A DNA stretch of 64,000 nt from Reyranella sp. Lineage in GTDB: Bacteria; Pseudomonadota; Alphaproteobacteria; Reyranellales; Reyranellaceae. This document shows positions 1 through 64,000 of the stretch, one piece after another. Location of the stretch: NCBI RefSeq assembly GCF_044224635.1, contig NZ_JBGAKA010000028.1, positions 38,799 to 102,798 on the forward strand, in the 5' to 3' direction. The notes under the pieces are model-generated. The model worked only from the letters and a program-made list of their open reading frames with translations. It ran no database searches and had not been told where the DNA came from. A program made the position numbers and the translations under genes. How positions within the stretch are numbered: the first letter of the stretch is position 1; the number at the start of each line of letters is the position of its first letter.

Positions 1-367
1 CGAAGTCGGCCGTCGGGATTGCCGACCCCGCGGCGCCCTCGGCGAGCTCGACGACGTTGGCCTCGAGGAACTGGATGTTGGAGAGACCGGCGGTGCGGGC
101 GAGGTCGTTGGCGATGGCAATATGGGCCGGGTTGTAGTCGACGGCGACGACCTTCCAGGCCGGATTGGAGGCGGCGATCAGCATGGCGCCGACGCCGATG
201 CCGCAGCCGAGCTCGAGGTAGCAGGCCTGGTCGTCCGGCGCCGGCATCTCCGCCGCCACGCTGCCCAGCAGGCAGGCCAGCGCCATGCGGACCGGCGATT
301 GCTGGATGTAGAAGCCCTCGATGTAGGCGATATCGGCAACGTAGCCGCCGCTCCACGGCTGGGTCAT
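1..367 (-). CDS. Class I SAM-dependent methyltransferase, N-terminal 122 codons only (continues past the left window edge)
   Basis: Manual translation of the minus strand from ATG at 367..365 gives MTQPWSGGYVADIAYIEGFYIQQSPVRMALACLLG...CYLELGCGIGVGAMLIAA...VVAVDYNP. LELGCGIG is Rossmann motif I. The ORF is absent from the track because it runs off the edge. Its ATG overlaps the tssG stop (ATGA at 364..367). Confidence 0.75.
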   Translation of the reverse strand, partial: MTQPWSGGYVADIAYIEGFYIQQSPVRMALACLLGSVAAEMPAPDDQACYLELGCGIGVGAMLIAASNPAWKVVAVDYNPAHIAIANDLARTAGLSNIQFLEANVVELAEGAAGSAIPTADF

Positions 368-1458
368 GCGAGTCCTTCGACAATGTCGCCTTCGAACAGA
401 GGCTCGCTGGCGTCGGTTCGGCGCGGCGTGATGGGGGATGTCGGCAGCCAGGTGTTCCAGCCGAGCAGCGGCCCGGAAGCCTTTCCGGTCTCGTCCGGGC
501 TCGCCAATACGATCGGCGGCACGGCGTCGCGCGCCAGCACGGGATTGACGGCGAAGGCGACCTCGAAGCCCACGAACGCCCGCACCAGCGAGGCCAGCTC
601 GCGCAGCAGCGGGCGATGGGGCAGCAGCCGCTCGAAGTACGGCAGGTCGAGCGGGCCGATGCGCAGCACGATGCGCGCCTGCTGGTCCCAGGCGCGCACG
701 CCGGCCGCGGCATTGACGCCGAGCTCGCAGAATTTCCCGGGCGTATGGCCGACCGGCATGCGAGTCCACTGGTCGGGCGACAGGGTGAGCCAGGCGCCGG
801 CAAACTGCTCGACCTTGACCGGCCTTCCCAGCCAGTCGGAGGCCAAGGCCTCGAGCCGGTCGGCCGAGCGCGGATGGGCGGCGAAGAAGCCGGCGTAGTG
901 GCGCAGCGCCGGCGCGCCGGCCAGCAGCCTGTCGGACAGGCCGGACGTGCCGTAACCCGTCAGGGAGAGCAGCACGTCGGCGATCGGATCGTTCTTCTGG
1001 TGGCCGGTCGCCAGCGCGCCGGTATCGGCCGCCCGGTGCGGCCGGTATTTCGCTCCGGCGGCGGCAAAGGCCGCGATCATGCGCTGCTGGAGCAGGTCGA
1101 GGAAGTCGGACAGCGAGAACGCGCGGGAGCGGCGATCGGCGACGATCGAATCGGAGTAATGGCGCGGCAACACGCCGACGAAGCCGGTAAGACCGATCAG
1201 GCCGACCGTCGTGCTCACCGAGGTCTTGCCCGGCTCGACCTTGACGGTGACGTCGGTGACCTCGGCGCCGGCGTAGGATGAGCCGGTGACGGTGGTGAAG
1301 CGGGTGGTCTCTGCCGGATCGGCCTGGCGGCGGAAGAAGCTCAGAAGCTTGACCGCGGCATCGAAGGTGAAGCGGCGCGGCTCCGCCAGCAGGTGCGCCA
1401 ACGGCGCCCGGCGCGCCACGGCCGAACGGTTCCCGGGGGTGGCCGACGGCACGTTCAC
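364..1458 (-). CDS. tssG: Type VI secretion baseplate subunit TssG (ImpH/VasB family)
   Basis: This is the C-terminal 364 aa of track ORF 364..3837. It reads VNVPSAT...HLLAEPRRFTFDAAVKLL...GLIGLTGFVGVLPRHYSD...RHYAGFFAAHPRSADRLEALASDWLGRPV, which is typical TssG. The GTG start at 1458 overlaps the tssF stop (GTGA). Confidence 0.9.
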   Translation of the reverse strand: MNVPSATPGNRSAVARRAPLAHLLAEPRRFTFDAAVKLLSFFRRQADPAETTRFTTVTGSSYAGAEVTDVTVKVEPGKTSVSTTVGLIGLTGFVGVLPRHYSDSIVADRRSRAFSLSDFLDLLQQRMIAAFAAAGAKYRPHRAADTGALATGHQKNDPIADVLLSLTGYGTSGLSDRLLAGAPALRHYAGFFAAHPRSADRLEALASDWLGRPVKVEQFAGAWLTLSPDQWTRMPVGHTPGKFCELGVNAAAGVRAWDQQARIVLRIGPLDLPYFERLLPHRPLLRELASLVRAFVGFEVAFAVNPVLARDAVPPIVLASPDETGKASGPLLGWNTWLPTSPITPRRTDASEPLFEGDIVEGLA

Positions 1459-3296
1459 AACAGCACGTGGCTGCCGGCGCGCGGTGGCCAGCTTGCGGCA
1501 GCTTCGGTGCGGCCGCGCAGGACCACCCGCGTGCGCACGAACGAGTTCACCGTGGCATGCAAGGCGAGAAAGCGGTCGAGCACGGAAGCCAGCACGTACA
1601 GCCCGCCGGTGCTCCAGACCTGCTCGTCGAAGGTCAACGTCACGTCGAGGCCGCGACAGAAGCCGCCGCCGCGTGCGCCCGGGCCTTGCAATCCGGGGAT
1701 GCGCGCGGTGCCAGGCCTCGAGGTGACGCTGACGAGCGCACGGATGGCGGCTCTCGACTCGGTCGAATCGCGACAATCGTAGAGACGCAGAACCTCGCGC
1801 AGCGCCTCGGCAGCCCTCTCGCCGCCGACCACGCTGAGATGGCCGAGCGACAGGTGCGAGACGAGGCGCCAGAAGCCGCGCTCGTGCAGCGGCAGGCGCA
1901 GGGTCGGTGTCGGCGCCGTGAGACAGGTGACTCCGGTCACGACGGCAGCGCCTTCGACCAGCTGCAAGATCGGTCGGCCGCCGCCGAACGGCAGGGATGC
2001 GGGCAGCTCGCGATTGCAGCATATCGCATCGACCGACAGCACGCTGCCGGCCGGCTGCTCGGGGTCGAAGGCGGCATCGTGCGGCAGCAGGAAGACATCG
2101 GTGCCGCGGATGCCGCCGCTGATGTCGCGACGTGCGGTGCCGTAGAAGCCGCCGACCTTGGCCTCCTCGTCGTCGCTCAACTCGCTGCGCGTCAGGCGGT
2201 GGAACGGGCTCCACGGTCGGAAATCGCCGCCCGGCAGGCTTTCGCGCACACGCTCGATCGACCACACCTCGAAGCTCCCCGGTCGACGCGCATCGGGTTC
2301 GACACGGTATTCGATCCTGGTGTGATCGAGAGCGATCGGCTCGCAGCGATGGGCGAACAGGTTGACCATCGGTGTGCAGCCCAGGATCATGCTGCTCGCC
2401 TGGAGCGTGCGCTCGAGCGCCGGCACCATGCGGTCGAGATAGACGAAGATGTCCATCTTGTTGCCGGCGGCGATGAGGGTCTTGGCGTCGAGCCGACAGA
2501 AATCGATGAAGTGGAACTTTTCCGGCGCGGCGAAGTACTCGCTGAGCAGCCGGAAGCCGGAGAAGGAGCGGGCCGGCCAGGGAAACAGCGCTTCCTCGGG
2601 GGCAAAGCCGACGGCCTGCAGCGTGTCCGGCGGCAGGATCACCGGCTGGGGATCGATCACGTCGTCGGCGAGCGCGACCGAGATCGTGTGGGCGAGCAGC
2701 AGCTCGAGAAGCTGCGCGCCGTGCTCGCCGCCGAGAAAGAAACGCAGCCGGTCGATGCCGAGCTTGGTGAAGGTCATGTCCGGATTGGGACAGCGCAGGC
2801 TGATGCGCAGGCAGGCCATCGCGCCGCTTGCCGCCGGGTTGGCCGGAGCGGGCAGCGGCATGCCCGACAGCCGCACGGCTTCGACCTCGACCGGCCACAA
2901 GGTCAGGGGATAGGCGGTGGAGAACGAGCACCTCTCGCCGCCGACCGGCTCGGTGGCGATCGCCAGGCCCGACGGCAGGCGGGCCGGCCCGGCCATCTCG
3001 GGATCGGACGCGAAGCGCACGATCGCCACCGACGGCAGCGGCGCCAGATAGTGGGGGTAGAGCACCGAGAGCAGCGCGTCGGTGAGCTCGGGAAACTCGT
3101 CGTCGAGCCGGTGCTGCACGCGCGCGCCGAGGAAGGCGACGCCTTCGAGCAGTCGGCTGACATGGGGATCGTCGATCGTGTCCTTGGTCAGGCGCAGGCG
3201 GCCGGCGATCTTGGGATGGCGTTCGGCGAACTCGCTGGCCAGCCCGCGCAAGGCTTCCAGCTCTCGATTGAAATAGGCGAGCAGGGCGTCGGACAC
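1455..3296 (-). CDS. tssF: Type VI secretion baseplate subunit TssF (ImpG/VasA family)
   Basis: 613-aa ORF starting MSDALLAYFNRELEALRGLASEFAERHPKIAGRLRL, the canonical TssF N-terminus. Size and position between tssE and tssG fit. Confidence 0.95.
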   Translation of the reverse strand: MSDALLAYFNRELEALRGLASEFAERHPKIAGRLRLTKDTIDDPHVSRLLEGVAFLGARVQHRLDDEFPELTDALLSVLYPHYLAPLPSVAIVRFASDPEMAGPARLPSGLAIATEPVGGERCSFSTAYPLTLWPVEVEAVRLSGMPLPAPANPAASGAMACLRISLRCPNPDMTFTKLGIDRLRFFLGGEHGAQLLELLLAHTISVALADDVIDPQPVILPPDTLQAVGFAPEEALFPWPARSFSGFRLLSEYFAAPEKFHFIDFCRLDAKTLIAAGNKMDIFVYLDRMVPALERTLQASSMILGCTPMVNLFAHRCEPIALDHTRIEYRVEPDARRPGSFEVWSIERVRESLPGGDFRPWSPFHRLTRSELSDDEEAKVGGFYGTARRDISGGIRGTDVFLLPHDAAFDPEQPAGSVLSVDAICCNRELPASLPFGGGRPILQLVEGAAVVTGVTCLTAPTPTLRLPLHERGFWRLVSHLSLGHLSVVGGERAAEALREVLRLYDCRDSTESRAAIRALVSVTSRPGTARIPGLQGPGARGGGFCRGLDVTLTFDEQVWSTGGLYVLASVLDRFLALHATVNSFVRTRVVLRGRTEAAASWPPRAGSHVLL

Positions 3297-3299
3297 GCG

Positions 3300-3830
3300 T
3301 CAGCCTTCTCTCGTGGCCACGGTCACGTTCTTGGTGTCGAGATCGACCAGCGTGTCGAAGGTGATCGGCTCGGGCACCGGGTCGGCGCTCAGCAGCGCCT
3401 CGATGCGCATGCGCAGCGTGGCGCTGACCTCGTCGGCCGCTTCCAGCAGGGTGACGCGCAGGCTCGTGATGCGCGGCTCGAAGCGGCGGATGCAGGCCTC
3501 GACGAGCTGGCGCAATTCCTCGCGCCGGCGCGGATCGTTGAAGGCGCCGGCGGCGAAGTCCGGCAGGCCGAACCCGACCAGCGAACGCTCCAGCTCCCCG
3601 TAACGCTCGTCCCACGAGCGCCAGCGCCGCCGTGTATTGAGCAGCTGCTCGAGGTCGTGGCCGACGCTTGCGCGCAACGCGTTCATTGCCGCCGCCGCCG
3701 ACAAGGGCCGATCGGTCGGCTCCGTTGGATCGGCATCGATCAGCCGGTCGAGCAGGGGAAGCTGCGCCCGGCGCGGCGGATTGCGCGATCCGCCGTCCAG
3801 GCTGCCGCGGCCGCCGCGCGTGTCGCTCAT
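3300..3830 (-). CDS. tssE: Type VI secretion baseplate subunit TssE (gp25/GPW lysozyme-like)
   Basis: 176 aa from the internal ATG of track ORF 3300..4181. It reads LPLLDRLIDADP...LRASVGHDLEQLLNTRR...GLPDF...LRMRIEALL, a gp25-like pattern. The start overlaps the tagJ stop (ATGA). Confidence 0.9.
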   Translation of the reverse strand: MSDTRGGRGSLDGGSRNPPRRAQLPLLDRLIDADPTEPTDRPLSAAAAMNALRASVGHDLEQLLNTRRRWRSWDERYGELERSLVGFGLPDFAAGAFNDPRRREELRQLVEACIRRFEPRITSLRVTLLEAADEVSATLRMRIEALLSADPVPEPITFDTLVDLDTKNVTVATREG

Positions 3831-4669
3831 GCCGCACTCTTGAATTGGATCGAGGCCAATTCCAGCCAGGTTCTCGGCTCCTCGCCCACCACCAGGGTGA
3901 CGGCGCCGATGCCCCGGGTCGGCCCGTTCTCGCCGAATTGATGCCAGTCGGTGGCGCGGCCCAGGCGCAGCGCGTCGGTCGGCTCGCTGGCGCTCTTGCC
4001 GAGCGGCGGGTAGATGGTCGGCAGGTAGACGTCGCCGTCGGGCCCGTCGGCGACCTGCACCGTAGCGCGGCGCCAGAACAGATCGCGCGGCCGCTTCAGG
4101 GGATGCAGCTGCATGTCGATGATGCGTTCGGGCGGCAGCCAGAAATACTTGCCGGTCGTGGTGATCGCCTCGAAGCAGCAACCGAGCAAGTCGTCGCCAT
4201 CGCGCATGTCGTCGAACGGGCCGTCCGAGGTGCTGCCGCTGGGATGAATGCGCACCTCCTCGGCCTCGGCAGCGAGCTTGCCGGCGCCGGCGGCATCGCC
4301 TTCACGCAGGGCGACCACGGCGGACAGCGCCAGGCGTTGGGCCGCCGTCGGCTCGCCGAGGAATTCCGGCACCCGGCCTTCGCTGAAGAGCTGGCGGCGC
4401 GCCGTCTCGCCGCGCAGGAGCTGGCGGAACTCGGCGACGACGATGGCCGATGTCGGATCGAGGTCGGCGCAGGCGTCGAGGACGACGTCGACGCGATCGA
4501 CGTTGCCGGCGAACAGCAGCAGCTCGGCCAGGAGGACGCGGCTGCCGATATCGGTCGGCGTCTTGCGGACCGCCGCATTGGCCGCCCCCAGAGCCTCGGC
4601 CAGGCGGCCCTCACGGAAAAGCTTGCCGGCGTCGCCGGGAGCAGCAGGCGTTGAGGTCGGCTGTGACAT
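3827..4669 (-). CDS. tagJ: Type VI secretion accessory protein TagJ (ImpE/SciE family)
   Basis: Reads LFREGRLAEALGAANAAVRKTPTDIGSRVLLAELLLFAGNVDRVD (TPR-like N-terminus), then FWLPPERI...LHPLKRPRDLFWRRA, characteristic of ImpE. I chose the ATG at 4669 because AAGGAG lies 7 nt upstream. Confidence 0.85.
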   Translation of the reverse strand: MSQPTSTPAAPGDAGKLFREGRLAEALGAANAAVRKTPTDIGSRVLLAELLLFAGNVDRVDVVLDACADLDPTSAIVVAEFRQLLRGETARRQLFSEGRVPEFLGEPTAAQRLALSAVVALREGDAAGAGKLAAEAEEVRIHPSGSTSDGPFDDMRDGDDLLGCCFEAITTTGKYFWLPPERIIDMQLHPLKRPRDLFWRRATVQVADGPDGDVYLPTIYPPLGKSASEPTDALRLGRATDWHQFGENGPTRGIGAVTLVVGEEPRTWLELASIQFKSAA

Positions 4670-4743
4670 CGAGGCTCCTTGCGAAAGATGATCCAAGGCG
4701 ACCGGCCGGCCGCTATCAATAGTCTTTTGCGTCTATCTGGCTA

Positions 4744-4840
4744 GCCCCTGACGGGGCCGCATCATGGCCCTCCCCAGCGTAGCTGGGGAGGGGAACATGA
4801 AAGATGTGTCCGCTCCTCCCCAGCGGAGCTGGAAAGGAAA
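4744..4840. repeat. REP-A palindromic repeat cluster (three GC-rich hairpins) inside the T6SS operon
   Basis: Contains GCCCCTGACGGGGC, CCCTCCCCAGCGTAGCTGGGGAGGG and a degenerate CTCCTCCCCAGCGGAGCTGGAAAGG. The same core recurs at 9 or more other sites in the window. Confidence 0.8.
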
Positions 4841-4872
4841 ATGAGGAGCGCGAGGCTGGGTCGAATCCACTC

Positions 4873-6456
4873 CTAGCCCCCCGAGGACGGCGCGGCGATC
4901 TCGGTCACCAGATGAAAGGTCGTCGACACGTCCTCGAGCTGATAGTGCGGCCGCAGCCGCATGATGCAGCCGAACACGCCCGGCCTGCCCAACCGTTCGC
5001 GCACCTGGACCTCGCCTTCGACGAGGGGGAAGCGCGCCCGCGATTCGCCGGTGCTGTCGATGTTGGTGTTGACGTATTCCTGGAGCCAGCGGTTGAGCTG
5101 CCGCTCGATCTCGTCGGCGGTCTTGAAGGAGCCGACCATGTCGCGGCCCATCACCTTGAGGAGATGGGCGAAGCGCGAGGCGCACAGCATCGAGTTGACC
5201 TGCGCCGACAGCCGCGCATTGGCATCCGCCGCCGCCGCGGTGGCGCCGGTGTAGGTTGCCGGCGCCTGCATGCTGCGCACGGCGCCGAACACCAGGTCGG
5301 AGCCGAAGGGCAGGGCGGAAACCGGCATCATGCCGACATCGACCAGATCCTGCTCCTGGCGATTGCTGAGCTGGTACTCGATGGCGGTGCGCGGCCAGGC
5401 GAAGGGCGGCCCGCTGGCGAACGGCTCGGGAGCGAGATCGGTGACGAGGCCGCCGCCCTCGCGGTCGGTCTCGACCCCGCGCACATCGGCCGGCCAGCCG
5501 TTCTCGGCAAAGGCGCGCACCGCGCAGGCGGCGAAGGCATAGCCTGCGCTCATCCACACGCGGCTGTCTGCATCGGGCGCGTGCTCCCAATAGCGGAAGC
5601 CGTCGACCCGGCTCGGATCGTCGGTCCAGGGATGGCGCGCCAGCAGGCTGGGCAGCGTCACGGCGATGAACCGCATGTCGGCCCGTCCGGCCAGCGCCCG
5701 CCAGCGCAGATGCTCGACGTTGCGCAGCGGCGCCGCGACGTCGCGCACGCCGTCGAGGTCGGAGAAGCGGTCGATCTCGAGGACGGAGGGATGCAGCGAC
5801 AGCACCACCGGCATGAACGCCGCAGCGGCGACGGCGGACAGGAGGCCGAGCGCGCCGACATCGTCGGTGGTGGCACCCGCCGCCGTTCGATGGCGCACCG
5901 CATGGTCGATCATCATCAGGCCGAACGGCTCGCCGCCCGGCATGCCGAACTCCTCCTCGTAGATCTTCTTGAAGGTGTTGCTCTGGTCGAACTCGAGCGC
6001 GCGCTCGAGATCGCGGCAGAGCTCGGGCCAGCGGATGGAGAGCACGCGCACCTTGACCCGTCGGCCGGGCTCGACGCCCCCGACAAGCCAGGCGAGCCCG
6101 CGCCAGCGGCCTTCGAGCGCCTGCAGGCGCGGCGCGTGCAGGATGGCGTCGAGCTGGGTGCCGATCGCCGCATCGATCTCGGCGATGTCGCGGTCGATGG
6201 CGGCGCGCAGGGAGTCGCGGCTGGCCGCGAGCAATCCCACGATCGCCTCGCCGAACCATGTCCGGAGGGCGTCGAAGGCGCTGCCGCCGCCATGCAGGAA
6301 GGCCGCCAGCCCGGCAGCGCCGGCGGCATGTCGTTCGCCGAAGAATTGTCCGGCGAGGATCGGATCGCGCAGCGCGCGGCCCGGTTCCTGGGCCGTCGCT
6401 GGAACCGGTCCGACGGCCATCTCGTCGATCGGCAGGGGGGCGGCCGATTCGGCCAT
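4873..6456 (-). CDS. TssC-like contractile sheath large-subunit paralog (ImpD / TssC40-type)
   Basis: 527 aa sharing blocks with the neighbouring TssC: LEGRWRGLAWLV, EFDQSNTFKKIYEEEFGMPGGEPFG, SRFAHLLKVMGRDMVGSF, RWLQEYVNTN, ARFPL. Confidence 0.85.
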   Translation of the reverse strand: MAESAAPLPIDEMAVGPVPATAQEPGRALRDPILAGQFFGERHAAGAAGLAAFLHGGGSAFDALRTWFGEAIVGLLAASRDSLRAAIDRDIAEIDAAIGTQLDAILHAPRLQALEGRWRGLAWLVGGVEPGRRVKVRVLSIRWPELCRDLERALEFDQSNTFKKIYEEEFGMPGGEPFGLMMIDHAVRHRTAAGATTDDVGALGLLSAVAAAAFMPVVLSLHPSVLEIDRFSDLDGVRDVAAPLRNVEHLRWRALAGRADMRFIAVTLPSLLARHPWTDDPSRVDGFRYWEHAPDADSRVWMSAGYAFAACAVRAFAENGWPADVRGVETDREGGGLVTDLAPEPFASGPPFAWPRTAIEYQLSNRQEQDLVDVGMMPVSALPFGSDLVFGAVRSMQAPATYTGATAAAADANARLSAQVNSMLCASRFAHLLKVMGRDMVGSFKTADEIERQLNRWLQEYVNTNIDSTGESRARFPLVEGEVQVRERLGRPGVFGCIMRLRPHYQLEDVSTTFHLVTEIAAPSSGG

Positions 6457-6490
6457 GGGTGTGACGTGCGCTGGCCCGGCGGCCGCGCGG

Positions 6491-7981
6491 TCAGGCGGCC
6501 TTCGGGATGTTGGCGACCATGCGCATGCTGGTGGTCAGCTCCTCCATCTGGAGCCACGGCCGCATGTAGGCGATGGCGTTGTACGAGCCCGGCTTGCCGG
6601 GGATCTCGCGGACCTCGACCCTCGCCTCGCGCAGCGGGAAGCGGGCTTTCATGTCCTGGCCGGCATTCTCGTTGGTGTTGACGTAGTTCTGGATCCAGCG
6701 ATTGAGCCAGCTCTCGACGTTGCTCGCTTCCATGAAGCTGCCGATCTTGTCGCGCGCCATGACCTTCAGGTAGTGCGCGAACCGGCTGGTCGCCATGATG
6801 TAGGGCAGGCGGGCCGAGATGGCGGCGTTGGCCGTCGCCTCGGGGCGATCGTACTTCTTCGGCTTCTGGGTCGTCTGGCCGCCGAAGAAGACGGCGTAGT
6901 CGGTATTCTTGTAGTGGCAGAGGGGCAGGAAGCCCTGATTCGACAACTCGAACTCGCGGCGGTCCGTGATGCCGATCTCGGTCGGGCACTTGGTGTCGGC
7001 GTCGCCGTCATCGGACTTGAAGACATGGGTCGGCAGGTTCTCGACCTTGCCGCCGCCCTCGGCGCCGCGGATGGCGGTGCAGAAGCCGGTCTTGGCGAAG
7101 GCGTCGGTCAGGCGCGCGCCCATCACATAGGCGGCATTGGACCAGCAATAGGAGCTGTGGTCCATGACGCGCGACTTGCCGCTGGCGTCGAGCGGCGCCT
7201 CCTCGTACTCGAACTCGTCGATCGGCTTGGTTTCCTTGCCGTACGGTACGCGGGCAATGACGCGCGGCATGACGAGGTTGACGAAGCGCGAATCCTCGCT
7301 GTCGCGGAAGCTGCGCCACTTGGTGTACTCGGCGGTCTCGAAGATCTTGGCGAGGTCTCGCGGCTTGGAGAGCTCGGTCCAGCTGTCGAAACCGAACATC
7401 GAGGAGCCGGCCGCCGATATGAAGGGGGCGAAGGCACCGGCCGCGATGTTGGACACCAGCCGGAGCGTCTCGATGTCGTCGGGATGGCTGGTCCATTCGT
7501 AGTCGCCGATCAGGGCGCCGTAGGGCTCGCCGCCCGGCGTGCCGAACTCGTTCTCGTAGATCTTCTTGAACAGCTGGCTCTGATCGAATTCGATGGCGCG
7601 CGTCAGGTCGCGATTGAGCTCGCGCTTGGTCTGGTTCAGCACGCGGATCTTCAGCGTCGTGCTGGTCTCCGAGTTCTGCACCAGGTAGTGCAGGCCGCGC
7701 CAGCTGCCCTCCAGCTTGAGGAACTTGGGATCGTGGATGATCGCGTTGAGCTGGGCCGACAGCTTGGCATCGATCGCCGCGATCGCCTTGTCGAAGGTGC
7801 GCGTCAGGTTGCGGTCGAAGGTGACCGTGCCGGCCAGGGCCTGCTCGACGAGATTCTTGACGAGATCCTGGGCGCGGTCGGGCTCGGTCTGCTTTGTATT
7901 CGTGATGATCTGGTCGAGCAGACCGGGTGCCGCCTCGGTAACGGCGGCGCCAGCATCCGCTTGGCGTGCGGTCTCAGCCAT
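6491..7981 (-). CDS. tssC: Type VI secretion contractile sheath large subunit TssC (ImpC)
   Basis: 496 aa with LEGSWRGLHYLV, EFDQSQLFKKIYENEFGTPGGEPYG, SRFAHYLKVMARDKIGSF, RWIQNYV, ARFPLREARVEV. Confidence 0.95.
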   Translation of the reverse strand: MAETARQADAGAAVTEAAPGLLDQIITNTKQTEPDRAQDLVKNLVEQALAGTVTFDRNLTRTFDKAIAAIDAKLSAQLNAIIHDPKFLKLEGSWRGLHYLVQNSETSTTLKIRVLNQTKRELNRDLTRAIEFDQSQLFKKIYENEFGTPGGEPYGALIGDYEWTSHPDDIETLRLVSNIAAGAFAPFISAAGSSMFGFDSWTELSKPRDLAKIFETAEYTKWRSFRDSEDSRFVNLVMPRVIARVPYGKETKPIDEFEYEEAPLDASGKSRVMDHSSYCWSNAAYVMGARLTDAFAKTGFCTAIRGAEGGGKVENLPTHVFKSDDGDADTKCPTEIGITDRREFELSNQGFLPLCHYKNTDYAVFFGGQTTQKPKKYDRPEATANAAISARLPYIMATSRFAHYLKVMARDKIGSFMEASNVESWLNRWIQNYVNTNENAGQDMKARFPLREARVEVREIPGKPGSYNAIAYMRPWLQMEELTTSMRMVANIPKAA

Positions 7982-7984
7982 CTA

Positions 7985-8494
7985 TCAACCCTCCGCTTTC
8001 TTGGCGCCGAGCTGGCCGGACAGCGCCTTGAGATCGGCCTCGGAGCTCAGCACCTGCTCGAGCAGGTTCTCGAGCTCCTCCGAGCGGTCGACCTTGCTCA
8101 TCAGGTCGCGCAGCTTGGCCCGCGCCTCGAGCAGCGAGGCGAGCGCGGGAACCTGGGCGGCCACCCGCGCCGGCTCGAAATCGTCCATCGAATTGAACTT
8201 CAGATCGACCGCCATCTGGGTACCGTCGTTGGCCAGCTTGTTGTCGACCTTGAGCTTCAGGCCGGGCGTCATGTTGGCCATGACCTCGTTGAAGTTGTCG
8301 CGATCGATCTGGATGAATTTCCGGTCGGCCATGGGTTTGAGCGGCGCCGTCGGGTCGCCGGAAAAATCTCCCATGACGCCCACCACGAACGGCAGCTCGC
8401 GCTGGATCTCGGCCCCCTCGGTCTCGACATCGTAGGTGATGTGGACCCGGGGCTTGCGAACGCGGTTGAGCTTGTCGTGAATACTGGAGCTCAT
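7985..8494 (-). CDS. tssB: Type VI secretion contractile sheath small subunit TssB (ImpB)
   Basis: 169 aa reading [39 protein letters not shown], the hallmark TssB N-terminus. GGAGG lies 7 nt upstream of the ATG. Confidence 0.95.
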
Positions 8495-8684
8495 TGGCAG
8501 GACCTCCGATAGGACGAGAATACGCTGGACAGGTGGGGGCGTCCACGAAACGCTTGGCCGGCATTGATGATGGCGACGCGCCCAAGCGCTGACAAGTACG
8601 GGAGCCCGTCCGGGCGCAGTTTGACAGTATGACGTTGCGGGATGAATTGTATCAAATCAGTCGACTCCAGGGGGTGTTTCCGCG

Positions 8685-9842
8685 ATGGCTTTGGAATTCG
8701 GGCCGGACGACCTCGAAGCGATCTTGGCCGCTATTCCCGGCGACCAGCCCGTGGGGACCGATCTGCGGGAAGATTACACCCCGACCTCGGTCTATTTTCG
8801 CCTGCGTGACGCCCGCGCCGATGCGCGCGATGCCGAGCGCCAGGCCGACAGCCCCGACCGGCAGGGCGACGGCGGCGGCGACGAGGCTTTGCAGGGCAAG
8901 TGGCGGCCGGTCGCCACGCTTGCCGCCGGGGCGTTGAGGGAATCGACCAAGGACCTCGAGATTGCGACCTGGCTGACCGAGGCCCTGGTCCGGACGGCGG
9001 GGCTGGAGGGGCTCGCGGCCGGTGCCTCGGTGATCGGCGGCCTGGTGGAGCGCTACTGGGACAGCGTGTTTCCGTTGCCTGAGGAAGGCGACGTCGAATT
9101 TCGCGTCGCCGCCGTCGCCGGCCTGTCCGGCCAGGGGGCGGACGGCACGCTGATGCAGCCCCTCCGGAAGCTTCCGCTTTTCGCGCGGCCTGACGGCTCG
9201 CCCTTCTGCCTGTGGCAGTACCAGTCCTCGCTCGAGCTGGCCGGCATCCTCGACCCCGAGCGACGCGAGCAGCGCATCGCCGCCGGCGTCGTGCCGTTCG
9301 AGGATGTCGAGAACGAGGCGCGGGCGGCCGGCAAGGCACACTGGGCGGCTCAGCGGACGCTGCTGGCCGAGGCCATGACGGCCTGGGAAGCGATGGGACG
9401 CACGCTCGACGAAAAGGCCGGCCCGGCCAGCCCGTCGGGCATTCGGGTGCGCGACACCCTGCAGCTCATGCTCGACACCTGCAACCGCTTTGCGCCGGCG
9501 GAAGGCGGGGAGAGCGAGGGCGGACCGGCTCCCGCCGATGGCCAGACATCTGTCGCCGCCGTCGGGGCGGCGCCCGTTGCGGTCGCGGCGGCATCGGGTG
9601 TGGCCCTCGTCAATGGCCCGATTGCCGGGCGAGAGCAGGCCTTGCGCCAATTGGAAGAGATCGCCCTCTGGTTCAAGCGTAACGAGCCCAACTCGCCGAT
9701 CGGCTACACGTTGGACGAGGCGGTGCGGCGCGCCCGGATGGCCTGGCCGGAGCTCGTCGCCGAGCTGATCGCCGACGAGGGCTCGCGGAGCGCGCTGCTG
9801 ACCAGCCTGGGGATGAAGCGGCCCGATACGCCGGCCGGGTAG
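8685..9842 (+). CDS. tssA: Type VI secretion protein TssA (ImpA N-terminal domain)
   Basis: 385 aa reading ILAAIPGDQPVGTDLREDYTPTSVYFRLRDAR...LEIATWLTEALVRTAGLEGL, an ImpA_N pattern. Transcribed divergently from tssB. Confidence 0.85.
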   Translation: MALEFGPDDLEAILAAIPGDQPVGTDLREDYTPTSVYFRLRDARADARDAERQADSPDRQGDGGGDEALQGKWRPVATLAAGALRESTKDLEIATWLTEALVRTAGLEGLAAGASVIGGLVERYWDSVFPLPEEGDVEFRVAAVAGLSGQGADGTLMQPLRKLPLFARPDGSPFCLWQYQSSLELAGILDPERREQRIAAGVVPFEDVENEARAAGKAHWAAQRTLLAEAMTAWEAMGRTLDEKAGPASPSGIRVRDTLQLMLDTCNRFAPAEGGESEGGPAPADGQTSVAAVGAAPVAVAAASGVALVNGPIAGREQALRQLEEIALWFKRNEPNSPIGYTLDEAVRRARMAWPELVAELIADEGSRSALLTSLGMKRPDTPAG

Positions 9843-9907
9843 GTTCGCTGCCCTGCCGAGCATTGGACGAGGTGCTCGCGGGGCCGGAATTCGAGTGCCT
9901 GCCGCCA

Positions 9908-9949
9908 TAGTCGGGGCCCGCAGGCCCGTAGTCGGGGCCCGCAGGGCCG
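9908..9949. repeat. Two tandem 21-nt units, each a GGGCC-CGCA-GGCCC hairpin
   Basis: TAGTCGGGGCCCGCAGGCCCG followed directly by TAGTCGGGGCCCGCAGGGCCG, 66 nt after the tssA stop. Confidence 0.8.
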
Positions 9950-10025
9950 GAAGGGGAAGGCCCAGCCCGGATTGCTCCCGCTTCCGACGTCGCAATCTTA
10001 AAGATCACGACTGGGGCCTTCCTCA

Positions 10026-10103
10026 GCCCCGTGTGACGGGGCACCTCCCCCGATGCGGGGGAGGGATCGAGTTGTGTCGACTCCCCAGCAGAGCTGGGGA
10101 GGG
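10026..10103. repeat. REP-A type hairpin cluster between tssA and hcp (convergent ends)
   Basis: GCCCCGTGTGACGGGGC, CCTCCCCCGATGCGGGGGAGG, CTCCCCAGCAGAGCTGGGGAG. Confidence 0.8.
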
Positions 10104-10119
10104 GCATCCGGGATGGCGA

Positions 10120-10608
10120 TCAGCTCGCCTTCATCTTCAGCAGGTCGTAGGTGACGACGGCGCCCTTGACCGGCGTGCCCTTCGTGTCGAGCGGCGACGG
10201 CGTGTACATGATCTTGGTGAAGTTGAGCGTGTAGCTTTCCATCGGCGCATCGCCGCCCGAGCCGCCGTGCGCGCTCGTCGAGTAGCTGGAGACGCCGCAG
10301 TCCGTCAGCTCGAGGGCGAGATACGTGTCGATCTTGTTCTTGGTCGTCGTCGTCAGCTTGATCTCGACCTTGCTGTGGAATGCTCCGGCGACCGAATCCT
10401 GATAGAGCTTCGGCGACGCCACATCGAAGTTCTTGGTGATGACGATGTCGCTGATGTGCGGGTGCGCACCTTCGCGGCCCGCACCGCCGGCGCCGCTGGA
10501 GGTGTTGCGGCTCACGCCATACTGCATGGATTGCAGCTCGATCCAATCCTTGAACCCTTCCGTCTGCACCTGACCCTTGATGTCGCCGAATTTCATATAG
10601 ATCGCCAT
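10120..10608 (-). CDS. hcp: Type VI secretion tube protein Hcp (TssD)
   Basis: 162 aa reading MAIYMKFGDIKGQVQTEGFKDWIELQSMQYGVSR...ISDIVITKNFDVASPKLY, a canonical Hcp1 family N-terminus. Confidence 0.95.
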   Translation of the reverse strand: MAIYMKFGDIKGQVQTEGFKDWIELQSMQYGVSRNTSSGAGGAGREGAHPHISDIVITKNFDVASPKLYQDSVAGAFHSKVEIKLTTTTKNKIDTYLALELTDCGVSSYSTSAHGGSGGDAPMESYTLNFTKIMYTPSPLDTKGTPVKGAVVTYDLLKMKAS

Positions 10609-10650
10609 GTTTGGCTCCTTCGATGAAAAAGGGGAAAGGAAAAGACGTCT

Positions 10651-13326
10651 TCAGGATTGATTGATAGCGAGCTTGAACGATCCATCCGTATCGACGTCGA
10701 CGTGAACACTGCTGATTGACTCCCCGTCGGCCAATCGAGACAGCACTTCAGCAGACAATTCGGGCAGCAGTGTGCGCGTGAGAATATTTTCCACGTTTCT
10801 CGCGCCCGATGTGCTTTCCGTGCAACGCGCCGCAATCGTTTCGACCAATTGCGGTGCCCAGTTGAAGCTCGCGCGGTGGCTTTCGCGCACGCGGCGACGA
10901 ATCCGCTCGAGCTGCATTACGACAATTTGGCGAATAATCTCGTCCGACAGCGGGAAATACGGCACCAGCGTCAGTCGTCCGAGGAACGCCGGCTTGAAAA
11001 ACTTCGCGAGCTCGGGGCGCAGCGCCTCGGCGAGGCCGGCGGCATCGGGCGCCGTCTCCGGGTCGGCGAACAGCTTGGTGATGAGATCGGTGCCGGCGTT
11101 GCTCGTCATGATGATGACGGTGTTCTTGAAATCGATGTCGCGGCCTTCACCGTCTTTCATGTTCCCTTTGTCGAACACCGAATAGAATACGTCCTGAACG
11201 CCGGGATGTGCCTTCTCCATCTCGTCGAGCAGCACGACACTGTAGGGACGGCGGCGCACCGCCTCGGTGAGAACGCCGCCTTCGCCGTAGCCGACATAAC
11301 CCGGCGGGCTGCCCATCAGCAGGCTGACCTTATGCTCCTCCTTGAACTCGGCCATATTGATGGTGGTGACGTTCTGCTCGCCGCCATAGAGCAGCTGCGC
11401 CAGCGTGAGCGCGGTCTCCGTCTTGCCGACGCCCGACGTGCCGACGAACAGGAAGACGCCGATCGGCCGGCGTGGATCGGTGAGGCCGGCGCGGCTGGTG
11501 TGGATCGCGCGGGCGACCGCCTCCATCGCATGGCCTTGCCCGACGACGCGCTTCTCCATGGCGTCGCGCAGGTTCAGCACCGTCTTGATCTCGTCGGACT
11601 GCATGCGGCCGGCCGGAATGCCTGTCCAGCTCTCGACGATCTCGGCAATCGCCTGGCCGTCGACGATCGGGAAGATCAGCGGCTGCTCGCCCTGAAGCGC
11701 ATGCAGCCGCTTGGTCAGATCGGCGAGCTTGGCGCGCTCGGCGGCGCCGTCGACCGCTTGCGGCGCCGGGGCGCCGTCTGCGGCGGGCGCGGCGGCGGCT
11801 TCGATCTTGGCGCGCACCGCGTCGATCTCGGTGACCAGCGCACGCTCGGCATGCCAGCGCTCCTCGAGCTGGGCCAGCTCGGCGGCGAGCGTCTCGCGCT
11901 CGGCGGTGAGCTCGCCGCGCCGCGTCGTATGGTCGAGACCGCCCTGCTCCTCGCGCTCGATGATCCTGAGCTCGGTATCGATCAGGCTGATACGGCGGCG
12001 GCGGTCGTCGATCGGCGCCGGCGTCGCGTTCTGGCTCATCGCCACGCGCGCGCATGCCGTGTCGATCAGGCTCACCGCCTTGTCCGGCAGCTGGCGGGCG
12101 GGGATGTAACGCGCCGACAGGCGCACCGCCTCGCTCACCGCCTCGTCGAAGATGCGCACCTTGTGATGCTGCTCGAGCGTCCCGACCAGGCCGCGGATCA
12201 TGGCGGTGGCCAGCTTCTCGCTCGGCTCCTCGACCTTGATCGGCTGGAAGCGCCGGGTGAGGGCGGCGTCCTTCTCGAAATACTTCTTGTATTCGGCCCA
12301 CGTCGTGGCGGCGATGGTGCGCAGCTCGCCGCGGGCCAGGGCCGGCTTCAGGAGGTTGGCCGCGTCGTTCTGGCCGGCCGCGCCGCCGGCACCGATCAGC
12401 GTGTGCGCTTCGTCGATGAACAGCACGATCGGCTTGGGACTGCCCTTGGTCTCGTCGATCACCGATTTCAGGCGGTTCTCGAACTCGCCCTTCATGCCGG
12501 CGCCGGCCTGCAGCAGGCCGAGATCGAGGGTGCGCAGGGTCACGTCCTTCAGGGCCGCCGGCACGTCGCCGGCGGCGATGCGCAGCGCCAGCCCTTCGAC
12601 GACCGCCGTCTTGCCGACGCCGGCCTCGCCGGTGAGGATGGGATTGTTCTGCCGCCGGCGGGTCAGGATATCGACCATTTGCCGGATCTCGACGTCGCGG
12701 CCGAGGATGGGGTCGATCTTGCCGGCCTTGGCCTGAGCGGTGAGGTCGATGGTGAATTGCTCCAACGCACCCGATCCGCCGGGCCGCGTCTCGCCGGCCC
12801 CCGTGCCGGCCGCCTCGGAGCCGACCGCCTGGCTGGTGGCCTGGGCCGCTTCCGACGTGTTTCCGCAAATCGCCACGTAGTCGCGCTTGAGGATGTCAGG
12901 CTGGATGGCGGCGAACTGGCCCGACGCTTCGCGCGCCCGCCGCGCCAGCATGTCGTCGGCCAGCAGCGCCCACAGGAGATGGCCCGAGCGCAGGCGGCTC
13001 GCGCCCTGCTCGACGGAGGCGAGCAGCCAGGCGTGCTTGACCATCTCGACGATGTCGGGCGACAGCGACGGCGCGCGGCCGTTGCCGGTCTTCATGCGCT
13101 CGAGCGAGCGGTTGATGTCGTTGGTCAGGCGGCCCGGATCGATCTCCCAGCGGCGCAGGATCGCCGCCATGTCGGTATCGCTGCGATCGAGCAGACCGAT
13201 CAGCATGTGCTCGATCTCGACGTTGTAGTGCGTCCGCAAGGCCGTCAGGCCCGCTGCGCTTTCAAGGGCGCGGCGGCAGACATCGTTCAGGCGTCCGATC
13301 AGTGGCTTCAGTTCTATCGCAGGCAC
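10651..13326 (-). CDS. clpV: Type VI secretion AAA+ ATPase ClpV (TssH)
   Basis: Has two Walker A boxes (GEAGVGKTAVVEGLA, GTSGVGKTETALTLA) and a ClpV-type N-domain (LIGRLNDVCRRALESAAGL...IEHMLIGLLDRSD). I moved the start to the GTG at 13326, which has GAGGAG just upstream. The 75 upstream codons of the track ORF look non-coding. The start is uncertain. Confidence 0.9.
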   Translation of the reverse strand: MPAIELKPLIGRLNDVCRRALESAAGLTALRTHYNVEIEHMLIGLLDRSDTDMAAILRRWEIDPGRLTNDINRSLERMKTGNGRAPSLSPDIVEMVKHAWLLASVEQGASRLRSGHLLWALLADDMLARRAREASGQFAAIQPDILKRDYVAICGNTSEAAQATSQAVGSEAAGTGAGETRPGGSGALEQFTIDLTAQAKAGKIDPILGRDVEIRQMVDILTRRRQNNPILTGEAGVGKTAVVEGLALRIAAGDVPAALKDVTLRTLDLGLLQAGAGMKGEFENRLKSVIDETKGSPKPIVLFIDEAHTLIGAGGAAGQNDAANLLKPALARGELRTIAATTWAEYKKYFEKDAALTRRFQPIKVEEPSEKLATAMIRGLVGTLEQHHKVRIFDEAVSEAVRLSARYIPARQLPDKAVSLIDTACARVAMSQNATPAPIDDRRRRISLIDTELRIIEREEQGGLDHTTRRGELTAERETLAAELAQLEERWHAERALVTEIDAVRAKIEAAAAPAADGAPAPQAVDGAAERAKLADLTKRLHALQGEQPLIFPIVDGQAIAEIVESWTGIPAGRMQSDEIKTVLNLRDAMEKRVVGQGHAMEAVARAIHTSRAGLTDPRRPIGVFLFVGTSGVGKTETALTLAQLLYGGEQNVTTINMAEFKEEHKVSLLMGSPPGYVGYGEGGVLTEAVRRRPYSVVLLDEMEKAHPGVQDVFYSVFDKGNMKDGEGRDIDFKNTVIIMTSNAGTDLITKLFADPETAPDAAGLAEALRPELAKFFKPAFLGRLTLVPYFPLSDEIIRQIVVMQLERIRRRVRESHRASFNWAPQLVETIAARCTESTSGARNVENILTRTLLPELSAEVLSRLADGESISSVHVDVDTDGSFKLAINQS

Positions 13327-13598
13327 GGACTCCTCGTTTTCCCCAAAGGCTCTGACGGACGATCGTACCGGGCGGAAGCGAGATATCTGCACCTTTCCGC
13401 GAATTGGACAAGTGAAGATTCGCGCACCGGAACGGTGCGCCAATGCACATGGCGTTCCCGAGTTCGTCGCGTCTCCGCCTTCGTAGGGCCGTTTTCCTGC
13501 GGTCTGGTGGAATGCTGCGTCGCCATTCTTGACGCTATCTCGGCGGCGCACCTAAACTACGAAATCTCAAAGTTCACATTCCATGCACTGAGATAGGC

Positions 13599-16298
13599 AT
13601 GGCTGCCGATGCCAAAGCTGATGCCAAGGAGGACGGGCTCCGCGGAACCCTTCCTGCCGGCACGCGCCTGCGCAACTACGAGCTGGTGTCGGTCCTGGGC
13701 CAGGGCGGTTTCGGCATAACGTACTACGCGCGCGACACGGTGCTGGGCCGCGAGGTCGCGATCAAGGAGTACCTGCCGACCGCGCTGGCGCTGCGCGAGG
13801 GCGGCACGACGGTGGTGCCGCGCTCGACGCAGCACGCCGAGGATTTCATCTGGGGCCGCGAACGCTTCCTCGAGGAAGCCCGCATCCTGGCGACGCTCGA
13901 AGGCGCCCCGGCGGTGGTGCGCGTCTACGATTTCATGGAGGCCCACGGGACGGCCTACATGGTCATGGCATTGGCGCGCGGCGACACCGTCGAGCAGCGT
14001 CTCAAGCGCGACAAGCAGCTGCCGCCAGCGATCGTCCAGCGCATGCTCGGCCGCCTGCTCGACGGCCTCGAGGAAGTGCACAAGGCCGGCTTCCTGCACC
14101 GCGACATCAAGCCGGCCAACATCATCCTCGATTCGCACGACAACCCGACGCTGATCGATTTCGGCGCGTCGCGCGCCTCGATGGCCGATCGCACCGCGGC
14201 GATGACCGCGATCTTCACGCCGCGCTATGCCGCCGCCGAGCAGCTCACGTCGGACAGGCAGGGACCGTGGACCGACATCTACGGCCTCTCGGCCACGATC
14301 TATCACACGATCACCGGGCACGCGCCGCCGAGCTCGCTGGAGCGCGCCCTCAACGATACCTACAAGCCGCTCGTCGAGCTCGCGCCGGCGGGCTTCACGC
14401 ACACCTTGCTGGAAGCGGTCGATGCCGGGCTGGCGGTGCGGTCGAAGGACCGGCCGCAATCCATAGCCAATTGGCGGCGAGAGCTCACCGGATCGGACGA
14501 TGCCGAGGACGGCGAGACGATCATCGGTGCCAGGAGCCGCTCGCGCAGCAAGTCGTCGGCGCCAGCCGATGGCGAGCCGTCGATCGGCACGAGGTCACGC
14601 TCCACGCAATCGCCGTCGACGCGATCGCCCTCCACGCAATCACCCGCCACGCACGAGCCGACCAGGCACGGGCTGACCACGCACGGGTCGACGCTGCACG
14701 CGCCCACCTCCCAGTCGCGGTCGGGACCGCCGCCATCGGCGCCTCCGCCTGATGCTGCGGCGCCTGCGGTGGCGGCGGTTCCGCCGGCCGGGATCGGCGG
14801 CAAACAGGGGCTGCTCTATGGCGGGGTGGCGCTGGCCGTGCTGCTCCTCGCGGCGGGCGGCTACTGGGCGCTTTCCCCGAAGCCCGGTCCGATGGTCATC
14901 CAGGATCCGACGGTCATCGCTCAGCAGGCAGCGGCGCGGGAGAAGGCCGATCAGGAGGCCAGGCTCAAGGCCGAGCAGGACGCGAGGTTGAAGGCGGAGA
15001 CCGAGGCCAGGCAGAAGGCCGAGGCCGAAGCGCGGCAACAGGCCGAGGCGGCGGCGCGCCAGAAAGCGGAGGCCGAGGCGAAGGAAAAGGCCGAGGTCGA
15101 CGCCAAGGCGGAGGCCGAGGCGGAAGCCCGACAGAAAGCCGAAGCGCAGGCCCGTCAGCTCGCCGAGGCGGCGGCGAGACAGAAGGCCGAGGCCGAAGCG
15201 CGGCAGCAGTCCGAGGCTGCCGCCCGGCAACGGACGGAGGCGGAAGCTCGGCAGAAGGCCGAGGCGGAAACCCGGCAAAGGGCGGAGGCCGAGGCGCGCC
15301 AGAAAGCCGAGGCCGAGACGCGCCAGAAAGCCGAAGCCGAGGCGCGCCAGAAAGCCGAAGCCGAGGCGAAGCAGAAGGCCGAAGCCGAGGCACGCCAGCG
15401 GGCCGATGCCGAGGCGCGTCAACGCGCAGAGTTGGCTGCCCGGCAGAAGGCCGAGGCGGAAGCCAGGGCAAAGGCCGAGGCGGAAGCCCGCCAGAAGGCC
15501 GAGGCCGAAGCCAGGCAGAAGGCGGAAGCCGAAGCGCGGCAGAAGGCCGAGGCGGCGGCGCGCCAGAAAGCCGAGGCGGAGGCCAGACAGAAGGCGGAAG
15601 CCGACGCCCGGCAGAAAGCCGAGATGGAAGCGCGGCAGCGGGCAGAGGAGGCCGCGCGTCAGAAGGCCGAGGTCGAGGCCAGGCAGAAAACCGAGGCCGA
15701 GGCGCGCCAGAAGACGGCCGCCGAAGCGCGGCAGAAGGCCGAGGCCGAAGCGCGCGAGAAGGCTGAAGCCGACGCGAAGCTCAAGGCCGAGGCCGATGCC
15801 CGCCAGAAAGCCGAAGCCGAGGCCAGGGCGCGCGCCGAGTCGGAGGCCGCCGCCTTGAAGTCCACCGCGGAGGCGGCCGAGGTGGCGCTGCGGCTGAGCC
15901 CGACCGATCGCCAGCGCATCCAGGTCGCGCTGACGTCGCTCGGTTTCGACACGCGCGGCATCGACGGCGCCTTCGGGCCGCGCACCCGCGAGATGATCCA
16001 GGGCTGGCAGAAGGCCCGCAACCAGCCGGTTACGGGCTTCCTCACTGCGCCTCAGCAGCAGGCCTTGCTGAGCGAAGCTGCCGCCGGCTTGGCCAAGTAC
16101 GACGAGGAAGAGAAGAAGCGTGCCGAGGCGGCGGCGCGCGCACGCGCGACGGCGCCGCCGCCGCCGCAGACGACGGGGCCGTCGACATCGGGCCAGACGT
16201 ATGGGGACGGCGGAGTCGTCTGTATGGACGGGTCCGGGCGGCGCCTGTCCTTCCCGGGCACCAGCTCATGTCCCTACGGCCTGGCGCCGGCGCGGTGA
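13599..16298 (+). CDS. Membrane Ser/Thr protein kinase with a periplasmic octad-repeat helical region and a C-terminal peptidoglycan-binding domain
   Basis: Hanks kinase motifs are present: [33 protein letters not shown]. An S/T/P-rich linker follows, then one TM helix ([21 protein letters not shown]), about 300 aa of AEAEARQK repeats, and a PG_binding_1-like stretch ([32 protein letters not shown]). Confidence 0.9.
14941..15850 (+). repeat. In-frame tandem array of about three dozen degenerate 24-nt units (GCCGAGGCNGAAGCNCGNCAGAAG-like) inside the kinase gene
   Basis: The translation shows uninterrupted (K/R/Q)AEAEARQ octads. The repeat mirrors in antisense ORFs as LGFG/RLG low complexity. 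Confidence 0.85.
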
Positions 16299-16454
16299 GC
16301 GGGACCATGACGACCGCGCGCCGGCGCGAGCGCGGCGATGTGCCATCGAAGCGATGACGCGAGCTTGCGCCGATGCGTGGCGGGGTGCGATTGCTGACGC
16401 CCGCGATCTGTGGAATCGTCCCGTGCCGATGACGGTGAGTGGGAGAGCGCGAAC

Positions 16455-17069
16455 GTGAGGCGTCATGAACTCGAGCGTCGACAGGTCGACGCGGATGGTC
16501 CGCCTGCGCTGTCCAGGGCTGCCCGACGCCTCGCGGCGGCGGTGTTGGTCCTGTTGGCCGGCCTGTCAAGTGCCGCGCCGGCTGGGGCGGACGACTGGAA
16601 CTTCAACCAGGAGATCCCCTGTACGACCGCGCCGGTCTATGGCGTGCCGTTCAGCCAATGCTGGGTGTCCAACGTCCGCACGTTCCGGATCGGCAATATC
16701 CAGAGCTGGCGCCTGACCTACACCGACACCAGGAGCGAGTTCGCCATCGGCTATTACCGGCTGGTTGCGGCGCATGGCGTCGGCGGCATGAGCCCGGTGA
16801 CGTCGAACTCTGCCCTGATCGATTGGGTGCGCACCGCCGACGCCCTGAAGCATGTCTCCGGCGGCGGCACCAATTGGGCGGTGTCGACGAGCCCGAGCGG
16901 CGAACGCTACGTCACCTTCCAGAAGGGCAATCGCCAGTGCATCGGCTTCGTGCGCAACAGCCCGGCGAACAACTGGACCCTCGGCGCCACCTTCTGCCGC
17001 CAATCGGCGACGCCGGTGCCGGTCCAGGAAGTCCAATTCATCTGGGACGCCATCAAGGTGAGGGAGTAG
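16455..17069 (+). CDS. Hypothetical secreted protein (Sec signal peptide, four Cys)
   Basis: Signal peptide AARRLAAAVLVLLAGLSSAAPAGA, then DDWNFNQEIPCTT...QCW...RQCIGF...TFCRQ. The start is uncertain: GTG at 16455 has GGGAG upstream, and the track ORF begins at GTG 16410. I recognised no family. Confidence 0.6.
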   Translation: MRRHELERRQVDADGPPALSRAARRLAAAVLVLLAGLSSAAPAGADDWNFNQEIPCTTAPVYGVPFSQCWVSNVRTFRIGNIQSWRLTYTDTRSEFAIGYYRLVAAHGVGGMSPVTSNSALIDWVRTADALKHVSGGGTNWAVSTSPSGERYVTFQKGNRQCIGFVRNSPANNWTLGATFCRQSATPVPVQEVQFIWDAIKVRE

Positions 17070-17081
17070 CCGCGGCCCCGT

Positions 17082-17405
17082 CTAGGGCTTGAATTCCTTG
17101 GGCAGCGAGAAGCCCGAGGCTTCCAGCTTCTTTTCGAGGACGGGGATGGCCGCGGCCGTGTTGCCCTTCTGGCAGTTCTCCAGGGCGTACCCGGCCTCGA
17201 CGTCGAAGCGCCGGCCCGGCGAGTTCTGGACATAGCGCCGATACATCGAGGAGAGCTCGGCACAATAGGCCTTGTCGTCCTTGACTTGCGCGGATGCGGT
17301 CACCGGCGCGCCGAGCGACATGCCGGCGATCGCCAGGCCCAGGGAGATCGGCGGGAGCCGGGCGATCGGCAGGATCAGGTCGATTTGCAGGAGCAGGTGT
17401 TTCAC
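17082..17405 (-). CDS. Small hypothetical secreted protein (107 aa)
   Basis: GTG at 17405 is preceded by GGGAGG at 6 nt. The signal-like N-terminus is LGLAIAGMSLGAPVTASA, and the mature part has 2 Cys. The upstream part of track ORF 17082..17570 looks non-coding. Confidence 0.55.
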   Translation of the reverse strand: MKHLLLQIDLILPIARLPPISLGLAIAGMSLGAPVTASAQVKDDKAYCAELSSMYRRYVQNSPGRRFDVEAGYALENCQKGNTAAAIPVLEKKLEASGFSLPKEFKP

Positions 17406-17584
17406 GAGACCTCCCGTATGCTGGCCGCGGTATCCGGATATCGCGGAAAGGCCGTCATCCCGAGCGAGGCTGCCCGATTCGGCGCTGTTGGCGGCGCCGG
17501 CGCCCAGCCCCGAGGCTAGCGCTACTTTCGTCGGCGGATTCGGATTAGCATCGCGCGCTGCAGGCCGCAAAGACGGAGGAAACC

Positions 17585-18673
17585 ATGCCGGTGCGGGTGA
17601 TCGGAATGATCGGTGTCACGCCGCCCAGCGACGGCGCCACCGTCCACGTCATCCGCGGCGGACTCTCGCCCGCTTACCTGCGTTCCTTCGCCCAGGCGCA
17701 CGACCAGGCCGGCTTCGACCTGGCGCTGGTCGGCTACACCGCCTCGTCGGCCGAGGGTTTCCTCGTCGCCCAATACGCCGCGCAGCACACCGAACGGCTG
17801 GGTTTCCTCATCGCCCATCGTCCGGGGTTCGTCGCGCCGACGCTGGCGGCGCGCAAGATCGCCACCTTCGATCAGCTCACCGGCGGACGCGTCGCGATCC
17901 ACATCATCTCGGGCGCCAGCGATGCCGAGCAGGAGAACGAAGGCGATTTCGCCCCCAAGGAAGTGCGCTACCGCCGCGCCGCCGAGTACATCGAGGTGAT
18001 GAAGCGTGTGTGGACGAGCGACAGGCGCTTCGACTTCGAGGGCGAGTTCTATCGCCTGCGCGGCGCGCGCTCCGACGTCCAGCCCCTGCAGAAGCCGCAC
18101 CCGCCGCTGTTCTTCGGCGGCTCGTCGGAAGGCGCGCTGGCGATGGGCGCCGAGCACTGCGACGTGTTCGCGATGTTCGGCGAGCCGCTCGCCGCCACTG
18201 CCCAGCGCATCGCCGAGTTCCGCAGCAGGGCGGCGAGATTCGCACGCACGCCCACCTTCAACATCTCGTTCCGGCCGATCCTGGGCGCGACCGAAGGGGA
18301 GGCGTGGGACCGCGCGCGGCGGATCCTGTCGGCCATCAAGAAGCCGGCCGACCCGACGGGCTTCGGCAACAACAAGGTGCCGCTCGATCAGTCGGCGCGC
18401 CGCCTGCTCGATTTCGCCGCGCAGGGCGAGACGCATGATGCGCGGCTGTGGATGCCGATCGCCGAGGCGACCGGCGCGACCGGCAACACCTCGTGCCTGG
18501 TCGGCACCGCCGAGCAGGTCGCCGATGCTCTGCTCGAGTACTACAAGCTCGGCGTCCATTCGTTCCTGGTTCGCGGCTTCGATCCGTACGAGGACACGAT
18601 CGAGTTCGGCCGCGAGCTGATCCCGCGCCTGCGCGCCGGCGCGGTCGAGCTCGACAGGGCGATGGCAGCGTAA
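17585..18673 (+). CDS. LLM-class (luciferase-like) flavin-dependent oxidoreductase
   Basis: 362 aa reading GFDLALVGY...FLIAHRPGFVAPTLAARKIATFDQLTGGRVAIHIISG...PPLFFGGSS, typical of the LLM family. Confidence 0.85.
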   Translation: MPVRVIGMIGVTPPSDGATVHVIRGGLSPAYLRSFAQAHDQAGFDLALVGYTASSAEGFLVAQYAAQHTERLGFLIAHRPGFVAPTLAARKIATFDQLTGGRVAIHIISGASDAEQENEGDFAPKEVRYRRAAEYIEVMKRVWTSDRRFDFEGEFYRLRGARSDVQPLQKPHPPLFFGGSSEGALAMGAEHCDVFAMFGEPLAATAQRIAEFRSRAARFARTPTFNISFRPILGATEGEAWDRARRILSAIKKPADPTGFGNNKVPLDQSARRLLDFAAQGETHDARLWMPIAEATGATGNTSCLVGTAEQVADALLEYYKLGVHSFLVRGFDPYEDTIEFGRELIPRLRAGAVELDRAMAA

Positions 18674-18844
18674 GCTACATTCCATGTTTCTCCACCTCGA
18701 GTGGAGTCCTTCCGACAGGCGATCGTTGCCGCAAAACTCGTACAGATTCGTCAGCACGCCCTTGCACTTGCTGTTATGTACGCCCCGACGAGCGTGTGGT
18801 GCAGCGAGTCGCGTGGCTTGGCGTGCGTGGGAGGAAGTAGGCGT

Positions 18845-19897
<1,053 letters not shown>

Positions 19898-19941
19898 GTT
19901 CGGGGAGTAGTGGTCAGGTAGAGTCAAGGAGGAAGCTCAAG

Positions 19942-21270
19942 ATGGTGTTCATTATCAGGCGGCGCGAGGCGATGGCCGCGGGCGCCGCGGCGGCAGCGAT
20001 GGCGTTGGCCCGGCAGGCGACCGGCCAGACCATTCCCAAGGCCGACGTGCCGGCGCCCAGGTTCGAGCCGGAGAAGGGCGCTGCCTTGCGCATCCTGCGG
20101 CCGGCCCGCTTCGTCGAGCCCGACGAGGTGATCTTCCGCGCCAACACCGCCAAGTTCACCAAGGACACCGGCATCGAGGTGCGCGTCGATTTCGTCGGCT
20201 GGGAAGATCTGCGCCAGCAGGCCGCCGTGTCGGCCAACACCGGCGCCGGTCCCGACATCATCCTGGGCTGGGCCGAGGATCCGCATGTCTATGCCGACAA
20301 GGTGTCGGAGGTCAGCGACGTCGCAGAATATCTCGGCAAGAAGTACGGCGGGTGGATGTTCCTGGCCGAGAAGTACGGCAAGAAGGCCGGCACCAACAAC
20401 TGGATCGGCATGCCGTTCGGCGGCTCGACAGGCCCGATCGTCTATCGCAAGTCGGCGGTCAAGGAAGCCGGCTTCGATACGGTGCCGTCGAGCCATGCCG
20501 ATTTCCTCAAGCTCTGCCAGGGCCTGAAGAAGATCAACAAGCCGGCGGGCTTCGCGCTCGGCAACGCGGTCGGCGACGGCAACGGCTTCGCCAACTGGCT
20601 GATCTGGTCGCATGGCGGCTTCCTGGTCGACGAAGGCGGCAAGGTGGCGATCAACAGCAAGGAGACGGTCGCGGCGCTGAAGTACCTCAAGGAGCTCTAT
20701 CCGACCTTCGTGCCGGGCACGATGTCGTGGGGCGACGTCAGCAACAACCGCGCCTTCGCCGCCAACGAGCTGTTCCTGACCGCCAACGGCGTGTCGCTCT
20801 ACTTCGCGCTGAAGAACGATCCGGCGACCAGGGCGATCGCCGACGACACCGACCATGCGCCGCTCATGAAAGGCGCCATCGACAAGCAGCCGCAGTCGGC
20901 GCTGGTGCTGAATGCCATGCTGTTCAAGCATTCCAAGTTTCAGAACGCGGCCAAGGCCTACCTGACCTACATGATGGAGGCCGAGCAGTACGACGCCTGG
21001 CTGACCGGCTGCCTGGGCTACTGGGCGCATCCGCTCAAGGCCTACAATTCGAGCAAGGTATGGGACAGCGACCCCAAGCTCGCGGTCTATCGCGAGGGCA
21101 TGAACAACCAGTTCTGGACCGGCTACAAGGGCCCGATCACCCAGGCCGCCGGCACCGTCGCCGCCGAGTACATCCTGGTGCAGATGTGCGCCTCGGTGGC
21201 CTCCGGCCAGGCGACGCCGGAAGACGCCGCGAAGGAGGCCGAGCGCCGCACCCGGCGGTATTACCGCTGA
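19942..21270 (+). CDS. ABC transporter extracellular solute-binding protein (carbohydrate family 1), Tat/Sec-type leader
   Basis: AAGGAGGA lies upstream of the ATG at 19942. The leader reads RRREAMAAGAAAAAMALARQA. The gene sits in an operon with the ATPase and two permeases. Confidence 0.85.
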   Translation: MVFIIRRREAMAAGAAAAAMALARQATGQTIPKADVPAPRFEPEKGAALRILRPARFVEPDEVIFRANTAKFTKDTGIEVRVDFVGWEDLRQQAAVSANTGAGPDIILGWAEDPHVYADKVSEVSDVAEYLGKKYGGWMFLAEKYGKKAGTNNWIGMPFGGSTGPIVYRKSAVKEAGFDTVPSSHADFLKLCQGLKKINKPAGFALGNAVGDGNGFANWLIWSHGGFLVDEGGKVAINSKETVAALKYLKELYPTFVPGTMSWGDVSNNRAFAANELFLTANGVSLYFALKNDPATRAIADDTDHAPLMKGAIDKQPQSALVLNAMLFKHSKFQNAAKAYLTYMMEAEQYDAWLTGCLGYWAHPLKAYNSSKVWDSDPKLAVYREGMNNQFWTGYKGPITQAAGTVAAEYILVQMCASVASGQATPEDAAKEAERRTRRYYR

Positions 21271-21277
21271 CTCCCAT

Positions 21278-21437
21278 CCTCCCCAGCTTCGCTGGGGAGG
21301 TGTCCGCGTCTAAAGGCGTTTGGCCGCTCTGCGGCCAAAAGCCGATGCGGACGGAGGGGTCAAGGGCGACAGTCACGATGCTCATGACCCCTCCGTCGCC
21401 GTAAGACGGCGACACCTCCCCAGCTTCGCTGGGGAGG
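21278..21437. repeat. Full-length REP-A composite element (160 bp, 5 palindromic modules)
   Basis: Bounded by CCTCCCCAGCTTCGCTGGGGAGG at both ends. The internal modules match the copies at 28052 and 62653 but appear in reversed order. Confidence 0.85.
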
Positions 21438-21465
21438 AAGCATGAGATGAGCCTCCGGAGGCCAG

Positions 21466-22422
21466 ATGACCGTCGCCACCGTTTCCGACTGGACCCGCAC
21501 CCGGCCGCAGCCCGGCTGGCTGATGCGGGTGTTCGACTACAAGCCGTTCCTGATCTTCCTCTGCCTGGTGCCGGCCGGCGGCCTGCTCACCGTGTTCCTG
21601 ACCTATCCGCTGGGGCTCGGCGTATGGCTCGCCTTCACCGACACCAAGATCGGCCGCACCGGCCAATGGATCGGGCTGGAGAATTTCGAGTACCTGCTCG
21701 AGGACCCGCTGTTCTGGAAAGCGGTGTTCTACAGCGTGTTCTACACCGGCGTGGCGACCTTCGGAAAATTCGCCCTCGGCCTGTGGCTGGCGCTGCTGCT
21801 CAACAACCACGTGCCCTTCAAGAGCCTGCTGCGCGCCATCATCCTGCTGCCGTGGATCGTGCCGACGGTGCTGTCGGCCATCGCCTTCTGGTGGATCTAC
21901 GATCCGCAATTCTCGATCCTGTCCTACCTCGCGGTCGACGTGCTGCATATCCGCAGCGAGAATTTCGACTTCCTCAGCACGACCTGGCCGGCGCGCTGGT
22001 CGCTGATCGCCGCCAACATCTGGCGCGGCATCCCGTTCGTGGCGATCTCGCTGCTGGCCGGCCTGCAGACCATCTCGCCGTCGCTCTACGAGGCGGCGCT
22101 GCTCGACGGCTCCACGGCGTGGCAGCGCTTCCGCTACATCACCTTCCCGCTGCTGCTGCCGATCCTCGCGATCGTCATGACGTTCTCGATCATCTTCACC
22201 TTCACCGACTTCCAGCTGGTCTACGCCATCACCCGCGGCGGGCCGGTCAACTCGACCCACCTGATGGCGACGCTGGCCTTCCAGCGCGGCATCGCCGGCG
22301 GCGAGCTGGGCGAGGGCGCGGCGATCGCCGTCTCGATGATCCCGTTCCTCGTCTTCGCCACGCTGTTCAGCTACTTCGCGCTGGCGCGCCGCAAGTGGCA
22401 GCAGGGAGAGGCCAATGACTGA
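21466..22422 (+). CDS. Carbohydrate ABC transporter permease
   Basis: 318 aa, multi-TM, with the EAA-loop region YEAALLDGSTAWQRFRYITFPLL. Confidence 0.9.
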   Translation: MTVATVSDWTRTRPQPGWLMRVFDYKPFLIFLCLVPAGGLLTVFLTYPLGLGVWLAFTDTKIGRTGQWIGLENFEYLLEDPLFWKAVFYSVFYTGVATFGKFALGLWLALLLNNHVPFKSLLRAIILLPWIVPTVLSAIAFWWIYDPQFSILSYLAVDVLHIRSENFDFLSTTWPARWSLIAANIWRGIPFVAISLLAGLQTISPSLYEAALLDGSTAWQRFRYITFPLLLPILAIVMTFSIIFTFTDFQLVYAITRGGPVNSTHLMATLAFQRGIAGGELGEGAAIAVSMIPFLVFATLFSYFALARRKWQQGEAND

Positions 22423-23314
22423 CACTCCCGCCAACCAGACCCAGTCGACCGCCACGGTGGTCCCTGAGCAGATGGCATGGGACAGCCGCGCCCGGCGCAT
22501 GGTGACGATCTACCTGCCGCTTGCCTGCTTCGTCATCATCCTGCTGTTCCCATTCTATTGGATGACCATCACGTCGTTCAAACCGAACGCCGAGCTGTAC
22601 GACTACAAGACCTACAATCCGTTCCTGATCGGCAGCCCGACGCTCGATCACGTCTACAAGCTGCTGTTCGCCACGTCCTATCCGCGGTGGCTGCTGACGA
22701 CCATGGGGGTGGCGGTGTGCGCCACCTTCCTGTCGCTGCTGTCGAGCGTGCTGGCGGCCTACGCCATCCAGCGCCTGCGCTTCCGGGGCAGCCAGTATGT
22801 CGGCCTCGGCATCTATCTCGCCTACCTGGTGCCGCCGTCGATCCTGTTCATTCCGCTGGCCACCACGGTCTACCAGCTCGGCCTGTTCGACACGCCGCTG
22901 GCGCTGATCCTGACCTACCCGACTTTCCTGGTGCCGTTCTGCACCTGGCTGCTGATCGGCTACTTCAAGTCGATCCCCTACGAGCTCGAGGAATGCGCCC
23001 TGATCGACGGCGCCACGCGCCTGCAGATCCTGCGCCGCATCACCCTGCCGCTCGCCGTGCCGGGACTGATCTCGGCCGGCATCTTCTCCTTCACCCTGTC
23101 ATGGAACGAGTTCATCTACTCGCTGGCCTTCATCCAGAGCAGCGAGAAGAAGACCGTGCCGGTCGCCATCCTGACCGAGCTGGTGTCGGGCGACGTCTAC
23201 CAGTGGGGCGCGTTGATGGCGGGCTCCCTGCTGGGCTCGCTGCCGGTGGCGATCTTCTACTCGTTCTTCGTCGACTACTACGTCTCGTCCCTCACGGGTG
23301 CGGTGAAGGAGTGA
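22415..23314 (+). CDS. Carbohydrate ABC transporter permease
   Basis: 299 aa with EAA loop LEECALIDGATRLQILRRITLPLAVPG. Overlaps the upstream permease by 8 nt. Confidence 0.9.
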   Translation: MTDTPANQTQSTATVVPEQMAWDSRARRMVTIYLPLACFVIILLFPFYWMTITSFKPNAELYDYKTYNPFLIGSPTLDHVYKLLFATSYPRWLLTTMGVAVCATFLSLLSSVLAAYAIQRLRFRGSQYVGLGIYLAYLVPPSILFIPLATTVYQLGLFDTPLALILTYPTFLVPFCTWLLIGYFKSIPYELEECALIDGATRLQILRRITLPLAVPGLISAGIFSFTLSWNEFIYSLAFIQSSEKKTVPVAILTELVSGDVYQWGALMAGSLLGSLPVAIFYSFFVDYYVSSLTGAVKE

Positions 23315-23325
23315 GATGTTCCCCG

Positions 23326-23440
23326 CCTCCCCAGCGAAGCTGGGGAGGTGTCCGCGTAATCGCGGACGGAGGGGTCATGAGTCACGTGAGGAGGCCTCCG
23401 ACCCCTCTGTCGCCGCATGACGGCCACTTCGTGGGGAGGA
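23326..23440. repeat. REP-A composite element (shorter variant)
   Basis: CCTCCCCAGCGAAGCTGGGGAGG, then GTCCGCGTAATCGCGGAC, then the AGGGGTCATGAG... module. Confidence 0.8.
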
Positions 23441-23443
23441 GAC

Positions 23444-25060
23444 TCAGAGCTTTCCGCTCGCGACCTCGAGCCACAACTCGCGCACCTCGCCGTCGAGGTC
23501 GTCGACCACCTTGCAGACGTCGTCGAGGATCATCGTCGGCCGCGTCGCCGCCGTGTAGGCGGGCCATGCCGGCAGCGCGGCGTTGTCGGGCCTGCCGGTG
23601 CGTGCGAAGGTGGCCCAGGTCGCCGACACGCGATCGGCCAGCGCCTGGTCGCCGGGCCGGCGATGGGACGCGCCGATCACGTGCAGCGTGTCGAACACGA
23701 ACGGCACGTCGACCGAGTGCGGCGACTTCAGTCGGCCGCCGAACGCCGGCGTCTCCCAGTCGAGGCTGTACATCCACACCGGCGCCTGGCCGCGCGCCGC
23801 CTTGGCGCCGGCCAGCATCAGCTCGCGCACGTGGAAGTTCGACATGGTGAGGGCGGTGATCAGGCGGTCGGTCGGGCTCGCGTCGGGGTCGCGCCGCTTG
23901 TAGTAGGCGAGCAGCGTCTCCGCCGCGCCGCCCGCCACCGCCGCGACGCGGGTGCGCAGCTCCTCCTCGGTGATCGTGCGGTTCCACACCTTGTCGTCGG
24001 GCGCGAAGAAGATCGCGGTCTCGTCCTTGGTGCCACCGACCATGATCGGCACATCGTCCGAGATCGCCGGGGCCGCCGGATCGAAGGGGTGCGCCGGCAG
24101 CACCGTGCCGTCGATCACCGGCCCGAAATTGTAGCGATCGAGCAGTGGCAGCCGGGGCCGCGGCAACGTCTGCTGCGCCGGCGCCACGGCCTCTTGCAGG
24201 CGGGCGAGCGGCAGGGCCTGCAGCGCCGCGAGCTGGTCCGGTCGCAACCCGAGATGCTTCAGCACCGCGTGGGCAAGCCGAGCGGTGCGCTCGGGCTCGG
24301 CGAAGCGCACGCTGGCGCCGCTCTGCACGATGGCCTTGTGGAACAGGCCTTTCGCCTCGGGCATGGCGAGCAGCGCGCAGGATTTTCCGCCGCCGCCCGA
24401 CTGGCCGAAGATCGTGACGTTTCCCGGATCGCCGCCGAAGCGCGCCGCATGCTCTCGAACCCACTTCAGCGCCAACACGAGATCGAGCACGCCGGCGTTG
24501 CCGGACCGGGCGAAGCGTTCGTCGCCCAGGCTCGACAGGTCGAGATGGCCGAAGATGTTGAGGCGGTGATTGACCGCGAAGACCACGACGTCCTGGCGCC
24601 GCGCCAGGTTGGTGCTGTCGTAGCGCGGGGCGTTGGCCGAGCCGTAGGAGAACGCGCCGCCGTGCAGCCAGACCATCACCGGCCGCTTGCCGCTGTCGAG
24701 GCCGGGCGTCCAGACATGCAGGGTCAGGCAATCCTCGCCGACCGGCAGCGTGTCGACCGGCCCCCACACCGTCGCGAGCTCGGGCCGCTGCGGCGCGGCT
24801 GGTGCCTGCGGCGAGCGCCCGGCATAGGTGACGGCCTCGCGGACCCCCGTCCAGGGCTCCGGCTTGCGGGGCGGCATGAAGCGATTGGCGCCGGCTGTCG
24901 AGGCGCCGTAGGGGATGCCCTTGAAGATGTGCACGCCCTTGTCGGTGACGCCCACCACCTTGCCGGAGGCGGTCTCGACGACGGGAGAGGGCGCGGTCGC
25001 GGCGGACCGCAGCGAGGGGGTAACGGCATCTCCGGCCATGGGCTTGTCCTTTCTCGTCAA
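23444..25060 (-). CDS. Type-B carboxylesterase/lipase family protein
   Basis: 538 aa with FKGIPYGAST, WLHGGAFSYGS, GDPGNVTIFGQSGGG (GxSxG nucleophile elbow). Confidence 0.85.
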   Translation of the reverse strand: MTRKDKPMAGDAVTPSLRSAATAPSPVVETASGKVVGVTDKGVHIFKGIPYGASTAGANRFMPPRKPEPWTGVREAVTYAGRSPQAPAAPQRPELATVWGPVDTLPVGEDCLTLHVWTPGLDSGKRPVMVWLHGGAFSYGSANAPRYDSTNLARRQDVVVFAVNHRLNIFGHLDLSSLGDERFARSGNAGVLDLVLALKWVREHAARFGGDPGNVTIFGQSGGGGKSCALLAMPEAKGLFHKAIVQSGASVRFAEPERTARLAHAVLKHLGLRPDQLAALQALPLARLQEAVAPAQQTLPRPRLPLLDRYNFGPVIDGTVLPAHPFDPAAPAISDDVPIMVGGTKDETAIFFAPDDKVWNRTITEEELRTRVAAVAGGAAETLLAYYKRRDPDASPTDRLITALTMSNFHVRELMLAGAKAARGQAPVWMYSLDWETPAFGGRLKSPHSVDVPFVFDTLHVIGASHRRPGDQALADRVSATWATFARTGRPDNAALPAWPAYTAATRPTMILDDVCKVVDDLDGEVRELWLEVASGKL

Positions 25061-25063
25061 CCT

Positions 25064-25208
25064 CCTCCCCAGCTGCGCTGGGGAGGTGTCGCGTCATACG
25101 CGACGGAGGGGGCATGGGCCATGAATCATGGTTTCACGATTCATGCTCATGGCTCATGACCCCTCCGGCGGCGAAGACGCCAACACCTCCCGGGCGAAGC
25201 TGGAGAGG
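25064..25208. repeat. REP-A composite element (variant)
   Basis: CCTCCCCAGCTGCGCTGGGGAGG, GTCGCGTCATACGCGAC, nested CATGA palindromes, and a degenerate terminal hairpin. Confidence 0.8.
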
Positions 25209-25216
25209 AAGCAAAG

Positions 25217-25519
25217 TTACTGCCTCGACAGCAGCTTGGTCGTGATGGTGCTCCACTCGTCCTGCAGCGAGACGTCGGTCGGCATCGGGTGGCGCGCGCG
25301 CTGGTACCAGCCGCCGGCGTTGCGCATGTCGCCTTCCTGGCGATGCAGGTGGGCATGGACCCAGTTGCAGTCGTCATCGTCCTCGTGCTGCTGCACGCAC
25401 TGGTGGGCGCGGTCCCAGTCGCCGCGCAGCAGCCACCACAGGGCCTGGAGGGCCGGGCTGACATCCGTCGGAGGCGCGTCGGCCGAGATGCTGCTGCGGA
25501 AGGAATCGATGGTCGTCAT
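25217..25519 (-). CDS. Hypothetical 100-aa protein (His/Asp/Trp-rich)
   Basis: The internal ATG at 25519 has GGGAG 8 nt upstream. The sequence is MTTIDSF...WWLLRGDWDRAHQCVQQHEDDDDCNWVHAHLHRQEGDMRNAGGWYQRA. The motif resembles a conserved uncharacterised family, but I could not name it. Confidence 0.6.
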   Translation of the reverse strand: MTTIDSFRSSISADAPPTDVSPALQALWWLLRGDWDRAHQCVQQHEDDDDCNWVHAHLHRQEGDMRNAGGWYQRARHPMPTDVSLQDEWSTITTKLLSRQ

Positions 25520-25575
25520 GATCGTGACTCCCTTGTTCTCGTGACGATGACGAGCGCATTCATGTCGGCGTGTCC

Positions 25576-26337
25576 CTACAGATACTTCGCCGGCCGGATC
25601 ATCGCCCGCCACATGTGGGCGACCGGGCTGTTGTCGAAGCCCAGCCCCTGCTCGGGCTGCCGGAAGTGGCGGCCGATGACGTCGGTGAACTCTTCCAGCT
25701 CGACATGCAGGTTGGGATCGAACGAGTAGATGTCGTGCAGGGTGATCTGCCGGCCCGTCATGTACCATTTATGATCGCGCATCCGCTTGTAGTCCTCCTC
25801 GACATAGGGGTCGGGGCGGTAGTCGGCGCCGAACGCGGTCACGTAGGATTGCGGGTACTCGTAGCCCACCGAATCGTCGGGATAGAAGCGCAGCACCTGG
25901 TGGGCGCGGATCGCCCAGGTGATCTCCTCGTCGACATAGGGCTCGACCAGCTGGGCGCCCCAGTAGCCGTGGTCGCCGCGGATGAAGCCGATGGTCGAGA
26001 TGTCGTGCAGCAGGCAGGCCAGAACCATCTTCTCGGGCAGGCCGGCCGTCACGGCGTGCCGGGCGCTCTGCAGCAGGTGCATGCTGGGGCCGAAGCGGTA
26101 CTTGAAGAAGTCGATCAGGGTCGGCTTCTCCGGCATCGCCGGCAGGCGTGGATCGTCGCCCATCAGCACCCGCGCCTTGGGATGCTGCTTCATCAACAGG
26201 CCGGCATTGGGTGGCGGGCTCATGTCGCCATCGGCCATCGTGTAGAGGCGCGACTTGATGACGATGTAGTCGAGCTCCTCGGACATCTTGGCTTCGAGCG
26301 CATCGGCGCGCTGCGACAGGCTCATGCTGGCGTTCAT
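25576..26337 (-). CDS. HD-domain-containing protein (putative metal-dependent phosphohydrolase)
   Basis: LLHDISTIGF contains the HD dyad, and further His residues occur in RAHQVL. The ATG at 26337 has GGAGGAAG upstream. Confidence 0.7.
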   Translation of the reverse strand: MNASMSLSQRADALEAKMSEELDYIVIKSRLYTMADGDMSPPPNAGLLMKQHPKARVLMGDDPRLPAMPEKPTLIDFFKYRFGPSMHLLQSARHAVTAGLPEKMVLACLLHDISTIGFIRGDHGYWGAQLVEPYVDEEITWAIRAHQVLRFYPDDSVGYEYPQSYVTAFGADYRPDPYVEEDYKRMRDHKWYMTGRQITLHDIYSFDPNLHVELEEFTDVIGRHFRQPEQGLGFDNSPVAHMWRAMIRPAKYL

Positions 26338-26477
26338 GGCTGGCCCTTCCTCCGCTTGCCTCCCGGATCGGGAGTGTTGCGGCGAGCCTAGCACGAGGCG
26401 TGCGGGAAGGACGACCCCGGGCGCGGCCGGTCAGCGTTGCCCGCCCCGGAGGAGGCACCCGGCTATCGCGGCGCCGG

Positions 26478-27240
26478 CTACCGGTCGGGCGGCAGGAAGC
26501 AGGGGAACTCCTCGACGTAGCGGAAGTAGCGCGCCAGGTGACGATCGGAAGCAGTCAGCAGGCCACGGCGGAAGCGGATCGTGCTGAGCACCGGGAGGTC
26601 CTCGCCGTTCAGCCGATCCACCATCTGTCGCACCGCGGGCAGCCGCGCTTCCTCGCCCTTGGGCACCCCGACCACGAAATGGCCGCGCGACCAGCCCGGC
26701 TCGACCGGCGCGCCGCTGAACAGCATGTACATGTCCTGGCCGGCGATATGGAGGTGCTGGGCGAACACGTTGGTACCGCTGATGCGGCCATGCTGGACGC
26801 CGCTCTCGAACTCGATGCCGCTCGCATCGACCTGCAGCTCGTCGGGCACGGCGATTGCCGGCAACCCGTGCAGTGTCTGCAGATGCTGGAAATCGACGCC
26901 GTTGGAGACGGCGATCCAGGTGTCGAACGGGGCAGGCGCCCGCTCGTGTGCCTCGAAGGTAGGGACGTGAGCCGCATCGCGAGGCTCTCGCCGACCTGTT
27001 CCGGCGGGCGCAGTCGGCCGGACTTCTCCGGCCCGGCGATCCCTACCGCATGGGCGGCCAGTTCTTCTCCCTGCTGTGGAGCGATCTCATGCAGCGTCTC
27101 CTGCTGGGCGTCGTGCGCGCGCCCGACATACGGGAGATCGAGCGGCGTGCCGTTGCGGCAACGGAAGCAGTGCTGGCGTTGAATGGCATGCCCGGCACTT
27201 GAGGTCGGGGCGTGCCATCCCGAAGGTCGGTGTCGTCTTC
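26478..27240 (-). pseudogene. Decayed Rieske-type ring-hydroxylating oxygenase alpha-subunit remnant (catalytic domain only, with at least one frameshift)
   Basis: The frame of ORF 26478..26864 stays open upstream with no start codon. There it encodes FDTWIAVSNGVDFQHLQTLHG (D-x2-H-x4-H mononuclear iron motif). Protein-like sequence continues in another frame (LPYVGRAHDAQQETLHEIAPQQGEELAAHAVGIAGPEK), with the switch near 26970. I found no CxH...CxxH Rieske motif. The upper boundary is approximate. Confidence 0.45.
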
Positions 27241-27325
27241 TGGGCCTCGGACGTCCCGCCTTGCCGGGAAGCATGCGCAGGCGCGATGTATTGCGGATGT
27301 GCCCGGCGCGTAATACGATCGTGCC

Positions 27326-27577
27326 ATGAAGACGTTGACGGTTCGACTGCCCGAGGCGTTGGTCGCCCAGCTCGAAGCCGAGTCGCGCCGGCGCAAGCTG
27401 TCGAAGTCCGACGTGGTGCGTGAGCGGCTGACTGCAACCGGCGAATCTCGCCAACCGGCTCTGCTCGATGCCATCGCCGACGTCGTCGGTTCGGTCGAAG
27501 GGCTGCCGCGCGATCTGAGCGCGCGGACGAAAAAGTACCTGAAGTCGACGGGATATGGTCAAAAGCGCGCTCGTTGA
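27326..27577 (+). CDS. vapB: Ribbon-helix-helix (CopG-like) antitoxin, VapB-type
   Basis: 83 aa reading MKTLTVRLPEALVAQLEAESRRRKLSKSDVVRERL, an RHH fold signature. It lies immediately upstream of, and overlaps, a PIN gene. Confidence 0.8.
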   Translation: MKTLTVRLPEALVAQLEAESRRRKLSKSDVVRERLTATGESRQPALLDAIADVVGSVEGLPRDLSARTKKYLKSTGYGQKRAR

Positions 27578-27965
27578 CGCTGGGTTCCTGGTGGCGCTGC
27601 TCAGTCGCCGCGATGCCAATCATCGCTGGGCTGCCGCGCAAGCGCCACGCTTGCCTCCCCCTTGGACGACTTGCGAAGCGGTGCTGTCGGAGGCTTCGCA
27701 TCTGCTCGGTAGGCGCGGGACCGCGAGCCTGACGTCACTGCTTCACCGCGGCGCTCTCGTCTGCGGCTTTCGTTTCGCCGACGACATGAACGCCGTACTC
27801 GGGCTCTTGGAGAAATATGCCGACGTGCCGATGAGTTTCGCGGATGCCTGCCTTGTCCGCATGACGGAGACGCTGAACGATCCTGTGCTGCTGACCACCG
27901 ACAGTGATTTCCGCATCTACCGGCGGCATGGCCGGCAGGCTGTTCCGTGTGTGTTGCCGCGTTGA
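27555..27965 (+). CDS. vapC: PIN-domain ribonuclease toxin, VapC-type
   Basis: 136 aa with the acidic quartet pattern: LVDAGFLVALL, CEAVLSEA, SFADACLV, LLTTDSDF. Confidence 0.85.
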   Translation: MVKSALVDAGFLVALLSRRDANHRWAAAQAPRLPPPWTTCEAVLSEASHLLGRRGTASLTSLLHRGALVCGFRFADDMNAVLGLLEKYADVPMSFADACLVRMTETLNDPVLLTTDSDFRIYRRHGRQAVPCVLPR

Positions 27966-28051
27966 AGCCGAGACCGGCAAGGCACGCTGCGAGTGGATTG
28001 GGGACGCGCTTCGGACGCCACATCCCGCAATTGCGCCGCGCCTTTCATTGT

Positions 28052-28208
28052 CCTCCCCAGCTTCGCTGGGGAGGTGCCCCGTCAACGGGGCGGAGGGGTC
28101 ATGAGCTTCAGTCCCGCTGCTCATGACCCCTCCGTCGCCTAGGCATTTTGGCCGCAGAGCGGCCAAAAGCCCTTAGACGGCGACACCTCCCCAACAGAGT
28201 TGGGGAGG
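28052..28208. repeat. Full-length REP-A composite element (157 bp)
   Basis: Modules in order: CCTCCCCAGC-TTCG-GCTGGGGAGG; GCCCCGTCAACGGGGC; AGGGGTCATGAGC-N12-GCTCATGACCCCT; GTCGCCTAGGCATTTTGGCCGC-AGAG-CGGCCAAAAGCCCTTAGACGGCGAC; CCTCCCCAACAGAGTTGGGGAGG. Confidence 0.85.
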
Positions 28209-28327
28209 AGGACGAGAGAGCGCCCAGATGCGAGTGCCCTGCCCCCGGTGCCGGATTGCCGTGCGGGACGCTGGCTTGCCTGTGGCAACGCGCAAGGTCA
28301 AGGTGCGGCGCAAAGGAGTTCCAAGCC

Positions 28328-29302
28328 ATGAGTGGAGTCACGCGGCGGGCATCATTGATCGGAGGAATGGTGCTGACTCTTGCATCGTCGGTTGGCGCGC
28401 GCGCGCAGGCGCGCTTCCCAGAGCGGCCGATCCGGCTGATCGTGCCGTGGGCGGCAGGCGGGCCGGCCGATGGCGGCTTCCGCATCCTCGCCGAAGCCTC
28501 CGCCAAGAAGCTCGGCCAGCCGGTCGTGGTCGAGAACAAGGCAGGCGCGTCCGGCGTGCTCGGCGCCATCGCCCTGCAGGAGGCCAAGCCGGACGGCTAC
28601 GTCGTCTCGCAGATGCACATGAGCGTGCTGCGCCAGCCGCTGCTCAATCCGCAGCTGCCCTACCATCCGATCAAGGACCTGACCTACATCCTGCAGATCA
28701 CCGGCTTCGTGATGGGCGTGGTGGTGCGCACCGAAGCGCCATGGCGCACGCTGCCCGAGCTGCTCGACTACGCCAAGGCCAATCCGGGCAAGCTGAACTA
28801 CGGCACGCTCGGCATCGGATCCACGCAGCACCTGGCGATGGAGCGGGTGGGCATGGCGAAGGGGCTCGCCTGGACCCACGCGCCCTACCGCGGCACGGCC
28901 GACACCTTGCGCGCCCTGCTGGGCGGCGAGATCGACTTCGCGTCGGAAGCGTCGGGCTGGGCGCCGATGGTCGCGGCCGGCAAGCTGCGCCTCCTCGCGG
29001 TCTTCACGGGCGAGCGGGCCAAGCGCTTTCCCGAGGTGCCGACGGTGCGCGAGCTCGGCATGGACATCGTCGTCGACAGTCCCGGCGGGCTGATCGGTCC
29101 GCGCAACATGGATCCCGCCGTGGTTGCCGTTCTCGCCGACGCCTTCCGCGCCGCAGCGGAATCGCCGGAGCATCTCAAGTTTCTCGACAACATGGATCAG
29201 CCGCTGCTGCTGATGGACGGCCCAGCCTATCGCGACTCGATGGCGCGCACGCTCGAGGAAGAACGCGAGCTGCTGCGCCGGCTGAAGCTGTTACCGGCGT
29301 GA
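28328..29302 (+). CDS. Bug-family (TctC-like) tripartite tricarboxylate transporter substrate-binding protein
   Basis: Leader RRASLIGGMVLTLASSVGARA, then FPERPIRLIVPWAAGGPADGGFR...VENKAGASG...YGTLGIGSTQHLA, typical of the Bug family. The ATG at 28328 has AAAGGAG upstream. Confidence 0.85.
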   Translation: MSGVTRRASLIGGMVLTLASSVGARAQARFPERPIRLIVPWAAGGPADGGFRILAEASAKKLGQPVVVENKAGASGVLGAIALQEAKPDGYVVSQMHMSVLRQPLLNPQLPYHPIKDLTYILQITGFVMGVVVRTEAPWRTLPELLDYAKANPGKLNYGTLGIGSTQHLAMERVGMAKGLAWTHAPYRGTADTLRALLGGEIDFASEASGWAPMVAAGKLRLLAVFTGERAKRFPEVPTVRELGMDIVVDSPGGLIGPRNMDPAVVAVLADAFRAAAESPEHLKFLDNMDQPLLLMDGPAYRDSMARTLEEERELLRRLKLLPA

Positions 29303-29306
29303 TCTC

Positions 29307-29370
29307 TTCTGGGCCGCGGGCGTCCCGCCCGCCCGTGAGCGCGAGCGAGCAGGACGCCCGCGGTCCAGAA
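29307..29370. terminator. Candidate bidirectional hairpin terminator between convergent genes
   Basis: 19-nt arms TTCTGGGCCGCGGGCGTCC / GGACGCCCGCGGTCCAGAA (1 mismatch) with a 26-nt loop. There is no clear U-tract. Confidence 0.35.
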
Positions 29371-29385
29371 GAGGCCTCGCTAGCG

Positions 29386-29565
29386 TCAGCGCGAGTAGAC
29401 CGTCGTCGTGGTCTGAGGGGTGGTGTAGGTCGTCGCGCTGACGGCGGGCGCCGGGGTCACGACAGCAGCCGTCGCGGGGACCGGCTGGACCGTGCGGGTC
29501 TCGGTGTAGCTGCACGCTGACAGGGCCGCGGTCAAAGCGATGGCAGCCACGATGATCGGCTTCAT
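29386..29565 (-). CDS. Small putative lipoprotein (59 aa), not in the ORF track
   Basis: Manual translation gives MKPIIVAAIALTAALSAC|SYTETRTVQPVPATAAVVTPAPAVSATTYTTPQTTTTVYSR. It has a lipobox L-S-A-C, and GAGGAGGAA lies 2-3 nt before the ATG. The mature part is Thr/Pro/Val-rich. Confidence 0.55.
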   Translation of the reverse strand: MKPIIVAAIALTAALSACSYTETRTVQPVPATAAVVTPAPAVSATTYTTPQTTTTVYSR

Positions 29566-29790
29566 GATTCCTCCTCGTCATCAATCGTACGATCGAGAAC
29601 GGCATCATCCGCTGGCGGTTGCGATACCTCGACGCCGACCCGGAGCGCGTGCCCGCCTTGTTGCCGAATGGCCACACCATCGATCATTCTGTGACTGCTA
29701 TCGATAGTGGCCACAGGATGGTTGCGCTCCATGGAAGCGCTTGAAGGAACAAGGCTGCAGCCAAGCGGCCCGAGGGAGGGATAGGGACCG

Positions 29791-30822
29791 ATGAGCAAGC
29801 CGTCGCTGCGCCTGGGAGTCGCCTACGATTTCCGCAATCCGGCCGAGTCCGGCATGGGTCACCAGCAACTCTACGCCGCGATCATGGATCAGGTCGCGTG
29901 GCTCGATGGGCTGGGGCTCGATCTCGTGTGGTTCACCGAGCATCACTTCGTCGAGGACGGCTACCTGCCGTCGTGGATTCCTGTCGCCGCGGCGATGGCG
30001 GCGCGGACCAAGCGCGTGCGCTTCTCCTGCGACGTCTGCCTGCTGCCGTTCAATCATCCGATCCGCTTGGCCGAGGATCTGGCAGTGCTCGACAACATCA
30101 GCGGCGGGCGAGTCGAGATCGGCGTCGGCATGGGTTACGCACCGCACGAGTTCCGCGGCTTCGGCCTGCCGGTGTCGCGCCGGGTGTCGCTGACCGACGA
30201 AGGGATCGCCGTGCTGAAGCGTGCCTTCACCGGCGAGAAGTTCAGCTTCGAGGGCAAGCGCTATTCCTTCCAGGACGTCACCATCACGCCGGGCTACGTG
30301 CAGCCCGGCGGGCCGCCTTTGTGGGTGGCGGCGATGGCCGAGCCCGGCGCGCAGAGGGCGGCGCGCTTCGGCGCCAACCTGCTGCCGCAAGGGCCGCGCG
30401 CCCAGTCGCTCGACGCCTGGACGAAGCAGGTGCGCGCCGACGGCCGCGACCCGGGCTCGTTCCGTATCGGCATCATCCGTTCGTGCCTGGTCACCGATGA
30501 CCGCGAGCGCGATTGGGCCGCCGTCCGCGTCGCCGAGCGGCGGCGCATGGAAGTCTACAATCGATTCCGCGAGGCGGCGGGCGGGCATGGCGGCGTCGCC
30601 GGCATCACCGAGGCTGAGCGCATCCCCCAGACCTGGGTGGTCGGCACCGTCGATCACTGCGTGGCCGAGCTCTCGGCCTTCATCGAAGAGTATGGACTGA
30701 CCGATATCGTGTCGTGGGCAGTGCCGCCCGGCATGCGGCCGGACGACATGAGCGCCAGCCTGGAGCGCTATGCGCGCGACGTTGCCCCTTGCCTGAGGGC
30801 ACGCTTCGGCGGCAGCCCTTGA
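29791..30822 (+). CDS. LLM-class flavin-dependent oxidoreductase
   Basis: 343 aa reading LDLVWFTEHHFVEDGYLPSWIPVAAAMAARTKRVRF...LAEDLAVLDNISGGRVEIGVGMGY. Confidence 0.85.
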   Translation: MSKPSLRLGVAYDFRNPAESGMGHQQLYAAIMDQVAWLDGLGLDLVWFTEHHFVEDGYLPSWIPVAAAMAARTKRVRFSCDVCLLPFNHPIRLAEDLAVLDNISGGRVEIGVGMGYAPHEFRGFGLPVSRRVSLTDEGIAVLKRAFTGEKFSFEGKRYSFQDVTITPGYVQPGGPPLWVAAMAEPGAQRAARFGANLLPQGPRAQSLDAWTKQVRADGRDPGSFRIGIIRSCLVTDDRERDWAAVRVAERRRMEVYNRFREAAGGHGGVAGITEAERIPQTWVVGTVDHCVAELSAFIEEYGLTDIVSWAVPPGMRPDDMSASLERYARDVAPCLRARFGGSP

Positions 30823-30921
30823 GGCGGCCCACCGGTCATAGGATATATGGTATCGGTGTGCGAACGGCCTGAGCCGGCATGCGGCCTTCCGGAAGGCCGC
30901 AGCGAGCGTGGCCCGGCCTCA

Positions 30922-32154
30922 ATGCGTGAAGGGGTGCTCGTGCGAGCCTGGATTTGGCGTATCGCGGTGACATGCGTTCTCGTAGCGGTCGTCGCGGGCG
31001 GCTATGCGTGGTGGAAGCAGCCTCCGGCGAAGCAGGCGGCGCCGCAGGCACCGCCGCCGCCCGAGGTCGGTGTGGTCGAGCTGCAGGCCGCCAACGTCCC
31101 GCTGCCGCTCGAGTTTTCCGGCCGGGTCTCGAGCTTTCGCGCCGTCGAGATCCGCGCCCAGGTGAGCGGCGTGCTGCAGAGGCGCGAGTTCCAGGAAGGC
31201 GCCATCGTCAAGGCGGGCGAGGTGCTGTTCCGCATCGACCCGCGCACCTACGAGGCGGCGCTGGCGCGGGCGACCGCCCAGGCCGCCCAGGCGCGCGCGA
31301 CGCTGACCCAGGCCGAGGAGAACTATAAACGCGTCGAGGGCCTGGCCTCGCAGAAGGTCTCGACCCAGAAGAACCTCGAGGACGCCATCGCCGCCCGCGA
31401 CCAGGCGCGTGCCGCGATCCAGTCGACCGAGGCCGACGTGCTGACGGCGAAGCTCAATCTCGAGTTCACCACCATCAAGGCGCCGGTGACCGGCCCGACC
31501 AGCCTCGTCTCGCCGCCCGAGGGCACGCTGATCCAGGCGCAGCAGACCGTGCTGACGACGATCACCCAGCTCGATCCGGCCTATGTGAACTTCACCTTCA
31601 CCGAAGGCGAGATGCGCCAGCTTCAGGAGGTCGAGCGGCCGCACGACGAGCTGTTCGATCCGGAGACCGTCAAGGTCGAGCTGCAGTTCGGCGACGGCGC
31701 TGTCTATCCGCAGCTCGGCAAGATCGACATGCGCTCGCGCACCATCGATCCGCGCACCGGCACGATCCTGATCCGCGCCATGTTCCCCAACAGCGACGGC
31801 GCCCTGCTGCCCGGCCAGTTCGTGCGCGTGAAGCTGACCGGCATCGTGCTGCAGAATGCCATCGTGGTGCCCAAGGCCGCGATCTCGCAGGGCCCGCTCG
31901 GCGCCTTCGTCTATGCGATCGAGCCCGACTCGGTGGCGCGCGCCCGCCAGGTGCGCATCTTCCGCGAGCTCGACAACGGCTTCATCGTGCGCAAGGGCCT
32001 CAAGGCGGGCGACCGCATCGTCGTCGACGGCGTGATCCGCGTGCGGCCGGGCAATGTCGTGAAGCCGGTCCCGATTGCCGAGGCGAAGGGAGCGGGGCAG
32101 CCGGCAGCGGGGCAACCGGCCGCGGGGCAACCGGCCGCGGGCGCCAAGCCGTGA
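30922..32154 (+). CDS. RND efflux periplasmic adaptor (membrane fusion protein)
   Basis: TM anchor [22 protein letters not shown], then [18 protein letters not shown]...[16 protein letters not shown]...coiled coil...GQFVRVKL, an HlyD/AcrA pattern. The start is uncertain (ATG 30922). Confidence 0.85.
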
Positions 32155-35100
32155 TCTCGAAATTCTTCATCGACCGGCCGGTCTTCGCGTCGGTCCTCTC
32201 GATCGTCATCGTGCTGGCCGGCCTGGTCGCCATGCGGGCACTGCCGATTTCGCAGTATCCCCAGATCGTGCCGCCCGAGGTGGTCATCTCGGCCAGCTAT
32301 CCCGGCGCCACCGCCGAGACCATCGCCCAGACGGTGGCGGCCCCGCTCGAGCAGCAGATCAACGGCGTCGAGCGCATGATCTACATGCAGTCGACCTCGA
32401 CCGGCTCGGGCACCATGAACCTGTCGGTGACCTTCGAGATCGGCACCAATCCCGACCAGAACGCCATCAACGTCAACAACCGCGTGCAGCGCGCCCTGCC
32501 GTTGTTGCCGGCCGAGGTCGCGCGCCAGGGCATCGTCGTGCAGAAACGCTCGACGTCGATCCTGCAGGTGATCACGATGTCGTCGCCGGACAACCGCTAC
32601 GACACGATCTACATCAGCAACTACGCGCTGGTGAACATCCTCGACGAGATCCGCCGCCTGCCCGGCGTCGGCGACGCCTCGCTGTTCGGCGCCTCCGACT
32701 ACTCGATGCGCATCTGGCTCCGGCCCGACAAGCTCGCCCAGTTCAATCTCACCCCGGCCGACGTCGCCGCCGTGATCCGCGAGCAGAACCAGCAATTCGC
32801 CGCCGGCCGCTTCGGCGAGGAGCCGATGAACAGCCCGCAGGTCTTCACCTACTCGGTGACGACGCCGCCGCGCCTCGTCGATCGCACGCAGTTCGAGGAC
32901 ATCATCATCCGCTCCGAGGAGAATGGCGGGGCGCTCCGGCTGAAGGACGTGGCGCGGGTCGAGCTGGGGGCGCTGCTCTACGGCTTCTCCGGCACCTTCA
33001 ACGGCTCGCCGGCGGTGCCGATCGCCGTCTACCTGCAGCCCGGCGCCAACGCGCTCGCGGTCGCCGCCTCGGTGCGCGAGACCATGGAGCGCATCTCCAA
33101 GCGCTTCCCCGTCGGTCTGCGCTACGACATCCCGTTCGACACCACGCGCTTCGTCGAGGTCTCGATCGAGGAAGTGGCCATCACCTTCGTCGAGGCGATC
33201 GCGCTGGTCGTGCTGGTGGTGTTCCTGTTCCTGCAGAGCGTGCGGGCGATGATCATCCCGGTCATCGCCATCCCGGTGTCGATCATCGGCACCTTCGCCG
33301 GCATGTTCCTGCTGGGATTCTCGATCAATCTCCTGACCCTGTTCGGCCTGGTGCTGGCGATCGGCATCGTGGTCGACGACGCCATCGTCGTGCTGGAGAA
33401 CGTCGAGCGCATCATGTCGACCACCGGCAAGGGACCGCGCGAGGCCGCCATCCAGGCGATGCAGGAGGTGACCGGCCCGGTCATCGCCATCGTGCTGGTG
33501 CTGTGCGCGGTGTTCATCCCGGTGTCGTTCCTCGGCGGCCTGGCCGGCGAGCTTTACCGCCAGTTCGCCGTCACCATCGCCGTGTCGGTGGTGATCTCGG
33601 GCGTGGTGGCGCTGACCCTGACGCCGGCGCTGGCGGCGCTGATCCTGAAGCCGGCGCACGGCCCGCCGCTGGCGCCGTTCCGTGTCTTCAATCGCGGCTT
33701 TGCCTGGCTGACCTCGACCTACACCGGGGGGGTCGGCTTCCTGCTGCGCAACGCCTTCCTGGGTATTGCCGGCTTCGTCGTCGTGCTGGGCTCGACCTGG
33801 GCCCTGTTCCAGCGCATCCCGGGCAGCCTCGTGCCGGCCGAGGACCAGGGCTACGTCTTCATGGTGACGGTCCTGCCGCCGGCCGCCGCCATCTCGCGCA
33901 CCCGCGAGGTCACCAGGGAGGCGACGGCGGCGTTGATGAAGAACCCCGCGGTGGCCCACGTCGTCACCTTCTCGGGTTTCGACCTGCTGTCGCGCGCGCT
34001 CAAGACCAATTCCGGCATCTCGTTCGTGACCCTGAAGGACTGGTCGGAGCGCAAGGATCCCGCCGAGGATGCGCGCAACCTCGCGCCGGCGCTCGCCCGC
34101 ATCAACGCCAACTTCAAGGACGGCATCGTCATCGGCTTCAACCCGCCGCCGATCATCGGCATCAGCGTCACCGGCGGCTTCGAATTCTTCCTCCAGGATC
34201 GCTCCGGCGGCCCGCTCACCGGCCTGGGCGAGGCGGTCAGCAAGGTGGTGGCGGCGGCCAACCAGCGGCCCGAGCTGCGCGGTGTGCAGACCACCTTCAC
34301 GACGGCCGTGCCGCAGTACCGCATCGACGTCGATCGCGACAAGGCGCGCGCGCTCGGCATCCCCATCAACGCCATCTTCGACACCATGCAGAGCTCGTTC
34401 GGCAGCCTCTATGTCAACGACTTCTCGCTGTTCGGCCGAACCTATCGCGTCAGCCTGTCGTCGGAGGCCGACTACCGCGAGAAGCCGGACGACATGCGCC
34501 ATGTCTTCGTGCGCTCCGACAACAATGTCATGGTGCCGCTGAGCGAGCTGGTCACCTTCACCCGCATCCTCGGACCCGACGCCGTCGACCGCTTCAACAT
34601 CTTCCCGGCCGCCAAGGTGATCGGCGGGCCGGCGCCGGGCTACTCGTCGGGCCAGGCGATCGCCGCCATGCAGGACGTCGTCGCCAAGACCCTGTCCAAC
34701 GATTTCACCATAGGCTGGATCGGCTCGGCCTATCAGGAGCTCGCCACGGCGGGCTCCGGCCAGCTGGGTTTCGTCTTCGGCCTGGTCATGGTGTTCCTGA
34801 TCCTGGCGGCGCAGTACGAGCGCTGGTCGCTGCCGCTCGCCGTGCTGACCGCGGTGCCGTTCGCCGTGCTGGGCGCGCTGCTCGCCATCTGGTGGCGCGG
34901 CCTCGACAACGACGTCTATTTCCAGATCGGCCTGGTCACCCTGATCGGCCTCGCGGCCAAGAACGCCATCCTGATCATCGAGTTCGCCGCCCAGCGCCAT
35001 CGCCAGGGCCTGTCGGTCTACGACGCCGCCATCGAGGCCGCGCGCCTGCGCTTCCGCCCGATCGTCATGACCTCGCTCGCCTTCGTGCTGGGCGTGCTGC

Positions 35101-35303
35101 CGCTCGCCATCAGCACCGGCGCCGGCTCGGCCAGCCGCCATTCGATCGGCACCGGCGTGATCGGCGGCATGCTGGCCGCGACGTTCGTCGCCATCCTTTT
35201 CGTGCCGCTGTTCTTCCGCCTGCTGACGCCGGCGAGGAAGACACCGGTGGCCGAGAGCAAGGTGCTGGATCGACCCTCTCACGCCACAGGCGACGGGGAG
35301 TGA
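32151..35303 (+). CDS. RND multidrug efflux permease (HAE1 family, AcrB/MexB-like)
   Basis: 1050 aa starting [25 protein letters not shown]. Also has [16 protein letters not shown] and 12-TM organisation. The GTGA overlap couples it to the adaptor gene. Confidence 0.95.
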
Positions 35304-35635
35304 CGTCGCGGCGCGCGGCCGCTCATTGCTGGGAGCGCGCCGCTCATTGGCGCTAACTTGCAAAGGGACCTCACGCTGAGGAGCGGCCCGCAGGGCCGCG
35401 TCTCGAATAGCGCGCGGTAAACCGCGCGTCGTCGGCAGCGTGGCAGGTGCTGCGACACCGCTTTCCCAGCGATCTCGTGTGTAACCCATCCTTCGAGACG
35501 CCACGCTCCGCGCAGCTCCTCAGAGCCTGTGACTTTCTTCGTCGGAAGCCTTACGTCGGACCGTATTCGGCACGCTGTCGAAGATGGTCGACCAGCTGGC
35601 GGGTCGTGATCGGCAAGGCGGCGAAGTCCCGTGCG

Positions 35636-35824
35636 ACCATCGTGAAGACCGACATGATCGAAATCGAGTGTCGAGCTGAAGGAAGCCACCTTCCGGCACG
35701 CCAGCGCGTGATCGCCCGGCACGACCAGCACGAGCTCGTCCCTGCGATAGGGCAGCCTCTGCAGACCACGCATGCTCGACGGGATGCTGCCGCTGCAGAT
35801 GCCCAGGTCCGTCGTACCTTCCAC
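35636..35824 (-). pseudogene. LysR-family substrate-binding-domain fragment (about 63 codons, no HTH, no C-terminus)
   Basis: TTDLGICSGSIPSSMRGLQRLPYRRDELVLVVPGDHALACRKVASFSSTLDFDHVGLHDG resembles the central LysR effector-domain block. The flanking sequence is not protein-like. Confidence 0.4.
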
Positions 35825-35842
35825 CAGGAAATGGCCTTGCCT

Positions 35843-36571
35843 TCAGTCGGCTGCTTCAGCGCCGCGGCCCGGCCGGATGGTTTGCACGAAGGCGCGGGCG
35901 ATGGCCTCGCCGGCCCGATCCGACGCGGCCGCATGCCGGGCGGCCATTTCGGGGTAGCGATCGAGCCAGCCGGGCGATCTCCTTTCGACGATATCGCGAA
36001 ACTCGACCAGCCAGGCGTCAACGACCTCGGTGCTGGCCTCGAAGTGGAACTGGGTGCCGTAGGCGGCGCGGCCGATGCGAAAACACTGGTTGGGCACTAC
36101 CGATCCAGACACGAGGTGCGCGGCGTTTGCGGGCAGGGAGAACGTATCGACATGCCACTGAAAACTGTCGAACCGCGCGCCGATCCCGGCGAACAGCGGA
36201 TCGGCCGCGCCCTCCGGCGTGACGTCGAGGGTCGTCCAGGCGAACTCGCGGGCGCCGTCCAGGTGATTCTCGCCGCCGTAGGCGCGTGCAAGCAGCTGGG
36301 CGCCCAGGCAGACTCCCAGGACCGGCTTGTCGGCGTCACCGAAGCGGCGCATGAGGTTGGCAAGCGCGGGCAGGTAGGGATAGTCGGCGTCATCCACGGC
36401 GCTCTGCTTGCCGCCCATGACGATCAGCGCGTCGTGCTGATGGATGCCGGTCGGCAACGCGCCGTCCTTCCAGGGGCGAAACCAGTCGAGGCGAGCGCCG
36501 GCCTCGTCCAGGGCCCGGCCCAGCGTGCCGAGATACGTGTTCTCCATGTTCTCGACGATGGCGACGCGCAC
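35843..36571 (-). CDS. Class I glutamine amidotransferase-like protein
   Basis: 242 aa reading DALIVMGGKQS...KPVLGVCLGAQLLA (nucleophile elbow) ...QFHFE (His-Glu). Confidence 0.8.
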   Translation of the reverse strand: MRVAIVENMENTYLGTLGRALDEAGARLDWFRPWKDGALPTGIHQHDALIVMGGKQSAVDDADYPYLPALANLMRRFGDADKPVLGVCLGAQLLARAYGGENHLDGAREFAWTTLDVTPEGAADPLFAGIGARFDSFQWHVDTFSLPANAAHLVSGSVVPNQCFRIGRAAYGTQFHFEASTEVVDAWLVEFRDIVERRSPGWLDRYPEMAARHAAASDRAGEAIARAFVQTIRPGRGAEAAD

Positions 36572-36807
36572 CCTGCTTTCTCCGATCCGTGGCGCCCACT
36601 TTCCCGGAACCGGCGCGCAGGATCAACCTGCCTGAAGAAGGCGGCGCAGACCGACTGACGGACAGACCATCTGAGGAACCATGCATGACTGGAAGGCTAT
36701 CGATCATCGTTGTCCGCTGCCTGTGGTCGGACGACCCTTTACGCCGCCAGGTTGCCTCGACTCTGTCGGACATGGCAGGCTGAGCCATTCAACGAGGGGA
36801 AGAGCTC

Positions 36808-37242
36808 ATGTTCAATCGTCTGTCGCTGTTCGGCATTGCCGCGGTCGTTGCCTGGTCGGGAGCGGCAAGCGCTCAATCGCTCGACATGAAAGGCACCTGG
36901 GTGGGCACGAGCAAGAGCATCGTCAGCGGTCTGCCCGCGCACCATCCGGCGACCGTGGCGGCAAAGCCGGCGGGAGACAACCGCCTCACCGAGGTACCGT
37001 TCACGACCAGGATAGAGGGGCAGGACGGCAATCGCGTGTGGGGCATCAATTCGTCGCCCGCTGCATCCCTTCCCATTGTCGGTGTCATCTCGCCGGACGG
37101 AAAGCAGCTTCGCCTGATCGTGAAGGGTCGGGGCATCGTCGAAGGCACGATCGTCGATCCGGATACGATCGAGATCTTCTACACCGAGGATCACAACGGC
37201 GTAACCGTCGCGGCGACCAATACCTGGAAGCGGCAGAAATAG
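36808..37242 (+). CDS. Hypothetical secreted protein (144 aa)
   Basis: Signal peptide MFNRLSLFGIAAVVAWSGAASA. GAGGGGAAGAG lies upstream. No family recognised. Confidence 0.6.
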   Translation: MFNRLSLFGIAAVVAWSGAASAQSLDMKGTWVGTSKSIVSGLPAHHPATVAAKPAGDNRLTEVPFTTRIEGQDGNRVWGINSSPAASLPIVGVISPDGKQLRLIVKGRGIVEGTIVDPDTIEIFYTEDHNGVTVAATNTWKRQK

Positions 37243-37350
37243 CGCCGTCGACCGTGGCCGCATTGGGCTCGGTCATCGACCGCGAAAGGGCAAGCAACCC
37301 TGGTCGATTCCGATCCTTCTGCGGTGTTTGTGATCTGAGGAGGCAGGCAG

Positions 37351-38337
37351 ATGGCTCGGCCCGCGAATGGTGAACTTCCTGTCATCGATGTCGGCAGCCT
37401 CTGGCGCGATGCCGGTGACGGCGAGCTGTCGCGGCTCGGCGAGCAAGTCGCGCGTGCCTGCCGGTCGACCGGCTTCTTCTACATCGCCAACCACGGCGTG
37501 GCGCGCGAGCTGATCGATGCGGCCTTCGCCGCCAACCGTCGTTTCCACGCCCTGCCGCTCGTGGACAAGCTCAGGATCAAGCTCAACCGCTGGCACCGCG
37601 GCTATCAGGCGTTGGCCGGCTCGACGCTGGTGTCCTCGGCGCGCTTTGCGCCGGCGCGGCATCCCAACCAGCTCGAATCCTTTTTCCTGCGGCACGAGGT
37701 CGATCCGGCTGACCCGCGCTACCAGGTCCAGCCCCTGCAGGGACCGAATCAATGGCCCGACGATGCGGACTTCGAGGATACGGTGCGTCGCTACGATGCG
37801 GCGATGTGCGATGCCGGAATGCGCCTGTTGAAAGTCTTCTCGACGGCGATCGGCGAGGCGCCCGATTTCTTCGCCAGACGGTTTTCACCGCCGGCAACCT
37901 GCCTGCGCCTCATTCATTATCCGCCGGCGCCGCTCCATCGCCCCGATGATCTCTACGGTGCCCATCCGCACACCGACTACGGCTTCCTGACGATTCTCGC
38001 GCAGGACAACGTGGGAGGGCTCGAGGTGCGCAAACCCGACGGCACCTGGACGCCCGTGCCGTTTGTGCCCGATACCTTCATCGTCAATATCGGGGACATC
38101 CTGGCGCGATGGACGAACGACACCTTTAATTCGACGCCGCATCGCGTGATCAACGCCTCGCCCGACCGGGATCGATACTCGATCGGCTACTTCTTCGATC
38201 CCAATCTCGATACCGAGATCAGCACCCTGCAGCATTTCCAGGACGGTGCGGCGGCGACGAAGTACGCGCCGGTTCGCTATGGCGACTATTTCAACGGCCG
38301 GCTCGACGCCAACTACACCGACCGGACGGGGATCTGA
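37351..38337 (+). CDS. 2-oxoglutarate/Fe(II)-dependent oxygenase (isopenicillin N synthase-like family)
   Basis: LPVIDV...GFFYIANHGV N-terminal block, H-x-D in HPHTDYGFLTIL, distal HRV, and RYSIGYF (2OG-binding Arg). Confidence 0.85.
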   Translation: MARPANGELPVIDVGSLWRDAGDGELSRLGEQVARACRSTGFFYIANHGVARELIDAAFAANRRFHALPLVDKLRIKLNRWHRGYQALAGSTLVSSARFAPARHPNQLESFFLRHEVDPADPRYQVQPLQGPNQWPDDADFEDTVRRYDAAMCDAGMRLLKVFSTAIGEAPDFFARRFSPPATCLRLIHYPPAPLHRPDDLYGAHPHTDYGFLTILAQDNVGGLEVRKPDGTWTPVPFVPDTFIVNIGDILARWTNDTFNSTPHRVINASPDRDRYSIGYFFDPNLDTEISTLQHFQDGAAATKYAPVRYGDYFNGRLDANYTDRTGI

Positions 38338-38372
38338 GGGTGGCGAGGCCGAGGGAGCGACACATGTTCTTG

Positions 38373-38528
38373 CCTCCCCCGTAATCGGGGGAGGTGCCTC
38401 GTCACACGGGGCGGAGGGGGAGGGCCTCAGACGAGGTCGATGAAATTCCGACGTCGGGAGTTCATGAATCCTCTTTGAGGCTTTCCCCCTCCGGCCCTAC
38501 GGGCCACCTCCCCCGCTTACGGGGGAGG
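38373..38528. repeat. REP-A related composite element (CCTCCCCC variant)
   Basis: CCTCCCCCGTAATCGGGGGAGG ... CCTCCCCCGCTTACGGGGGAGG, bracketing further hairpins. Confidence 0.8.
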
Positions 38529-38683
38529 AAAGGAGATTTCGCTCCTGCGCCGTGGGTCGCGGCGGACCCGATCAGGGCCATTCCCGCGTTCGCTGTCTTG
38601 ACGGCGCAAGAAACCCGCCTAGCGTGGGTGGACACCGGCGACGCGTGTCGCCGGTGACTGCGCAACATCAAGGAGGATGGGGC

Positions 38684-38848
38684 ATGCGCAAGCTTGCGCT
38701 CGTGACCGATGCAGATGCGGTAGGCCTGGCATCGATGTCAGCGCGCGGTGTGATGGAGACTTGGAGCGGCATCAGCCGGGTTTCCGACCGCAAAACGGTC
38801 GTCGCGACCGCAAACCGACCGCAAGCAGGCTGGGTTGCGTTCGGCTAA
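38684..38848 (+). CDS. Candidate 54-aa small ORF upstream of the DHA2 transporter
   Basis: The strong SD AAGGAGGA lies 6 nt before the ATG. The sequence is MRKLALVTDADAVGLASMSARGVMETWSGISRVSDRKTVVATANRPQAGWVAFG. Third-position GC is visibly lower than in neighbouring genes, so coding status is doubtful. Confidence 0.3.
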   Translation: MRKLALVTDADAVGLASMSARGVMETWSGISRVSDRKTVVATANRPQAGWVAFG

Positions 38849-38895
38849 CCCATTGATTCAAAACGGAGCGAACGCACCGAACGCAACGAACGCAA
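38835..38895. promoter_or_regulatory. Cluster of CGAACGCA(A/C) 9-mers: three tandem direct copies plus one inverted copy, in an AT-enriched spacer
   Basis: GTTGCGTTCGG sits at 38835..38845. CGAACGCAC, CGAACGCAA and CGAACGCAA sit at 38869..38895. The cluster is about 150 nt upstream of the proposed MFS start. Confidence 0.3.
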
Positions 38896-39044
38896 AAATG
38901 CAGCCCCATTCTTTTTGCCACCGGCCTCGCTGGGGGTCGTGCTGCCCGCGGAGCAATGCCCTGGCGTCGCGCAGCGTGCCGCTTGTCAAGCAGACGGCCG
39001 CGGCGGCAATCTCGCTCCCGTGGCATGACTCGGGAGGCCCGTCG

Positions 39045-40571
39045 TTGACTGAACAATCGCCGGGCCCCTTCACGCTCGCGGCCGTGCGGCGGGCCGTCCT
39101 CGAGGGGCACGAGCCGCCTCCGGTGCCGGCCATCGCGCGGCTCGCCTCCTATCGCTGGTTCGTCGTCGCCACGGTCTGCGTCGGCGCCTTTATGGGACAG
39201 GTCGATGCCAGCCTGACGCAGATGCTGCTGCCCCGGCTCGAGCGCGACTTCGACGCCCGGCTGAGCGCGGTGAGCTGGATCGCCGTCGCCTACCTGCTGG
39301 CCATGGCGTCGTGCATGCCGATCTACGGACGGCTGGCTGACCTGATCGGCCGCAAGCTGCTTTATACCGCGGGCTTCCTCACCTTCATCCTGGGATCGGC
39401 CTTGTGCGGCTTCGCGTGGGACCTGACGTCGCTGGTGGTCTTCCGTGTTCTCCAGGGAGCGGGGGCGGCGCTGATCACGGCCAACAGCATCGCCATCGTC
39501 GTGCTGGCGACCCATGCCGAGGAGCGCGGGCGGGCGCTCGGTCTGCAATCGGCGGCCCAGGCGATCGGCCTGGGAGCGGGCCCTGCCATCGGCGGGTTGG
39601 TGCTCGACACGCTGGGCTGGCACTGGGCGTTCTGGATCAACGTTCCGGTCGGGCTGATCGGCGCCGCGATGGGCTGGATGGTCATCCCCCAGTCGCGCAA
39701 GTCGGCGGACTCCGAAAAGTTCGACTGGCACGGGGCATTGCTGATCGCGCCGGCCCTCACGGCCGTCGTGGCGGTGCTGAACGAAGGCTATGCCTGGGGG
39801 CCGACGTCGCCGTCCTTCATCGCCTGCGTGGCCTTCGCGATCCTGTTCCTGTTCCTGTTCTACCGCGCCGAACGGCTCGCCGAGTCGCCGCTGCTCGATC
39901 TCAAGCTCCTGGGTCTGAAACCCTTCCTGATCGGCAACCTGGCGAACTTCCTGTGCTACGGCTGCCTGTTCGGCGTGTTCTTCCTCATCCCCTTCGTGCT
40001 GGTTCGCGTCTACCAGGACTCGGAGCTGGCAGCGGGCCTCAGGCTTTCCATTCTGCCGGTGATGCTGGGCGTGCTGGCGCCCGTCGGCGGCGCCCTGTCC
40101 GACCGCTTCGGCGCGCGCGCGCCGACCACCGCCGGCATGGTGGTCTGCATCGCAGCACTTGCGCTGCTCTACGTCTACCTCGACGGCTCGCGGGCGAACC
40201 TCTCGATGGTGATGTTGGCGCTGGCCCTGTTCGGCGTCGGGCAGGGACTGTTCGTCTCGCCCAACAGCAGCGCGATCATGGGGCTGGCGCCGCCCCAGCT
40301 GACCGGCGAGGCCGGCAGCGTGTTGAACGTGATGCGCTTCCTCGGCATCAGCGCAGGTATCGCCGCCTCCTCGACGGTGCTGGCGCTCAGCCTCGGGATG
40401 ATCCACGGCGGCACCGGCAGCACGGTCGACGCGCCGCCGGCGATGCTGATCGCCGCCGGCCGCGACGTCATCATCCTGCTGATCTGCCTGGCTGCCGGTG
40501 CAGGGTTGCTGTCGCTCGTGCGCCCGGGGACGCCGGCAGCCCGCTCCGAGCACGCCTTCGTGCCAGAGTAG
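39045..40571 (+). CDS. MFS transporter, DHA2 (EmrB/QacA-like, 14-TM) family
   Basis: Reads GAFMGQVDASLTQMLLPRLERDF...WIAVAYLLAMASCMPIYGRLADLIGRK...VFRVLQGAGAA. I proposed the TTG start at 39045 (GGGAGG 7 nt upstream), but the start is uncertain. Confidence 0.85.
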   Translation: MTEQSPGPFTLAAVRRAVLEGHEPPPVPAIARLASYRWFVVATVCVGAFMGQVDASLTQMLLPRLERDFDARLSAVSWIAVAYLLAMASCMPIYGRLADLIGRKLLYTAGFLTFILGSALCGFAWDLTSLVVFRVLQGAGAALITANSIAIVVLATHAEERGRALGLQSAAQAIGLGAGPAIGGLVLDTLGWHWAFWINVPVGLIGAAMGWMVIPQSRKSADSEKFDWHGALLIAPALTAVVAVLNEGYAWGPTSPSFIACVAFAILFLFLFYRAERLAESPLLDLKLLGLKPFLIGNLANFLCYGCLFGVFFLIPFVLVRVYQDSELAAGLRLSILPVMLGVLAPVGGALSDRFGARAPTTAGMVVCIAALALLYVYLDGSRANLSMVMLALALFGVGQGLFVSPNSSAIMGLAPPQLTGEAGSVLNVMRFLGISAGIAASSTVLALSLGMIHGGTGSTVDAPPAMLIAAGRDVIILLICLAAGAGLLSLVRPGTPAARSEHAFVPE

Positions 40572-40679
40572 GCCAGAGTAGGCCAGAGTAGGCGCCGGAG
40601 TAGCGGCGGGCAGCCCTTGCCTTGGCGCCTTTTCGGCCGCCAGACTGCGCGCCTTCACCCTCCAACGGGAACACTCGAC

Positions 40680-41681
40680 ATGCAGCTCGGACTTTTCATG
40701 GCGACGCAGTGGCGTCAGGGCGCCGATCTCGGACCGGAGCTCGACAACCTGATCGAGCAGGTGCGCGCGGCGCGCGCGAGCGGGCTGGTCTCGATCATGG
40801 TCGGCCAGCACTTCGTCTCCGGTCCGCTGCAGATGTTCCAGTCGATGCCGCTGCTGGCGCGGCTCGCCGCCGAGGCGAAGGGCATGCGGGTGGGGCCGGG
40901 CCTGCTGCTGCTGCCGTTGCTCAATCCCGTGGTCGTCGCCGAGGAATGCGCGACGCTCGACTGGCTGACCGACGGCAACGCCATCATCGGCCTCGGGCTG
41001 GGCTATCGCCACGAGGAGTTCTCTTCGATCGGCGTGCCGTTCAAGGAGCGCGTGCCGCGCTTCGTCGAGGGGGTGGCGGTCATTCGCAAGATGTGGCGCG
41101 ACGACGTGGTCGAGCACAGCGGCCGCTTCCATACGGTGAACAAGGTGCAGGCGAGCCTCAAGCCCAAGCGGCCGGGCGGCCCGCCGATCTGGATGGCGGG
41201 CGACGTCGAGGTCGCGGTCAAGCGCGCCGCGCGGCTCGCCGATGCCTGGATGCCCTCGCCCATGGTGACCCTGAAGTCGGTCGGGAAGCTCAACGCGCTG
41301 TTCCGCGACACCCGCGCCGAGCTCGGCCTGCCGGCGGTCGCGGAGTATCCGATCATCCGCGAGTGCCATGTCGGCAGCGGCGTCGGCAGGGCGATCGACG
41401 AGGTGCGCGAGCCGCTCGCCTACAAGTACGAGTCTTATGCGAGCTGGGGCGAGGCCAGCGGCTTCGTCCCGGCCGACCGCATCCGCGGCGACTTCGACCA
41501 GTTCGCCGCCAGCCGCTTCATCATCGGCTCGGAGAACGAGGTCGCCGACCAGATCGCCGCCTACGGCGCCGAGACCGGCACCAACCACATCCTGCTGCGC
41601 GTGCAATGGCCCGGCCTCGACCAGAAGACCGCGCTGCGCACGCTCGAGCGGCTCGGGCGGGTGGTGGAGAAGGTGAAATAA
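40680..41681 (+). CDS. LLM-class flavin-dependent oxidoreductase
   Basis: MQLGLFMATQW...VAEECATLDWLTDGNAIIGLGLGYRHEEF...PPIWMAGD. Confidence 0.85.
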   Translation: MQLGLFMATQWRQGADLGPELDNLIEQVRAARASGLVSIMVGQHFVSGPLQMFQSMPLLARLAAEAKGMRVGPGLLLLPLLNPVVVAEECATLDWLTDGNAIIGLGLGYRHEEFSSIGVPFKERVPRFVEGVAVIRKMWRDDVVEHSGRFHTVNKVQASLKPKRPGGPPIWMAGDVEVAVKRAARLADAWMPSPMVTLKSVGKLNALFRDTRAELGLPAVAEYPIIRECHVGSGVGRAIDEVREPLAYKYESYASWGEASGFVPADRIRGDFDQFAASRFIIGSENEVADQIAAYGAETGTNHILLRVQWPGLDQKTALRTLERLGRVVEKVK

Positions 41682-41683
41682 TT

Positions 41684-41708
41684 CCTCCCCAAGCTGCGCT
41701 TGGGGAGG
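41684..41708. terminator. Single REP-A hairpin placed exactly between two convergent stop codons (possible bidirectional terminator)
   Basis: CCTCCCCAAGC-TGC-GCTTGGGGAGG, 3 nt after the LLM stop and 9 nt before the carboxylase stop. Confidence 0.4.
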
Positions 41709-41716
41709 AGAAGAAC

Positions 41717-44700
41717 CTACGGCCTGAACTGCAGCGCCCGCGGCCCGAGCTGCGAGGGCTGCGACACGATGCGGTACGCGTCGCCAACCCATTCGCAGAC
41801 CAGCCGGCGGGTGTCGCGCGGGTCGATCATCTCCTCCATCTCGAAGCGGTTGAGCGGGCCGATGGGCCCGCGCGCGCTCTCGATGCGGGCGTTGATCTCG
41901 GCGCGCAGGGCGGCCGGATCGGCGGCCTCGGCGAGCTGGCGCTTGTAGGCCGCCTCGATACCGCCTTCGGGCGGGATGCCGCCGACGTCGGCGGCCGGCC
42001 ACACCACGCGCGCCGACACCGCAGCGCGCGGCGTGGCGTAGTTGTTGCCGGCGACGCCGAAGCTGCGGCGCATCAGCACGGTGAAGATCGGCACCGTCAC
42101 CTGGGCGAAGGCCACCATCCATTCGCCGCCCTTGCGGATGGTGCCGGCGACCTCGTGCTCGATGCCGACGGCGAAGCCCGGATTGTCGACCAGGTTGAGC
42201 ACCGGCAGATGGAACAGGTCGCACAGGTCGAGATGGCGCTTGAGCTTGTCGCAGCCGTCGGCGGTCAGCGCGCCGCCGTTGATGTGCCGGGAGTCCGAGG
42301 CGATGACGCCCATCGGATGACCGGCGAAACGCACCAGGCCCGTCACCTGGTCGGTGCCCCACAATGGCCCGATCTCGAAGAACGAGTCCTTGTCGGCCAT
42401 CAGCCGGATGGCGCGCCGCACGTCGAAGGTCGCGGTGCGCTTGCGCGGCACCAAGGTCAGCAGCTCCTCCTCGCGGCGGTCGGCCGGATCGGCCGAGGGG
42501 GCAACCGGCGGCACCTCGTAGACGCTGGGCGGCAGGTAGGACAGGAAGCGCCGCGTCTGGGCCATCGCCTCCTCCTCGGACTCGGCCAGGTTGTCGACCG
42601 AGCCGTTGCGGCAATGGATCTGCCAGCCGCCGAGATCCTCCTTGGTGACGTCGTAGCCCATGGCGTGGCTGACCACCGGCGGGCCGGCGACGAAGAGCTG
42701 CGAGATGTCGCGCACCATCACCGAGAAATGGCCGAGCACCGCCTTGGCAGCACCAATGCCGACGACGCTGCCCAGCAGCATGTTGACCACCGGCACCTTG
42801 CTCAGCTGATCGACATAGAGGGTGCTGCCGAGATGGCCGGGCAGGAACGAGCCCCCGGTGCCGGTGACGCGCGGCCGGCCGGCCTTGATCGCGCCGGTGC
42901 TCTCCTTGACCGACGCCGCGCCGTCGCTTGCCTGCTTGGGCACCATGGTGGCGACGCTGCCGCCGCCCGACGAGCCGTCGAGCAGGCGGATCGACGGCGC
43001 GCGCAGCTCGGTCGACAGCCGGTCGAAATGGCGCGACTTCTGGCCCACCGCGCCATCGGCGTGACCGCCGCGCGAGGTGAAGTCGTCGGCGCAGACGACG
43101 CAGGCGCGGCCGTCGATGCGGCCGGTGCCGCCGACATGGCTGGCCGGCGTGAACTCGGCGATGTTGCCGTCCTCGTCGTAGCTCGCGAAGCCGGCAAGAC
43201 TGCCGATCTCGCGGAAGCTGCCCTTGTCGAGCAGCGCATCGATGCGCTCGCGGCAGGTGAGCTTGTGGCGGTTGCGCTGGCGCACCACGCCGGGATCCTT
43301 CGAGCCCGGCGCCAGCCGTGCATGGGCGATCGCCTGCAGGGCGCTCACCTGGGCGAGCACCGGCGACCAGCTGTCCGCTGCCGACGCCGCGACGACGATG
43401 TCGGTGGCGCCGGCCGCCGGACGCAGGACGGCGAGCACCTGGCCGCCGTCGACCGCATTGCCGACCGCGATCGGGGCCAGGCTCGTCACCGTGCCGGCGC
43501 ACGGCGCCGTGACCGAGCTCTCCATCTTCATCGCCGTGACCACGAACAGGGTGTCGCCGGCCGCGACCCTCTGGTCCTCGCCGACATTGATGGCGACGAC
43601 CGAGCCGGCGTGCGGGCACTCGATGCCGCGATGGCCGGCCGGCACTGGCAGCGTCGGCTTGGGTGGCGGCAGCATGCCCGGGGGACGGCCGCGCCCCAGG
43701 GCGGCGGCCTGCTGGTCGAGGAAGTGCAGGGCGCCGGCCTGCTTCGGCTTGGCCGCGCCGAGCTCGGGTGCTTCGCTCAGGAGGGTGGTGCGCGCGTCGC
43801 CGGCGCGGAACGCGGCATGGCCCAGGATGGCGTCGAGCTGCGCGAGATTGGTCGGCACGCCGGCGATGTGGAATTCGCCGAGCGCGCGGCGCGTGCGATC
43901 GACCGCCGACTGGAACGAGCCCGACGAATTCGACTGGCAGATCAGCTTGGCGAGCAGCGGATCGAACTGCGGCGGCGGGGCGAGGCCGACGTAACCGCAG
44001 GCATCGACGCGCACGCCGGGGCCCGACGGCTCGCGATAGGCGCTGAGCGTGCCGGTGCCCTGGGCGACGACGCGGGCCTGGATGGCGAAGCCGCGCGGCG
44101 CGCCGACGGCCTTCTGGTCGGCGAGGCCGAGGGCGCCCAGCGAGGCGCCGGCGGCGATGCGGAACTGCGCCTCGACCAGATCGATCCCCGTCACCTGCTC
44201 CGTGATCGTGTGCTCGACCTGGATGCGCGGATTGCACTCGATGAAGTAGTGCTCGCCCGATTCAGGATTGACCAGGAACTCGACGGTGCCGGCATTCTCG
44301 TAGCGCGCGGCGCGGGCGAGCTTCAGGGCATCGTCGAGGATGCGCTGGCGCAGGCCGTCGTCGAGGTTGGCGGCCGGTGCCACCTCGACGACCTTCTGGT
44401 TGCGCAGCTGCACCGAGCAGTCGCGCTCATGCAGGTGCACGACATTGCCCTTTCCATCGCCCAGCACCTGGACCTCGATGTGGCGCGGCCGCGGCACGAT
44501 CTTCTCCAGGAACACCGCGCCGTCGCCGAACGCGGCTTGCGCCTCGCCCTGGCAGCGCGCGAAGGCCTCGTCCATGTCCTCAGGCCCCGCCACGGCGCGC
44601 ATGCCGCGCCCGCCGCCGCCGGCCGAAGCCTTCAGCATCACCGGATAGCCGACCGACTGGGCGAGCGCCTTGGCCTCGGCGCTCGAGGCGAGGGCGGCCG

Positions 44701-45133
44701 GCGCGCCGGGCACCACCGGGATGCCCTGCGACTGCGCGAAGGCGCGCGCCTCGACCTTGTCGCCGAACAGCGCCAGGGTCGCCGGCGCCGGCCCGATGAA
44801 GCGCAAGCCTTCGACGCGGCAGCGTTCGGCGAAGTTGGCGTTCTCGGAGAGGAAGCCGTAGCCCGGATGCACGCAATCGCTGCCGCTTTCCTTGGCGGCC
44901 GTGATGATCGCCTCGACATCGAGATAGGCGCGCACCGGATCGGCGGCGAGCGCCGCGCCGTTGCCGATCTCGCGCGCGCCAATCTCCCGCGCACTCGTCG
45001 CGAGCTTGGCATGCAGCGACAGCGCATCGGCCGGCGCATGGACCGCCACCGACTCGACACCGAGCGCCGATGCCGCCCGCGCAATTCGAATCGCGATCTC
45101 GCCGCGATTGGCGATCAGGACACGCTTGAACAT
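41717..45133 (-). CDS. Single-chain biotin-dependent acyl-CoA carboxylase (biotin carboxylase + BCCP + carboxyltransferase fused)
   Basis: BC domain: RVLIANRGEIAIRIARAA, GYPVMLKASAGGGGRGMR. Biotinyl motif VTAMKMESSV. The C-terminal ~520 aa is a carboxyltransferase (crotonase-like) domain. The ATG at 45133 has GAGGAA upstream. Confidence 0.9.
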   Translation of the reverse strand: MFKRVLIANRGEIAIRIARAASALGVESVAVHAPADALSLHAKLATSAREIGAREIGNGAALAADPVRAYLDVEAIITAAKESGSDCVHPGYGFLSENANFAERCRVEGLRFIGPAPATLALFGDKVEARAFAQSQGIPVVPGAPAALASSAEAKALAQSVGYPVMLKASAGGGGRGMRAVAGPEDMDEAFARCQGEAQAAFGDGAVFLEKIVPRPRHIEVQVLGDGKGNVVHLHERDCSVQLRNQKVVEVAPAANLDDGLRQRILDDALKLARAARYENAGTVEFLVNPESGEHYFIECNPRIQVEHTITEQVTGIDLVEAQFRIAAGASLGALGLADQKAVGAPRGFAIQARVVAQGTGTLSAYREPSGPGVRVDACGYVGLAPPPQFDPLLAKLICQSNSSGSFQSAVDRTRRALGEFHIAGVPTNLAQLDAILGHAAFRAGDARTTLLSEAPELGAAKPKQAGALHFLDQQAAALGRGRPPGMLPPPKPTLPVPAGHRGIECPHAGSVVAINVGEDQRVAAGDTLFVVTAMKMESSVTAPCAGTVTSLAPIAVGNAVDGGQVLAVLRPAAGATDIVVAASAADSWSPVLAQVSALQAIAHARLAPGSKDPGVVRQRNRHKLTCRERIDALLDKGSFREIGSLAGFASYDEDGNIAEFTPASHVGGTGRIDGRACVVCADDFTSRGGHADGAVGQKSRHFDRLSTELRAPSIRLLDGSSGGGSVATMVPKQASDGAASVKESTGAIKAGRPRVTGTGGSFLPGHLGSTLYVDQLSKVPVVNMLLGSVVGIGAAKAVLGHFSVMVRDISQLFVAGPPVVSHAMGYDVTKEDLGGWQIHCRNGSVDNLAESEEEAMAQTRRFLSYLPPSVYEVPPVAPSADPADRREEELLTLVPRKRTATFDVRRAIRLMADKDSFFEIGPLWGTDQVTGLVRFAGHPMGVIASDSRHINGGALTADGCDKLKRHLDLCDLFHLPVLNLVDNPGFAVGIEHEVAGTIRKGGEWMVAFAQVTVPIFTVLMRRSFGVAGNNYATPRAAVSARVVWPAADVGGIPPEGGIEAAYKRQLAEAADPAALRAEINARIESARGPIGPLNRFEMEEMIDPRDTRRLVCEWVGDAYRIVSQPSQLGPRALQFRP

Positions 45134-45157
45134 CGATTTCCTCACCTGTCTCTATCT

Positions 45158-45253
45158 TGTCATCCTGAGCGCAGCGAAGGATCTCATCGCCGTTTCGTAC
45201 AGCTGCTCTTGCAATTTCGGTCGATGAGATCCTTCGCTGCGCTCAGGATGACA
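45158..45253. repeat. REP-C: perfect 32-bp inverted repeat with a 32-nt loop
   Basis: TGTCATCCTGAGCGCAGCGAAGGATCTCATCG ... CGATGAGATCCTTCGCTGCGCTCAGGATGACA. I checked complementarity base by base. Confidence 0.9.
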
Positions 45254-45259
45254 GAACCA

Positions 45260-46306
45260 TCACGCCAGCTTGTAGACCCGCTTCGCCGTGCCGCTGAACA
45301 GCGCCGTCTTCTCGTCCGCCGAGGCGCCGGCGGCCATCAGCTTGAAGGCGTTCCACAGCACGGCATAGCCGGTCGAGACCTTGTCGACCGGGAAATTGCT
45401 TTCGAACATGCAGCGGCTGGCGCCGAAGGCCTCGATGCAGGTCGCGATCCACGGCTTCCAGGCGTCGGCGATCTCACGCGATGTCGGCGGCACGGGGCGG
45501 TGCATGTGGTCGAACGGACCGATATCCATGCCCAGCCCGCCCAGCTTGACCACCACGTTGGGGCAGCGCGCCAGCTCGATCATGTCGGCCTTCCAGGCGG
45601 CGAACACGGCGTCGGTCTTGCCGGCATAGGGGCCGATGCCCAGCGGCCCGCCGCAGTGATTGAGGATCATCGTGGTCTGCGGCACGGCGCGGGCCAGCGC
45701 AATCACCTCCGCGAGCTGCGGATGGTATTGCCAGGCCTCGTAGGTGAGGCCGAGGGCGCCGAGCTGGGCCACGCCCTCGCGATAGTCCGCCTGGGCATAG
45801 AGTCCCTGCGGCGGATTGGTGTGGCTGTTGCGGACGTCGGGGCTCGCGTCCCAGCCGCCGGCATGGCGGATGCCGCGGAAGCGGCCGTTGCCGGCGGCGA
45901 TGTGCGCCTCGAGCACGGCGCGGGCGCGTGCACCCAAGGTCATGTCGACATACGAGACGATGCCCGCACAGGCGCGGGTCGGGCCGTAGATGCCACTCTC
46001 GCTCATCGCCGCCACGCCGTTGGCGAACTCGGTCTCGCCGATGGGGCGCATCTCGGCCGGTCCGCCGCCGCGGTACATCGAGCGGCAGTCGATATAGACC
46101 GTATGGGTGATGGTGTGGCCGGTGCCGGTGTCGGCCAGCAGCTCGTCGAGCAGGTAGCGCTGGTTGAGGTGATCCCACAGATGATGGTGCGGATCGACGA
46201 TCGGAAGATCCGGATCGAGGATCGGCTCCTTCGCCTGCTTGGCGAGCCACGCCTCGTCCGGCACGAAGGCGCGGCGCTGCCGTTCGACTGTCTGCCCTTT
46301 GGCCAT
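45260..46306 (-). CDS. Amidohydrolase-2 (metal-dependent TIM-barrel hydrolase/decarboxylase) family protein
   Basis: IVDPHHHLWD (HxH metal motif), ILNHCGGP, FESNFPVD, typical of the PF04909-like family. Confidence 0.85.
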   Translation of the reverse strand: MAKGQTVERQRRAFVPDEAWLAKQAKEPILDPDLPIVDPHHHLWDHLNQRYLLDELLADTGTGHTITHTVYIDCRSMYRGGGPAEMRPIGETEFANGVAAMSESGIYGPTRACAGIVSYVDMTLGARARAVLEAHIAAGNGRFRGIRHAGGWDASPDVRNSHTNPPQGLYAQADYREGVAQLGALGLTYEAWQYHPQLAEVIALARAVPQTTMILNHCGGPLGIGPYAGKTDAVFAAWKADMIELARCPNVVVKLGGLGMDIGPFDHMHRPVPPTSREIADAWKPWIATCIEAFGASRCMFESNFPVDKVSTGYAVLWNAFKLMAAGASADEKTALFSGTAKRVYKLA

Positions 46307-46359
46307 CGTTTCCCCTCCGCTTGTCCCCGAAATCTACAAGGCAAGCAGGGGGCGGCGCA

Positions 46360-47982
46360 TCAGTGCCGCTTCGGCTGATGGAATTCGTAGGGCGGATAAT
46401 CCTTGGCGATGTCGGAGACGACCTCGATCACGGCCGGGGCGTTGCTTGCGATCGCCTCGCGCAGCGCCCCGCGCAGGCCGTCGGCCGTCTCGACCTGCCA
46501 CGCGGCGACGCCGAACGACTTGGCATAGGCCTGGAAGTCGGGGTTGGTGAGAACGGCGCCCGAGTGGCGGCCTTCGTAGAGCCGCTGCTGGTCGCGCAGC
46601 ACGTTGCCGTAGGAGGCGTTGTTCACCACCACGGTCACCAGGTTGATGCCGAACTGCACTGCGGTCGCGAGGTCGGAGCCGCCGAACAGGAAGCCGCCGT
46701 CACCGGTGACCGACACGACCGGACGATCGGGATTGGCCACCTTGACGCCGAGCGCCGTCGGGAAGCCGTAGCCCAGGGTGCCGGAGAAACCCGAGGAGAT
46801 CAGGCGGCGCGGCTGGTGAACGGGATAGCCGTACCAGATGATGTAGCCGACCTGCGTCACCTCATCGACGACGATGCCATCGTCGGGCAGCACGTCGCGG
46901 ATCGCCTCGACCATCGAATATTGCGGCTGCGCCTTCTGGATCGCCGCCAGCGCCGCCGCCTTGGCCTTCGCCACCTCGGCGCGCCACGCCGCGGTATCGC
47001 TCTTCTTCGCAACGGCGGCGGCGAGGGCGCGCGCACCTTGGGCGGCGTCCGCCACGATCGGCACGTTGACCGCGAGCCGGCGATGCTCGGCCGGATCGAT
47101 GTCGATGCGCGCCGTCTTGAGGCCGGCGGGCGCCGCGCCCCAGCGTGCCATCGGCACGTCGAGACGCGTGCCGATGCCGATCAGCAGATCGACCTTGTCC
47201 CACAGCTCGAAGCCGCCGACCGTGTTCAGCGACAGCGCATGGCGCGAATCGACCACGCCCTTGCCGGTGCGGAAGGAGACCACCGGCGCGCCGATCTTCT
47301 CGGCCAGCGCCAGCACCTCGGCGCCGGCCTCGGCCGCGCCGCCGCCGACCCAGATCATCGGCGCCTTGGCGACATCGACCAGCCTGGCGAGGGCCGCGAT
47401 CTTGTCGGGATCGGGGGTGGGAGCCGCGTGCTTGCCCAGCGGATCGATCGGCGTGACGTCGGCGGTTGCCGGGAACATGTCCCACGGCATCTCGACCGCG
47501 ACCGGGCCGGGGCGGCCCGACACCATCGCCTGGTAGGCGCGCGCCATGACCTGCGGCGCGTCGGTCGGATGCTCGATGCGCTCGGCGAACTTCAGCAGCG
47601 TCTTCAGCGTGGCCAGCTGGTCGGGCATCTCGTGCAGCTGCCCGCGGCCGCGCCCGATCATGGCGCTCGGCACCTGGCCCGTGATGCACATGATCGGCGC
47701 GTTGACGCCCCATGCCGTGGTCAATGCGCCCATCGTATTCATGACGCCGGGGCCCGGCACCACCGAGAAAGCCGACGGCTTGCCGGTCGACTGCGCATAG
47801 CCCAGCGCCATGTAGGCCGTCGTCTGCTCGTGCCGCGCATTGACCACGCGCAGCCGGTTGGCGTTGCGCGCGAAGGCATCGAACAGCCCGTACATCTGCA
47901 CGCCGGGCAAGCCGAAGACCGTATCGATTCCGTGACGCAACAGTGAATCGACGATGGCGTCGCCGCCGGTCATGCGTGGCAT
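46360..47982 (-). CDS. Thiamine diphosphate-dependent enzyme (acetolactate synthase-like large subunit family)
   Basis: GGDAIVDSLLRHGIDTVFGLPG, RHEQTTAYMALGY, and the ThDP motif GDGGF...NN (VTGDGGFLFGGSDLATAVQFGINLVTVVVNNASYG). Confidence 0.9.
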   Translation of the reverse strand: MPRMTGGDAIVDSLLRHGIDTVFGLPGVQMYGLFDAFARNANRLRVVNARHEQTTAYMALGYAQSTGKPSAFSVVPGPGVMNTMGALTTAWGVNAPIMCITGQVPSAMIGRGRGQLHEMPDQLATLKTLLKFAERIEHPTDAPQVMARAYQAMVSGRPGPVAVEMPWDMFPATADVTPIDPLGKHAAPTPDPDKIAALARLVDVAKAPMIWVGGGAAEAGAEVLALAEKIGAPVVSFRTGKGVVDSRHALSLNTVGGFELWDKVDLLIGIGTRLDVPMARWGAAPAGLKTARIDIDPAEHRRLAVNVPIVADAAQGARALAAAVAKKSDTAAWRAEVAKAKAAALAAIQKAQPQYSMVEAIRDVLPDDGIVVDEVTQVGYIIWYGYPVHQPRRLISSGFSGTLGYGFPTALGVKVANPDRPVVSVTGDGGFLFGGSDLATAVQFGINLVTVVVNNASYGNVLRDQQRLYEGRHSGAVLTNPDFQAYAKSFGVAAWQVETADGLRGALREAIASNAPAVIEVVSDIAKDYPPYEFHQPKRH

Positions 47983-48036
47983 GGGATCTCCCGTTTCGAG
48001 ATGGTGATGTCGATCTTGGCTCGGCTCGCAGGCGAA

Positions 48037-48315
48037 TCAATCGATCCCGACCATCCGCGCGATGCGCTGGATGCCCTGCCACATCGGATCGAGAGCTGCG
48101 ACTGTCCGGAACATGTCCTTGCAGTCGGCGAGGATGGCCTTGAGCTTCACACCGTTGGGCTCGTCCTTCTCCGCTTCCCGCCGTGCCTCCTCGAGCAGCG
48201 CCCGCAGCTCACGCAGCTCCTCGCGGTAGTCGCCGTCGATCGCCTTGAGCGATTCGGTCAAAGCCGCCGCCAGGCTCCGCTGAGGGCTGCCGGGTGGTTG
48301 GGTGCCAGTTGTCAT
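48037..48315 (-). CDS. Hypothetical 92-aa protein within the dioxygenase operon
   Basis: MTTGTQPPG...YREELRELRALLEEARREAEKDEPNG...MWQGIQRIARMVGID. Predicted helical, no family recognised, weak RBS. Confidence 0.5.
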   Translation of the reverse strand: MTTGTQPPGSPQRSLAAALTESLKAIDGDYREELRELRALLEEARREAEKDEPNGVKLKAILADCKDMFRTVAALDPMWQGIQRIARMVGID

Positions 48316-48381
48316 GAAAAGCTCTGCCTCTGTGTCACGATCTGCTTGCCATTCGGAATTGCACAGTAGCGCAGTCCTCGG

Positions 48382-49371
48382 TCAGAACTCGACCGGATAG
48401 GGCGGCAATTCGCCGCTTTCGTAGCGTTGCGGCAGTCCGGGCGTCACGTTCTCCCAGACGTAGAGCATGGAGCGCTTGGTCGAGTAGCCCTGATGGCGGA
48501 TGTCGGCCGGCATGGCGGCGACGTCACCCGCCTTCATGGTCACGCGGGCGCGCGGCGCGCCTGTGTTCTTGTCGGCGACGTCCCACACGATCTCGTCGGA
48601 CAGCTGGATGAACCACTCGACGCGATCGTTGCCGTGGAACACCGGCAGGATGTACTCCTCGGTGGTCGGGCAGGCGAGCGAAGCCTTGCACACCGCCGTC
48701 ACCGACGGATTCCAGGTGACGTCGGAGCGGCTGAGATACTTGAACAGGCTGAAGGCGTGCAACTGGCCCTCGAAGCCCGGCTCGGCATGGATCTCCGGCT
48801 CGTCCTGCGCCACATCCGCGAAGGCGCGATTGACCGGCATGTCGTCGCGCAGGGGCGAGTCGCCGGGCAGGCCGGGCATGCGGGTGGTGCCGATGCGCGT
48901 GCGTTCGATCGCGCCGATGTTGTCGCCGTTCTTGTGGCCGAAGGCGCTGCCGGTCTCGACCGGAGCGGCGAACGGGTCGAAGCCTTCGTTGACCCAATCG
49001 CGCAGGATCGCCTTGAAGGTCGCCATGATGTGCTCGGAGTCGAACTGCTCGAGGTAGTCGACGCCGGCTTCCTTCAAGGTGCCGTTGAAGGTACCGGCAT
49101 AGAAATCGACCTTGCCGTAGCGATTGCGCGTGCCGATGACGTGGTCGAAATTGACCCAGCCATAGAAGAAGTTCCACGCCACGTCTCGCATGCAGGCGCG
49201 CAGGAAGGCATCCGCCGGCATCTGGTGCGAGCGTCGTGCACCCTTGGCCGGCCAATGCACGGTGACGAAGTACTCGTCGCGCGACAGCTCGAACCTGCCG
49301 AGCTTGAAGCTGCGATAGCCGTTGCGGTTGCTCGGCTCGGAGGTGACGACCTGGGTGAGCGTGTCGGGCAT
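48382..49371 (-). CDS. Cupin-type ring-cleavage dioxygenase, hydroquinone 1,2-dioxygenase large-subunit-like (PnpD/HapD-like)
   Basis: 329 aa. H246-G-N248-D-R-V-E252 ... H293 matches in spacing the His/Asn/Glu/His iron ligand set I recall for two-subunit hydroquinone dioxygenase PnpCD. The size and the preceding ~163-aa partner also fit. This is recall only, with no alignment. Confidence 0.6.
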   Translation of the reverse strand: MPDTLTQVVTSEPSNRNGYRSFKLGRFELSRDEYFVTVHWPAKGARRSHQMPADAFLRACMRDVAWNFFYGWVNFDHVIGTRNRYGKVDFYAGTFNGTLKEAGVDYLEQFDSEHIMATFKAILRDWVNEGFDPFAAPVETGSAFGHKNGDNIGAIERTRIGTTRMPGLPGDSPLRDDMPVNRAFADVAQDEPEIHAEPGFEGQLHAFSLFKYLSRSDVTWNPSVTAVCKASLACPTTEEYILPVFHGNDRVEWFIQLSDEIVWDVADKNTGAPRARVTMKAGDVAAMPADIRHQGYSTKRSMLYVWENVTPGLPQRYESGELPPYPVEF

Positions 49372-49386
49372 TTGCGAATTTTTCCG

Positions 49387-49878
49387 TCAGGCGTAACAGA
49401 TCTCGCGCCACTTCTGGACACTGAGATCGCCCAGCACGGTCTGCTGCAGCAGCACGCCGAGCCGCGTCGCGGTGAAGCGATAGGCATTGCCGGCGCCGAG
49501 CAGCACCTGGTGGCCACGCCGGAGCTTGACGTAGCCCATTGGTGCGCCCTCGGGTAGCTCGCCAGCCAGCACCGCGCCATTCTTGCCGGCATCCGGCGGA
49601 GACGTGAGCTTGATGAGGTCGACCGTGATCTCGCCGTCCATGCACAGCGCGAACTCGTCGTGGCCGCAGGCGAACCAGGGCGACGCGCCCTCGGCCCGCA
49701 TCACTTCCTGAACGTATTCGAGGTTCTTGCCGACCACGACGCGTTCGTAGGGCTTCGACCTGGCGGCGACCTCGAAGATGTTCGAGAACACGTAGTGCCG
49801 CGCCTCGCCGGATACCAGCTCGATGGTTCCCTTGGTGTAGTCGGTAATCGAGCCGAACACGGTATGGACCTGGCTCAT
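49387..49878 (-). CDS. Putative small subunit of the two-component dioxygenase (PnpC/HapC-like)
   Basis: 163 aa from the ATG at 49878 (GGGAGGGG upstream), lying 15 nt upstream of the large subunit. The remainder of track ORF 49387..51300 was rejected as an artefact. Confidence 0.5.
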   Translation of the reverse strand: MSQVHTVFGSITDYTKGTIELVSGEARHYVFSNIFEVAARSKPYERVVVGKNLEYVQEVMRAEGASPWFACGHDEFALCMDGEITVDLIKLTSPPDAGKNGAVLAGELPEGAPMGYVKLRRGHQVLLGAGNAYRFTATRLGVLLQQTVLGDLSVQKWREICYA

Positions 49879-49913
49879 GGCTGTCCCCTCCCTGTTTCGC
49901 GAAGGGTGGAATA

Positions 49914-49929
49914 GTCTCGCGCGCAAGAC
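49914..49929. promoter_or_regulatory. Candidate LysR operator (GTCT-N8-AGAC dyad) in the divergent intergenic region
   Basis: GTCTCGCGCGCAAGAC lies between the dioxygenase operon (start 49878) and the lysR gene (start 49951). Confidence 0.3.
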
Positions 49930-49950
49930 AAGGGATACCCGGAGTCTTCC

Positions 49951-50934
49951 ATGCCGCTTCGTCTTCCGCCTCTGCCCGCCCTGCGCCTGTTCGAGGCGGC
50001 GGGCCGGCTGCGCAGCTTCAAGCTGGCCGCGGCGGAGCTCAATATAACGCCGAGTGCGGTGAGCCACGGCATTGTCGGCCTCGAGCAGGCGCTCGGCGTC
50101 AGCCTGTTCGAGCGCAAGCCGCGCGGCCTGTCCTTGACGCGCCTCGGTGCCGACTACCTGACCTATGTCAGCGAGGCGTTGTCCCTGATCGCCGTCGGCA
50201 CGCAGCGCCTGCCCGATCGCTCCGCGCCGCGCTCGATCGCCGTCAGCTGTGCCCCGACGCTTGCCCAGCGCTGGCTGCTGCCGCGCCTCGCGGGTTTTCG
50301 CGAGCGCTGGCCGAAGACCTCCATCGTGGTCGATACCTCGCGCCGCCATGTCGGCTTCCCGGTCGACGGTTTCGACTTCGCCGTCCGCATGAGCCGGGCG
50401 CCGGTGGGTGGGCTTGCCTGGGTAAAGCTGATCCACGGTGCCCTGATGCCGGTCTGCAGTCCCGACTATCGCGCCGGCCTCATGGACCGCCAGGGCAAGG
50501 TCGATCTCCGGCGCGCGACGCTGATCCATGTCACGACGGTGAGCGAAGGCTGGCGGTCGTGGCTGAAGGCGGAAGGCCATGCCGAAATCGACGTAGACGG
50601 CGGCCTGCGTGTCGACACGTTCGAGCTCGCCTTCGAGGCGGCGACCCTGGGGCTTGGCGTCGTGCTGGCCATGCGCCCGCTGGTCGATCGCGATCTCGAG
50701 GCCGGCCGCCTGGTCGCGCTGGGTGGCGGGACGCGGCCGTCGCCAACGGCCTACTGGCTGGTGAGCGCACCCGGAACCGAGCGGCGGGCCGACCTGCGCG
50801 GCTTCAAGCGATGGCTGGTCGGAGAGGCGCAGGCCACGGGACGAGGTTCCTTCCTCCTCCCCAGCTCTGCTGGGGAGGTGTCGCGTCATATGCGACGGAG
50901 GGGTCATGAGCCTCATGACCCCTCCGCCCCGTAA
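49951..50934 (+). CDS. LysR-family transcriptional regulator (GcvA-like)
   Basis: HTH block LRLFEAAGRLRSFKLAAAELNITPSAVSHGIVGLEQALGVSLFER. The last ~28 codons read through a REP-A element. Confidence 0.9.
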   Translation: MPLRLPPLPALRLFEAAGRLRSFKLAAAELNITPSAVSHGIVGLEQALGVSLFERKPRGLSLTRLGADYLTYVSEALSLIAVGTQRLPDRSAPRSIAVSCAPTLAQRWLLPRLAGFRERWPKTSIVVDTSRRHVGFPVDGFDFAVRMSRAPVGGLAWVKLIHGALMPVCSPDYRAGLMDRQGKVDLRRATLIHVTTVSEGWRSWLKAEGHAEIDVDGGLRVDTFELAFEAATLGLGVVLAMRPLVDRDLEAGRLVALGGGTRPSPTAYWLVSAPGTERRADLRGFKRWLVGEAQATGRGSFLLPSSAGEVSRHMRRRGHEPHDPSAP

Positions 50935-50965
50935 GACGGGGCACCTCCCCAGCGAGCTGGGGAGG
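50856..50965. repeat. REP-A composite element (short form, lacks the GGCCAAAAG module)
   Basis: CCTCCCCAGCTCTGCTGGGGAGG; GTCGCGTCATATGCGAC; AGGGGTCATGAGCCTCATGACCCCT; GCCCCGTAAGACGGGGC; CCTCCCCAGCGAGCTGGGGAGG. Confidence 0.85.
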
Positions 50966-51064
50966 AGGAAGAACAGGTGAGCGTTGCTCACCCGTCGTTG
51001 CGTTCTTCTCCTTTGTCGGCGTCGTTGCGCCTTCGCATTGTCCGCTTCCCTTGGAGTTGGACAG

Positions 51065-52294
51065 ATGCAGCGTACGGGTCGCGGGGTGTTGATCGTGGTC
51101 GTGGCGGCGGCCTTGATGCTGAGCGTTGCCATGGGCACGCGGCAGACGTTCGGATTGTTCCTCGCTCCGCTGGCCCAGGAGCGCGGCCTTGCGATCACGA
51201 CCATCGCGCTGGCGATCGCGCTGCATAATCTGGTGTGGGGCCTCACCCAGCCGCTCGCCGGCGCGGCGGCCGACCGTTTCGGCTCGATCCCCGTCGTCAT
51301 CGTCGGTGCGGTCGCTTACGCGGCAGGGTTGGCGCTGACGGCGATCACCGACTCGGGCGTGCTGCTCGTGCTCGGCCTGGGACCGCTGGTCGGAATCGGC
51401 ATGAGCTGCACGACCTTCGGCGTCGTGCTGACGGCGGTGGGCCGCGCCGCGACCGCCGAGAACCGCAGCCTGGCGATGGGACTGTCGGGTGCCGGCGGTT
51501 CGCTGGGGCAAGTCCTGCTGGTGCCGCTCTCCCTGATCGGGCTGGAGGATTGGGGGATCGCACCATCGCTCGTCGGGCTCGCAGTGCTGTTGCTGGTGGT
51601 GGCTCCCGTTGCGCTGCTGCTCGAGCGGCGGCAGCAACCGACTACTCTGCACGCCGACAGCCCTGCGGGGGCGCCGCGCCTCGGCGAGGCGCTGACCGAG
51701 GCCATGCAGCATCCGGGCTACCGGCTGCTGACCCTGGGATTCTTCACCTGCGGCTTCCAGCTCGCCTTCATCGGGACGTATCTGCCCGACTATCTCACGC
51801 TGTGCCACATGCCGCTGGGGCTCAGCGCGACGGCGCTGTCGCTGATCGGCTTGTTCAATATCGCGGGAAGCTGGACCTGCGGTTGGCTGGGCGGCCGCTT
51901 CCGCCAGCAACAGGTATTGGGCTGGCTTTACCTCGTGCGCGGCGTCACCATTGCGGTCTTCTTCCTGCTGCCCAAGAGCACGGTATCGGTGGTGATCTTC
52001 GCCGCCGTGATGGGCCTCACCTGGCTGGGCACGGTGCCGCTCACCAGCGGCTGGCTGGCCAAGGTCTTCGGAACGTCCCATCTCGGCACGCTGTTCGGCG
52101 TGTGCTTCTTCAGTCACCAGATCGGTTCGTTCCTCGGCGCCTGGCTGGGTGGCGTCGTGTTCGAGCTGACAGGCTCCTACGCGATCGTCTGGATCCTGAC
52201 CGCCGCTGCCGGCGTGATGGCCGCGCTGCTCAACTTCCCGATCAAGGATGTCGTGCCACGGCCAGTGGCGAGGCTTGCGCCGATATCACGCTGA
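51065..52294 (+). CDS. MFS transporter (12-TM, MFS_1 type)
   Basis: ATG at 51065 with GGAG 8 nt upstream. Reads MQRTGRGVLIVVVAAALMLSVAMGTRQTFGLF...AADRFGS... and is multi-TM throughout. Confidence 0.85.
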   Translation: MQRTGRGVLIVVVAAALMLSVAMGTRQTFGLFLAPLAQERGLAITTIALAIALHNLVWGLTQPLAGAAADRFGSIPVVIVGAVAYAAGLALTAITDSGVLLVLGLGPLVGIGMSCTTFGVVLTAVGRAATAENRSLAMGLSGAGGSLGQVLLVPLSLIGLEDWGIAPSLVGLAVLLLVVAPVALLLERRQQPTTLHADSPAGAPRLGEALTEAMQHPGYRLLTLGFFTCGFQLAFIGTYLPDYLTLCHMPLGLSATALSLIGLFNIAGSWTCGWLGGRFRQQQVLGWLYLVRGVTIAVFFLLPKSTVSVVIFAAVMGLTWLGTVPLTSGWLAKVFGTSHLGTLFGVCFFSHQIGSFLGAWLGGVVFELTGSYAIVWILTAAAGVMAALLNFPIKDVVPRPVARLAPISR

Positions 52295-52310
52295 CAAGAG
52301 CTTCATTGCC

Positions 52311-52383
52311 GGGGGCGCGCCACTCCAGTGGCGCGATCTTCGTCCCTCGTACAGATGACGCGCCACTGGAGTGGCACGCCCCC
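52311..52383. repeat. REP-B element (pair of CGCGCCACT-CC-AGTGGCGCG hairpins in a larger palindrome)
   Basis: GGGGGCGCGCCACTCCAGTGGCGCG-N23-CGCGCCACTGGAGTGGCACGCCCCC. Confidence 0.85.
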
Positions 52384-52395
52384 AGCAACAAGAGC

Positions 52396-53466
52396 TCACT
52401 CGGTGACGAACAGAATCCGCAAATCGTGCTTGGGCACGTAGTCCTGCTCACTCGCCTCGAACTTCAGAGGGCCCGTCCGGCGGAGGGCGAGGTCGGAACA
52501 GAAAACGACCACCTCCGTCTTCGCGTTGGTGTCGCCTGCCAGCCCGGCTGGCCCGCCTTCGACGGTGAGATGAAATGTGCCGATGGGGCCGCGCCAGTTG
52601 CGGGCGGTCAGCAGGATGTAGCCCAGCGTATAACCCTGCAGGTAGGAATCCTGGACACCGCTCTTCTGGCGCCGCTCGGCGGTGACACGCTGCGACATCG
52701 CGCGAAGTGCCTGATCGGTGGTGCCGGAGATGCAGAAGTCGCGCTGCGGGTCACCGTCGCCCGAGCCGGTGATCTTGCCGTTGGCCTCCGGGACGATGAA
52801 GCGAAAACCCAGGATTGGCCGGTAGCTGTGCTCGATCACCGTCACGCCCGGCGCGAAGGTCTGCATCCAGTGGAAGGTGACACGGGCTGTCCAGGGCAGG
52901 CGATAACCCTTGCCGTCGAGCGGCTCGACGGCGCCCAGCGTTTCGAGCGCGGCCCGCGTGGCGGGCTCGAGCTCGGGATCGTCAGGCGGAAAGAACAGGC
53001 CGGTGCGAAGGACCAGCTTCATGCTGCCGATCTTCATCAGTTCGGCCGTGATGTTGCGTCCGCCCGGCAGCTCGGCGCGCACGTCGGTTTCGGGCATCAC
53101 GTCGTGCCCATCCACGCGCAAGCGGAAGTGCAGGAAGTTGGGATCGGTCGGCTGATCCATGACGATGTTGTGGCCACCGGTGCTGGTGACCCGTCCGCCC
53201 GGCGTCTGGCTCGGCAGCTCGGGCAGCGGAAAGGCGACGCGCAGGGTCACCGGCTGGCCGGTGTCGTTGCGCATCTCGTAGCGCACGCGCACCTCGGCAG
53301 GCGAGAGGTGCAGGTCCTCGCGCTGCATGGTGATGGCGTCGGTCTTCACCAGCACGATGCCGCCGGCCGCCAGCTCCGATGCCGAATCGTTGGAGAAGGC
53401 GGCGGCGCCGCTGCATAGCATCGCCAGGCCGGCGAGCCAGGCAACCCAGCTCGCGTCGCCTGTCAA
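52396..53466 (-). CDS. DUF4424-like secreted protein
   Basis: Signal peptide WVAWLAGLAMLCSGAAAFS, then NDSASELAAGGIVLVKTDAITMQREDLHLSPAEVRVRYEMRN, which resembles my recollection of the DUF4424 N-terminal block. The TTG start at 53466 is in frame and overlaps the upstream stop (TTGA), with GGAG 8 nt upstream. Confidence 0.7.
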   Translation of the reverse strand: MTGDASWVAWLAGLAMLCSGAAAFSNDSASELAAGGIVLVKTDAITMQREDLHLSPAEVRVRYEMRNDTGQPVTLRVAFPLPELPSQTPGGRVTSTGGHNIVMDQPTDPNFLHFRLRVDGHDVMPETDVRAELPGGRNITAELMKIGSMKLVLRTGLFFPPDDPELEPATRAALETLGAVEPLDGKGYRLPWTARVTFHWMQTFAPGVTVIEHSYRPILGFRFIVPEANGKITGSGDGDPQRDFCISGTTDQALRAMSQRVTAERRQKSGVQDSYLQGYTLGYILLTARNWRGPIGTFHLTVEGGPAGLAGDTNAKTEVVVFCSDLALRRTGPLKFEASEQDYVPKHDLRILFVTE

Positions 53467-54617
53467 CGCAGCGTCTCCAGCATGCGCACCAGCAGCTGGG
53501 CGCGCGGCACCAGCGAGGCGAAGCTGATTTGCTCGTCGAGCGCGTGGGCGCCGCGGCCGTCGGCGCCCAGCCCGTCGAGAGTCGGGATGCCGAGCGCCGC
53601 CGGGAAATTGCCGTCGCTGACGCCGCCGGTCAGCGGCGTATCCTCGAGCACGAAGCCGATCTCGGCAGCGCAACTCTTGGCATGCTCGAACAGGGCGGTG
53701 ATGCCTTCGTTCTTGGCGTAGGCCGGCCGGTTGATGCCGCCGGTGACCTCGATGCGGCAATCCGGGTCGAAGGCGGGACGGTTCAGGACGCGTTGAACCA
53801 CCGCATCGGCGTCGATGCCGGGCGGCACGCGCAGGTCGATGGTCGCCGTCGCCAGCGCCGGCACGACATTGGGCGCGCTGCCGCCCTGCGCCATGCCGAC
53901 GACGACCGAGATGCCGACCGCCGGATCGGAGATCGCCTCGAGATCGAGGATCTGGCGGGCGAGTTCGCGCAGTGCGCTGCGGCCGTCCTGCGGCCGCGAG
54001 CCGGCGTGCGAGGCGCGTCCGGTAATGGTCATGTCGAAGCGGCCCCAGCCCTTGCGCGCCGTCACGCACTTGCCGCCGTCGCGCGCCGGCTCCATCACCA
54101 GCACGTACTTGGATTTGCGCGCTGCGGCCTCGATGGCGGCGCGGCTGGTCGGGCTGCCGACCTCTTCCTCTGGCACGTAGAGAACGCGGACGGGCAGGGT
54201 GGTGCGGCGACCCTCGCGCACGAAATGCTGCAGCGCATAGCAGGCGAGATAGGAGCCTGCCTTCATGTCGTAGATGCCCGGCCCGTAGACCGTGTCGCCC
54301 TCGCGCCGGAAGACGTGGGTGGTTGCCAGCGCGCCGATCGGATGCACCGTGTCGAGATGGCCCATGATCAGGATGCCGGGCTCGTTCTCGTCGCCCCACG
54401 GCGCGCGCGCCTCGAGGATGTCGCCGAAGCCATCGCGTCCCGGCGTGCGCTGCGTATGGGCGCCGATGCGGGTCAGGTCGCTCTGCACGGCATCGACCAG
54501 CTTGTTGACCGCGACGCCGTCATGGCTCGGCGTCTCGATCTCGACCCAGCGGCGGATGCCGGCGAGGATCTCCTCGCCGTCGAAGGTCGGAATGTTGGAG
54601 CGGGCTGAGTCGGTCAC
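53463..54617 (-). CDS. M20-family metallopeptidase (glutamate carboxypeptidase/CPG2-like)
   Basis: 384 aa with ILIMGHLDTVHP, GPGIYDMKAG, VPEEEVGSP, GRASHAG. Confidence 0.9.
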   Translation of the reverse strand: MTDSARSNIPTFDGEEILAGIRRWVEIETPSHDGVAVNKLVDAVQSDLTRIGAHTQRTPGRDGFGDILEARAPWGDENEPGILIMGHLDTVHPIGALATTHVFRREGDTVYGPGIYDMKAGSYLACYALQHFVREGRRTTLPVRVLYVPEEEVGSPTSRAAIEAAARKSKYVLVMEPARDGGKCVTARKGWGRFDMTITGRASHAGSRPQDGRSALRELARQILDLEAISDPAVGISVVVGMAQGGSAPNVVPALATATIDLRVPPGIDADAVVQRVLNRPAFDPDCRIEVTGGINRPAYAKNEGITALFEHAKSCAAEIGFVLEDTPLTGGVSDGNFPAALGIPTLDGLGADGRGAHALDEQISFASLVPRAQLLVRMLETLR

Positions 54618-54654
54618 GGGCGGTCACCTTGGATGAAGTCGATCAGGAATTGCT

Positions 54655-54720
54655 GGGGGCGCGCCACTCCAGTGGCGCGTCTTTTTGTGGAAGACCGCGC
54701 CACTGGAGTGGCGCGCACCC
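54655..54720. repeat. REP-B element, second copy
   Basis: GGGGGCGCGCCACTCCAGTGGCGCG-N16-CGCGCCACTGGAGTGGCGCGCACCC. Confidence 0.85.
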
Positions 54721-54744
54721 AGCATGGTGTCGTTGTCCAAATGC

Positions 54745-56820
54745 CTAATCCTCCCGCACGATCAGGCTGCCGGTCGGATGCACCTCGGCGGTTTGGCGCG
54801 GCAGCAGCAGCGTGGTGGCGTCGAGCTGGGTGATGATCGCGGGACCGGCGATGCGGGCGCCGGCGCCGAGGCGCGCGCGTGCGTAGACCGGCGCCTCGAC
54901 GATGCCGCTTTCCAGGTTGATCGACTGGCGCGCGACGATCGCCTCGCGCGGGTCGCCGCCAGGCGCCAGCTCGCTCAGCTGCGGCTGCGGCAGCGCGCCG
55001 CTCGCCGAGACGCGCAAGGTCACGATCTCGACCGGCGTGTCCTCCTGGGCGAAGGTGTAGAGCGTGCGATGCAGCTCGTGGAAGCGGCGCAGCACCTCGG
55101 CTACCGCCGCCTCGCTGACCTCGGTCCCCGGCCAGTCGACCGTCAGCTCGAAGCCCTGATGCTCGTAGCGCAGGCTGGCGCTCCACACCGTCTTGCGGGC
55201 TGCCGGCGGCACGCTCTCGGTCTCGAACCAGCGCTCCGCTTCGGCCTGCAGGCCGGTGAAGGTCGCCGCCATCTGGGCCACGTCGAAATGGCCGTGCTGC
55301 TGCAGGCAGGTGCGGGCGAAATCGGCCTTGAGATCGGACACCAGCAGCCCCAGCGCCGACAGCACGCCGGGCGACGGCGCGATCAGCTGGGTGCGGATGT
55401 CGAGCAGGCGCGCCAGCGCGCCGCCATGCAGCGGTCCGGCGCCGCCGAACGGCACCAGCACGAAGTCGCGCGGATCGCGCCCGCGTTCGACCGAGACGAC
55501 GCGGATCGCGCCGACCATGTGGCTGTCGGCAATCGCCAGGATGCCGCGCGCGGCGGCCATCAGATCGAGGCCTAGCGGCTCGGCCACCTTGGTGGCCACC
55601 GCCCGCTCGGCCGCCTCTATGTCGAGCCGGAATGTGCCGTCGAGCAGCCATGGCGGCAGATGCCTGAGCACGAGATGGGCGTCGGTCACGGTGGGCTCGC
55701 TGCCGCCGCGGCCGTAGCAGCACGGGCCGGGATTGGCACCGGCGCTCTGCGGGCCGACCGTCAGCGCGCCCGAGCGGCCGACGCGGGCGATCGAGCCGCC
55801 GCCGGCGCCGATGGTGACGATGTCGACCATGGGCAGCGGCAGCGGCCATTCGCCGACGCGGCCGTTGACGGTGACGCTGGGCTTGCCGTCCTTGATCAGG
55901 CTGATGTCGGCCGAGGTGCCGCCGATGTCGACGCCGATCAGGTCGCCGTAGCCGGCAGCGGCGCCGACGAAGGCCATGCCGACCGCGCCGGCGGCGGGAC
56001 CGGACAGCGCCGTTTCGACTGGCGCACGGCGCACCGTCGAGGTGCCGGCGACGCCACCGCTCGATTTCATCAGCAGCAGGGGCGCTGCGACCTCGGCCTC
56101 GCGCAGGCGGTCTTCGAGCCGGCCGACATAGGCCGAGATCACCGGCATGACGTAGACGTTGAGGATCGTCGCCATGCTGCGCTCGTACTCGCGGAACACC
56201 GCCAGCACCTCGCTCGAGATCGAGACCAAAGCGTCGGGATGTTCTTCGCGGATCAGCGCGGCGGTGCGCTGCTCGTGCGCGGCGTTGGCGTAGCTGTGCA
56301 GGAAGCAGACGGCGATCGCCTGCACGCCCGCTGCGCGCAGGGTGCGGGCGGCGGCGCGCACCGCCGCCTCGTCGAGCGGCTCGATCTCGCTGCCGTCAGG
56401 TCCCAGCCGTCCGGCCACCTCGAAGATGCGGTCGGGCGTCACCGGCCGGCGCGGCTTCACCCAGGCGAACATGTTGGCGCGCCGCGGGATGTCCTGGCGG
56501 CCGATCTCCAGCACATGGCGAAAGCCCAGGGTGGTGATCAGGCCGGCGGCCGCGCCCTTGCCCTCCAGGATCATGTTGGTGGCGACGGTGGTGCCATGCA
56601 GCACCCGGCCGACGTCGCCGGGCTGCGCGGCGGCGGCGGCAAGGCCATCGCGCACGCCGTTGATGAAGCCCAGCGACGGATCGGCGGGCGTGGTCGAGGT
56701 CTTGGCCGTCCATAGCCGGCCGGTCTTGATGTCGAGCACCGTGACGTCGGTGAAAGTGCCGCCGGTGTCGATGCCGAGAATCGTATGCGGGCGGGCAGAG
56801 CCGAGATCGCCTGCGTTCAT
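54745..56820 (-). CDS. hyuA: Hydantoinase/oxoprolinase family protein, A-type subunit
   Basis: ILGIDTGGTFTDVTVLD N-terminus and GVDIGGTSADISL, about 690 aa. The ATG at 56820 overlaps the hyuB stop (ATGA). Confidence 0.9.
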   Translation of the reverse strand: MNAGDLGSARPHTILGIDTGGTFTDVTVLDIKTGRLWTAKTSTTPADPSLGFINGVRDGLAAAAAQPGDVGRVLHGTTVATNMILEGKGAAAGLITTLGFRHVLEIGRQDIPRRANMFAWVKPRRPVTPDRIFEVAGRLGPDGSEIEPLDEAAVRAAARTLRAAGVQAIAVCFLHSYANAAHEQRTAALIREEHPDALVSISSEVLAVFREYERSMATILNVYVMPVISAYVGRLEDRLREAEVAAPLLLMKSSGGVAGTSTVRRAPVETALSGPAAGAVGMAFVGAAAGYGDLIGVDIGGTSADISLIKDGKPSVTVNGRVGEWPLPLPMVDIVTIGAGGGSIARVGRSGALTVGPQSAGANPGPCCYGRGGSEPTVTDAHLVLRHLPPWLLDGTFRLDIEAAERAVATKVAEPLGLDLMAAARGILAIADSHMVGAIRVVSVERGRDPRDFVLVPFGGAGPLHGGALARLLDIRTQLIAPSPGVLSALGLLVSDLKADFARTCLQQHGHFDVAQMAATFTGLQAEAERWFETESVPPAARKTVWSASLRYEHQGFELTVDWPGTEVSEAAVAEVLRRFHELHRTLYTFAQEDTPVEIVTLRVSASGALPQPQLSELAPGGDPREAIVARQSINLESGIVEAPVYARARLGAGARIAGPAIITQLDATTLLLPRQTAEVHPTGSLIVRED

Positions 56821-64000: not shown

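Follow-up and report, generated by a model that had tools for sequence, protein, structure and literature searches.

What does a Ser/Thr kinase gene that borders a type VI secretion system (T6SS) cluster of Reyranella do, and does it act on that secretion system? We analyzed the whole 64-kb stretch of DNA around this gene (here called the window; 64,000 nucleotides), in which an open reading frame with a GC3 of 0.86 encodes a protein of 899 aa. The original prediction had read this protein as a kinase followed by an S/T/P-rich linker, one transmembrane (TM) helix, a repeat, a PG_binding_1-like domain, and a Cys-containing tail, and Pfam, catalytic motifs, hydropathy, and the register of the repeat bore out that order. 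The features of the gene are as follows.

13529..13558, + strand: sigma-70-like promoter match between the divergently transcribed clpV and kinase genes, ~40 bp before the ATG of the latter (consensus scan, 9/12 positions; weak evidence).
13599..16298, + strand: whole gene, predicted bitopic Ser/Thr kinase, candidate TagE/PpkA of the adjoining T6SS (open reading frame, GC3, Pfam, and same-architecture orthologs at L004, L009, and L032).
13644..14471, + strand: cytoplasmic Hanks-type kinase domain, residues 16-291 (Pfam Pkinase, motifs, and alignment to PpkA 5hnv).
14487..14804, + strand: S/T/P/G-rich low-complexity juxtamembrane linker, residues 297-402 (composition, TRF, and comparison with L009 and L032).
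14805..14879, + strand: single predicted TM helix, residues 403-427 (Kyte-Doolittle window above 1.6 nowhere else in the protein; equivalent segment in orthologs).
14943..15854, + strand: 38 octads of K-A-E-A-E-A-R-Q type, residues 449-752, a predicted long periplasmic alpha-helix of single-alpha-helix or TolA-domain-II type (register, composition, and TRF).
15903..16061, + strand: PG_binding_1 (PF01471) domain, residues 769-821, a three-helix bundle (Pfam, AF2, and Foldseek).
16062..16208, + strand: helix and then a Pro/Ala-rich disordered linker, residues 822-870 (AF2 secondary structure; pLDDT below 50 at model residues 94-115).
16209..16295, + strand: conserved C-terminal two-Cys tail, residues 871-899 (Cys count, conservation, and AF2).

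The kinase domain is intact. Pfam assigned Pkinase to residues 27-245 (E = 1e-34), and the catalytic motifs were all present (GQGGFG at 34-39, VAIK at 53-56, HRDIKPAN at 167-174, and DFG at 187-189), with K56, HRD 167-169, N174, and DFG 187-189 intact and with T199, T203, and T207 on the activation loop. The best PDB match of residues 16-291 was the T6SS kinase PpkA (5hnv; E = 1e-58, 202 bits), and the next matches, PknE (84 bits) and PknB (~78 bits), were far weaker, in the range of 77 to 84 bits. The domain and PpkA 5hnv have in common the motifs [23 protein letters not shown] and DRPQ-I. Beyond its own family, the closest annotated kinases (44 to 47% identity) were those of Caballeronia, "Ca. 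Accumulibacter," and Niveibacterium, which occupy the classical TssJKLM-TagF-kinase position. In a neighbor-joining tree without support values, built without P. aeruginosa, Agrobacterium, and full-length Serratia kinase sequences, the kinase fell within Reyranellaceae paralogs and not with the betaproteobacterial T6SS kinases. The PpkA-like kinase type was also seen in paralogs that are not associated with T6SS. Kinases with 41 to 43% identity that are encoded on plasmids or chromids in Azoarcus KH32C, R. leguminosarum, and Azospirillum brasilense were uninformative, being unlinked to T6SS and unrelated at their C termini.

Since the protein has a single hydrophobic segment (residues 403-427), with the PG-binding domain and its only two Cys residues lying C-terminal of it, the sequence predicts a bitopic topology in which a cytoplasmic kinase is joined by one TM helix to a periplasmic C-terminal half. 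The linker that precedes the TM helix (S 17%, P 15%, A 13%, G 11%, and T 11% over approximately residues 301-404) is not kept in sequence in the orthologs with which it was compared (L009 and L032), and its DNA holds 15-bp tandem repeats at 14600-14692 (TRF).

After the TM helix comes the most unusual part of the protein, which had been described as some 300 residues of nearly pure octad repeat and which by count comprises 304 residues in 38 octads, all in register (A 37%, E 21%, R 13%, Q 11%, and K 11%) and free of Pro and Gly. The underlying DNA is a 24-bp tandem array (14926-15823; 37.4 copies, 70% matches, TRF score of 570). Because its copies have diverged, the repeat is due neither to chance nor to an assembly artifact; the latter was ruled out in that the copies are only 70% identical in DNA, the reading frame is unbroken, and the same build is seen in independent assemblies. 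Profile matches to Fibrinogen_BP, ClfA/ClfB, TolA, and HxsA all lay below cutoff and were compositional matches to the repeat. As to whether this segment is a coiled coil or a single helix, the sequence has features of the latter: 129 opposite-charge i/i+4 pairs in 304 aa, 47% charged residues, 2.6% bulky hydrophobics (LIVMFWY), and zero apolar power at a period of 3.5 to 3.6 residues. The repeat thus looks like a single alpha-helix, and a canonical coiled coil, which would need a heptad signal or a hydrophobic seam, is unlikely, although the L032 ortholog has an Ala/Gln-rich repeat that is far less charged (only 29%). Among orthologous lineages the octad varies in sequence ([16 protein letters not shown] or KAAAEAQQ) and the helical repeat varies in length, from ~23 to 46 nm; in the distance from kinase to PG-binding domain, the window and L032 are up to 579 nt (~190 aa) apart, but inside one lineage this distance is nearly constant (1902 to 1941 nt).

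The domain at the far end of the helix was confirmed as PG_binding_1 both by profile (37.2 bits against a cutoff of 23; E = 3.4e-9) and by fold. Its D-G-x-F-G-x-x-T core is present as IDGAFGPRT, its AF2 model has a pLDDT of 70 to 80, and the top Foldseek matches were the PG-binding domains of SltB3, SleB, SltB2, CtpB, and phiKZ gp144, with superposition on the first four at an rmsd of 1.6 to 2.3 Å over 50 to 57 columns. We infer that the C-terminal domain of the kinase binds peptidoglycan. The tail beyond it (GGVxCxDxSGRRxxFPGxxSCPYGLxPxR-COOH) is predicted to be a beta-hairpin (AF2 pLDDT of ~75 to 83) and holds C875 and C891, the sole Cys residues of the 899-aa protein, both of which are in the part predicted to be periplasmic. 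The short Cys-containing tail noticed earlier is therefore real, with two Cys residues; it is kept in ~20 metagenomic sequences and, among the kinase loci compared, is confined to the T6SS-adjacent orthologs.

The kinase gene lies at the edge of the T6SS cluster, with its own promoter-like site, and outside any tagF-pppA operon, unlike its counterparts in other bacteria. Its divergent transcription from clpV-hcp, as originally described, was confirmed, with both of these genes on the minus strand of the following cluster.

2-367, - strand: start of a methyltransferase gene, cut by the window edge (Pfam and L005 gene list).
367-1458, - strand: TssG (Pfam, L005 gene list, and tblastn).
1455-3296, - strand: TssF (Pfam, L005 gene list, and tblastn).
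~3300-3830, - strand: TssE (Pfam, L005 gene list, and tblastn).
3827-4696, - strand: TagJ/ImpE (Pfam, L005 gene list, and tblastn).
4873-6456, - strand: TssC' (Pfam and tblastn).
6491-7981, - strand: TssC (Pfam and tblastn).
7985-8494, - strand: TssB (Pfam and tblastn).
8685-9842, + strand: TssA (Pfam and tblastn).
10120-10608, - strand: Hcp, divergent neighbor (Pfam).
10651..13551, - strand: ClpV, divergent neighbor (Pfam AAA_2, AAA_lid_9, ClpB_D2-small, and Clp_N).

In tblastn, homology covers the long ClpV open reading frame only from approximately residue 74 on, which probably puts its true start near 13330. The original prediction had also stated that no FHA protein or PP2C phosphatase is nearby. 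Inside the 64-kb window this holds, in that tblastn found no homolog of either, but the cluster continues beyond it. A contig of the same strain (L005), whose DNA is 99.9% identical to window positions 1-4042, runs on into a PP2C gene (PppA), TagF, and the TssM C terminus, which begin ~1.2 kb beyond the left edge of the window. The absence of FHA and PP2C genes is thus an artifact of the window edge, which cuts the T6SS cluster. In relatives with 83% and 66% identical PP2C proteins, the cluster reads Fha (FHA plus T6SS_FHA_C)-TssJ-K-L-M-TagF-PP2C, and its TssL carries an OmpA domain; Fha was seen in these relatives only, and the same-strain contig ends before that region. No second kinase was found in the T6SS cluster, either in its own continuation or in the relatives' clusters, and no TagQRST-like genes were found in the window or in the related loci examined.

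Downstream of the kinase is a second gene that travels with it.

16410..17069, + strand: co-conserved small secreted protein of 219 aa with a signal peptide and 4 Cys (co-conservation).
17109..17123, + strand: terminator-like hairpin directly after this gene (consensus scan, weak evidence; the count of such hairpins is not above shuffled expectation).

No terminator-like hairpin lies between the two genes, which fits, as weak evidence, a two-gene operon. No Pfam family was found for the downstream protein, and its own family is very rare (42 representative clusters in 1.84 billion proteins). A single-sequence AF2 model reached a pLDDT of 46 and was not used for fold search. Among the loci compared, the gene occurs solely beside Cys-tail, T6SS-adjacent kinases, and two distant relatives of the protein fuse its domain to PG_binding_1. 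We regard it as a candidate periplasmic partner of the kinase.

The block composed of the T6SS, the Cys-tail kinase, and the downstream gene is conserved in eight loci from three lineages (the window, L004, L009, L032, and L093 to L096), all of which adjoin ClpV-Hcp, and the genes directly beyond the block differ between loci. Five of the eight (L004 and L093 to L096) come from one metagenome study, and L004, L009, and L093 to L095 look like one single lineage. ClpV is 62 to 87% identical across these loci, with frameshifts in long-read assemblies accounting for the lower values. Frameshift likewise explains the low kinase identities of L032 (59%) and L096 (51%), which are not divergence. Homologs of 290 to 525 aa in databases do not represent a genuinely shorter protein; their gene calls were broken by long-read frameshifts (L004 and L093 to L096) or by a contig end inside the repeat (L010), and the lost C-terminal pieces show up as separate fragments of 100 to 250 aa. 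Co-occurrence with T6SS, which had been proposed as a survey, thus holds for the Cys-tail orthologs examined but not for the family at large. One exception is L010, which is as similar as the others (80% identity) but lies downstream of housekeeping genes, without a T6SS within 10 kb, and whose C terminus is missing at a contig break. Furthermore, ~27 Reyranellaceae paralogs that are not beside T6SS genes have the same build of kinase, TM helix, charged helix (spanning 0 to 265 aa), and PG_binding_1, so the kinase type is not T6SS specific, and the same is true of the periplasmic module.

Taken together, these observations suggest that the gene probably encodes a TagE/PpkA-class kinase of the threonine phosphorylation pathway (TPP), serving as the posttranslational switch of the adjoining Reyranella-type T6SS and equipped with a new periplasmic input module. 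The assignment to the PpkA/TagE type, made originally from genomic position, is better supported than was then supposed, by the presence of PppA and TagF in the cluster, by the PpkA-like kinase domain, and by the T6SS-adjacent orthologs. A minimal TPP consists of tagE, tagG, and tagH (PMC13584744); given PP2C and TagF in the cluster, Fha in the clusters of relatives, and no other kinase in either, this gene is the only candidate tagE.

How such a switch might work can be outlined largely by analogy; TM topology, single-helix state, substrates, and effect on T6SS firing are all points that we infer. In the cytoplasm there would be an active Hanks kinase with a disordered linker, and one TM helix would cross the inner membrane to a long, probably monomeric helix of 38 octads, whose far end would bear PG_binding_1 and a small tail of the disulfide type. 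If the kinase behaves as PpkA does in Pseudomonas, Serratia, Agrobacterium, and Acidovorax, its periplasmic module would set where or when it clusters and undergoes autophosphorylation of the activation loop. Once active, it might phosphorylate Fha (TagH) or TssL, by which TagF repression would be relieved and assembly of the membrane complex and baseplate nucleated, and the cluster's PP2C (PppA) would reverse the phosphorylation. What would be new is the input: where other kinases have a vWA, DUF4384, or Serratia-type periplasmic domain, this one would be tied to the sacculus by the long helical spacer, and a T6SS-specific signal would come from the Cys tail, probably together with the downstream periplasmic protein, as TagR, RtkS, or TssW provide elsewhere. 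Such an outer half suggests that the secretion system may be coupled to the condition or position of the cell wall.

Formally, the gene could instead encode a general envelope or cell wall homeostasis kinase, a PASTA-like analog within a lineage-specific expansion, that has non-T6SS targets and adjoins clpV through an accident of conserved gene order. We consider this unlikely but give it real weight, since the ~27 same-build paralogs lie in unrelated contexts, L010 is not T6SS adjacent, the gene is at the cluster border and divergently transcribed, and the T6SS-adjacent lineages, to judge from ClpV, are fairly closely related. However, such a kinase would leave a cluster that encodes PP2C, TagF, and Fha with no kinase of its own; moreover, the conserved Cys tail and the private downstream gene set the T6SS-adjacent orthologs apart from the paralogs, and the block stays intact while the genes directly downstream vary.

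A more specific form of the input is that of a wall-tethered sensor, in which PG_binding_1 would fix the far end of the protein to the sacculus, while the TM and kinase end would float in the inner membrane on a stiff single-helix leash of 25 to 45 nm. Local loss or cleavage of peptidoglycan (e.g., through amidase or muramidase effectors from a competitor) or a changed spacing between inner membrane and wall would release or recluster the kinase and so trigger T6SS assembly at that site. Such a direct signal of attack on the wall would stand in for TagQRST, and its specificity would come from the Cys tail and the rare downstream protein. For the envelope-damage sensor of the original prediction, the analysis gave evidence in neither direction. 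The wall-tethered sensor is speculative, and we would not bet on it; if it were true, the ~27 paralogs would be a Gram-negative counterpart of the PASTA kinases, each with a different output.

The protein may also be mainly a structural or positional factor, with PG_binding_1 and the helix anchoring the T6SS membrane complex at the sacculus in the manner of TagL, TagN, or an OmpA-type extension of TssL and with kinase activity being secondary. PG-binding accessory proteins do recur in T6SS (PMC3953482), the TssL of this cluster type bears an OmpA domain, and in Acidovorax the apparatus is positioned by PpkA foci (PMC12607579). Nevertheless, we think this improbable: TssL already gives a PG anchor, every catalytic residue of the kinase is conserved, and the PP2C partner in the cluster implies real phospho-signaling.

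Finally, the original proposal of a fixed-length ruler, a helix that at ~45 nm exceeds the periplasm and whose measure of envelope geometry gates firing, is very improbable despite the predicted stiffness and monomeric state of the helix and its near-constant spacing in one lineage, since spacer length and octad sequence vary between lineages, non-T6SS paralogs bear the same helix and PG-binding module over a range of helix lengths, and TolA functions across normally sized periplasms with helical spacers as long as 335 residues, E. coli TolA tolerating 2 to 39 repeat copies (PMC12204202, PMC3477136).

To our knowledge, the signal that switches the T6SS phosphorylation pathway is known only for Pseudomonas (TagQRST), Serratia (RtkS), and Acidovorax (TssW). 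A PpkA-type kinase with a PG-binding input on a helical spacer offers a testable hypothesis of direct coupling between T6SS and the cell wall, and it brings to light wall-binding Hanks kinases that form a lineage-specific family among Gram-negative bacteria. Because public gene calls fragment such genes at contig breaks and long-read frameshifts in the repeat, surveys of domain architecture will undercount them. Our literature search on Pkinase plus PG_binding_1, on Gram-negative Hanks kinases with a peptidoglycan-binding domain, and on Reyranella T6SS returned nothing relevant.

Among known systems, the closest are the PpkA/TagE kinases (PA0074, S. marcescens PpkA, Atu4330, A. citrulli PpkA, and 5hnv), which have the same Hanks kinase, single TM helix, and periplasmic C-terminal input domain and whose T6SS clusters, like that of Reyranella (Fha being known from its relatives), encode PppA (PP2C), TagF, and Fha. 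The Reyranella kinase differs in that its periplasmic part consists of the 304-residue repeat, PG_binding_1, and the Cys tail, in that its gene is at the clpV end on its own divergent transcript rather than after tagF/pppA, and in that many members of the family within which it is nested have no T6SS link. P. aeruginosa PpkA has a periplasmic vWA domain, and the original prediction was correct that the Reyranella kinase lacks one (no Pfam VWA match). Because PpkA periplasmic domains differ between species (PMC6082577, PMC12607579), that of Serratia being of 120 aa (PMC6082577), and because betaproteobacterial T6SS kinases carry DUF4384, the missing vWA does not disqualify the PpkA assignment. 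The betaproteobacterial kinases (Caballeronia grimmiae p1 WP_244796388.1, "Ca. Accumulibacter" L060, and Niveibacterium L082) share a 44 to 47% identical kinase domain, QGPWTD-type motifs, T6SS linkage, and bitopic form, but they have DUF4384 in the periplasm, do not have a long repeat, and form a separate neighbor-joining clade. The protein encoded at 16410-17069 would fill the same logical place as TagR in Pseudomonas, RtkS in Serratia, and TssW in Acidovorax (PMC6082577, PMC12607579), a role suggested by co-conservation alone, as no sequence relationship to these proteins was detected.

The periplasmic half invites comparison with other proteins. Like the repeat, domain II of TolA follows a TM anchor as a long Ala/Glu/Lys-rich helical spacer derived from an intragenic tandem repeat; it is alpha-helical, is 110 to 335 residues long (PMC12204202), a range that takes in the length of the repeat, and varies in repeat copy number (PMC12204202, PMC3477136). 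However, the NCBIfam TolA models scored below cutoff and on the repeat only (TIGR02794, 57.7 against 59.45; NF007065, 62.8 against 213), a His and with it the SHLS motor-binding motif are missing from the TM helix ([21 protein letters not shown]), and the kinase has neither TolA domain III nor a tol-pal context, its neighbors being T6SS genes. The resemblance is compositional and not homology. ER/K single alpha-helix domains occur in, e.g., myosin X and caldesmon, and the classical ones are eukaryotic and cytoplasmic. The repeat resembles them in its dense i to i+4 Glu-Arg/Lys pairs, few bulky hydrophobics, and lack of a heptad seam but has far more Ala (37%) and a charged fraction of only 47%. 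The PASTA kinases of Gram-positive bacteria (PknB, PrkC, and Stk1), finally, likewise combine a Hanks kinase and a TM helix with an extracytoplasmic module that recognizes peptidoglycan. The Reyranella kinase has no PASTA match in Pfam and matches NF033483 (PknB_PASTA_kin) at 132.6 bits against a cutoff of 450, in the kinase part only, and its wall-binding fold is PG_binding_1 in a Gram-negative periplasm; still, the PASTA kinases are a possible functional analog of the whole Reyranellaceae paralog family.

Genes in the window (which has about 68% G+C) were picked by GC3 and identified with Pfam, which placed a T6SS cluster at the left end of the window, followed by the kinase ORF and a 219-aa ORF:

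367-1458, minus strand, TssG
1455-3296, minus strand, TssF
~3300-3830, minus strand, TssE
3827-4696, minus strand, TagJ/ImpE
4873-6456, minus strand, TssC paralogue
6491-7981, minus strand, TssC paralogue
7985-8494, minus strand, TssB
8685-9842, plus strand, TssA
10120-10608, minus strand, Hcp
10651-13551, minus strand, ClpV
13599-16298, plus strand, the kinase (899 aa), divergent from clpV
16410-17069, plus strand, 219-aa ORF

Genes past the 219-aa ORF scanned as metabolic or transport genes. The tandem TssC (VipB) paralogues share ~36 to 37% identity, and both are kept in relatives. The window also has three luciferase-like monooxygenase paralogues in a span of 25 kb (17585-18673, 29791-30822, and 40617-41681). 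In another Reyranella sp. (L009) and in the metagenomic locus L004, the homologue of the last follows the kinase block at a distance of only 4 to 6 kb, a difference in spacing that suggests an insertion or rearrangement of ~20 kb in the window genome.

The original prediction remarked that no FHA protein or PP2C phosphatase was nearby. Within the 64-kb window this was accurate, and no FHA, PP2C, or second kinase gene was found there, but the absence is a window-edge artefact, because the cluster runs on past the left edge into PP2C and TagF genes. Contigs with an identical TssF overlap window positions 1-4042 (99.9% DNA identity) and reach 3.46 kb further left. Their order leftward past TssG is a methyltransferase, then a convergent PP2C phosphatase (gene start ~1.2 kb outside the window), TagF, and the TssM C terminus. 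The first 122 codons of the methyltransferase are window positions 2-367 (minus strand); completed from contig L005 (3676-5181), it is a 501-aa class-I enzyme with a MethyTransf_Reg (PF10119) domain that sits inside the cluster, with tssG on one side and the convergent pppA on the other. It is kept in the homologous locus L008, where a VgrG-DUF6931-PAAR set is inserted beside it. In relatives whose PP2C proteins are 83% and 66% identical, the full operon reads Fha (FHA plus T6SS_FHA_C)-TssJ-TssK-TssL (DotU plus OmpA)-TssM-TagF-PP2C, and these operons contain no kinase gene. In relatives, the far end of the cluster also has a glucosaminidase gene (PF01832) beside fha in divergent orientation (L008, 196-984, minus strand, and the P0190 locus); its product may serve in wall remodelling as an accessory or may be an effector. 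According to a recent review, the minimal threonine phosphorylation pathway (TPP) consists of tagE, tagG, and tagH (PMC13584744). Both tagG and tagF are present in the 99.9%-identical DNA, and tagH was seen in relatives only, not in the same strain. By gene content, the kinase appears to be the sole tagE candidate of the cluster, the tagH part resting on the relatives.

The kinase domain itself points the same way. Pfam assigned Pkinase to residues 27-245 (E = 1e-34), and the catalytic motifs are all intact (GQGGFG, 34-39; K56; HRDIKPAN, 167-174; DFG, 187-189). The best match among all PDB sequences was "PpkA / PpkA-294" (5hnv; 202 bits, E = 1e-58, residues 16-291), probably a Serratia protein; the runners-up were PknE (84 bits) and PknB (78 bits). 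The kinase and 5hnv have in common motifs beyond the universal kinase signatures: [28 protein letters not shown]. The top match from annotated plasmids and chromids was a Caballeronia grimmiae kinase (46.7% identity) in the context TssJ-TssK-TssL-TssM-TagF-kinase. Relatives in "Ca. Accumulibacter" and Niveibacterium (44 to 46% identity) show the same TssJKLM-TagF-kinase order, followed by PP2C and Fha.

Pfam, motifs, and hydrophobicity together bore out the predicted domain order of kinase, linker, transmembrane (TM) helix, repeat, peptidoglycan-binding domain, and Cys tail. The linker between the kinase domain and the TM helix is rich in S, T, P, and G, and its sequence is not kept in orthologues. 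Two short 15-bp tandem repeats (window 14600-14692) encode STQSP-like S/T/P-rich pentapeptides in this cytoplasmic juxtamembrane segment, which could be phospho-Thr docking sites for Fha or a disordered region. A single hydrophobic helix (residues 403-427) is followed by 38 octads in register (K-A-E-A-E-A-R-Q; residues 449-752) that lack Pro and Gly. The underlying DNA array (14926-15823) has 37.4 copies of a 24-bp unit and is old and diverged. An assembly artefact was ruled out as its source, since copies match only 70%.

The 304 repeat residues contain 129 opposite-charge i/i+4 pairs and only 2.6% bulky hydrophobics, and their apolar pattern has zero power at 3.5 to 3.6 residues. On an ideal helix the octad drifts 80 degrees per repeat, so a seam cannot form. 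The dense charge pairs and lack of heptad periodicity favored a single helix over a coiled coil, and the repeat fits a predicted single alpha-helix or a rod like TolA domain II rather than a canonical coiled coil. The likeness to TolA is compositional, because TolA profile scores fall below cutoffs. Fully extended, the helix would be 45.6 nm long; arguments from periplasm width are general knowledge and not data on Reyranella. The original prediction gave weight to a helix of ~45 nm exceeding the periplasm, an emphasis that finds no support here: helical TolA domain II spans 110 to 335 residues across Proteobacteria (PMC12204202), and synthetic Escherichia coli tolA variants carrying 2 to 39 copies of the repeat each give at least partial rescue of a tolA deletion (PMC3477136), so a 300-residue helical periplasmic spacer is not anomalous.

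Orthologues keep the period and the helical character of the repeat and differ in unit sequence and copy number. L009 has [16 protein letters not shown] in about 28 octads, and L032, a separate lineage by spacer length and identity, has KAAAEAQQ in about 19 to 24, only 29% charged. The unit has been homogenised differently in each lineage (window residues 449-752 versus L009 and L032: [32 protein letters not shown]). This pattern indicates concerted evolution of the spacer repeat, with selection on period and helicity rather than on sequence. The kinase-to-PG-domain distance likewise differs among three orthologous lineages (2265 to 2278, 1902 to 1941, and 1686 nt), which, together with the variation in octads, speaks against the "ruler" once proposed.

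PG_binding_1 occupies residues 769-821 (E = 3.4e-9, above the Pfam gathering score). When the last 145 residues were modelled with AF2 (47-sequence alignment; mean pLDDT, 67.5), the PG_binding_1 region formed a three-helix bundle (pLDDT 70 to 80), followed by another helix, a Pro-rich linker without order, and a small beta-hairpin tail (pLDDT about 75 to 83). The top Foldseek matches were peptidoglycan-binding domains of SltB3, SleB, SltB2, CtpB, and phage endolysins (rmsd 1.6 to 2.3 A over 50 to 57 columns), with E values kept weak by the short length of the domain; the SltB3 structure matched was solved with NAG-NAM-pentapeptide. The tail, which holds the only cysteines of the protein (C875 and C891), returned zero Foldseek matches, and its motif, GGVxCxDxSGRRxxFPGxxSCPYGLxPxR-COOH, is kept in about 20 distinct metagenomic sequences.

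A survey that took a single genome from each species gave 80 loci (kinase identity, 80 to 42%), and every locus was scored for T6SS genes, for architecture, and for truncation. The Cys tail and the 219-aa downstream gene co-occurred exactly with T6SS adjacency: besides the window, all three were found in L009, L032, and the metagenomic loci L004, L093, L094, L095, and L096. By spacer length and identity these form three lineages (window/L096; L004, L009, and L093 to L095; L032), and one metagenome study is the source of five of these eight loci (L004 and L093 to L096). The T6SS-kinase-downstream gene block is intact across them, and the genes just downstream vary. The exception is L010, a relative of equal identity, which has housekeeping genes upstream and whose contig ends inside the repeat, before the tail. 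About 27 Reyranellaceae paralogues (54 to 75% identity) have the kinase, TM helix, 0 to 265 aa of charged helix, and PG_binding_1, and lack both the Cys tail and T6SS neighbors. Other surveyed homologues have TPR repeats or no recognisable feature. In a neighbor-joining tree with no support values, the T6SS-adjacent kinases and L010 form one clade nested within these paralogues, and the T6SS kinases of betaproteobacteria group apart in a clade of their own.

The survey and paralogue contexts therefore mark the true orthologues as T6SS linked, rather than mostly away from T6SS genes, and the kinase-helix-PG_binding_1 architecture as a family trait, not a T6SS invention. Such a trait would suit the main rival, a general wall-homeostasis kinase that is a mere neighbor of the T6SS, which we judge unlikely. 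Several PpkA-like kinases per genome, none adjacent to a T6SS (Reyranellaceae loci within L009 to L040, e.g., L012, L015, L021, and L039), represent a lineage-specific expansion, in which Vineibacter L040 has TPR in place of PG_binding_1; the expansion is a possible Gram-negative equivalent of the PASTA kinases. Public gene calls of the family are systematically fragmented: contig ends and long-read frameshifts fall within the 24-bp repeat, so that N-terminal pieces of 290 to 525 aa and C-terminal pieces of 100 to 250 aa are listed as if they were different "proteins." Surveys by domain architecture will therefore undercount kinase-PG_binding_1 proteins.

The 219-aa product of 16410-17069 has a signal peptide, four Cys, and no Pfam family. 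Its relatives number only 42 representatives among 1.84 billion proteins, and in the distant relatives P0343 and P0322 its domain is fused to PG_binding_1. The gene directly follows the T6SS-adjacent kinase in every such locus seen. Weak signals are a promoter-like site 5' of the kinase and a terminator-like hairpin 3' of the 219-aa gene, with no such hairpin in the gap between the two. We propose the product as a candidate periplasmic partner of the kinase, by analogy with TagR, RtkS, and TssW.

From these sequence data, we infer that the kinase is probably the TagE/PpkA of the adjacent T6SS. The cytoplasmic kinase would cluster and autophosphorylate and would then phosphorylate Fha or TssL, with PppA and TagF opposing its output. 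Input would arrive through a periplasmic module that PG_binding_1, at the tip of the long helix, would tether to peptidoglycan, and T6SS specificity would come from the Cys tail and the 16410-17069 product. That this TagE/PpkA candidate is a damage sensor is an attractive possibility to which we give little credence. For the T6SS field, the architecture offers a concrete candidate for the input signal of the TPP.

Divergence among PpkA periplasmic domains is already on record. That of Serratia PpkA (residues 363-482) is unlike the P. aeruginosa domain and binds RtkS (PMC6082577); in Acidovorax, the outer-membrane protein TssW positions a PpkA that shares 26% identity with its Pseudomonas counterpart (PMC12607579); and Agrobacterium PpkA phosphorylates TssL (PMC3953482). 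Neither a PG_binding_1 domain nor a long helical repeat is mentioned in these three papers. The betaproteobacterial T6SS kinases of Caballeronia, "Ca. Accumulibacter," and Niveibacterium differ again, their periplasmic domain being DUF4384. Such kinases occupy the PpkA position of the clusters in L089 (C. grimmiae p1), L060, and L082, and in Caballeronia an MltA-domain protein is encoded directly after the kinase. DUF4384 appears to be another uncharacterised PpkA input module.

Follow-up and report, generated by a model that had tools for sequence, protein, structure and literature searches.

Unusual neighbours of a predicted hydroquinone 1,2-dioxygenase in Reyranella: probably a gene mosaic rather than a dedicated pathway

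Introduction

Enzymes of the PnpCD/HapCD family are heterotetramers that carry Fe(II) in the C-terminal cupin of the large subunit and open hydroquinone beside a hydroxyl group, which yields 4-hydroxymuconic semialdehyde. In a 64,000-nucleotide stretch of DNA from the soil bacterium Reyranella (the window), a gene pair resembling this family is followed by genes for a small protein, a ThDP-dependent enzyme, an amidohydrolase-2 protein and a fused carboxylase. The question is whether these partners form a downstream route for the ring-cleavage product or came to lie there by other means. A sequence-only reading had described a LysR-controlled operon and had taken the partner set as a sign of a different substrate or a new route. 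We consider it probable that the locus is an evolutionary mosaic and not a dedicated pathway; the unusual neighbours of the dioxygenase look like the outcome of a recent gene shuffle.

Gene arrangement and identity of the dioxygenase

Six genes are encoded on the minus strand, the first five with positions and sizes as the sequence-only reading gave them: the small subunit HQS (163 aa, 49387–49878), the large subunit HQL (329 aa, 48382–49371), the conserved small protein u92 (92 aa, 48037–48315), the ThDP-dependent enzyme (540 aa, 46360–47982), the amidohydrolase-2 protein (348 aa, 45260–46306; PF04909, E 4.9e-33) and, directly downstream of the latter, the carboxylase (1142 aa, 41717–45145). 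The intergenic gaps are, in this order, 15, 66, 54, 53 and 114 nt. HQS is divergent from a gene for a GcvA-like LysR-family regulator with HTH_1 and LysR_substrate domains (327 aa, plus strand, 49951–50934), likewise placed as in the earlier reading, with a spacer of 72 bp between them, and GGGAGGGG is found upstream of the HQS ATG. The sole terminator-like hairpin on the minus strand of the gene string lies at 41709–41683, just past the carboxylase gene (12-bp stem with 8 GC pairs, then a T-rich tail); none was found on this strand before the carboxylase gene ends.

Both dioxygenase subunits match PnpC/PnpD-type chains, the comparison that the sequence-only reading had proposed for its two-subunit homologue, and the relationship turned out to be close. 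HQS aligns by phmmer to the small subunit of PDB 4ZXA (residues 4–162 vs 10–167, E 2.9e-66) and also matches that of 5M21 (E 1.1e-52), and HQL matches the corresponding large subunits (E 1.1e-177 and 3e-130). HQL contains PF18191 (E 2.6e-80; 267.7 bits vs a Pfam gathering score of 25) and is about 80% identical to PnpD. Its cupin motif, H246-G-N248-DRV-E252 with H293 (H-x-N-x3-E...H), aligns with identical 4ZXA residues at a constant offset of 10; the Fe(II) ligands in the C-terminal cupin of PnpD are His256, Asn258, Glu262 and His303. With adjacent small- and large-subunit genes homologous to PnpC/PnpD, as is typical of type II hydroquinone 1,2-dioxygenases, HQS and HQL are predicted to form a bona fide enzyme of the PnpCD/HapCD type. 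Rough Ka/Ks values of HQL against relatives (0.06–0.11) show purifying selection, within the clade too.

Missing lower-pathway genes

Orthologues of the PnpE-type dehydrogenase and of the PnpF-type maleylacetate reductase were found neither nearby nor elsewhere in this Reyranella genome, which is 99.8% complete. The closest genomic aldehyde dehydrogenase (ALDH) has 44–49% identity to the cluster ALDHs of loci L021 and L079, and no match reaches E 1e-170; true orthologues, by comparison, show 69–79% identity. Iron-dependent alcohol dehydrogenase (Fe-ADH) queries from canonical loci gave matches in this genome (G000) of 31–34% identity at E 2.6e-32 or weaker, whereas in a sister genus the same query retrieved orthologues at 69–71% identity and E about 1e-154. 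The absence of the canonical hap/pnp dehydrogenase and reductase, seen earlier in the sequence, is therefore local as well as genome-wide, and the possibility that the two genes lie elsewhere did not materialize. A PnpE-type orthologue is also absent from 18 of the 21 dioxygenase-bearing Reyranella genomes and a PnpF-type reductase was present in 0 of the 104 genomes searched; this absence across the genus is an oddity more general than the locus itself.

In a genome that lacks PnpE and PnpF orthologues, another route must take the ring-cleavage product if the enzyme supports growth. The product would be taken by non-orthologous dehydrogenases and reductases encoded elsewhere, or the dioxygenase would merely remove toxic hydroquinone. 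In a further reading, which would apply regardless of the adjacent genes, the pair would have another physiological substrate, or another role, than the mineralisation of hydroquinone. It might attack a substituted hydroquinone brought in by the transporter next to it, or it might simply serve detoxification, and non-orthologous enzymes encoded elsewhere would use the product. Both of the above counts across genomes, the reductase count having been obtained with queries that do find orthologues in the sister genus, speak for it, as do the strong purifying selection on the dioxygenase genes and the presence, in several of the settings of the pair, of transporters and of flavin or luciferase-type monooxygenases at its side. 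On the other hand, the identity of about 80% to PnpD and the identical metal-site surroundings argue for the same reaction as PnpD, and sequence cannot separate detoxification from catabolism. We regard such a different role as rather unlikely; it would be compatible with a mosaic, not opposed to it.

The ThDP–amidohydrolase–carboxylase trio

The ThDP enzyme possesses the N-terminal, middle and C-terminal TPP_enzyme domains, a GDG...NN motif at residues 427–455 and a score of 748.6 bits against NF006122 (PRK08266; cutoff 571), by which it is assigned to the PRK08266 subfamily of the acetolactate-synthase-like superfamily. NCBI labels the NF006122 subfamily 'hypothetical protein' and gives no function. 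Orthologues with 82–96% identity occur in 46 of 112 family genomes.

The amidohydrolase-2 protein has an HxH motif (residues 40–42), four paralogues of 55–60% identity in the same genome and 4dlf as its best PDB match (E 1.6e-13). Its assignment as a fuconolactonase was rejected, since the score against NF052480 (L-fucono-1,5-lactonase) is 74.9 bits, far under the equivalog cutoff of 400; the protein may nevertheless have lactonase activity. The carboxylase aligns over its full length with 4rcn (8–1119 vs 4–1072, E 2.8e-131) and combines BC, BCCP and CT in a single polypeptide with a biotinyl-lysine motif (AMKM at residue 538), as expected for the LCC type.

The sequence-only reading had suspected that the fused carboxylase belongs with the ThDP and amidohydrolase genes, and this grouping is confirmed. 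The trio also occurs without the dioxygenase: genomes G022, G029, G132 and G112 carry it and have no HQL match. In other genomes an Abhydrolase_3 esterase usually stands in front, often with a GMC oxidoreductase, and among 30 loci in the family the gene upstream of the ThDP orthologue is HQL in 4 and the esterase in 6, while the others differ. The trio is older than its pairing with the dioxygenase, and it would serve a catabolic route different from that of hydroquinone.

The opposite reading is that capture of the dioxygenase before these genes created a new lower pathway for hydroquinone without maleylacetate reductase, in which, for example, the amidohydrolase and the ThDP enzyme would process the semialdehyde or its butenolide lactone, with the carboxylase acting on a CoA-ester product. 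Several observations that stand against a mosaic favour this recruitment: the six tightly spaced, co-directional genes, which no terminator-like site interrupts ahead of the end of the carboxylase gene, the conservation of the arrangement in four species-level genomes, the lack of PnpE and PnpF orthologues, and a 60%-identical amidohydrolase-2 paralogue near the dioxygenase pair of G005, on the opposite strand. Furthermore, ThDP orthologues turn up somewhat more often in Reyranella genomes that carry the dioxygenase, 14 of 20 as compared to 22 of 80 in others, a tally that is no independent test because the genomes are related, and in which the six negatives were counted as sampled by inference from numbering. 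Against recruitment, however, stand the at least four genomes with the trio and no dioxygenase, and the six dioxygenase-bearing Reyranella genomes, closed genome G077 included, that have no ThDP orthologue. Nor does a ThDP gene lie close to the other Reyranella dioxygenase pairs that lack the follow-up genes, and the operon has no CoA ligase or transferase to supply the carboxylase with substrate. Moreover, we know of no ThDP chemistry that would suit a 4-oxo-enal acid. A new pathway of this kind thus seems quite improbable.

Separate histories of the neighbouring units

The nearest outgroup, G017, lacks exactly positions 48376–52398 of the window, a clean 4.0-kb indel that comprises both dioxygenase genes, the LysR gene and a gene for an MFS transporter (plus strand, 50984–52294; MFS_1, E 3.5e-35). 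In blastn, window 46347–48376 corresponds to 10602–8539 of locus L134 and window 52398–54637 to 8346–6102, so that only about 190 bp separates the two aligned blocks in L134. The gene order in G017 is M20, DUF4424, u92, ThDP, an extra stretch of about 1.9 kb, amidohydrolase, carboxylase; the M20 peptidase and DUF4424 genes, which were identified by Pfam matches and in the window occupy 52396–54617 (minus strand), stand upstream of u92 and ThDP in the outgroup. Either an insertion in the clade or a loss from G017 would account for the indel.

REP-like hairpins are found inside the 4.0-kb segment and at one of its edges. A nested hairpin between LysR and MFS (50850–50971, inverted repeats I1 and I5), into which the LysR reading frame extends, has similar copies at two sites in L134, and inverted repeat I3 (52306–52388; 30-nt arms, 93% complementary) lies at the right-hand border of the indel, at about 52398. 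Another such hairpin, I2 (45158–45253), with perfect 32-bp arms (100% complementary), separates the amidohydrolase and carboxylase genes; the alignment to locus L132 of G132 breaks across this intergenic spacer, and in L132 the two reading frames abut.

The regulator and the transporter form an independent two-gene unit. The LysR protein scores 251.5 bits against NF008352, under the cutoff of 288. Its orthologues in nine other genomes (62–71% identity) are each followed by an MFS gene (66–75% identity), and none of these nine has dioxygenase genes within 1.5 kb upstream. LysR–MFS flanks the pair in three of the four clade genomes and is replaced in the sister genome G012 by unrelated genes of a low-GC3 island, and the proposed control of the operon by LysR is left unsupported.

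Similarly, u92 is a separate unit and not part of the dioxygenase. It has no match in Pfam or NCBIfam. Of 113 Reyranella genomes, 75 carry one copy of it, and the 16 family genomes that belong to other genera carry none. Its rough Ka/Ks is 0.14–0.39, and its neighbours differ from genome to genome. Its look-alikes in the Atlas are DUF4404-like, which may serve as a lead only.

Adjacency of dioxygenase and ThDP genes was confined to four closely related genomes (G000, G012, G031 and G098) in a survey that covered 80 loci of the dioxygenase across all bacteria and 30 loci of ThDP orthologues within the family. In only three of the 80 loci is the dioxygenase accompanied by the whole set of u92, ThDP, amidohydrolase and carboxylase genes, all three on Reyranella-type contigs of 95% identity or more. 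The 1.5-kb dioxygenase pair itself, by contrast, is found in at least five contexts in Reyranella, at least four of them without the trio, and behaves as a relocatable unit. In R. soli-type loci the pair alone matches the window, and its ABC-transporter neighbours there map to another contig (C29) of the present genome. Elsewhere the pair stands in a LysR-HQS-HQL-ALDH-ABC arrangement, close to dxs/ispA/fadBA, or with LLM or ACAD-like partners, and in G002 and G003 the distance from HQL to the ThDP gene is 143 and 235 kb.

Given this narrow adjacency, the separate occurrence of trio and pair and the clean indel in G017, the partner set cannot be maintained as a sign of a different substrate or new route, and the minus-strand 'operon' is best seen as a mosaic whose units have had separate histories. 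In the shallow clade of four genomes, the pair lies directly upstream of a pre-existing u92-ThDP-amidohydrolase-2-carboxylase string. Since no terminator-like site precedes the carboxylase end, read-through from the dioxygenase promoter into the trio is probable, as a by-product of the site where the pair landed.

Comparison with known systems

The closest characterized counterpart is PnpCD of Pseudomonas sp. WBC-3 (PDB 4ZXA, 4ZXC and 4ZXD), in which the small- and large-subunit genes are likewise adjacent and the large subunit likewise has a PF18191 N-terminal domain and the same metal-binding motif in its C-terminal cupin. In contrast to that system, the Reyranella pair is not followed by a pnpE/hapE dehydrogenase or pnpF/hapF maleylacetate reductase gene, and the divergent LysR protein has just 26–28% identity to the LysR-like proteins beside canonical clusters. 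The class has a second classic member in HapCD of Pseudomonas fluorescens ACB. The hydroquinone dioxygenase of Sphingomonas sp. TTNP3 (PDB 5M21) belongs to the same two-subunit family as HQS/HQL, yet is more distant than PnpCD. For the amidohydrolase-2 protein, the best solved relative is the L-fucono-1,5-lactonase BmulJ_04915 (PDB 4DLF), which is only distantly related. The carboxylase resembles 4RCN, the long-chain acyl-CoA carboxylase of Mycobacterium avium subsp. paratuberculosis, in having BC, BCCP and CT in a single chain, but differs from it in that the Reyranella gene is fixed behind those for the ThDP enzyme and the amidohydrolase-2 protein.

Identity of the dioxygenase

The gene map of the window, made from a GC3-based gene call with Pfam and NCBIfam scans in a genome of 8.2 Mb that is 99.8% complete, shows the following genes on the minus strand: an M20 peptidase (53463-54617), a DUF4424 protein (52396-53478), the small and large hydroquinone 1,2-dioxygenase subunits (HQS, 163 aa, 49387-49878; HQL, 329 aa, 48382-49371), a 92-aa reading frame (u92, 48037-48315), a ThDP-dependent enzyme (46360-47982), an amidohydrolase-2 protein (AH2, 45260-46306) and a single-chain BC-BCCP-CT carboxylase (LCC, 41717-45145). 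A LysR gene (49951-50934) and, 3' of it, an MFS gene (50984-52294) lie on the plus strand between DUF4424 and HQS. The map and the domain scans thus confirm in every particular the genes described in the sequence-only reading. Its two-subunit hydroquinone-dioxygenase-like enzyme is also borne out by comparison with PnpC/PnpD (4ZXA), which gave E values of 2.9e-66 for HQS and 1.1e-177 for HQL, with about 80% of the aligned HQL residues identical; the corresponding values for the 5M21 enzyme are 1.1e-52 and 3e-130. PF18191 is detected in HQL at 267.7 bits, and residues H246, N248, E252 and H293 align with identical residues of PnpD, each numbered 10 higher (His256, Asn258, Glu262 and His303), the Fe(II) ligands of that enzyme. 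Comparison of HQL with its relatives gives a rough Ka/Ks of 0.06-0.11, and this holds too within the clade formed by the window's genome (G000; G-numbers denote genomes searched) and genomes G012, G031 and G098.

All features of PnpCD/HapCD membership that can be tested were found in HQS-HQL, a new member of the family that is predicted from these similarities to be a working hydroquinone 1,2-dioxygenase of this type. Enzymes of the PnpCD/HapCD family turn hydroquinone into 4-hydroxymuconic semialdehyde, and this is most likely also the reaction of HQS-HQL. The family has a wide distribution and is highly conserved: in a homologue search with the dioxygenase, 3,371 proteins reached an E value of 0.001 or better, and the best 120 of these are 72-90% identical and stem from Alpha-, Beta- and Gammaproteobacteria. 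Many PnpD-type large subunits are labelled 'hydroxyquinol 1,2-dioxygenase' by NCBI and UniRef; since that name is proper to another class, the intradiol dioxygenases, the label looks like a propagated misnomer.

Genomic context of the dioxygenase genes

As it stands, the dioxygenase at this locus is an ordinary one of the PnpCD type, and its neighbourhood is shuffled. Neighbourhoods were rebuilt from genome searches by our own ORF calling and BLAST clustering. A set of 80 dioxygenase loci with 10-kb flanks covered all bacteria at one genome per species. Only three of the 80 have u92, the ThDP enzyme, AH2 and LCC beside the dioxygenase, all on Reyranella-type contigs with HQL at least 95% identical. 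At 30 loci with ThDP orthologues in the family, HQL is upstream in four (the four clade genomes), u92 alone in one (G017), an Abhydrolase_3 esterase in six, and other neighbours in the remainder. The partner set is not conserved with the dioxygenase, and at 3/80 and 4/30 loci the earlier interpretation of these partners as a sign of a different substrate or a non-canonical route is not supported, whereas its dioxygenase type and its missing follow-up genes do.

Clustering of the ORFs around HQL revealed at least five dioxygenase contexts in the family: LysR-HQS-HQL-ALDH-ABC, with a reductase in the sister genus only (ALDH, aldehyde dehydrogenase); HQS-HQL beside dxs, ispA and fadBA; HQS-HQL with a divergent ABC importer on one side and a luciferase-like or ACAD-like oxygenase downstream; the arrangement of the window; and, in G005, HQS-HQL accompanied by an AH2 paralogue and by luciferase-like and BVMO-like genes. 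The 1.5-kb HQS-HQL stretch is all that matches the window in R. soli and two relatives; the peptide-type ABC transporter flank of the R. soli type maps to contig C29 of G000 at about 83-88% nucleotide identity, and other neighbours of that type map to contigs C81 and C24.

Outside the four-genome clade, the closest genome is G017, with a ThDP enzyme 93% identical. Its locus (L134) aligns with the window in two blocks, one reaching from LCC to position 48376, which lies six bases beyond the HQL stop, and one from 52398, at the DUF4424 stop; the interval between them is only about 190 bp in G017. The 4.0-kb difference contains exactly HQL, HQS, LysR and MFS, and a REP-like hairpin (52306-52388) marks its right border. 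Whether the segment was inserted or deleted, the arrangement originated within one subclade. The G017 genes form one co-directional string (peptide-type ABC importer-hydantoinase B-hydantoinase A-M20-DUF4424-u92-ThDP-AH2-LCC; cf. window 54745-64000), with, relative to the window, an extra stretch of about 1.9 kb between ThDP and AH2 (L134:10602-12486) that carries an oppositely oriented ORF of 463 aa without a Pfam match.

A low-GC3 island of 3.6 kb (L012:3944-7573) replaces LysR-MFS between DUF4424 and HQS in the sister genome G012, with ORFs having GNAT, methyltransferase and ATP-grasp domains and a GC3 of 0.67-0.77 as compared to about 0.85-0.9 in neighbouring genes. The site upstream of HQS looks like an insertion hot spot. 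Nine other genomes have LysR and MFS orthologues (62-75% identity) paired in the same direction, and no dioxygenase genes were found in the 1.5 kb upstream of them. The 72-bp HQS-LysR spacer (49879-49950) includes the palindrome TTCGCGAA, and conservation of the DNA upstream of LysR was not found outside the clade; a further REP-like hairpin (50850-50971) lies between LysR and MFS. A dedicated regulatory role of LysR, as implied when the operon was called LysR-controlled, is unsupported in view of the independent pair elsewhere, the unconserved upstream DNA and the absence of the pair at this site in G012.

The position of the dioxygenase pair upstream of the ThDP-AH2-LCC trio is best interpreted as a landing site. 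Transcription that continues from the dioxygenase into u92-ThDP-AH2-LCC is plausible since no terminator-like site intervenes; the sole terminator-like hairpin on the minus strand (41709-41683) is 3' of LCC. Between AH2 and LCC lies a REP-like hairpin (45158-45253) whose 32-bp arms pair perfectly; it could be an attenuator or mRNA-stabilising element if the transcript reads through. The alignment to G132 (L132) breaks at this spacer, and both ORFs abut there.

The partner genes

With a rough Ka/Ks of 0.14-0.39 and a reading frame intact in five of five clade genomes, u92 is a real gene under purifying selection. It is present as a single copy of about 85-105 aa in 75/113 Reyranella genomes and absent from 16 genomes of other genera in the family. 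Outside the G000/G017 subclade it does not adjoin ThDP, DUF4424 or HQL, and its neighbourhood differs in almost every genome examined (including loci L173-L177). A role as third dioxygenase subunit or chaperone was rejected because u92 is a genus-wide single-copy gene, mostly distant from the dioxygenase and ThDP genes. A protein-atlas look-alike offers, as a lead only, a DUF4404-like protein.

The trio occurs without adjacent dioxygenase genes in G106, G132, G112, G022, G029 and G017, and HQL had no match anywhere in G022, G029, G132 and G112. An esterase usually precedes the dioxygenase-free trio, sometimes with a GMC oxidoreductase; in G000 this esterase-GMC pair is on another contig (C73, 80-81% identity). 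Trio neighbours in other genomes (Abhydrolase_3 esterase, GMC oxidoreductase, family III CoA-transferase, hydantoinase A) provide hints, no pathway. In G112 (L126) a hydantoinase-A homologue is divergent from ThDP. The ThDP enzyme belongs to the unnamed PRK08266 subfamily and lies as far from acetolactate synthases as from 2-hydroxyacyl-CoA lyases and benzoylformate decarboxylases. AH2 might be an ACMSD-like decarboxylase acting on a muconate semialdehyde, but the characterised proteins closest to it are lactonases. The match of LCC to the 4RCN enzyme is full-length, with AMKM present; nothing relevant on its family was found in the literature.

The clade may have wired the dioxygenase pair to the ThDP enzyme, the lactonase-like amidohydrolase and the single-chain carboxylase, giving a new route from 4-hydroxymuconic semialdehyde to central metabolism, which we consider improbable. 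The arrangement is kept in four species-level genomes, G000 offers the product no alternative candidate route, an AH2 paralogue is near the dioxygenase pair in G005, and ThDP orthologues are modestly enriched with the dioxygenase (14/20 vs 22/80 genomes, which are related and not independent, and for six of the negatives we infer the sampling). However, a ThDP orthologue is lacking in six genomes that have the dioxygenase, the closed genome G077 among them. No comparative evidence tying the dioxygenase chemistry to that of the trio was found in the 80 dioxygenase and 30 ThDP loci. The locus is a caution that a tight co-directional gene string, in a genome rich in REP elements and high in GC, can be a young mosaic, and that a neighbourhood in one genome should not be taken as a pathway.

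Follow-up genes and comparison with canonical clusters

Using as queries the Pfam-typed aldehyde dehydrogenase and Fe-ADH-type reductase downstream of HQL in the canonical loci L079 and L021, no orthologue of the 4-hydroxymuconic semialdehyde dehydrogenase PnpE (best ALDH 44-49% identical) or of the maleylacetate reductase PnpF (best Fe-ADH about 31%) was found in G000. The absence of both genes noted in the sequence-only reading thus extends beyond the locus to the whole genome, and since they were looked for and not found, the locus falls outside the canonical pnpCDEF/hapCDEF pathway. Outside the window, on contig C91 of G000 (about 69.9-91.7 kb), tblastn detected five aldehyde-dehydrogenase regions in about 22 kb that are the best matches to the PnpE-type queries, non-orthologous at 35-49% identity; this region may be a catabolic island.

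HQL was found in 21/113 Reyranella genomes, dehydrogenase orthologues (69-79% identity) in only 3/113, each adjoining HQL, and the reductase in none of 104 searched (best match at most 33%). A dioxygenase pair without follow-up genes is therefore the rule in Reyranella, and the neighbours in the window do not explain the missing genes. The family-wide search found dehydrogenase orthologues of the same identity range in four sister-genus genomes and reductase orthologues in three (69-71% identity, E about 1e-154). This genus pattern, a well-conserved and context-shifting pair in genomes that mostly lack the semialdehyde dehydrogenase and, where searched, always the maleylacetate reductase, may merit follow-up. 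If Reyranella mineralises hydroquinone, an undescribed route for 4-hydroxymuconic semialdehyde exists, which would bear on the fate in soil and water of hydroquinone and of paracetamol, 4-nitrophenol and bisphenol breakdown products. Nothing relevant was found in the literature on a reductase-free hydroquinone route or on Reyranella and hydroquinone. LysR-HQS-HQL-ALDH-ABC clusters without a maleylacetate reductase gene are seen in L143/L021 (G106), L149/L030 (G003), L026 and L027; unlike these Reyranella-type clusters, those of the sister genus and of Burkholderiaceae (cf. L154, G082) carry the reductase gene between the aldehyde dehydrogenase and the transporter.
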